DNA of 39,378 nt, taken from Holosporaceae bacterium (lineage in GTDB: Bacteria > Pseudomonadota > Alphaproteobacteria > UBA3830). The translations under genes and the position numbers were made by a program. The notes beneath the pieces were generated by a model. The model did not search any database and was not told where the DNA came from. It saw only the letters and a list, made by a program, of their open reading frames with translations. Positions within the stretch are counted from its first letter, which is position 1. Each line of letters starts with the position of its first letter. Below are positions 1 to 39,378 of the stretch, piece after piece. The stretch lies in NCBI GenBank assembly GCA_031283965.1, contig JAITAU010000064.1, forward strand, positions 1 to 39,378. The letters are read 5' to 3'.

Positions 1-299
1 AACGTCGTGAGACAGTTTGGTCCCTATCTGCCGTGGGTGTTCGAGAATTGAGAGGAGCTGCTCCTAGTACGAGAGGACCGGAGTGGACATGTCACTAGTG
101 TACCGGTTGTGACGCCAGTTGCAGCGCCGGGTAGCCATAACATGGAAGAGATAACCGCTGAAAGCATCTAAGCGGGAAACTCGCCTCGAAACTAGTTCTC
201 GCCATTAGGGCCGTGGAAGATCACCACGTTGATAGGCCGGATGTGGAAGCGCAGTAATGCGTGCAGCTAACCGGTACTAATAGCCCGATCGGCTTAATA
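1..299 (+). rRNA. rrl: 23S rRNA, 3'-terminal ~300 nt (the rest lies upstream of the window)
   Basis: The window opens with AACGTCGTGAGACAGTTTGGTCCCTATCTGCCGTGGG...CTCCTAGTACGAGAGGACCGGAGTGGAC and continues to GCTAACCGGTACTAATAGCCCGATCGGCTTAAT. This is colinear with the conserved domain VI/3' end of bacterial 23S rRNA as I recall it from E. coli. The exact 3' end is +/- a few nt. Confidence 0.95.
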
Positions 300-370
300 C
301 ACAACAATCAGTCGTAAGCTTCCCAATGGACTTAGCTCCAGATGGTTTGTCCGGTTTTTTGGCTTTATTT

Positions 371-489
371 GGTCTGGTGGCCATGGCGAGGAATAAAACG
401 CTCCATCCCATCCCGAACTGGAAAGCGAAAGTCCTCTGCGGCAATGGTACTACGTCTTAAGACGTGGGAGAGTAGCACGCTGCCAGGCT
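371..489 (+). rRNA. rrf: 5S rRNA
   Basis: GGTCTGGTGGCCATGGCGAGG...CCCATCCCGAACTGG...GGTACTACGTCTTAAGACGTGGGAGAGTAGCACGCTGCCAGGCT carries the conserved 5S motifs. The terminal helix pairs 371-377 with 483-489, and the gene lies ~70 nt after the 23S end. ORF 365..559(-) is an artefact over this gene. Confidence 0.92.
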
Positions 490-743
490 TAATAAGGCCA
501 AAAGGGTGATTCCAAACCCTGAAACGGAGCCTTTTCGTTTGTTTCTCATCCTTCTCCAATCATTTTTCTATCTTTTTTAGCGAATCATCCGTCATAATGC
601 CCATTCGTCCTCTTTATATGGGCTCGCTTTCCCGCAAAAAATGCCATTTACGATGTAATCTTTGAAAAAAGTTTATAGTTAACACAAAAGCAACACTTTT
701 TATGTTTAATCCACCCTAGGTCGTAATGCTGGGATGAAGAACA

Positions 744-2969
744 ATGCGCATAGACATAATCGTTCCCGATTTTGATGATTCATCAAACGAAGTGATACTT
801 TCTTCTTGGTATAAGAAAATTGGCGATAAGATTTTCAAAAACGAAATCATCGCAGACGCTGAAACTCCGTCTGTAGCCTGTGGAATTACCTCAAGCTATG
901 ACTGCGTATTGGCTAAAATTCTTGTTAAAGAAGGCGAGTCCATCGCTCAGGGTACTAAAATAGCCGTCATCGAAACAGATTTAAACGCTGCTGCAGATAT
1001 TAGCCGGCAGACAGAGGTGGAGGACGCAGAAAATATGTCCAAAATGATAGATCCACAAATCCAGAAAGATAAGCAGGAATATGATAAGGAAAACGCCAAT
1101 AAATCCCTGAACGGCAAGGGCTATTCCCTTTCAATACCATCCGATGGCGCCGGCGCCGCCGACATCGTCGATCACTCCGACGCCGCCCCAGACCTCGTTG
1201 ACCACTCCGTCGCTGATGATGAAGAAGAAAAAATCCTCAACGGCGCCAGCGTTGAAGCGGAAGAAAAATTTAAAAACATCCTCCGGGAAGCCGAAAGCGT
1301 GGCCAAGGAGGAGGCGAAAAAACTGAAGGAAAAAGTACTGGAGGACACCATGGAGCAGGCGCGCGCCCAGGCGGAGGAATTGAAGTTGCAAATCATGAAG
1401 GAATACGGCGAAAAGGCCACCAAAGAAGCCAGTGAAATGCACCATAAAATAGTTCAAGAATCTCTGCAGGAGGCCGAAAGCACCAAGATAAAGCTAATAG
1501 AAGACATCCACAAGAAGGCCCTACAGGAGGCGGAGGAGGCGAGAGAAACCATCATCAGGGACGCCAAGAAGAAGGGAGAAGAGGAAGCCAGTACCATCCT
1601 GGAGGAGACCGTCTCTCGGGCTAAGGAAAAAGCTAAGTCTGAAGCGGAGGATGCCTCCAGAAAGATAATAGAGGACAGCATCCAGGAGGCAAAGTCTGAG
1701 GCGAAGGCCATAAAGAAGGACATCATCCATTCGGCCCAAAAGCATGCCGTGAAGGAATCCGAGAACATCATCAAAAATATAATAAATCAGGCGAGACAGC
1801 GTTACGAGAGTCAGGTCAGAGAGATAATGGCCGCCAACGAGCTGGCTGTGCAGGAGGCTGAGCAGCTGCGCAAAGCTACTCTGGATACCATGCGCACCGA
1901 GGTCACCGAAACCATGAATTTGACCCTACAGTCCGTGATCAAGGAAATACGCCATTCGCTCAAACTCTCCATTGAGGAGGTGGTGAAAGAGGTGAAATCC
2001 AGCATTACTACCATGGTGACTGAGGTGAAAAATTCACTGGAAAAGGATTACGAGCGCGAAAGGGATTATGAGCGCGAAAAGGATTACGAACGCGAAAGGG
2101 ATTATGAGCGCGATGAAAGGGAAGTTCGTCGGCAGCTGCAGTCGATACCGAGGGAGATCGATGACGATCGTCAACGGGAAACGGTGCGGAAGCTCCTCAG
2201 GACTGACGTCGACCGCCGTCCTGAAATCTACCCTGACAACTGGAACAAACCGCAATTTTTCGCATCTCCGGACGATCGTATGGAGCAGATGGATCCACTG
2301 AAGCGCCGTATTTTCGAGAAAATGAAGAATCACTATGATGCCTCGGTTATTTCCACCGTCTCCCATGACGTGGACATGAGCGCCGTTCTGGCACTGGAGA
2401 AAAATTTCGGCGAGGCGTTTTCCGAAAAACACAATGTTCGGCTAGGATTTACACCATTTTTTGTGTCCGCCTGCGTGCGCGCCCTGAAGCAATATCGCAT
2501 ATTCAACGCCCACATCAGGGGAGATGAGGTGATATACAAAAACAGCTTTGATATATCCATCATAACCTGCGGCAACGACGGCGTCGCAGCGCCTGTGATA
2601 AGACACGCCGACTCGCTCTCCATCGCCGAAATCGAAAGATCCATGATCGCTCTCTCCCAAAGGGCCGTCAACGGGACATTGTCCATCGAGGAGGTCTCCG
2701 GGGGAACATTTACGGTGGTCAACGCCGGAATTTATGGTTCCATCATGGGGACAGATCTGCTGACTCCACCACAAGTGGCTACTCTCAGTGTTCACAAGAT
2801 GCACCACAGACCTGTGGCCACCGAAGACGGCGCCATTGAAGTGAGACCGATGCTCTACATTTCCCTCTCCTATGATCACAGAATTTCCGATACCAAAAAA
2901 GCCTCGGAGTTCCTCGGGAAAATCAAAGAATACGTCGAAAATCCAGGGTGGCAGATCCTGGGGCTGTGA
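744..2969 (+). CDS. sucB: SucB-type 2-oxoacid dehydrogenase E2 acyltransferase homologue, atypical (degenerate lipoyl domain plus ~400-aa charged insert)
   Basis: The C-terminal ~230 aa align by eye with the E2 catalytic domain: RLGFTPFFVSACVRALK, GGTFTVVNAGIYGS, PPQVATLSVHKM, LSYDHRISD (the DHRxxD motif). The N-terminal ~78 aa are a biotinyl/lipoyl-type fold (VPDF...WYKKIGDKI...AKILVKEGESI). The middle is E/K/A-rich low-complexity helix. Confidence 0.85.
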   Translation: MRIDIIVPDFDDSSNEVILSSWYKKIGDKIFKNEIIADAETPSVACGITSSYDCVLAKILVKEGESIAQGTKIAVIETDLNAAADISRQTEVEDAENMSKMIDPQIQKDKQEYDKENANKSLNGKGYSLSIPSDGAGAADIVDHSDAAPDLVDHSVADDEEEKILNGASVEAEEKFKNILREAESVAKEEAKKLKEKVLEDTMEQARAQAEELKLQIMKEYGEKATKEASEMHHKIVQESLQEAESTKIKLIEDIHKKALQEAEEARETIIRDAKKKGEEEASTILEETVSRAKEKAKSEAEDASRKIIEDSIQEAKSEAKAIKKDIIHSAQKHAVKESENIIKNIINQARQRYESQVREIMAANELAVQEAEQLRKATLDTMRTEVTETMNLTLQSVIKEIRHSLKLSIEEVVKEVKSSITTMVTEVKNSLEKDYERERDYEREKDYERERDYERDEREVRRQLQSIPREIDDDRQRETVRKLLRTDVDRRPEIYPDNWNKPQFFASPDDRMEQMDPLKRRIFEKMKNHYDASVISTVSHDVDMSAVLALEKNFGEAFSEKHNVRLGFTPFFVSACVRALKQYRIFNAHIRGDEVIYKNSFDISIITCGNDGVAAPVIRHADSLSIAEIERSMIALSQRAVNGTLSIEEVSGGTFTVVNAGIYGSIMGTDLLTPPQVATLSVHKMHHRPVATEDGAIEVRPMLYISLSYDHRISDTKKASEFLGKIKEYVENPGWQILGL
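2043..2114 (+). repeat. In-frame tandem repeat, 4 x 18 nt (equivalently 2 x 36 nt), encoding (K/R)DYERE
   Basis: The units are aaggattacgagcgcgaa / agggattatgagcgcgaa / aaggattacgaacgcgaa / agggattatgagcgcgat, giving KDYERERDYEREKDYERERDYERD inside the E2 homologue. Confidence 0.9.
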
Positions 2970-3036
2970 GAAAGCATCCGTAATTCCAAAGAAGGCGGAA
3001 ATTTGGTACTCTGGACGCCCAACGTGGAGGATCCAG

Positions 3037-3399
3037 GTGCTCAGACAGCTTAACGTGCGCGATTACGAGATCCATCTTCTGCTGGGGAACAATGAATCCG
3101 AGAGGTTAAAAAAACAAAGGGTAATCCTCAACGTCAGTCTGCGATTCTCCGGCGACAACGGCGCCTGCCACAGCGATTCTCTGGAGGATACCGTCTGCTA
3201 CAGTAAATTGCTGGCCTTTATCGACGAAAAATTAAAAAATGCGAGATTTAATTTGATAGAACGGGCCGCAGAATTTCTCCACGACGAAATTTCCGATTAT
3301 TTGAACAACGGGGAGATTCTGGTACGGGTCAAGGTGGTGAAATTTCCATACGCCATAAAAAACCCGGACGGAGTCTCTTTCATCTGCTCCGATTGGTGA
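3037..3399 (+). CDS. folB: Dihydroneopterin aldolase family protein (FolB/FolX)
   Basis: LGNNESERLKKQRVILNVSL....SDSLEDTVCYSKLLAFIDEKLKNARFNLIERAAEFLHDEI matches the FolB pattern (E. coli IGVYDWEQ..QKLVFDIEM...SDDVADCLSYADI...ARFALVERVAEEV). The listed ORF starts at 2872, inside the upstream gene. I place the start at the in-frame GTG at 3037, but this is uncertain. Confidence 0.75.
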   Translation: MLRQLNVRDYEIHLLLGNNESERLKKQRVILNVSLRFSGDNGACHSDSLEDTVCYSKLLAFIDEKLKNARFNLIERAAEFLHDEISDYLNNGEILVRVKVVKFPYAIKNPDGVSFICSDW

Positions 3400-3613
3400 T
3401 GGAGAAGCGTGAAGAGCGTGTGGAGGCGCAATCCAGCCGTGAGATTCTGCCGCCGGCGACAACCAGCGCAGACACTTTTTGCTGCACATAAGTTCGATCT
3501 ACCATCTGTATTTTACCAGTCATTGAATCTCTTTCGACTTCTAAAACACATCACGTAGCGACGGCAACCGGGGGATAATGGGAAGTTAGGGGCGATGTTG
3601 AGGGCGGCCCGCG

Positions 3614-4561
3614 CTAGCCAATATTTCTGATGGCGTCCAGGATCACCGGGCCGAGCATGACGATGAAGAGGCAGGGCAGGGTGAAAAACACCATCGGCAG
3701 TATCATCAGCGTCGGGATTTTTGCGGCCTTGGCTTCGGCCAGCAGCATTCTCTTCCTTCTGGCTTCGATGGCGATGTTTTTCAGGGACACGGACAGCGAA
3801 GCTCCGTGCTCGATGGATTGGGAGATGGTTCTGGACACCACATTGATGGCCTGGGACTCAACCCGATCCTCCAGATTTCTGAAAACCACCTTATAATTTG
3901 GCATCATTTCCAATTCTATGGATGTGTAGGCTAACTCATCCCTTAATGTCCGGTTGGAAGACCGCAATTCTTCGGCAATTCTCTTTATGCATTTGTTCAG
4001 GCTCAGTCCGGCCTCAACGCAGATTATGAAAAGGTCGATTAGATCAGGGACTCCGCGGTCTATCTCCTTTTCTCTCTCCTGCGCCAGCATTGCCAATTGC
4101 AAATCCGTACACCAATGTCCCGCCATAATTCCAAACACCAGGGAGATAAACACCTGAATCACCATGGGAATGTTCCAAGCGGGACAATATGGCTCGATGA
4201 CTAGGTAAGCGCCAAGAAATAACACGACCATGGCTATCATTTTCATTCTCAGAAATTTTTCCACGGCGTCGTATTCCCTCATGCCGGCCTTTACCGTGAG
4301 CCGCTTTACCTTTTTCAAGAATTCCTGTTCCGCAGAAGAAATATTACTGAACACGCGACTTTTAAGGGTTCTATTTTTCCTGGTATCATTGCCGCGTCTG
4401 CGTTCTCTTATGGTGGCGGACGACGTTGCGACCCTGGAGATCTTCGATGTAATGAGCTCTGGCAGTAATTCTTGAGGACGCTTCCTGGTCCAGATGATAA
4501 TTGGCAGAACTATGGAAAACACCGTCGCAAAAATTATAAGATTCAGAATAAAGTTGCTCAT
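3614..4561 (-). CDS. tadC: Tad pilus inner-membrane platform protein TadC (T2SS-F family)
   Basis: Carries a T2SSF-type domain (VPDLIDLFIICVEAGLSLNKCIKRIAEEL...GASLSVSLKNIAIEARRKRMLLAEAKAAKIPTLMILPMVFF). It is the last gene of the cpa/tad operon and abuts the tadB stop. Confidence 0.85.
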   Translation of the reverse strand: MSNFILNLIIFATVFSIVLPIIIWTRKRPQELLPELITSKISRVATSSATIRERRRGNDTRKNRTLKSRVFSNISSAEQEFLKKVKRLTVKAGMREYDAVEKFLRMKMIAMVVLFLGAYLVIEPYCPAWNIPMVIQVFISLVFGIMAGHWCTDLQLAMLAQEREKEIDRGVPDLIDLFIICVEAGLSLNKCIKRIAEELRSSNRTLRDELAYTSIELEMMPNYKVVFRNLEDRVESQAINVVSRTISQSIEHGASLSVSLKNIAIEARRKRMLLAEAKAAKIPTLMILPMVFFTLPCLFIVMLGPVILDAIRNIG

Positions 4562-4562
4562 T

Positions 4563-5540
4563 TTACACAGTTATTTTTGATATTTTTATCATGGCAAACG
4601 TTCCCGCACAGAGTAAACAAAACGCTATTTTCAAGAGAACGATGCCGCCCGGCGTGAGGAAGCCGCTCAGATGATCCGGCTGCATAGTTCCGACGATGAG
4701 GGCAAAGACAAACGGTAGTGCGCTTATGATGATGGCCGACACCTTTGCTTCAGCCGACAGCGCCTGTATCTTCAATTCCAGCTCAGTTCTCTTTTTCACT
4801 ATGTCTGATATGTTTTGCAGTGTTTCGGTTAGGGACCCGCCGGTTTCCATCTGCAGCACCAGAGCTATAACCAAAAACCTGAATTCATCAATATCCACAC
4901 TGTCGGCGGCTTCGAAGAGAACTCTTTTGGGATTGATGCCCACTTCCATTCTTTGGCTGATGTCCCTGTATATGCTGGAGATTGGATCTCTTGTTTCCGC
5001 GCTTATCAGCTTTATCATCCTCTCGATGGTCAGACCAACCTGGACGTATCTGGTCATGGCATCCAGCACTTCCGGAAATTGATTAAGAAATTTCTTTTTT
5101 CTTACGGCGGACATGGATACAAAGACGCTATAGGTTACGTATGCTCCACAGCAGAAACCGATGATGGCACTCTTCAACACGTCCAAAAGATCCAACCAAG
5201 TTACCGCCACCGCCATAATAGAGCCGCCGATTATGCAGCACACAATGAAACGCTTCTCACTTACGTTGGTTATGCCGCCATTTTTCATGATTTCTTTTAT
5301 GCGTTCGCCGAGAGAAAGCGATTTCTGAATCTCTTTTTTTTGCGGCTTGCCGAAGGCGTTCGATTTGACCACCTTCACCCGTGTTTCCTGTAGTGCGGAA
5401 AAGTTCTCCAGCCTACTTTTGATTTTTTTGGATTCAGCATCTTTGGCTTTGCTTCGCATAACTAGCCAGCAGCCTCCCAAAAACAACACCAGCGTTATTA
5501 TAAACACCGCTGCATAAATCAGATACATGCTCTGCGTCAT
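4563..5540 (-). CDS. tadB: Tad pilus inner-membrane platform protein TadB (T2SS-F family)
   Basis: Carries a T2SSF domain (FPEVLDAMTRYVQVGLTIERMIKLI...METGGSLTETLQNISDIVKKRTELELKIQALSAEAKVSAIII). Its start overlaps the cpaF stop by 4 nt. Confidence 0.85.
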   Translation of the reverse strand: MTQSMYLIYAAVFIITLVLFLGGCWLVMRSKAKDAESKKIKSRLENFSALQETRVKVVKSNAFGKPQKKEIQKSLSLGERIKEIMKNGGITNVSEKRFIVCCIIGGSIMAVAVTWLDLLDVLKSAIIGFCCGAYVTYSVFVSMSAVRKKKFLNQFPEVLDAMTRYVQVGLTIERMIKLISAETRDPISSIYRDISQRMEVGINPKRVLFEAADSVDIDEFRFLVIALVLQMETGGSLTETLQNISDIVKKRTELELKIQALSAEAKVSAIIISALPFVFALIVGTMQPDHLSGFLTPGGIVLLKIAFCLLCAGTFAMIKISKITV

Positions 5541-6886
5541 GTTCCCAACCTCTCGCTTTTTTCGAATGCGCTTTTCATTATGGATAATAATTCTTCATCT
5601 AGGCCATAGGCGATCGCCTTTTGAACGAAGCTTGGACTGTCGGTCATGGCTCTAAAATCGCCCACCACCCGGTGATCCGGCGTTTCTCCAGTCGGCACAA
5701 ATTTAAATATGTCTTGACAATGTATGTCGCCTCTGTCGTCGATGCCGATTACCTCGGTGATTTCTGTGATTTTTCTACTTCCATCGTGTAGACGCTCCGT
5801 CTGCACCACAAGATTGACGGCTCCGGCGATCTGCATCCTCACGACCTCGTTCGGCAGGTTAAAACCAGCCATGGCCACCATGTTTTCCATGCGAACCAGA
5901 GCTTCCTTAGCGCTGTTGGCGTGAATCGTGGACATGGAACCGTCGTGACCGGTGTTCATTGCCTGCAACATGTCGAGACATTCCGCGCCGCGAACCTCTC
6001 CGATAACCATGCGGTCCGGACGCATACGGAGGGCGTTCTTGACGAGATCTCGAATCGTAACTTCCCCTTTGCCTTCGGTGTTTGGCGGACGGCTTTCCAG
6101 CCTCACCACGTGCGGCTGCTGCAGTTTCAACTCGGCCGAGTCCTCGCAGGTCACTATGCGATCCCGTGGGTCGATGAGCTGGGACAGGGCGTTCAACATC
6201 GTCGTTTTTCCGGAGCCGGTGCCGCCGGAGATGATGATATTCAAGCTGGAAATGGCGGCGATTCTCAATACCCTGTGCATATCCTGCGTCAAGGAGCCGT
6301 ATCCCGTCAATGCGTCCAAACCGACGGACTTTTTGAAAAACTTACGGATGGATATGGAGGTGCCATTGAGCGCCACTGGGGGGATGACGATGTTGACGCG
6401 GCTTCCATCCGCCAACCGCGCGTCGCAGAGCGGGCTGAAGGTGTCGACGTGTCTTCCAACTCGGTGAGCGATCCTTTGGGCTATCTGGGTCAAGTGGGCC
6501 TCGTCCCTGAATTTTATGTGAGTGAGCTCCAAAAAGCCCTTCCGCTCCACGTAAATTTGGTCGCAGCGGTTTATAACGATTTCGGTGATGGCGTCATCCT
6601 CCAGTAAAACTCCGATCGGGCCGAAGCCGATCATGTCGTCTACCAACTCGCGGGCCACCAGCTGCTGCTCGGATCTGGTCAGAGGGGCGCGTCTCTCATC
6701 CGTGTAATCGAAGACAAAATTTTCGACCTCTCCCAGCAGCTCTTCCGGAGTCATTTCGAAGGCAGAAACCAAATTTATTCGACTGAACAGCGCTTCGTAG
6801 GCGTCTTTCCTGAAAGAGTTCAGCAGAATAGACTCTTCCGGAGCCTCCGCCAATTTATCCGCTTGCGTGTTGGCCACTGTAGCCAT
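5537..6886 (-). CDS. cpaF: Tad pilus secretion ATPase CpaF/TadA
   Basis: Has Walker A GGTGSGKTT and the VirB11/GspE-like motifs CEDSAEL, RMRPDRMVIGEVRGAE and NTGHDGSMSTIHANSA. Confidence 0.93.
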   Translation of the reverse strand: MATVANTQADKLAEAPEESILLNSFRKDAYEALFSRINLVSAFEMTPEELLGEVENFVFDYTDERRAPLTRSEQQLVARELVDDMIGFGPIGVLLEDDAITEIVINRCDQIYVERKGFLELTHIKFRDEAHLTQIAQRIAHRVGRHVDTFSPLCDARLADGSRVNIVIPPVALNGTSISIRKFFKKSVGLDALTGYGSLTQDMHRVLRIAAISSLNIIISGGTGSGKTTMLNALSQLIDPRDRIVTCEDSAELKLQQPHVVRLESRPPNTEGKGEVTIRDLVKNALRMRPDRMVIGEVRGAECLDMLQAMNTGHDGSMSTIHANSAKEALVRMENMVAMAGFNLPNEVVRMQIAGAVNLVVQTERLHDGSRKITEITEVIGIDDRGDIHCQDIFKFVPTGETPDHRVVGDFRAMTDSPSFVQKAIAYGLDEELLSIMKSAFEKSERLGT

Positions 6887-6904
6887 TTTCGTACTTCCTC
6901 CGCG

Positions 6905-8125
6905 CTATTTTTTCTTGAATATACTTTTTATTTTATCCAATACTGCGCTTGTGTTTTTTCCTAAATTCTTCCCGATGCGCAGATAGTCAGTCTTACCCAA
7001 AATATCCTCCGCGATGCTCTCCAATGAGCTTGTCATGGCGCAGTTGATGGAGGCGAGCGGCTGGCCAATGTTGGCCGAAGCCAGCGGCATGCGATCATCG
7101 TGCGGCATAACATAGTCGATCTTGCGGGCAATCACCTCTTCGAAGGATTCTTTACTCAGAGCTCCGCTACTGGACATCCCGATCCTGTTGGCAACCACTA
7201 TGATCTTCTTGGTGGGATATCTGCTGTACAAGAATTGTAGTACGCGGACGGAATTTTGGACCGAAGCCACGCTCATTTCCACCATAAGAACGAAAATATC
7301 CGCTAGGTTCATGGATATTTCGTTGGCGGAACAGGGTTGCCGTTTGGAATCCACCAGCACATAGTTGAATCCCTCTTTGATGTAGCTCACCAGGGTTCCG
7401 AATGCCTCTGCATTGACGGTGTCGTCGTCGTTGAGATCCAGTAGTCCGTCCAAATAAAACAATCGTTGATCGTATCTTTTCAGAAATGTGTCCACGAAGT
7501 AGTCGTCGATTTTATCGAAGGATCCCAGAGCCTTTACGTAGGAGCTTTCGGCTCTTATATCCATCAACAGATGGGCGCTGCCGTAGCAAAAGTCTGTATC
7601 TATGACGACGGTGCGCTTGAAGTAGCGGTTCGACAACAGCCAACCGACATTCACCGCCGTAGTGGTGGCTCCGGCCCCGCCGACGGAGTTGGCGAAGTAC
7701 ACAAGCTTGCCGGATTTCCTTGTGATGCTCCTTCGGGCGACGTCTACGCCCTCAATTGCTCTTTGCACCAGATCGATGCTCAGCGGCTTCACCAGATAAT
7801 CGATGACGCCAATATCCATGAAGTCACGGAACAGTCCCACTTCATTCCTGCCGCCAATTATGATGAAGTTCACATCCGGCGCGGCGTATTCCTTGATCTT
7901 CGCCACCTCGCCAACCGGTAGTTCCAGCTCGGAGACGTCAATAATCAAAATTTTGGGCGGTTTATTTTTTTTCAGAAAATCCACCACATCCATGACGCCG
8001 CCGCGGAAGACCGACGAATGTGGCAGGCCCATTTTGTCGATGGTGGTAACGATAATCTGCTCGGATACAGAGTCGTCAACAAACCCAATTATGTTCCTCG
8101 ACAGCTCAGAATCATTTTCAGCCAT
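6905..8125 (-). CDS. cpaE: Tad pilus assembly protein CpaE/TadZ (receiver-like N-domain plus ParA/MinD-like domain with atypical P-loop)
   Basis: The N-terminus is a pseudo-receiver fold (ILIIDVSE...IIIGGRNEVGLFRDFMDIGVIDYLVKP). This is followed by FANSVGGAGATTTAVNVG (a deviant Walker A, as is typical of TadZ) and a MinD-like remainder. It sits between cpaD and cpaF. Confidence 0.85.
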   Translation of the reverse strand: MAENDSELSRNIIGFVDDSVSEQIIVTTIDKMGLPHSSVFRGGVMDVVDFLKKNKPPKILIIDVSELELPVGEVAKIKEYAAPDVNFIIIGGRNEVGLFRDFMDIGVIDYLVKPLSIDLVQRAIEGVDVARRSITRKSGKLVYFANSVGGAGATTTAVNVGWLLSNRYFKRTVVIDTDFCYGSAHLLMDIRAESSYVKALGSFDKIDDYFVDTFLKRYDQRLFYLDGLLDLNDDDTVNAEAFGTLVSYIKEGFNYVLVDSKRQPCSANEISMNLADIFVLMVEMSVASVQNSVRVLQFLYSRYPTKKIIVVANRIGMSSSGALSKESFEEVIARKIDYVMPHDDRMPLASANIGQPLASINCAMTSSLESIAEDILGKTDYLRIGKNLGKNTSAVLDKIKSIFKKK

Positions 8126-8161
8126 GGTAAAACACTTCTCTTGATCTCATTGTCCAATTCA

Positions 8162-8851
8162 TTATTTTGCAGCTCCTCCTGATGCTAGACCACCCGAATT
8201 GCCCTGTCCGGGAATCAACGAATCCGCCTTCATACCTTTATATTTTCTTGGAGCAATGATATCGGCGCTGTTGAATATCATTTCCCTAAGATTATAGGAG
8301 GCGGACGCTCCAAATTTCGGTATGCTTTTGTTGGTGTTTATGTCGCCTATGTCCTCGGACCATTTGTCGCAGTCGGTCATTGTTGCTTCGTATTTGAGTA
8401 TATCCATTCTGATTCCTGTTTTGGCGTCCCTGTAGACGCAGGCGCCGGAATCGATGATTCTGCTGTTGGGGAAACCGCATCTGTACATCGCTCGAAGAAT
8501 CTGTTTGCGGGCTTTTTCCTGCAGCTGAAGTGGTATTGGCTTGCCTGACATCAACGTAAACCCGATATTGCCGACTCCATTGCCCTTGGCGACCTGGAGT
8601 AGGCTCAGCATTCTCAACAATTCGCTATCCGGCAGGTTAAAATTCTGGTCTAGGCTGAAGAAATAAGAGATTTTATGTTCTTTCACATTCAGCGACGTGT
8701 CCTCTGGCGCGTATTCTTTGTCTATCGGATGTTGATAGTCGCAGCAGCCGCACAAAAGAAGACAAATGGCCGTCAGGAATCGCCCCGCTTGATAAATACT
8801 TGCCGGCGCGTTCGATGGATGACAGTTTTGTTCGCGCATTTCAATCCTCAC
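8162..8851 (-). CDS. cpaD: Pilus assembly lipoprotein CpaD
   Basis: The N-terminus is lipoprotein-like (AICLLLCGCC). It occupies the CpaD position between the secretin and cpaE. The C-terminal ...FGASASYNLREMIFNSADIIAPR resembles the conserved CpaD C-terminus. The start could instead be the ATG at 8839. Confidence 0.65.
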   Translation of the reverse strand: MRIEMREQNCHPSNAPASIYQAGRFLTAICLLLCGCCDYQHPIDKEYAPEDTSLNVKEHKISYFFSLDQNFNLPDSELLRMLSLLQVAKGNGVGNIGFTLMSGKPIPLQLQEKARKQILRAMYRCGFPNSRIIDSGACVYRDAKTGIRMDILKYEATMTDCDKWSEDIGDINTNKSIPKFGASASYNLREMIFNSADIIAPRKYKGMKADSLIPGQGNSGGLASGGAAK

Positions 8852-8852
8852 A

Positions 8853-10340
8853 TTACCTGATGATAAAGCCGGCGCTGTGGCTTTTACTTTTTTTCACACC
8901 GTGATGAAATTTCCTCATTAAAATTGAATCCACCGGAGAATACATTCGTGGCACCATATCAAGGGGAGTTTTCAAGGGGCGAGAGGAAGGCTTTACGATG
9001 TACGGGGTTATGATTATAACCAACTCCCTTTCATCCATTGTTACATTGGAATTTCTGAATAAAGTTCCTATCAGCGGCAGGTCTGCCAGTAGAGGAGTTT
9101 CCATTGATGCGGAACTTTTGTCGGTCTGTATTAGTCCGGCGATTGCGAGACTTTGGCCGCTTCCAAGTTCTATGGTGGTTTCGGCTTCTTTTGTGGTCAA
9201 GGATGGCGCTTGATCCTGACCATTCTCGGATATGACGCTGCTGATGACCGGCTTAACGGTGATGTTGATCCTGTCTTCGGATATGACCGTTGGGGTGAAC
9301 TCAATTGACGTTCCCCACGACTTAAATTCCATCGTGTTTGAATCGTTTCCTGACTGCTTTACTATGTAGCCCTTTTCTCCGCCGGACCTAAATACCGCTT
9401 TTTTACCGGATAGCGCAATCAGCGTAGGTTCTGCCAGCACAGATGCGTAGGTTTCATTGGCCAATGCCTCTATCAATGCGGAAAGTCCACTGGAAACGCC
9501 GGCATGCATGAGCCAGCGACCGCCATTAACGGCGAGGCTTTCCGTGCCTGCTCCCAAAGCGCCCTTTGTTATAATGTCGGATCTCAACGTGGCCATGTCA
9601 GCCTGTCCGAATGGTGGGAGCACATCGCTTCTGCCGGACATAAAGCCGTATACCACGCCGTTTGTGTTTTTGCCTGCGGACATGGCACGCCAATTTATGC
9701 CCAGGCTTTTTGTTAACTTCCGCGAAACCTCAGCTATTTTCACCTTCAGCATCACCTGCATGGCGGTTTCAATGGACAATTTATTGATGATTTTTCCCGA
9801 CGGCACGAATCTACTGATGATATCCTGGACGTCCAAAGCAATCTCCGGCGAGTAGACCTTCCCCTTCAGTATCACGGAATCATCCACTGAAACTATTTCA
9901 ATCTCCGCGTCCTGATGCATCTCTGCGACGGCCTCTCTCATGGCTTTTAGTGGATATGTCACTCTTATCTGATAGTCGGCGATTATTCGTCCGTTTCTGC
10001 CGTGCACCACCAGCGAAGTCACACCCGGAGCGAGTCCCATGAGATACAACGACGAGTCGTTGAGCATGTCCACGTCTGCCACTTCCGGCTTAGGAATGAA
10101 AATCTCCTGCGGTTTGCTCTTTAGCTTGATGAAATTTACGGAATTGACCTCTATCACCTTTTCTGCATTGCTGATATTCCCAGTAACATCGTTGTCGGAC
10201 TCGGCAGTCGCGTCTTCCGCGGTCCTGTCGTCGCTGGATTCTTCCATATTCTGCGCCTCCAGTGGCGCAACCGCATGGCAGCTGAAGGTAAAGCCGAGGA
10301 AAATGAGAAAGCATATGCCAATAAATCTGCTATTTTTCAT
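8853..10340 (-). CDS. cpaC: Tad pilus outer-membrane secretin CpaC/RcpA
   Basis: Has a signal peptide (FIGICFLIFLGFTFSCHA). The secretin C-domain reads VLAEPTLIALSGKKAVFRSGGE...LADLPLIGTLFRNSNVTMDERELVIIITPYIV. Confidence 0.92.
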   Translation of the reverse strand: MKNSRFIGICFLIFLGFTFSCHAVAPLEAQNMEESSDDRTAEDATAESDNDVTGNISNAEKVIEVNSVNFIKLKSKPQEIFIPKPEVADVDMLNDSSLYLMGLAPGVTSLVVHGRNGRIIADYQIRVTYPLKAMREAVAEMHQDAEIEIVSVDDSVILKGKVYSPEIALDVQDIISRFVPSGKIINKLSIETAMQVMLKVKIAEVSRKLTKSLGINWRAMSAGKNTNGVVYGFMSGRSDVLPPFGQADMATLRSDIITKGALGAGTESLAVNGGRWLMHAGVSSGLSALIEALANETYASVLAEPTLIALSGKKAVFRSGGEKGYIVKQSGNDSNTMEFKSWGTSIEFTPTVISEDRINITVKPVISSVISENGQDQAPSLTTKEAETTIELGSGQSLAIAGLIQTDKSSASMETPLLADLPLIGTLFRNSNVTMDERELVIIITPYIVKPSSRPLKTPLDMVPRMYSPVDSILMRKFHHGVKKSKSHSAGFIIR

Positions 10341-10441
10341 ATGATATTCTCCACATCAGCCACCCATACCAGCATGATGATCTGTATTTCCAAAGCTTAG
10401 CTCCAATAAATTCGCCAATTCATCCTCTTGTAACAGTGTCT

Positions 10442-11821
10442 TCATAAAAGTTTACCTACCTGTGGCAACATTCCTCCTACGCCGGATTTGATACTTGCCG
10501 CGGGATCTGATCCACCCTGAAGCACAGCTCCGGCGGCGCCGCCAATCAGGGCGGCCGGAACGGCGCTTCCGGCGTTTGCTCCCGCGCCTCCGTCCCTTTG
10601 GCCGTCTTTGCTGAAGGCCATTTTTTGTGGGTTCAATTTACGGTACAGCACCACTTCGCTCTTCTTTTCTGGCGTCTCTTTACCAACCATTCTTCCGCTG
10701 ACAATCTCGATTTTTTCCGACGAAGACTTGGCCCTGGCGCCGGAGTGCTCAGCTCCTGGGAATCTCCCTTTCTCTCCATTCTGGTCGCTCGCGCCGTCGT
10801 TGGCGGAATTCATGCTTTTTACTAGCAAAAACAGATCCTTTTCGTTCCTATTTTTCTTGTCCCTCTCCTCGATGATGGCGGCGGCAGAGGTCATCTTGTT
10901 CATGTTCATGATGTTCTGCAGCAAAGCCTCCTGGGCGAGTAACTTCGTGGCCTCTTCATCCTCGGTATTATCTTCCTCAGATTTCGGCGCCTCTGTGCTG
11001 CTGCGTATGGACAACACCACTCCGCCGTTCCCCAACTGTCGAAGCATGGTGTCCACAAGTTCTTCCTTCACCTCCAGCGTGATGTTTTTCGGAACAGCTG
11101 TGGTGCCAGGCTTTCCTTCGATCTTGCCCTTATCTTTATCTTCGATATTCTTTATGAATTTGGTGGCGCCGTCTATGGCCAGTATTTTCAATGCTTTGTA
11201 TTTGTGGGTTTTTATTTTGTCACCCCTCCGTTCCATTATCAGAGCGTCCACCAGATCGTTATAGCACAGCACGTTGAGGGAACTTGCGGACCTTTGGTCT
11301 ATGGGGAAGGTCACAGCCCTCATGCCGTTTCGGATGAACTCCGCGCTCGCCTTCTGATTTTCCAGCAATTTACGTGCTTTTTCATCCTTTTCCAGCTTTT
11401 TTTGTGGATCTTCCGCCGTCAACATCTTTATGGTGAGCGGAACGCCGGCTGGGATGTCGCTTGCAGCCCACATTTCCAGTGCTTTTCCGTAGTCTCCCTT
11501 GCTGTTCATGGGTGTCCCGCGGATATCCCTCGCTATGAACTTGGACTGAATGGCGGACAACGGCCATTTCCTCCAGGAGAGCATTTTTAACGTTATTTTG
11601 CTGTCCTTCTTTATGTCTTTGGATACAATAAGAACCTCGGTCTGCTTCTTGGCTTCCTCAATTATCAGGGGAATATCCCCCATGGACAGCTCTCTTTTCG
11701 GCGTTAGTAAATTAAAATTAGAGGTGGAGGAGATCAGGAGCAGCCTGACCCCGAAAGTAACGACCAGTGCCACCGCAAAGGCGATCATCACTATTTGGAT
11801 GATACTGTTTTTGTCGTTCAT
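10442..11821 (-). CDS. cpaB: Flp pilus assembly protein CpaB/RcpC with a long low-complexity C-terminal extension
   Basis: Has an N-terminal TM helix (IIQIVMIAFAVALVVTFGV) and a SAF/CpaB-like region (VLIVSKDIKKDSKITLKMLSWRKWP...IPAGVPLTIKML...GMRAVTFPID). I prefer the ATG at 11821, preceded by AGGTGG, over the TTG at 11839. Residues beyond ~280 are E/K/S/G-rich. Confidence 0.8.
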   Translation of the reverse strand: MNDKNSIIQIVMIAFAVALVVTFGVRLLLISSTSNFNLLTPKRELSMGDIPLIIEEAKKQTEVLIVSKDIKKDSKITLKMLSWRKWPLSAIQSKFIARDIRGTPMNSKGDYGKALEMWAASDIPAGVPLTIKMLTAEDPQKKLEKDEKARKLLENQKASAEFIRNGMRAVTFPIDQRSASSLNVLCYNDLVDALIMERRGDKIKTHKYKALKILAIDGATKFIKNIEDKDKGKIEGKPGTTAVPKNITLEVKEELVDTMLRQLGNGGVVLSIRSSTEAPKSEEDNTEDEEATKLLAQEALLQNIMNMNKMTSAAAIIEERDKKNRNEKDLFLLVKSMNSANDGASDQNGEKGRFPGAEHSGARAKSSSEKIEIVSGRMVGKETPEKKSEVVLYRKLNPQKMAFSKDGQRDGGAGANAGSAVPAALIGGAAGAVLQGGSDPAASIKSGVGGMLPQVGKLL

Positions 11822-11829
11822 GTTACCAC

Positions 11830-12426
11830 CTAACCACAAAACCTCTCGATTGCCACGTAAACTCCACCAAACGACAGTGCGATCCCGTAGGGCACCTCTT
11901 GTCTCGTAGCATGTGTCGGACAGTACTTGAGGGCAACTACCTTCCTACTAACCCTACCCAATGAAAGTAAAACAATATTTAACAGCGAAGATTTATTTCT
12001 GTTTCTCCCCGTTGCGTGTAGTCGCACCACCATTCTCCTTCTTATGAAGAAGATTTGTCGCCTGAAAAGCAGATAGAACAGCGATAAAATTGCGCCGCCG
12101 ACGGAGGTCCACAACAAAAACGCCAACACATCGCCTTCGGTAAACAGCAGCAGCGGCAGCAGAAGCTTCACGTCGCCGCCGCCAATGAGGTTGCGGTGGT
12201 TTAGGGGTAATGCGGCGACAAAGATTATGATAAAAATCCCGACGGCATTCCAGAAATCATGGCCTGATATTCCCAACGTGCAGGAGACGACGTATAGGCC
12301 GAGCAGAAACAGCGTATACTCGTCTTCTATTCTGAAAAAAAGGAAGTCGTTTAGGCTTATCAGCAGCAGGACCGTCACGAACATTAACCAGATTATCAAG
12401 GCATAATCCACTTGTGGTTCGCCCAC
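11830..12426 (-). CDS. cpaA: Prepilin peptidase CpaA/TadV (A24 family)
   Basis: A polytopic membrane protein with the two aspartate motifs expected for A24 peptidases (LNDFLFFRIEDE and GGGDVKLLLPLLLF). It is the first gene of the operon and starts with GTG. Confidence 0.85.
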   Translation of the reverse strand: MGEPQVDYALIIWLMFVTVLLLISLNDFLFFRIEDEYTLFLLGLYVVSCTLGISGHDFWNAVGIFIIIFVAALPLNHRNLIGGGDVKLLLPLLLFTEGDVLAFLLWTSVGGAILSLFYLLFRRQIFFIRRRMVVRLHATGRNRNKSSLLNIVLLSLGRVSRKVVALKYCPTHATRQEVPYGIALSFGGVYVAIERFCG

Positions 12427-12534
12427 GATAGTTGGCTAACCATAAAAATAACGTTAACTTCAGCCTAGGCGACGGAGGGCTACTTTGTTTTTATCTAAAG
12501 TTATAATATCTTAATAATTTGTGGTTGGTGGTGG

Positions 12535-12861
12535 TTGATGTTTTCTTTTAGTAAATCCTCCTATGAGTCGAAATTGATGGGGCTGCTGCAGGACAAGTTC
12601 TTCAAGACAGCGCGGCGGAATAAAATCCTGGCCCAGTGGGCCGGTGGGCGATTGGGCCACAGCGGCGCCACTTTGAATGGCTACGTTCGCAGCACCATCC
12701 TGTCCTATCTCGTATGTCCGGACGACGAGAAGATGGTGGCGCGTCTACTGAAGGATTTTCAGCGGCGTGGCGTCCACATGACGGAGGATACCATTCGCCA
12801 GAAAATGCAGGCTATTGAGACCAGAATCAGGAACAAATCCGAGCTGCGTGATGTCTATTAA
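12535..12861 (+). CDS. DUF1476 family protein, homologue of the alphaproteobacterial F1-ATPase inhibitor zeta subunit
   Basis: FKTARRNKILAQWAGGRLGHSGATLNGYVRSTI....PDDEKMVARLLKDFQRRGVHMTEDTIRQKM aligns by eye with the Paracoccus zeta subunit (FKAEARRNRLLGEWAAGLLGKTGDDARAYALTVV...PGDEDVFRKLAADL...EETIRAKM). The start is either TTG 12535 or ATG 12538. Confidence 0.8.
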   Translation: MMFSFSKSSYESKLMGLLQDKFFKTARRNKILAQWAGGRLGHSGATLNGYVRSTILSYLVCPDDEKMVARLLKDFQRRGVHMTEDTIRQKMQAIETRIRNKSELRDVY

Positions 12862-13606
12862 AATATCCATCCGCGATTCGGTCGCGCTGCTAACACTGGA
12901 CGACGACGCCAGGCTGAATGCCCTGTCGGACGACCTCATGGAGCGGATACATGTGGAGCTTTCTCGGGTGGAGGAGCGGGCGTCCGTCCTGGTGATCACC
13001 GGCGGCCCAAAAGCCTTCGCCGCCGGGGTGGACGTCTCCGAGATTGCCTCCCGCTCCCATGAGGAGGCGTATTTGGGGAATTTCATTGATCATCGCTGGG
13101 AGAGCGTCTTCAACGTTAAAATCCCCGTGATCGCCGCCATTTCTGGATATGCTCTGGGGGGCGGATTCGAGTTGGCCCTGATGTGCGACATTATTATCGC
13201 CTCCAGGAGCGCTGTTTTCGGATTTCCCGAGGTGAATCTTGGAATCTTGCCGGGAATCGTCGGAACACAGCTCATAACCCGGATCGTTGGGCCCCAGATC
13301 GCCGCTGAAATCATGATGACCGGCGATCATCTGTCGGCAGAGCGGGCTCTGGAATTAAAAATCGTCTCCCGAGTCGTCGAGGACCACGAACTACTGGAAA
13401 AAGCGTTGGAGTTGGCGGCAAAAATCGCAGGAAAATCCGTCCTGAGCACGCGCATGATAAAGGAAGCTATCCGCCTTTCCCAAAATGTCGGGCTCCTTCA
13501 GGGCATAAAAATGGAAAGACTGATGTTCCGATCCATGTTTTCCACCGATTCCAAAAAAACCGGCCTGGAGAAATTTTTTCAACGAAAAAACAGACCCAAG
13601 ACCTGA
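12851..13606 (+). CDS. Enoyl-CoA hydratase/isomerase (crotonase) family protein
   Basis: Has LTLDDDARLNALS, VLVITGGPKAFAAGVDVSE, ISGYALGGGFELALMCDIIIA and FGFPEVNLGILPG. I place the start at ATG 12851, which overlaps the upstream stop by 11 nt. The listed ORF starts at 12815. Confidence 0.9.
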   Translation: MSIKISIRDSVALLTLDDDARLNALSDDLMERIHVELSRVEERASVLVITGGPKAFAAGVDVSEIASRSHEEAYLGNFIDHRWESVFNVKIPVIAAISGYALGGGFELALMCDIIIASRSAVFGFPEVNLGILPGIVGTQLITRIVGPQIAAEIMMTGDHLSAERALELKIVSRVVEDHELLEKALELAAKIAGKSVLSTRMIKEAIRLSQNVGLLQGIKMERLMFRSMFSTDSKKTGLEKFFQRKNRPKT

Positions 13607-13910
13607 TTGAGAGTTGGCGCCCACTGAAAAGCGTCCCAACTGTACCTGAATTCACGGCTCCGGGTTACCTATGAAAAGAGTTAAGCCGGTTCTCGTTGGT
13701 CGCAATCTCCACCTCTAGTTTCTTGATGGCTTCCTGAATAGCGGCAGCACGAGAGAAGCACGTCATGTTAATATCATGAATGTCAAACATAGGAATGACA
13801 GTAGCCAGAGGATCATTTTTGCTAGTAGCCGTCGGTTGGAAAGAAAAAAGCGGCGCTCCCGGGGCGAAATGAGATAATATAAACCCTGGGACAGCAATGG
13901 AGGGGACGCG

Positions 13911-14780
13911 TTGCCCAAGGTTTCGGTGATTATCCCGGTCTACAACGCCGGGAAGTTTCTTGCTCGCTGTTTGGACAGCGTTGTTCAACAGACGCTGCAG
14001 GACGTCGAAGTGATATGCATAAACGACGGCTCCACGGACGATTCTCCAGAGATTCTGGAGAAATACGCCGCAGTTGACGGTCGCATTATCATTTTCCATC
14101 AGGATAATCTCGGTCAGGGAGCAGCCCGCAACGTCGGCGTCAGAGCCGCTCGCGGCGAATATATCGGCTTCGTGGACGCCGATGACTGGATAGAATTCCA
14201 CTACTTCGAAAAACTATACGCCGCCGCAAAGAAGCACGACGCTCCTCTGGCCTGCTGCGGTATTCTGAGAAAATACCCCTCCTCAAGATCCAGAATAAAA
14301 TTACATATCAGAGAAGAAAAAGTCTTTTACTCGACTCTGGAAAAGTACGCTGTCGCTGGAATCCCAAGGCGCTGCTACGTCTACAACAAAATCTACCGAA
14401 GGGCCGACATGGAAAAGCACGGTCTCCTCTTCCCGGAGGGGGTGTATTTTGAAGACATTGGCTTCAGCATTAGGGCGATACACCTCTTGGGAACTCTGGT
14501 GACCGTTCCGGGAGTGGTTTATTTCTACTGGGTGAACCGTCGGTCCACCACCAGACAGATGACGGACAAGAAGCAGCGGGATCTGTTGGCGGCCCGAGCT
14601 GATTTCATAGATTTCACCACTCGGCGGCACATAAACTGTCCGGAAAAATATTACATAAAAAGCAAAACTGTCTACAGACTCTTCGGCGTGCCGTTGATGA
14701 AGGTGTGCGCCTGGGAAACCATCAAAAAATATTACCTCTTTTCCCTAATACCGATTTTCGAGAAGAGGATTTCCCTGTAG
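13911..14780 (+). CDS. Family 2 glycosyltransferase
   Basis: Has VSVIIPVYNAGKFLARCLDSVVQQTLQDVEVICINDGSTDDS...GQGAARNVGVRAARGEYIGFVDADDW (the DxD-type GT-A signature). The start is TTG, with GGAGGGGA 5 nt upstream. Confidence 0.9.
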   Translation: MPKVSVIIPVYNAGKFLARCLDSVVQQTLQDVEVICINDGSTDDSPEILEKYAAVDGRIIIFHQDNLGQGAARNVGVRAARGEYIGFVDADDWIEFHYFEKLYAAAKKHDAPLACCGILRKYPSSRSRIKLHIREEKVFYSTLEKYAVAGIPRRCYVYNKIYRRADMEKHGLLFPEGVYFEDIGFSIRAIHLLGTLVTVPGVVYFYWVNRRSTTRQMTDKKQRDLLAARADFIDFTTRRHINCPEKYYIKSKTVYRLFGVPLMKVCAWETIKKYYLFSLIPIFEKRISL

Positions 14781-14885
14781 TGGAGGAGAACGTCGCTCAT
14801 TTGTGTTGGACACGACGCAACGTACGGTCGCTCGGTTTCCAGCTAACCGTAACTTTCATCTTTCCGATGGTTCACGGGCCCAACG

Positions 14886-14912
14886 AAAAGGCCCGCTGAG
14901 GCGGGCTTTTTC
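14886..14912. terminator. Bidirectional rho-independent terminator between the GT2 gene and groEL
   Basis: The sequence is aaaag GCCCGC tgag GCGGGC ttttt: a perfect 6-bp GC stem with a 4-nt loop, flanked by an A-run and a T-run. The hairpin-plus-U-tract therefore exists on both strands, between two convergent genes. Confidence 0.75.
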
Positions 14913-14937
14913 TGTGGAACCAGAGTCAACGGGTTAA

Positions 14938-16882
<1,945 letters not shown>

Positions 16883-16943
16883 TTTTTACTCCAAATTTAC
16901 CAAAAAAATACAAACACAAAACCTGCCCCCAAAGGGCCCGACG

Positions 16944-16972
16944 ATGTTAGCAATTGGTTAACGGAAATTCAA
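16944..16972 (-). promoter_or_regulatory. Candidate groESL promoter (TTGAAT-N17-TAACAT on the minus strand)
   Basis: The minus strand reads TTGAAT ttccgttaaccaattgc TAACAT, ~60 nt upstream of the groES ATG. I found no CIRCE inverted repeat (TTAGCACTC-N9-GAGTGCTAA). This is pattern match only. Confidence 0.3.
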
Positions 16973-17233
16973 TCAAAAAAATCGATGGAGAAAAATTAAG
17001 ATGAATGAACGGTGCGATTACGCTGGCTAAATTCTAGATGAGCAAACAAATTGAGGCTATAGCACGAATTGTATTGAGCCATAAATTAACGGCAGGTTGG
17101 CGTCCTTTGGGAGGCGGCGCCAACTCTCAATCCTTTTTGAGGAATTTCTTAACAGGAGCCCTGGATTGTGCAGTCTATCCAAAGGCTTTAGGGAAGCGTC
17201 CAATTGCCATGGCTAACGGGAACGCAATGGAAA

Positions 17234-17329
17234 ATCTGCGGCGTTGGGGATCTGCGGCGCTGGGGATCTGCGGCGCTGGGAATAGACGGCGCTGGGGATC
17301 TGCGGCGCTGGGAATCTGCGGCGCCGCTC
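17234..17329. repeat. Intergenic tandem array, 6 x 16 bp (consensus ATCTGCGGCGCTGGGG)
   Basis: The units start at 17234, 17250, 17266, 17282, 17298 and 17314. They read atctgcggcgttgggg / atctgcggcgctgggg / atctgcggcgctggga / atagacggcgctgggg / atctgcggcgctggga / atctgcggcgccgctc. There are no spacers between units. Confidence 0.95.
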
Positions 17330-17455
17330 CCCTCATTGCGACGACCGCATCATCTGCTCCTCCGGAAGGAGTTTGACGGTGTCGTGATCACGTCTACTGC
17401 CGAAATCACTCCTCAGCTTTACCTACAGAAGTATTCTTCTTTGCTTTCAAGAATC

Positions 17456-25418: not shown

Positions 25419-27569
25419 CTATGGATTCAGTAGCCTATTCCACCATCCTTTTTTCTTCTCTCCGACGTGTTTTTTCTTGATGATCTCAGAGGGCTCTCCC
25501 TCCTTCGATCTGGCGGTGGCGGATATCTTCAGCACCGTCGGGATTAATCTTTTTTCGCTCTCCGCTCCATCTTCCTTCGGGGGCCCGGAATCCGCCGCCT
25601 GCTTTTCGTTCCATCTTTTTTTCTGTTGGATTTTCATGTCGACGCCGTAGGCGGGCTCGTCTTTTTTGGGTGACGTCATCGTCGCTTGATTTGATTCGGC
25701 CATTTTCGGCCTCCTTCTCAGATTCCCGCCATTTTGCAGCTCCACCAGCGAATCATCTACGACGGCATCCTGTGACTCTTCTCTCAAATTTCCTCTATTT
25801 TCCCCGCGCCGACGGCGACGGCGACCCCTTTTGGAAACCGGCGCCTCCGTTTCGCTAATTTTCCCCGGGGCATCGTCGGCGGCGACCATTTCCGACGCGA
25901 CTTCCATCGGCGCTGCGGACGATTTTCTGGAATTCGACGCTCTCTCCTTCTCTTCGGCATCCTCATCCGACTCCGGAAGTCGCTTGGTCAGCTGCTCTAT
26001 TTTGAAGTCGGTGTTGGCCACGTAGGGATCAATGTGGAATATTATTTTCAAATTGCGGCGCTTTTCGATGTCCGAGATGAAGGAACGCTTGTTATTCATG
26101 ATATAGAGAGCGACGGTGGTGGACAGCGTCACCTTTATCTCCTCATAATTGAAGGCCAAGCAGGCTTCTTCTATTTTGCGCAGCACCTGGATGGCCATGG
26201 ACTCCCCGGACCACATATAGCCGATGCCGTTGCAGTGGGGGCAGGGGATCATGTTGACGTCCACGATGCTAGATCGCAGCCGCTGTCGGGACATTTCCAG
26301 AAGACCGAAATTGCTTATGGATCCCACTTGAATTTTTGCCTTGTCGCTCCGCAGCGTCTCCCGCAGGCTTTTTTCCACCTGCTGATTGTCCTGCCGGTCA
26401 TCCATGTCTATGAAATCGACGACAATCAACCCGGCCAGATCCCGAAGACGGCACTGTCTGGCCACCTCGACGCTGGCCTCCAGGTTGGTTTTCAGGGCTG
26501 TGCCGGCCACATTGCGCTCGCGGATGGATCTACCGGAGTTAACGTCAATGGATATTAACGCTTCAGTGGTGTTGATCACCAGATAGCCGCCGGAGGGAAG
26601 ATCCACTCGTGTGGAGTATATTTGATTTATCTGATCATTTACGCCGAACTTATTGAACAGTGAAGACGTGGGGTCATTGTAGAGTTTCACGTTCTTGGCC
26701 TGGCGTGGCATTAGTTTCTTCACGAAATCCCTGGCGATTTTGTGGCCGCTCTCACCCTCCACGTAGATGGACTCGATGTCCGGTGAGTACAGATCCCGGA
26801 TCGCCCGTTTGATTATGCTGGCCTCCTCATAAATTAGGGCTGGAGCTTCGGATTTTAGGGTATTTTCCCGAATTTCATCCCAGAGTTTCATGAGATAGTC
26901 GAAATCCTTCTTAATTTCGGCCTTCGTGTGACCGATACCGGCTGTGCGGATGACGGCGCTTCCATTCTCAACCTTCAACTCAGCGACTATTTTCTTCAAT
27001 TTTTGACGATCTTTTGGGTTGGATACCTTGCGGGACACGCCACCTCCTTTGGCGGTGTTTGGCATCAGAACGCAGTAGCGACCGGCCAACGAGATATAGG
27101 TGGTCAAGGCGGCTCCTTTGTTGCCACGCTCCTCCTTCATCACCTGCACCAGCATGATCTGCCTTTTTTTGATGACCTCCTGTATCTTGTAGTGGCGATA
27201 GAACTGGTGTCGCAGTCGGGAGATCTCCCGTGGATCAACCTCCTCCTCGGATTCTCCATTTTCCGCCATCCGAGCGGCCATGGCGTTATGAAGATGCTCC
27301 TCAAGCTTCTGGCGATCCCCCACGGGAATCTGGAAATAGCTGTGATGTATCTCGCTGAACCCCAAGAAACCGTGCCGATCGCCACCGTAGTCCACGAAGG
27401 CCGCCTGCAGCGAGGGCTCTACCCTCACCACCTTCGCCAGATATATGTTTCCCCGAATCTGGGCCTTGGACGGCGTTTCAAAATCAAACCTATCTAGCTT
27501 GCCGTCATCGACGACAGCCACCCTGATCTCTTCCGCATGAGCGGAATCTATTAGCATATTTTTCGACAT
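25419..27569 (-). CDS. rne: Ribonuclease E
   Basis: Begins MLIDSAHAEEIRVAVVDDGKLDRFDFE...IRGNIYLAKVVRVEPSLQAAFVDYG (S1 domain). The catalytic region has VVDFIDM and CPHCNGIGY (Zn-link). The C-terminal tail is Arg-rich and acidic (RGRRRRRRGENRG). Confidence 0.93.
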   Translation of the reverse strand: MSKNMLIDSAHAEEIRVAVVDDGKLDRFDFETPSKAQIRGNIYLAKVVRVEPSLQAAFVDYGGDRHGFLGFSEIHHSYFQIPVGDRQKLEEHLHNAMAARMAENGESEEEVDPREISRLRHQFYRHYKIQEVIKKRQIMLVQVMKEERGNKGAALTTYISLAGRYCVLMPNTAKGGGVSRKVSNPKDRQKLKKIVAELKVENGSAVIRTAGIGHTKAEIKKDFDYLMKLWDEIRENTLKSEAPALIYEEASIIKRAIRDLYSPDIESIYVEGESGHKIARDFVKKLMPRQAKNVKLYNDPTSSLFNKFGVNDQINQIYSTRVDLPSGGYLVINTTEALISIDVNSGRSIRERNVAGTALKTNLEASVEVARQCRLRDLAGLIVVDFIDMDDRQDNQQVEKSLRETLRSDKAKIQVGSISNFGLLEMSRQRLRSSIVDVNMIPCPHCNGIGYMWSGESMAIQVLRKIEEACLAFNYEEIKVTLSTTVALYIMNNKRSFISDIEKRRNLKIIFHIDPYVANTDFKIEQLTKRLPESDEDAEEKERASNSRKSSAAPMEVASEMVAADDAPGKISETEAPVSKRGRRRRRRGENRGNLREESQDAVVDDSLVELQNGGNLRRRPKMAESNQATMTSPKKDEPAYGVDMKIQQKKRWNEKQAADSGPPKEDGAESEKRLIPTVLKISATARSKEGEPSEIIKKKHVGEKKKGWWNRLLNP

Positions 27570-27833
27570 TCTCTACTCCGTAAAAAATTTTCATCACGGG
27601 CGCAGGAAAGTGTCGCATGAACTTCTTCTTTCGATCAAGACGTCGAAACGACGTTAACGGGAGTGCAATCAATAAAACAACCCCCGCAGCCAATTTCTCC
27701 AGTATTTCATGAACCACACTTCAAACACGCCCGACCAAACAACGCACAACCCGGCGATGCAGGCGCAGGAAACCTTAAAAGTCTAACATAATCCTACGGA
27801 GGAGTAGTATAATGCACTACATGTTGCATGTAA

Positions 27834-28871
27834 ATGTTGTTATGGTCCGCAGAGGTAGTTGAATTAATGATGCTCAACTGGGGAATACGGTCGTTTTGCT
27901 GCCTGCTGTGTCTATGCCTGTGTGGCGTCGGCAACGTCCTGGATAAGACGTCTCCGGTGCAGCCAGTCAAGAGGATTTATCTAAAAAAAGAGCAGGAGAA
28001 TTTTTTGCTGTGCATAGATTTCAGCAAAGATGTGCGAACGACGCCGCGGATTCACAGGCTGTCGAATGGCGTCAAGATATTCCTCTCCTTCGACGAGCCC
28101 GTCGTTCTACCGCCGTCCAAAACCATAGGCCACCACCTCATCCGCGGGTGTTTTTTTGAGAAATTCAGTCCGGAATCGCTGATATTCGTCGCCTCCTTCA
28201 AGAAGGACGTCATCTTCACCGGAAAGGAGTTTTCCCAGCATTCGATAAAAATCGGATTTAGGATCAGCAAAAAACGCCTGATTGCCATAGACGCAGGCCA
28301 CGGCGGGGAGGATTCCGGAATGGAGAGCCTCACCGGAGACCATGAAAAAAACATCACTCTGGTCACCGCCGTTGAGCTGCGGAATCTGCTAATGAAGAAC
28401 GGAAAATACAACGTGGTTCTGGTTCGGGACAGCGATGTCACCATGCCCACACGGAGGAGGATCATCAGGGTAAACTCCCTGAGGCCCAAGGCGCTGATTT
28501 CCATACATACCAACTGCAGCAGCAGCGGCAGAAACGTCCGGGGAATCTCGGTCTATGCCCTTCCGCCCAAGGAAACCGACGAAAACGGCCGAAAGCAGAA
28601 TAATCACACAGTCGAGAAATCCAAGAGACTGGCTCGAGCCATCGTTGGCTATGTGCCCAAGATCTGCAGAAAGAGCAAACCACGCATGAACAGCGAACTA
28701 CTCATTCTGAAAAGCAAAGTCCCGGCTGTGCTCATGGAATTGGGCTGTGCCTCCGATCCCGCCGACAACGAATTGCTGCATTCGAAATCATTCCGTGAGA
28801 GAGTCTGCCGCGCCATTATGTATGCTCTGGACGGATTTTTTAAGAAGGAAAGTCATGAAACTGATATTTAG
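27834..28871 (+). CDS. amiC: N-acetylmuramoyl-L-alanine amidase (AmiC-like, with an AMIN-type N-domain)
   Basis: Has IAIDAGHGGEDSGM, ALISIHTN and VLMELGCASDPADNELL (Amidase_3 motifs), with a signal peptide upstream. The start may instead be ATG 27867. Confidence 0.88.
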   Translation: MLLWSAEVVELMMLNWGIRSFCCLLCLCLCGVGNVLDKTSPVQPVKRIYLKKEQENFLLCIDFSKDVRTTPRIHRLSNGVKIFLSFDEPVVLPPSKTIGHHLIRGCFFEKFSPESLIFVASFKKDVIFTGKEFSQHSIKIGFRISKKRLIAIDAGHGGEDSGMESLTGDHEKNITLVTAVELRNLLMKNGKYNVVLVRDSDVTMPTRRRIIRVNSLRPKALISIHTNCSSSGRNVRGISVYALPPKETDENGRKQNNHTVEKSKRLARAIVGYVPKICRKSKPRMNSELLILKSKVPAVLMELGCASDPADNELLHSKSFRERVCRAIMYALDGFFKKESHETDI

Positions 28872-31248
28872 ATGGATATGCTATCTTTTTTGCATGGCAA
28901 TGGCCGCCGTCGGAGTCGGCGCTGCGTCTCTGCTTCTGGTGTTGTACTTTCTGTCCGCCGAGCTACCGGACCACAATTCCGTGAAAAAGTACTCCCCAGA
29001 CGTGGCCAGTCGCGTCTTCCTCCAGGACGGTAGTAAGCTGTGCGAATACGCCAGCGAACGTCGATATTTCATTCCCGTCGACCGGATTCCGCAGAAATTG
29101 ATAGCCGCCTTCGTCGCCGCCGAGGATAAACACTTTTTCGAGCACGCCGGCGTGGATTTCTTGGGGATCCTGCGGTCGCTGGTCAGAAATCTCGAGAACA
29201 TCGGCACCGGCAAGCGTCCCCAGGGGGCCTCCACAATCACCCAGCAGGTGGCGCGGCTGTTTCTCATAAAGAACAGCAAGATTTCCTATATTCGAAAGAT
29301 CAAAGAGGCGATTTTATCCTTCAGGATAGAGTCCGTTCTCAGCAAGGCGCAGATTCTGGAGCTCTATCTGAACCATATTTATCTGGGGCTTGGGGCCTAC
29401 GGCGTGGCGGCGGCGGCGAATGTGTATTTCGATAAGACGGTGGACGAGCTGACCATCTCCGAGTGCTCCTACCTGGCTTCCCTGGCCAAGGGGGCCAACA
29501 ACTATCATCCCATCAAGCATAGGGAAAAGGCCATTTCCAGAAGAAATTGGGCCATCCAGCGACAACTGGATGACGGTTACATAACTCCGCGGGAGGCTCA
29601 GGAGGCCATGAGTGAAAATCTGAACATCGTGCGGCAGCCGCCACGGGAAACGGCCGAGTATTTTGCAGAAGAGATCCGCAAATATCTGATTGAAAAATTT
29701 TCCTTCGAGAGTCTCAACAAGGAGGGGCTTATAGTTAGAGGGACTTTGGACGCAAGACTTCAAAAATGCGCCCGTGACGCCCTCAAAAGAGGCCTGGAGA
29801 AAACGGACCGAGGTTTCGGCTGGCGCGGCCCTATTGGGCGAGTGGACGTTGGGAAAAACCCTACCGTTATCGCCGATGAGCTGCGTAAAATCGACTCTCC
29901 GGCCGGTTGCGAAGACTTCACCAGGGCCGTCGTTCTCTCCGTGGGGCGTCGCGGCGTTGCGACTCTGCTGACGGATGGCGGCGAGCGGGGTAATCTCGCC
30001 GAAGGTGACAAAAAATGGGCCGGAAAAATATCCGCCGGAGATGTGATCCTGGTGAAAAAATCCGAAAATTCGAAGGGAATTTTTTCCCTCAAGCAATTTC
30101 CACGAGTGCAGGGAGCGATTGTGGTGGTGGAGGTGGACACCGGTAGGATTCTGGCCATGCAGGGGGGATATTCCTTCAGACACAGCGAATTCAATCGCAC
30201 CACACAGGCGATGCGTCAGATTGGCTCCGCTTTCAAGCCCTTCGTCTATCTTGCCGGTCTCGAGAACGGCTTCGCCCCCAACTCCATCATCGACGCCAGT
30301 CCCATCGAAATCGATCTCGGAGAAAAACTAGGCGTCTGGAAGCCGAAAAACTACATGGGAAAAATCCTAGACAACGTCGTCTTCCGTCGCGCCCTCGAAA
30401 GATCCATAAACACCGCCACCGGTAGAATCGCTCAGGAGGTGGGCCTGGATAAAATCGCAAAAATCGCTCGGCAATTCGGGGTCTTTGAGAATATGCCGCA
30501 GCTGATTTCCTACGCTCTGGGCGCCGGCGAGACGACGTTGCTGAAGCTGACGACGGCCTACGCCATGCTGGCCAATGGCGGCCGGCGCATCTCCCCAACC
30601 ATGGTGGATTACGTCCAGGATAAATTGGGCAACGTCATATTCAAAAGCGATCAACGGGAGGCCGTCGACGCAGCGGATTTTACCGCCGAGAGCCCACCGA
30701 AGCTTAACGACGTGCGCCCGCAGATTCTGGACGAACAAAGCATTTATCAGATAGTGTCTCTGCTGGAGGGAGTCATGCTGCGGGGATCAGGGTCGTCCGC
30801 CGCCTTTCTGAAATTCCCCATCGCCGGGAAAACCGGCACCAGCAACGACAGTCGAGACGTTTGGTTCATCGGATGTACGCCGGATATTGCAGTCGGCGTA
30901 TTCGTGGGTTTCGACGACCATTCCAAATCATTGGGTAAGAACGCCAGCGGCTCCAGCGTGGCGCTGCCAATTTTTATAGATTTCATGCTTCAGGCGAAGG
31001 AATATCTCTCCCCGAAGCCGTTCAGAGTGCCCAAGGGCATTAATCTAAGAAAAATTGACGCAGAAACCGGAGAATCGCCGTCAAAGAACAGCAAAAGTAT
31101 CATTTTGGAGGCATTTAAAGAGGATGACGATTCGCCGGAAATCATCAGAATTCCCAAGAAAAAAAGCAGCATCCTGGAATTGTTCGAAGAAAAGAAGGAC
31201 GAACCGACGGCACCGGCGGCGATACAGCCGATTTTAGGGGTTTATTGA
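28855..31248 (+). CDS. mrcA: Penicillin-binding protein 1A (bifunctional glycosyltransferase/transpeptidase)
   Basis: GT51 motifs are AAEDKHFFEHAGVD and GASTITQQVARL. Transpeptidase motifs are SAFKPF and KTGTSND. I place the start at ATG 28855 (MKLIFRWICYLF.., a TM anchor), which overlaps the amiC end by 17 nt. The listed start at 28747 lies inside amiC. Confidence 0.93.
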   Translation: MKLIFRWICYLFCMAMAAVGVGAASLLLVLYFLSAELPDHNSVKKYSPDVASRVFLQDGSKLCEYASERRYFIPVDRIPQKLIAAFVAAEDKHFFEHAGVDFLGILRSLVRNLENIGTGKRPQGASTITQQVARLFLIKNSKISYIRKIKEAILSFRIESVLSKAQILELYLNHIYLGLGAYGVAAAANVYFDKTVDELTISECSYLASLAKGANNYHPIKHREKAISRRNWAIQRQLDDGYITPREAQEAMSENLNIVRQPPRETAEYFAEEIRKYLIEKFSFESLNKEGLIVRGTLDARLQKCARDALKRGLEKTDRGFGWRGPIGRVDVGKNPTVIADELRKIDSPAGCEDFTRAVVLSVGRRGVATLLTDGGERGNLAEGDKKWAGKISAGDVILVKKSENSKGIFSLKQFPRVQGAIVVVEVDTGRILAMQGGYSFRHSEFNRTTQAMRQIGSAFKPFVYLAGLENGFAPNSIIDASPIEIDLGEKLGVWKPKNYMGKILDNVVFRRALERSINTATGRIAQEVGLDKIAKIARQFGVFENMPQLISYALGAGETTLLKLTTAYAMLANGGRRISPTMVDYVQDKLGNVIFKSDQREAVDAADFTAESPPKLNDVRPQILDEQSIYQIVSLLEGVMLRGSGSSAAFLKFPIAGKTGTSNDSRDVWFIGCTPDIAVGVFVGFDDHSKSLGKNASGSSVALPIFIDFMLQAKEYLSPKPFRVPKGINLRKIDAETGESPSKNSKSIILEAFKEDDDSPEIIRIPKKKSSILELFEEKKDEPTAPAAIQPILGVY

Positions 31249-31261
31249 AGTAGATTCAAAG

Positions 31262-31444
31262 CTAGATGAAAAACAATGCGGCGATCATGGCGACGATTAC
31301 CAAGCCAATGGCGACCTTCGTCATCAGAATCTTTGTCGGCATTCTGTTGTCGTTCACGTGGGTGATCTCTATGTTAGAATATGACACGACGTCCTCTATC
31401 GAAAAGTACTTGGCCTCTTCGGCGGCGTTCCCTTCTGTATTCAT
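31262..31444 (-). CDS. Small hypothetical tail-anchored membrane protein (60 aa)
   Basis: Has an acidic N-terminus and a single C-terminal TM helix (KVAIGLVIVAMIAALFFI). It starts 23 nt after the bamD stop on the same strand, with AAAGG ~9 nt upstream of the ATG. I recognise no homologue. Confidence 0.35.
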   Translation of the reverse strand: MNTEGNAAEEAKYFSIEDVVSYSNIEITHVNDNRMPTKILMTKVAIGLVIVAMIAALFFI

Positions 31445-31467
31445 AGCAAAAAACCTTTACAAAATCG

Positions 31468-32253
31468 TTAAAAATTCCGAAGATCGCAAACGCTTCGCCC
31501 AGCGACCGACTTCGAACAGTTTTTCATCAATCCATCAGCCTTTTTCGTCCACTTGCTTTTTCCATGGGCCAGTTTCATGACGTCATACGTATTTTTCGCC
31601 TCTTCCATCAGCCCGATGAAAAGGCAGCATTCGATGATTCGGTAATAGGCCTCGGAGACGTGCTCGGTGTTTGGTAATTTATTCACCACAAAGTTATAGC
31701 GACCGATGGCGGACAGGGCGTTTTTGTCCCTCTGGTAGAATCTCCCGATGGCCATCTCATGAGCCGCTAGTAGATTGTCCAAAATCATCACCCTCTTCAC
31801 GCAATCAGCCCGATATATGGACTCCGGGAACTTGTTCAGCAGCTCCGTGAAGGCCTCCTTGGCGTCCAAAGCCAGCTGCGAATCCCGACCGACGGAGGCG
31901 ACCCGCATGTAGATGCAGATGGCCTTCAGATACATGGCGTACGGCACCAGCGGATGGGAGGGATGGTACCGGAGAAATACGTCGATTTCCCTTATGGCGT
32001 CAGGATAGCTGGAGGCGAGAAAGTGGCAATAGGCGGTTAGCACTTGGGCTTCGGAGGCTTTGGAGGAATACGGAAAAAGCGAATCCACATCGTTGAATTC
32101 CGAGGCAGCATCGGTGTATTCACCGGCCTTCAGCAGCGCATGAGCCTTTTTGTATATGCCATCGACGCTTCGATTCTTCAGAGGTTCCTTCTCGGCGGCG
32201 CAGCCCACGAGCAAAAATGACAGAAACAGACCGAAATAACGACGACAAAACAT
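31468..32253 (-). CDS. bamD: Outer-membrane protein assembly factor BamD (TPR lipoprotein)
   Basis: Has a lipobox (FLLVGCAA) and TPR-like repeats typical of BamD/YfiO (YKKAHALLKAGEYTDAASEFNDVDSLFPYS..AS.AQV..AYCHF; IGRFYQRDKNALSAIGRYNFVV). I prefer the internal ATG at 32253, since the listed 32346 start overlaps dut. Confidence 0.85.
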   Translation of the reverse strand: MFCRRYFGLFLSFLLVGCAAEKEPLKNRSVDGIYKKAHALLKAGEYTDAASEFNDVDSLFPYSSKASEAQVLTAYCHFLASSYPDAIREIDVFLRYHPSHPLVPYAMYLKAICIYMRVASVGRDSQLALDAKEAFTELLNKFPESIYRADCVKRVMILDNLLAAHEMAIGRFYQRDKNALSAIGRYNFVVNKLPNTEHVSEAYYRIIECCLFIGLMEEAKNTYDVMKLAHGKSKWTKKADGLMKNCSKSVAGRSVCDLRNF

Positions 32254-32260
32254 CACACAC

Positions 32261-32707
32261 CTACCTAATCCCGGTGGAACCGTACCCACCGCTTGATCTT
32301 GACGTTTCTTCCAGAGAATCCGCCTCTTCCCAGCCGACGGACTCATATTTACTTATCAGCAGCTGGGCGATTCTCATGCCGCGTTCTATCATAAAATCAT
32401 CGCCGAAGTTTACCAGCAAAACCTTCAATTCGCCTCTATAGTCGCTGTCCACTGTGCCAGGAGAGTTCAACACTGTGATCCCGTTCTTGTGGGCCAGGCC
32501 GGACCTGGAGCGAATATCGGCACAATAGCCGACCGGAAGTGCGATGGCAATGCCCGCTGGCACCAACGCCCGCTCATGTCGATGGAGCAGCAAGCTCCCG
32601 CCGATCGCCGCCCGCAGATCCATGGCGGCGCTGCCGGCGGTGGCGTAGGAGGGCAGATCCAAACCAACGCCATTCTCCAAAATTTTTACAGGAATCAGCA
32701 GCGTCAT
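32261..32707 (-). CDS. dut: dUTP diphosphatase
   Basis: Has GSAAMDLRA, RSGLAHKNGITVLNSPGTVDSDYRGELKVLLVN, RIAQLLI and GGYGSTG. Confidence 0.96.
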   Translation of the reverse strand: MTLLIPVKILENGVGLDLPSYATAGSAAMDLRAAIGGSLLLHRHERALVPAGIAIALPVGYCADIRSRSGLAHKNGITVLNSPGTVDSDYRGELKVLLVNFGDDFMIERGMRIAQLLISKYESVGWEEADSLEETSRSSGGYGSTGIR

Positions 32708-32715
32708 GGGTCCCT

Positions 32716-33366
32716 CTATTCTCCGTATTTTTCCTGAAGCTCTTTAAGGAACTTATCCATACCCACCTGACCTATCCGGCCGCAAATGTCTCTGTTCTGC
32801 GTTTTCCTCATGCCGATGTTTTGAATATTGACGTCCGTAATCATCCATTTCCCGTTAATGCTTTTCAGATGCCAAACGACATTGACCTCCTCCTTTCCGG
32901 GAATGGCGATCACGGAATAGACCATAACCCGCTGGCCGTTTTTCTTGGAATTGGAGATGGTGACGTTGGCATTTTTGTACTCCGAAAACTTCGAAGAGTA
33001 GACATGCACCAGCATATTACGGAAGTGTTTCAAGAAATCCGACCGTCGCGTTCCGCCGAGATCCTTATTGTGTCGACCAAGCACAAACGTACCGATCTCT
33101 TCGACGGCAAAGTACTCGTCCAGCAATTCCTTGAACTTGGCGCGCACCTTTTCCGACGTAACATTTGGGATAGCGATAGCGTCGAGGGCGGAGTGAACCA
33201 AATCATCGACCCGCTTCTCCGTCAACTGACACTCCGGATCAGAGTTTTTTTTCTGGAAGGTCGCTTTGGTCCCAGAATCTGCGGCAAAAATCGCCGAACC
33301 AACTCCACTAAACACCGCGAACAACAGGATAAAAGTACCGCAACAACGCATCTTAGGCATCCTCAT
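32716..33366 (-). CDS. mlaC: MlaC/Ttg2D-family periplasmic phospholipid-binding protein
   Basis: Has a signal peptide, then ...FKELLDEYFAVEEIGTFVLGRH...F..L.HVYSSKF..Y.........G.RV.V......P...EV.V.W.L......W.I.DV...G, the MlaC pattern as I recall it. Confidence 0.75.
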   Translation of the reverse strand: MRMPKMRCCGTFILLFAVFSGVGSAIFAADSGTKATFQKKNSDPECQLTEKRVDDLVHSALDAIAIPNVTSEKVRAKFKELLDEYFAVEEIGTFVLGRHNKDLGGTRRSDFLKHFRNMLVHVYSSKFSEYKNANVTISNSKKNGQRVMVYSVIAIPGKEEVNVVWHLKSINGKWMITDVNIQNIGMRKTQNRDICGRIGQVGMDKFLKELQEKYGE

Positions 33367-35074
33367 CTTTTTTCTGCTTTTTGGACTTTCCTATGGCAAC
33401 TCCCAATATGTCGCCGAGACTGGCGCCGCTGTCCGGCGACCCAAACTCCGCCATGGCCTGCTTTTCCTCTTCGATTTCCAGAGCTTTTATGGACAACTCT
33501 GCGTTCTTTTTGGATTTATCGATGGCAATGACCTTGGCGTCCACTTTCTCGCCGACGGCGAATCTGTCCATCCGTCGATCCTGGCGGTCCTTTGCCAGGT
33601 CGATTTTCTTGATGAACCCGGACCGTCCGTCGCCGAAGTTCACGTCGAGGCCGCCATCTCGAATGGCCGACACCACGCAGGTGACTACGGAACCTTTTTT
33701 GACGTCCACGGCGTCGGGAGCGGCGACGCTTCGAGCGTCCGGCGTCATTTGCTTAACTCCGAGGGAAATCCGACTTTTTTCCTGATCCACCTCCAGGACT
33801 TTCACCTTTATGGCGCCTCCAACCTTATACTTGGCCAGTTCTTCCTCCTTCGAGCCTTCCCAGCACAGGTCATTGATGTGAACCATGCCGTCGATGTCCT
33901 CAGTGATTCGGACGAACATCCCGAAGTCGGTGACATTTGTGATTGTGCTCTCGAAGACCAAGCCCACGGTGTAATCCCGAACGATCTGCTCCCAAGGATT
34001 TCCCTGGAGTTGTTTTATGCCGAGGCCGATGCGCCGCTTGGCCATGTCCACGTCCAACACCACCACCTCGATCTTCTCTCCAACTGTGGCGCTTTTGGAT
34101 GGATTTATATTCTTGCGCCAGCTGATTTCCGAGACATACACCAGTCCCTCCACGCCCTCCTTCAGCTCCACAAACAGTCCGTAGTCGGTGACGTTGGTGA
34201 CACGGCCATGCACCCGGGTGCCAACTTTAAATTCCACGTCGACGTTGTTCCATGGATCGTCGGTTAACTGTTTGAGGCCCAGTGAAATCCGCCGGGTTTC
34301 CCGGTTAAATTTGATGACCTTGACTTTAATCTCCTGGCCTGGAGTCAGCACCTCCGATGGATGATTCACCCTTTTCCAGGAGATATCTGTATTGTGCAAC
34401 AGCCCGTCTACCCCTCCGATGTCCACGAAGGCTCCGTAGTTGGTGACGTTTTTGACGACTCCGTCGATGGTCTGCCCCTCCGCCAGATTGGCGATGCTCT
34501 TGGCCTTCTCTTCGGCGTTCATACCCTCAAGAATTCCGCGCCGTGAGACCACGATGTTTTCCCGCACCTTGTCCACTTTCAGAATCAAAAACGGCTGGGC
34601 GATGCCAAAAAGCGCTCCAACATCCTTGACCGGTCGCACATCCACCTGACTGCCAGGCAGAAACGCGGTGACTCCATTGAGATCCACCACGAAACCACCC
34701 TTGATGCGGTTGAAGATGGTGCCGGTGACGCTGATTCCCTCCCGGAAAGCCTTCTCCAGGTCCACCCAGGCGGCGTCCCGAATGGCCTTCTCGCGGCTCA
34801 GCATGATCTCGCCATTTTTATTCTCATAGCGGTCGATGAAAACGTCGATTTTGTCTCCGACATTCAGCTCCGCACGTCGCCCTCCGCCGGCGAACTCCTC
34901 CAGAGGGATGCGACCCTCCGACTTAAGGCCGACGTCCACCACCACGAAATTATTATCCACATCTATTACTGTGCCCTTCACCACCTTGCCAGCCCAAGAA
35001 TTGGTTTTGCAGGTCTGCTCAAACAACTGCGCAAAACCGCCATCCTGAGGAACATTCAATCCATCCGACATCAA
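33353..35074 (-). CDS. rpsA: 30S ribosomal protein S1
   Basis: Six S1 repeats are visible (G.VV.G.V......G..VD.G.K.EG.I...E). AAGGAG lies upstream of the ATG. Confidence 0.97.
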   Translation of the reverse strand: MMSDGLNVPQDGGFAQLFEQTCKTNSWAGKVVKGTVIDVDNNFVVVDVGLKSEGRIPLEEFAGGGRRAELNVGDKIDVFIDRYENKNGEIMLSREKAIRDAAWVDLEKAFREGISVTGTIFNRIKGGFVVDLNGVTAFLPGSQVDVRPVKDVGALFGIAQPFLILKVDKVRENIVVSRRGILEGMNAEEKAKSIANLAEGQTIDGVVKNVTNYGAFVDIGGVDGLLHNTDISWKRVNHPSEVLTPGQEIKVKVIKFNRETRRISLGLKQLTDDPWNNVDVEFKVGTRVHGRVTNVTDYGLFVELKEGVEGLVYVSEISWRKNINPSKSATVGEKIEVVVLDVDMAKRRIGLGIKQLQGNPWEQIVRDYTVGLVFESTITNVTDFGMFVRITEDIDGMVHINDLCWEGSKEEELAKYKVGGAIKVKVLEVDQEKSRISLGVKQMTPDARSVAAPDAVDVKKGSVVTCVVSAIRDGGLDVNFGDGRSGFIKKIDLAKDRQDRRMDRFAVGEKVDAKVIAIDKSKKNAELSIKALEIEEEKQAMAEFGSPDSGASLGDILGVAIGKSKKQKKDEDA

Positions 35075-35146
35075 AACTCCTTTTTTTGATCTGCTATTGT
35101 AAACTGGGACCGAAAAAACATCTACCGCTGATATTTTTTGAAAAAA

Positions 35147-35272
35147 CTACCCCTGCCTCGCCTTAAAACGAGGATTGGTCTTATTTATTATGTAAACCCT
35201 GCCCTTGCGCCGCACAAGGCGACAATCCTTGTGTCTGGATCTCACGGTTTTTAGAGAATTCACAACCTTCAT
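35147..35272 (-). CDS. rpmJ: 50S ribosomal protein L36 (41 aa; below the ORF-track length cutoff)
   Basis: My own translation of the minus strand gives [41 protein letters not shown]. This is the alphaproteobacterial long-form L36 pattern (MKV.NSLK....[22 protein letters not shown]). GGGAG lies 8 nt upstream of the ATG. Confidence 0.93.
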
Positions 35273-35354
35273 AAAAAAATCTCCCTTTCGCCCAGCATCT
35301 TTAAAACTTTTCTACGGAAAAGTCAATAGAAAAACTCGGGGGAATCCACAATTT

Positions 35355-36215
35355 CTACGACGATGTGTCGGATTTCCTGGCCTTGGTGGAGGATTCCAGC
35401 GAGCGGATGTATTTTTGGATCTTCAGGAAGGCGTTTTTTTCGATTTGGCGAACCCGTTCGGACGACAGACTCATCGACTCCGCTATCTCCCGCAGGCTCT
35501 TGATGGGGCTGTGAAGTCGATATTGGCAGACGATGGTATATTCCCTCGGAGACAGGGTGTTTAGAGCTTCATGCAGAGCTTTTTTCCGATATTCATACTC
35601 CTGTTTTTCGAGGACCTCAGCTTCGGGCGAGGCCTTCTGATCGGCCAACAAATCCTGCCAACTGTTGGTATCATCCTCCCCCACAGGAAAATTAGCAGAA
35701 AAATCCTTGCAGTTTAACCTGGTTTCCAAGACCAACACATCCTTACGGCTCACATTCATTTTGTCGGCGATGATTTGGGCTTTCTCCTCTGATAAATTCT
35801 CGAACCCCAGGATATTTTTGATTTTCCTGAGTCCGAAAAAGAGCTTCCGGTTGTTTTTACTTGCTCCCAGTTTGACGATGGACCAGGAGTTGTACACGAA
35901 ATCGCGGATTTTTGCCTTTATCCACCAAGCGGCGTAGGTGGAGAACCGGTAGCCGACGCTGGGATCGAAGTGCTGCAGTGCGCACATGACGCCAATGTTC
36001 CCCTCGGCCACGAGATCCGCTCTGGAAAGGCCGTAGCCGGAGTACCCCTTGGCGATTTTCAGCACCAACCGCAGGTGGCTGGTGACTATCTTCTCCAGAG
36101 CCCGAGCGTCGCCCTTTTCCTTCCACTTGGTCGCCAGCTCGAACTCCTCGTCTTCTTGAAGCATCGGAAACTTTTTGATCTTGGAGACGTAGGAACTCAG
36201 AGAGTCCTCATCCAT
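35355..36215 (-). CDS. rpoH: RNA polymerase sigma-32 factor RpoH
   Basis: Has HLRLVLKIAKGYSGYGL..ADLVAEGNIGVM.AL..FDP..GYRFSTYAAWWIKA.IRDFV..SWSIVKLGASKNNRKLFFGLRK (the RpoH box). Region 4 is REIAESMSLSSERVRQIEKNA. I prefer the start at MDEDSL (36215) over 36281. Confidence 0.9.
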   Translation of the reverse strand: MDEDSLSSYVSKIKKFPMLQEDEEFELATKWKEKGDARALEKIVTSHLRLVLKIAKGYSGYGLSRADLVAEGNIGVMCALQHFDPSVGYRFSTYAAWWIKAKIRDFVYNSWSIVKLGASKNNRKLFFGLRKIKNILGFENLSEEKAQIIADKMNVSRKDVLVLETRLNCKDFSANFPVGEDDTNSWQDLLADQKASPEAEVLEKQEYEYRKKALHEALNTLSPREYTIVCQYRLHSPIKSLREIAESMSLSSERVRQIEKNAFLKIQKYIRSLESSTKARKSDTSS

Positions 36216-36370
36216 CGAGCGACCGCTAAAAAATCCAACCACAACGACACCACAAAAAACACAGCTTCCAGAAGATGTCATGACCGGCCGAAAGAATCAA
36301 GCGGAAGAAGAGACCGTAGACTCTCCGACTGCTCGGCGGCTATTCCCAATAGTTCGGCGTTCGCAGTCGC

Positions 36371-36709
36371 TCATTCGAGCATCGGCGTGTCGGAGCAGCG
36401 GCAAGCGCTACGGCAGGTGCAGCGACTTTTCTTCTTCTTCCTCATTTGTAGATCTATTTTCTGGAGCGTTATGTCAAAGCTGACGTTGGGGTCGTCGCTG
36501 CCGTCGCTGGCGTGGTAGGCCTCGCCGGAGACAGTCCTGGTGGCGACGTCGCAGTGGAACAGATATCCGTCCCTCTTCATTACCACATTCGCCTCGATGA
36601 ATTCCGTTCCGAATTTGCTGCCTAGCTTCTCGCAGGCTTCCCGCGCGCGCTCCGTCAGAGCCTCGCCAATTTCCATATGACGACCGGAGAAAGAAAACTT
36701 CATGCTCAC
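36371..36709 (-). CDS. hpf: Ribosome hibernation/ribosome-associated inhibitor protein (HPF/RaiA family, short form)
   Basis: MKFSFSGRHMEIGEALTERAREACEKLGSKF...EANVVM.....F.CDV......G....A....DD...SFD..LQKIDLQMRK fits the sigma-54-modulation/HPF fold pattern. The start is more likely ATG 36703, given its spacing from GGTGAGG. Confidence 0.8.
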   Translation of the reverse strand: MSMKFSFSGRHMEIGEALTERAREACEKLGSKFGTEFIEANVVMKRDGYLFHCDVATRTVSGEAYHASDGSDDPNVSFDITLQKIDLQMRKKKKSRCTCRSACRCSDTPMLE

Positions 36710-36809
36710 CTCACCACAACTGCTCCGTCAGTATAGCGAAAATGCCATTTGAAAGCAGCGATCTGTTCGCCGCAAACAAAAAAATATACCGCCGGGCGAC
36801 TGTCCCATT

Positions 36810-37280
36810 TTACCTAGTAAGCCGACGCAGATCTTTGGAGTCCACATCGACTGACATTCTGCGGCCCGTTTCATCTATTTTCTCCGAAAGTTTTTCCATC
36901 ACCAGGTCGGAGAGCTTCCCCAGGAGGAGATCCTTCTGGCGCGCCAGCTCAGTCTCCAGCCGCGACTTCAGCTGGGATTCATATTTTTCCTGCAACAGTC
37001 GGAGTTGCCGCTGATGCTCCGCCTCCAGCCGCTCGATCTTGCTAATCGAGGCCCGCCGCGCCTCCTCCAACGCGCTTTCCATCTCCCGTTTGTGGGAGTG
37101 GGCCTCTTTGAGGGCCGACGTCGCCTCCTCCCTCAATAATTCCGCTTCATGGATCTCGTTTTCCACGGATTCGATATGTTTGTCCAGCGCCTTCGTGATA
37201 TTCGGATAGATTTTCCTCATAAAAATCCAGGAAAATCCGAGAAAAGATATGACCACAGACAATTCTGGGCTGAAATTCAT
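36810..37280 (-). CDS. atpF: ATP synthase F0 subunit b
   Basis: Has a single N-terminal TM helix followed by a long charged helix. It is the last gene of the a-c-b'-b cluster and overlaps b' by 4 nt. Confidence 0.85.
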   Translation of the reverse strand: MNFSPELSVVISFLGFSWIFMRKIYPNITKALDKHIESVENEIHEAELLREEATSALKEAHSHKREMESALEEARRASISKIERLEAEHQRQLRLLQEKYESQLKSRLETELARQKDLLLGKLSDLVMEKLSEKIDETGRRMSVDVDSKDLRRLTR

Positions 37281-37726
37281 GATTTTTCTCCGGTCGATGG
37301 GTAAATTTTGTTCAGAGCCGAGCTAACGACGAGGTCAATCTCGGCGGCCATCACCCCGAAGGTCTCGGCGGAGGATTTCGATAATTCCAGCTGTTCTTTG
37401 TGGTATTTATCCGCTGCCAGAGCGGCGGCGCGTTCCCTTTCCCGGGCCGTTTGCTCCGCCATGTCCGCCATCAACTTCGCCTCGACGGCGGCCGCCTCCG
37501 CCTGAACATGATCCAGCGCAGCCGAAGAATCGCTCCGAAGAGACTCGGCCTCCGCTTTTAATTTCTCGGCTCTCCCCCGGATATCGCCCACAAAGGTTGA
37601 CCTCTGTTCCATAATATCTCGAATTTTCGGAGCCACCACGACGTCGATGAAAAGGTAGGTGACGGAGAACCCCAGCAGGATCCAGAAAATCTGCGAAGGG
37701 AATGTGGCTACATCCAGCTGTGGCAA
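37277..37726 (-). CDS. atpF2: ATP synthase F0 subunit b'
   Basis: Begins MPQLDVATFPSQIFWILLGFSVTYLFI (the typical b' N-terminus), followed by a charged helix. It sits between c and b, the alphaproteobacterial arrangement. Confidence 0.85.
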   Translation of the reverse strand: MPQLDVATFPSQIFWILLGFSVTYLFIDVVVAPKIRDIMEQRSTFVGDIRGRAEKLKAEAESLRSDSSAALDHVQAEAAAVEAKLMADMAEQTARERERAAALAADKYHKEQLELSKSSAETFGVMAAEIDLVVSSALNKIYPSTGEKS

Positions 37727-37736
37727 GGATCACCGT

Positions 37737-37964
37737 CTAGTTTTTGAACAGAATCAACAGCGCCACCAGAAGAGCAAAAAGGGCGATGGACTCCGTCAAA
37801 GCAAAACCAAGAATGCCGGCGAATCTAATTTTATCCTCCGCCTCTGGGTTTCGGGCCACCGAACTCATCCAGGTGGAGAACAAATTCCCCATGCTAAGGC
37901 CAACGCCAAACAACGCAAAGACGGCGGCGGCGGCGCCGATCATACGAGCAGCTTCAGTGGACAT
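37737..37964 (-). CDS. atpE: ATP synthase F0 subunit c
   Basis: A 75-aa helical hairpin with ARNPEA in the loop and the carboxylate in GFALTESIALFALLVALLILF. Confidence 0.96.
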   Translation of the reverse strand: MSTEAARMIGAAAAVFALFGVGLSMGNLFSTWMSSVARNPEAEDKIRFAGILGFALTESIALFALLVALLILFKN

Positions 37965-37987
37965 AATCTCTTCCCCCGTAACAAAAA

Positions 37988-38710
37988 TCAGTGCAAATGT
38001 ACAGCATCATTCAGATATACACAAGTCAAAATCGTGAAGACATATGCCTGCAGTAGAGCGATCACGATCTCAAATCCCGTGAGAATGACGTTCACGGCGA
38101 TCGGGGCGACGCCCCCAAGACCCAGCATCACCGAGAAACCGGCGAACACCTTCATCATGGTATGTCCGGCCATCATGTTGGCGAAAAGTCGCACCGCCAG
38201 ACTGACGGGCCGGGAGAGATAGGAGATCATTTCCACCGGCGCCACCAGAGGTAATAGGAATTTTGGCAGCCCCTTGGGGGCAAATAGGGAGAAAAATCGG
38301 CGTCCATGGAGAACGATTCCCAACACCGTCACGAACAGAAACACCGCCATGGCCAGGGTGAAGGTCACGATGATGTGGCTGGTGAAGGTGAACATATAGG
38401 GGATCATCCCCAGCAAATTTCCGAACAAAACGAAGATAAAAACGGAGAAAACAAAGGGAAAATACCGCATGCCACTGTCGCCAACATTGGAGCGCACCAG
38501 TTGCGCCACCAGGTCGTGCAGCATCTCCACCAACGCCTGCCACCGGTCCGGCACCAACTTTTTGTCCTTGAGCCCCAGAAGGAGAAAGACTCCAATAGCA
38601 ACGACTGCCGCCAGGACTGAGAGAGCGGAATTGGTGAAGGACAGATCAACTCCTCCAACGTTGATCCTCCAGATGGGCGATATGACAAATTGATGCAGCG
38701 GATCTGACAT
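37988..38710 (-). CDS. atpB: ATP synthase F0 subunit a
   Basis: Begins MSDPLHQF.ISP, and has the conserved SLAVRLFANMMAGH and ALLQAYVFTILTCVYLNDA. Confidence 0.95.
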   Translation of the reverse strand: MSDPLHQFVISPIWRINVGGVDLSFTNSALSVLAAVVAIGVFLLLGLKDKKLVPDRWQALVEMLHDLVAQLVRSNVGDSGMRYFPFVFSVFIFVLFGNLLGMIPYMFTFTSHIIVTFTLAMAVFLFVTVLGIVLHGRRFFSLFAPKGLPKFLLPLVAPVEMISYLSRPVSLAVRLFANMMAGHTMMKVFAGFSVMLGLGGVAPIAVNVILTGFEIVIALLQAYVFTILTCVYLNDAVHLH

Positions 38711-38986
38711 TGGTTCCTACGGCGACTTATCAACGCCGTCATGCTAAACCAACGCCCCACCGAAATCAATGAGGATGCGATGCAGTCAACGGCGCCCAAA
38801 ACGCCTCGGCGGTATCTTATGGTTGAGAGTTGGCGTCGCCCCGATCTCATCGGGCTCCGCCACCGGGAGCTCGGCGGAGCGATCTAAAAGCTCCATTGAC
38901 TATCAATCTAGATTGCTCCGTCGTTTTGTTTAGTGTGATAACAAAAACCTGAGTTAACAGCAGCGCATAGAGGGCGGCAGCGTTTC

Positions 38987-39378
38987 TCACACAGCTTCAA
39001 TCTTTGCCAAGGTTTCCTTAGAAAAAGGAATTTCGTATATTCTAATAAGCTGCCCTCTCAGAATGACACGCGCGCGGTCTCCATCAATTTCAGCACATTG
39101 AATGATTATATCAATTAAATTGCGGCTGCTGCTGTTGTGAGTTGTTTCCAGAATACCAGCGACCCTCTTTGGATCAAGGTCATTCTCCAAGAAAAGTCTA
39201 TCTATCGTAGATAAAAGTATCCTTTCCAAAGTACGTCTAACGTAAAATCCTTCCGAAAAAACTCCTGCAATAAGGGATGGCTCAAACCACATACTAAGTG
39301 GGAGACAATACAGGTTCTTTTTAATAAGATAGACATAAAATGGGTCTTCTCTATTATCTTGTTTCCTAAGAAGAGCAA
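38987..39378 (-). CDS. Hypothetical protein, 5'-truncated by the window edge
   Basis: The frame of ORF 38987..39292 stays open upstream of its first ATG all the way to nt 39378. I translated ...ALLRKQDNREDPFYVYLIKKNLYCLPLSMWFEPS... with no stop. The segment is AT-rich, and I recognise no family. Confidence 0.45.
   Translation of the reverse strand, partial: ALLRKQDNREDPFYVYLIKKNLYCLPLSMWFEPSLIAGVFSEGFYVRRTLERILLSTIDRLFLENDLDPKRVAGILETTHNSSSRNLIDIIIQCAEIDGDRARVILRGQLIRIYEIPFSKETLAKIEAV

Follow-up and report, generated by a model that had tools for sequence, protein, structure and literature searches.

The window, by which we mean the whole 39,378-nucleotide stretch of DNA analysed here, opens with the 3' end of a 23S rRNA gene (positions 1-301) and a 5S rRNA gene (373-488), followed by a complete open reading frame whose product combines a lipoyl-fold head, a stalk and an E2o-derived core (Table 1). 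A sigma-70-like promoter match lies upstream, in a region where the number of such sites is not higher than expected from shuffled sequence. The first-pass annotation described the gene as an orphan standing directly after the rRNA operon, with no sucA or lpdA neighbour. The lack of these neighbours is confirmed: no sucA- or lpdA-like gene occurs in the 39-kb window, tblastn with E. coli AceE, SucA, Lpd, LipA and LipB gave zero matches in the window and the ~41-43 related loci (~590 kb), no E1, E3, LipA or LipB gene lies within ~10 kb of the E2-like gene in 41 related loci, and the Pfam lists of neighbouring genes agree. 'Orphan' is thus a local description, valid for the 39-kb window and for ~10 kb around the gene in the 41 related loci. 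The position behind the rRNA operon holds in the window but is not a general trait, as uppP (bacA) lies directly upstream of the gene in 24 of the 41 related loci. Other neighbours, such as def-fmt, accC and an amino-acid permease gene, are found in subsets of these loci, and only uppP recurs. Conserved neighbours were considered as a clue to function and set aside, none being obviously related to the E2-like protein; the uppP neighbourhood gives no clear functional hint.

Table 1. Features of the E2-like gene and its product, with window positions.
Positions	Strand	Feature	Basis or remark
679-706	+	Sigma-70-like promoter match, TTAACA-16-TATGTT	38 nt 5' of the ATG; weak, consensus match only
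744-2969	+	Complete E2o-derived ORF, 741 aa, ATG start (lipoyl-fold head, stalk, E2 core)	
744-977	+	Lipoyl-fold beta-barrel without lipoyl-lysine, residues 1-78	PF00364, PDB matches, AF2
867-872	+	Codons P42-S43, hairpin tip; Asp-Lys in canonical E2s	HMM and multiple alignment
978-1223	+	Residues 79-160: short helix (80-120), then acidic, variable, disordered linker	
1224-1793	+	Ten in-register 19-residue (nonadecad) repeats, residues 161-350, predicted continuous helix	
1794-2153	+	Residues 351-470: variable-length helical extension (to ~436), then low-complexity (E/R)KDYER hexapeptide array	
2154-2270	+	Conserved pre-core motif Q.EIV[KR]KLL...PEMYADNWNKP.FF.SP.D, residues 471-509	No peripheral subunit-binding domain
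2271-2966	+	E2o-type acyltransferase/core domain, residues 510-741	PF00198, PDB, Foldseek
2718-2720	+	V659, counterpart of Thr323 in E. coli E2o; all family members have Val, Ile or Leu here	
2874-2891	+	D711-H712-R713-I714-S715-D716 (DHRISD), E. coli Asp374-His375-Arg376...Asp379	
2934-2966	+	C-terminal ENPGWQILGL, length as E. coli EDPTRLLLDV tail	

The head has the lipoyl fold that had been proposed for the first ~78 residues. The Pfam model PF00364 (lipoyl/biotinyl fold) matches residues 5-76 at 31.7 bits against a cutoff of 22.1, lipoyl domains in the PDB match the head at E 1e-9 (phmmer), and the AF2 model gives it seven strands at pLDDT 85-91. Across the family this domain is uniform, being exactly 78 residues long in all 43 aligned members, with a mean pairwise identity of 74% and, although it lacks the lysine, an omega of 0.00-0.05. 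Nucleotides 861-872 read gaa act ccg tct, encoding E40-T41-P42-S43, and phmmer aligns 'aetpsvacg' with 'vetdkatvg' of PDB lipoyl domains, so that P42-S43 occupy the Asp-Lys positions; a MAFFT alignment with canonical E2s returns the identical register. Lysine is found at the hairpin tip in none of the 43 clusters that make up the family alignment, nor in 7 further representatives. Positions 42 (S, P, A, N and others) and 43 (S, T, Q, M and others) are the two least conserved of the domain and never hold lysine. The E-T-P-S tip without lysine, noted at first pass, is therefore borne out by HMM and multiple alignments over ~50 orthologue clusters and, judged from the sequence, the loss of the Asp-Lys tip means that the head domain cannot be lipoylated.

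Two family-invariant cysteines, C46 and C54, were considered as a redox dithiol replacing lipoate, an idea that found no support. The lipoyl domain of human E2p has a Cys aligned to C54 and a Val to C46, so both are probably core positions; moreover, C46, three residues from the tip, would be too far away to enter the active-site channel. A lysine-less lipoyl-like barrel together with long helices is also seen in the HlyD/AcrA membrane-fusion adaptors. However, these adaptors are periplasmic and carry their helical hairpin inside the lipoyl-like domain, whereas the barrel of the E2-like protein is contiguous, begins at Met1 like that of canonical E2s, and is followed first by the helices and then by the core.

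Between the head and the ~270-residue helical part lies an acidic, mostly disordered linker of ~85 residues. Its net charge is -13 (residues 79-160), pLDDT falls to 30-44 at residues 123-168, and across the family its length ranges from 44 to 193 residues at 26% identity; a 30-nt x 2 tandem duplication (TRF) lies within it at 1154-1213. The peripheral subunit-binding domain (PSBD), which the first-pass annotation had not seen either, is indeed absent: PF02817 matches neither the full-length protein (E<=1) nor segments 79-169 and 433-509 (E<=10), and does not appear in the Pfam list of any family member, although it is present in the canonical E2 matches. The motif 'EIV[KR]KLL' ahead of the core resembles helix 1 of the E. 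coli PSBD (AIRRLLAE). A vestigial PSBD at this site was nevertheless rejected, as it would lack both helix 2 and the GxGxxGR loop and no HMM supports it, and the resemblance is a lead only.

For the region between head and core (residues ~90-500), the earlier reading was an E/K/A-rich coiled coil of ~400 residues with a loose 16-18-residue periodicity. The helix stands, but as ~270 residues (168-436 by AF2), and the period is exactly 19 residues. In the AF2 model, which is a monomer with a pTM of 0.38, long helices span residues 168-231 and 238-436, and a conserved Q-G-S break falls at residues 237-239. The repeats follow the consensus xxxAxxxAxxEAxxhxxxI/L, and the hydropathy of residues 168-345 has a period of 3.78 with a power of 31x variance, so that the nonadecad ratio of 19/5 = 3.8 residues per turn is sustained over many turns. 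This ratio is among those recognised for right-handed coiled coils (PMC8016460). A heptad coiled coil does not fit, the 3.5 peak being absent, and neither does a single-alpha-helix (ER/K) domain, given only 43% charged residues, ~22% bulky hydrophobic residues and a clear Ala/Ile seam. The repeat module varies little in length across the family (159-187 residues), with 53% identity and an omega of 0.03-0.11.

The module appears to be peculiar to this family. Among 1.84e9 representative proteins, all matches at E<=1e-10 (11 clusters, each at E<=1e-58) are E2-like proteins of the same three-part architecture, and searches against Pfam and the PDB gave no significant match (best E 0.65 and 0.089), which leaves kinship with ATP synthase b, V-ATPase E, FliH, apolipoprotein or DivIVA without support. 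Known non-heptad right-handed stalks with nonadecad (19/5), pentadecad (15/4) or hendecad (11/3) repeats, for example the YadA/SadA stalks, tetrabrachion and the peripheral stalks of rotary ATPases, share with it the 3.8 residues per turn and an Ala-rich seam (A..A..EA..h...I/L) along a long unbroken helix, which is a predicted one here. In contrast to these, the present stalk is joined to an E2 core and has no sequence similarity to solved structures or Pfam families. Beyond the repeats, residues 351-470 are far more variable (74-477 residues across the family, 23% identity), with pLDDT below 50 at residues 433-472. The KDYERE repeats said to close the helical region are there, and can now be traced to the DNA level, where 4.1 tandem copies of an 18-nt unit at 2040-2113 (TRF) encode the (E/R)KDYER array.

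The last ~230 residues were described as a well-preserved catalytic domain retaining DHRISD, and the data agree. PF00198 matches residues 510-734 at 191 bits, the best PDB sequence match is the catalytic domain of SucB from E. coli (196 bits, ~40% identity), and Foldseek places the modelled core at TM 0.82-0.92 to E2o cores; the trimeric AceF of Corynebacterium (PDB 6zzi-6zzn) is among both the sequence and the Foldseek matches, and PDB 6h60 is among the matches as well. Within the family the core is 75% identical, with an omega of 0.02-0.10. The tail is similarly conserved, E732, N733, P734, G735 and L739 being invariant and W736 and L741 conserved in at least 90%. The equivalents of E. coli Asp374, His375 and Asp379, for which rate effects of 54-, 54- and 11-fold have been reported (PMC5986005), are present in 43, 42 and 42 of the 43 aligned clusters, respectively. 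Two independent His-to-Gln variants exist (P0041 and P0060), both in otherwise conserved proteins. The sole 'catalytic' substitution fixed in the family is that of Thr323, which we do not take as the sign of a dead enzyme, since E. coli T323A retains 45% activity (PMC5986005). The Glu382 equivalent is variable, and the equivalent of Gly380, right after DHRISD, is Thr in all members. Altogether, 34 of the 79 positions that are invariant in E2o have changed, 11 to a single new residue, including the channel positions G326A, F329Y, P336D, G347S and G381T (gene numbering) in all members.

SucB/E2o (E. coli; PDB 1E2O, 1SCZ, 1C4T; TIGR01347) is the closest point of reference. Both proteins have an N-terminal lipoyl-fold barrel, a PF00198 core with the Asp374, His375 and Asp379 equivalents, and a tail of the same length. 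The E2-like protein differs in lacking the lipoyl-lysine and the PSBD, in ~430 inserted residues that include the nonadecad-repeat helix, in the altered E2o-invariant positions, and in having neither sucA nor lpdA adjacent. It also stays below the equivalog cutoff, scoring 299.9 against 378.65 for TIGR01347 (sucB) and 294.7 against 449 for NF004309.

We found ~50 orthologue clusters, with lengths of 635-1908 residues, all from Holosporaceae-like MAGs, such as JAIRZM01, JAGCFW01 and CAJODB01, which are assigned to termite or ruminant gut samples by their record titles. Public records name the proteins '2-oxo acid dehydrogenase subunit E2' or '2-oxoglutarate dehydrogenase E2 component', and we found no description in the literature of this architecture or of E2 in Holosporales. 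Leaving aside loci truncated at a contig end, 39 related loci remain, and in 36 of these the frame is intact and full-length. The frameshifted orthologues that would betray decay were looked for, and of the 41 related loci three carry a single lesion each, namely an in-frame TAA in L014 and in L020 and a frameshift in L024, the latter within an AGGCAAG x3 repeat. Comparison of the relatives by dN/dS and insert length found constraint in all domains, together with the conserved length of the stalk module: purifying selection is strong in every domain, with an omega of 0.00-0.11 in the structured parts. The earlier argument that an intact frame and conserved catalytic motifs speak against simple decay is thereby strengthened. 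The ORF belongs, as a functional member, to a SucB-derived protein family not described before, which is confined to a Holosporaceae-like alphaproteobacterial clade from termite- and ruminant-gut metagenomes.

Lacking both a tip lysine and a PSBD, the E2-like protein cannot work as a normal E2, which supports the earlier view that no canonical role in 2-oxoglutarate dehydrogenase is open to it. Its best reading, to which we tentatively assign a probability of about 0.45, is a repurposed E2 core that works independently of lipoate and whose stalks carry binding heads. A repurposed core with long arms had been one of two possibilities raised at first pass, and it agrees with the conservation of the core and the C-terminal motif and with a stalk module specific to the family. 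The C-terminal domain would still build an E2 core from trimers, probably as the 24-mer cube that is typical of E2o; the match of the core fold to E2o cubes and the conserved tail of canonical length are indirect evidence for this. Going by their periodicity, the nonadecad helices would join into right-handed coiled-coil stalks, placing the Lys-less barrels tens of nanometres off the core as protein-binding heads. Such stalk-borne heads that need no lipoate suggest a scaffold or tether rather than a swinging-arm acyl carrier of the 2-oxoglutarate dehydrogenase complex, although some residual acyl-CoA transacylase chemistry may remain, outside the canonical cycle as a selected function. The His-to-Gln variants, the 34 of 79 changed columns and the variable Glu382 equivalent may reflect relaxed catalysis and are counted for this reading, as is the lack of E1, E3, LipA and LipB matches around the gene.

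Eukaryotic pyruvate dehydrogenase offers a parallel in E3BP (protein X, PDHX), an E2 paralogue that no longer does all the work of an E2 and has an architectural role in the core, while retaining its lipoylated lysine and binding domain and losing the catalytic His. The E2-like family is the reverse, as it lost the lysine and the binding domain and kept His in 42 of 43 clusters. Retention of Asp-His...Asp, where E3BP loses its His, argues that ligand binding or catalysis still matters, and so counts against a pure scaffold.

Whether catalysis is itself the selected function therefore has to be weighed. In such a neofunctionalised enzyme, the core would still be an acyl-CoA-dependent transacylase but with an acceptor other than the lipoyl arm of the protein itself, perhaps free dihydrolipoamide, some other small thiol or a protein substrate recruited by head and stalk. 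D711, H712 and D716 are kept in 42-43 of 43 clusters, a change of Thr323 to Val or Ile should be tolerable given the E. coli T323A mutant (45% active; PMC5986005), and the E. coli catalytic domain accepts and acts on a lipoyl domain supplied in trans (PMC5986005). Furthermore, the fixation of otherwise invariant channel positions to one new residue each is the pattern expected of a changed substrate and not of lost constraint. Yet His-to-Gln variants arose twice in nature, and replacement of E. coli His375 by Ala, Cys or Asn leaves 0.5-2% activity (PMC5986005). The Glu382 equivalent is also not conserved, no acyl-CoA-producing partner lies nearby, and no candidate acceptor emerged. On balance, we regard this enzymatic alternative as somewhat unlikely.

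The scaffold reading can be carried further, to an E2 cube turned into a cofactor-free, self-assembling 'spiky' particle of gut-associated Holosporaceae-like bacteria. In this form, which we consider unlikely as a whole, a 24-mer core would bear right-handed nonadecad coiled-coil stalks at least 30-45 nm long, and the Lys-less lipoyl-fold heads at their ends would bind a new partner; one family member has up to ~1,600 inserted residues. Linkage to uppP in most genomes may point to a role of such a particle in the cell envelope or cell shape.

Quite improbable, in our view, is that the protein still serves as E2 core in a functioning 2-oxoacid dehydrogenase complex, with lipoyl domains supplied in trans by another protein and with E1 and E3 encoded elsewhere and docking by a new route, for example the stalk. 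There is precedent in actinobacterial OdhA/Kgd, whose succinyltransferase domain is fused to E1o, carries no lipoyl arm and relies on E2p for lipoyl domains in trans. Both proteins thus have an E2o-type catalytic domain without its own arm, but OdhA has neither a Lys-less barrel nor a coiled-coil stalk, and the E2-like protein has no E1 domain, fused or adjacent. The retained catalytic residues would suit a working complex, as would the joint action of E. coli LDo and CDo in trans (PMC5986005). Against it stand the lack of a PSBD to hold E1 or E3, the lack of E1, E3, LipA and LipB genes both in the window and within ~10 kb of the gene at the 41 related loci, a score short of the sucB equivalog cutoff, and the existence of His-to-Gln variants. 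Additionally, record titles place the family in termite and ruminant gut samples, taken here to be anaerobic, where one would not expect an oxidative TCA step.

That the gene is a decaying sucB relic left open by chance is almost certainly wrong: the lesions in three of 41 related loci and the loss of lipoyl-lysine and PSBD would fit, but we reject it because of the intact orthologues and the strong purifying selection on all structured domains, among which the Lys-less one is the most constrained and invariant in length, and a new conserved module has been gained besides.

E2 proteins are the textbook swinging-arm enzymes, whose mode of action is defined by the lipoyl-lysine and the domain that docks E1 and E3. 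The family described here has dropped both, yet is held by strong purifying selection, and it has gained a conserved module, built of repeats exactly 19 residues long, that is found in no other protein context at the threshold used. As a natural long nonadecad helix, albeit a predicted one, the stalk provides an example for coiled-coil research and, because E2 cores serve as engineered nanoparticle platforms, a natural stalked variant may have practical interest. For the organisms themselves, the E2 label in annotation would wrongly credit reduced genomes with a step of the TCA cycle. More broadly, the family suggests that the E2 scaffold is re-usable beyond 2-oxoacid oxidation; should the spiky particle prove true, it would represent a new class of bacterial intracellular scaffold made from a metabolic enzyme.

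The E2-like protein cannot carry a lipoyl arm, nor can it dock the usual E1 and E3 partner enzymes by the known route. Its top NCBIfam model is sucB (TIGR01347), at 299.9 bits under the curated cutoff of 378.65. When compared by phmmer with solved lipoyl domains, 'AETPSVACG' pairs with 'VETDKATVG', so that Pro42-Ser43 (nt 867-872) sit at the Asp-Lys positions, a register also obtained by MAFFT alignment with six canonical E2s. The E3-binding domain (PF02817) has no match in the whole protein at E<=1, nor in segments 79-169 and 433-509 scanned singly at E<=10. Both absences had been proposed in the first-pass annotation, and both hold. Across the family, Lys at the hairpin tip occurs in no member; position 42 is S/P/A/N... 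and position 43 S/T/Q/M/F/L/R, the lowest conservation in the entire barrel domain. Two barrel cysteines (ACGITSSYDC), C46 (window 879-881) and C54 (903-905), are invariant in 43/43 family members; the human E2p lipoyl domain has Cys at the C54 equivalent but Val at the C46 equivalent, so the alignment suggests that they are probably core positions, not a redox pair.

Features of the window and of the E2-like protein, with family length ranges and mean pairwise identities
Feature	Position	Strand	Details
23S rRNA, 3' end	1-301		precedes 5S rRNA
5S rRNA	373-488		E2-like ORF begins 255 nt downstream
E2-like ORF	744-2969	+	741 aa
N-terminal barrel	residues 1-78		always 78 aa; 74%
Lipoyl/biotinyl fold	residues 5-76		Pfam, 31.7 bits
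Acidic linker	residues 79-165		44-193 aa; 26%
Helix	residues 80-120		AF2 model
Disorder	residues 123-168		AF2 model
First helical block	residues 166-345		159-187 aa; 53%
Long helices	residues 168-231, 238-436		AF2 model
Second helical block	residues 346-470		74-477 aa; 23%
Disorder across KDYERE repeats	residues 433-472		AF2 model
Core	residues 510-741		231-277 aa (median 231); 75%
2-oxoacid_dh acyltransferase domain	residues 510-734		Pfam, 191 bits
Tandem repeat, 30 nt x 2	1154-1213		in E2-like ORF, length-variable region
Tandem repeat, 18 nt x 4.1	2040-2113		in E2-like ORF, length-variable region; encodes (E/R)KDYER
FolB (dihydroneopterin aldolase) ORF as listed	2872-3399	+	overlaps E2-like gene 3' end by 98 nt
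Tad/Flp pilus assembly cluster, full	3614-12426	-
Enoyl-CoA hydratase	12815-13606	+
ORF	13665-14201	-	no Pfam match
653-aa ORF	17456-19417	-	no Pfam match at E<=0.001
ORF	23827-24366	-	no Pfam match
F-type ATP synthase a, b, b' genes	36810-38710	-

A search of 5.8 billion proteins returned 43 full-length relatives (635-1204 aa), with 38-71% identity over the best local alignment. All named relatives are labelled Holosporaceae or Alphaproteobacteria MAG, and the matches ranking next are ordinary SucB proteins, similar in the core only. Scanning 185,579 species genomes yielded 40 family loci; the window's own protein is absent from both collections. By their titles, many locus records stem from the rumen, omasum or cecum of deer, yak, goat or buffalo; the isolate codes of many others presumably denote termite-gut surveys. 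For the ATP synthase a subunit, identity between the window and one family-bearing MAG is 73.5%. MAG Ncb351_bin115 contains two family genes at 65% identity, one of 716 aa and one of about 900-930 aa (loci L006 and L030), which represent either paralogues or a mixed bin. Public records annotate family proteins as ordinary E2 subunits, and a literature search found no description of the head-helix-core architecture.

Between head and core, an AlphaFold2 (AF2) model built from the family alignment predicts long helices. Hydropathy averaged over the family (residues 168-345) has a single dominant period of 3.78 residues (power 31 x variance), bulky hydrophobics are spaced 14+4+1, and residues 161-350 form ten 19-residue repeats in register (consensus xxxAxxxAxxEAxxhxxxI/L). 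Such 19/5 = 3.8 ('nonadecad') periodicity is an accepted non-heptad coiled-coil class, and periodicity above 3.63 gives a right-handed supercoil (PMC8016460). The helical nature of the insert had been proposed from sequence, with a 16-18-aa period that gives way to 19 residues. A single-alpha-helix domain was ruled out by composition (43% charged, about 22% bulky hydrophobic, 10% Ala). The repeat-module profile has no Pfam or PDB relative, and among 1.84 billion representative proteins its matches at E<=1e-10 comprise just 11 clusters, each at E<=1e-58. Six of these are new to the family set, and all six share the head-helix-core architecture (842 to 1908 aa); the tip Lys is missing from every new representative, and two keep its Asp neighbour (ETD[TQ]). 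The E2-like protein has gained a conserved stalk module. Length variation in the variable regions is explained by the DNA-level tandem repeats there.

Among solved structures, the C-terminal domain most resembles the catalytic domain of E. coli SucB (196 bits, about 40% identity). Superposed on E2o cubes, the AF2 model reaches a TM of 0.92 at best, with an rmsd near 2.2 A. D711, H712 and D716 are equivalent to E. coli Asp374, His375 and Asp379, the residues that matter in E2o mutagenesis (54-, 54- and 11-fold effects; PMC5986005), and are conserved in 43/43, 42/43 and 42/43 aligned clusters, in line with the catalytic His and Asp reported earlier. The Thr323 equivalent is Val/Ile throughout the family, a change that is not enzyme-killing, since E. 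coli Thr323Ala keeps 45% activity (PMC5986005). Other findings speak against a conserved enzyme. In two independent, otherwise conserved cases, family members P0041 (1082 aa) and P0060 (1908 aa), the catalytic His is Gln (YDQR); in P0060 about 1,600 residues separate head from core. The Glu382 equivalent varies, the Gly380 equivalent is Thr in all members, and only 45 of the 79 columns invariant across five canonical E2o sequences are kept. Eleven of these columns have each settled on a single new residue shared by every member, several of them within the conserved loop after the FT(I/V)xN motif. Together these features indicate a remodelled site in which constraint on catalysis is relaxed, not absent. 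A neofunctionalised transacylase, with which the retained Asp, His and Asp would agree and the His-to-Gln variants would not, is the foremost rival, albeit less likely than the reading preferred below.

Nothing similar to E1, E3 or lipoate enzymes occurs in the 39-kb window, and tblastn with E. coli AceE, SucA, Lpd, LipA and LipB gave no matches across the window and 43 related loci (about 590 kb), confirming the reported lack of neighbouring sucA/lpdA; neighbour Pfam lists from three large contigs are consistent with this. A complex with lipoyl domains supplied in trans would accommodate the missing lysine, and sits poorly with the lack of partner genes in these loci; we consider it improbable. 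Downstream of the E2-like gene lie folB, whose true start is probably near nt 3050 because its Pfam match begins at residue 61, the Tad/Flp operon (TadC, TadB, CpaF ATPase, CpaE-like, CpaD, CpaC secretin, CpaB/RcpC, prepilin peptidase), enoyl-CoA hydratase and groEL, with peptidoglycan and outer-membrane genes, rpoH and F-type ATP synthase genes further along. The ATP synthase and enoyl-CoA hydratase genes imply that the organism still has a membrane ATPase, along with some acyl-CoA metabolism, yet 2-oxoacid dehydrogenase partners are not visible. The one recurring neighbour is uppP/bacA (undecaprenyl-diphosphate phosphatase, PF02673), which in 24 of 41 related loci (L003-L038) lies directly 5' of the E2-like gene in the same orientation, about 70-130 bp away (in L014, uppP/bacA at 5994-6830 and the E2-like gene at 6920), even though these genomes are deeply diverged and their BacA proteins share only about 40% identity. 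The window, where rRNA lies upstream instead, lacks this pair, as does its closest relative.

Selection was estimated by Nei-Gojobori from codon alignments of 36 full-length genes (23 pairs with core-domain dS 0.05-1.5), giving omega of 0.00-0.05 for the Lys-less barrel, 0.03-0.11 for the repeat module, 0.02-0.10 for the core, 0.10-0.37 for the acidic linker and 0.07-0.19 for the variable helix. Excluding two of 41 related loci cut by contig boundaries, three of 39 bear a single lesion: in-frame TAA codons in two ruminant-gut MAG orthologues, at codon 479 (L014) and codon 250 (L020, family consensus Gln), and a frameshift within an AGGCAAG x3 repeat (L024:5360-5390). Because conservation persists 3' of each, the lesions are probably very recent events or errors of assembly, with read-through as a further possibility. 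Decay of an E2 gene, the relic option of the first-pass annotation, is ruled out for practical purposes by the low omega and by lesions in only 3/39 loci with conserved sequence beyond; the E2-like protein is strongly maintained. The option that annotation preferred, a repurposed E2 core, survived the tests it had named. Our best reading, at a probability of roughly 45%, is that the family encodes an E2 core that would self-assemble and act without lipoate, bearing putative coiled-coil stalks and putative binding heads.
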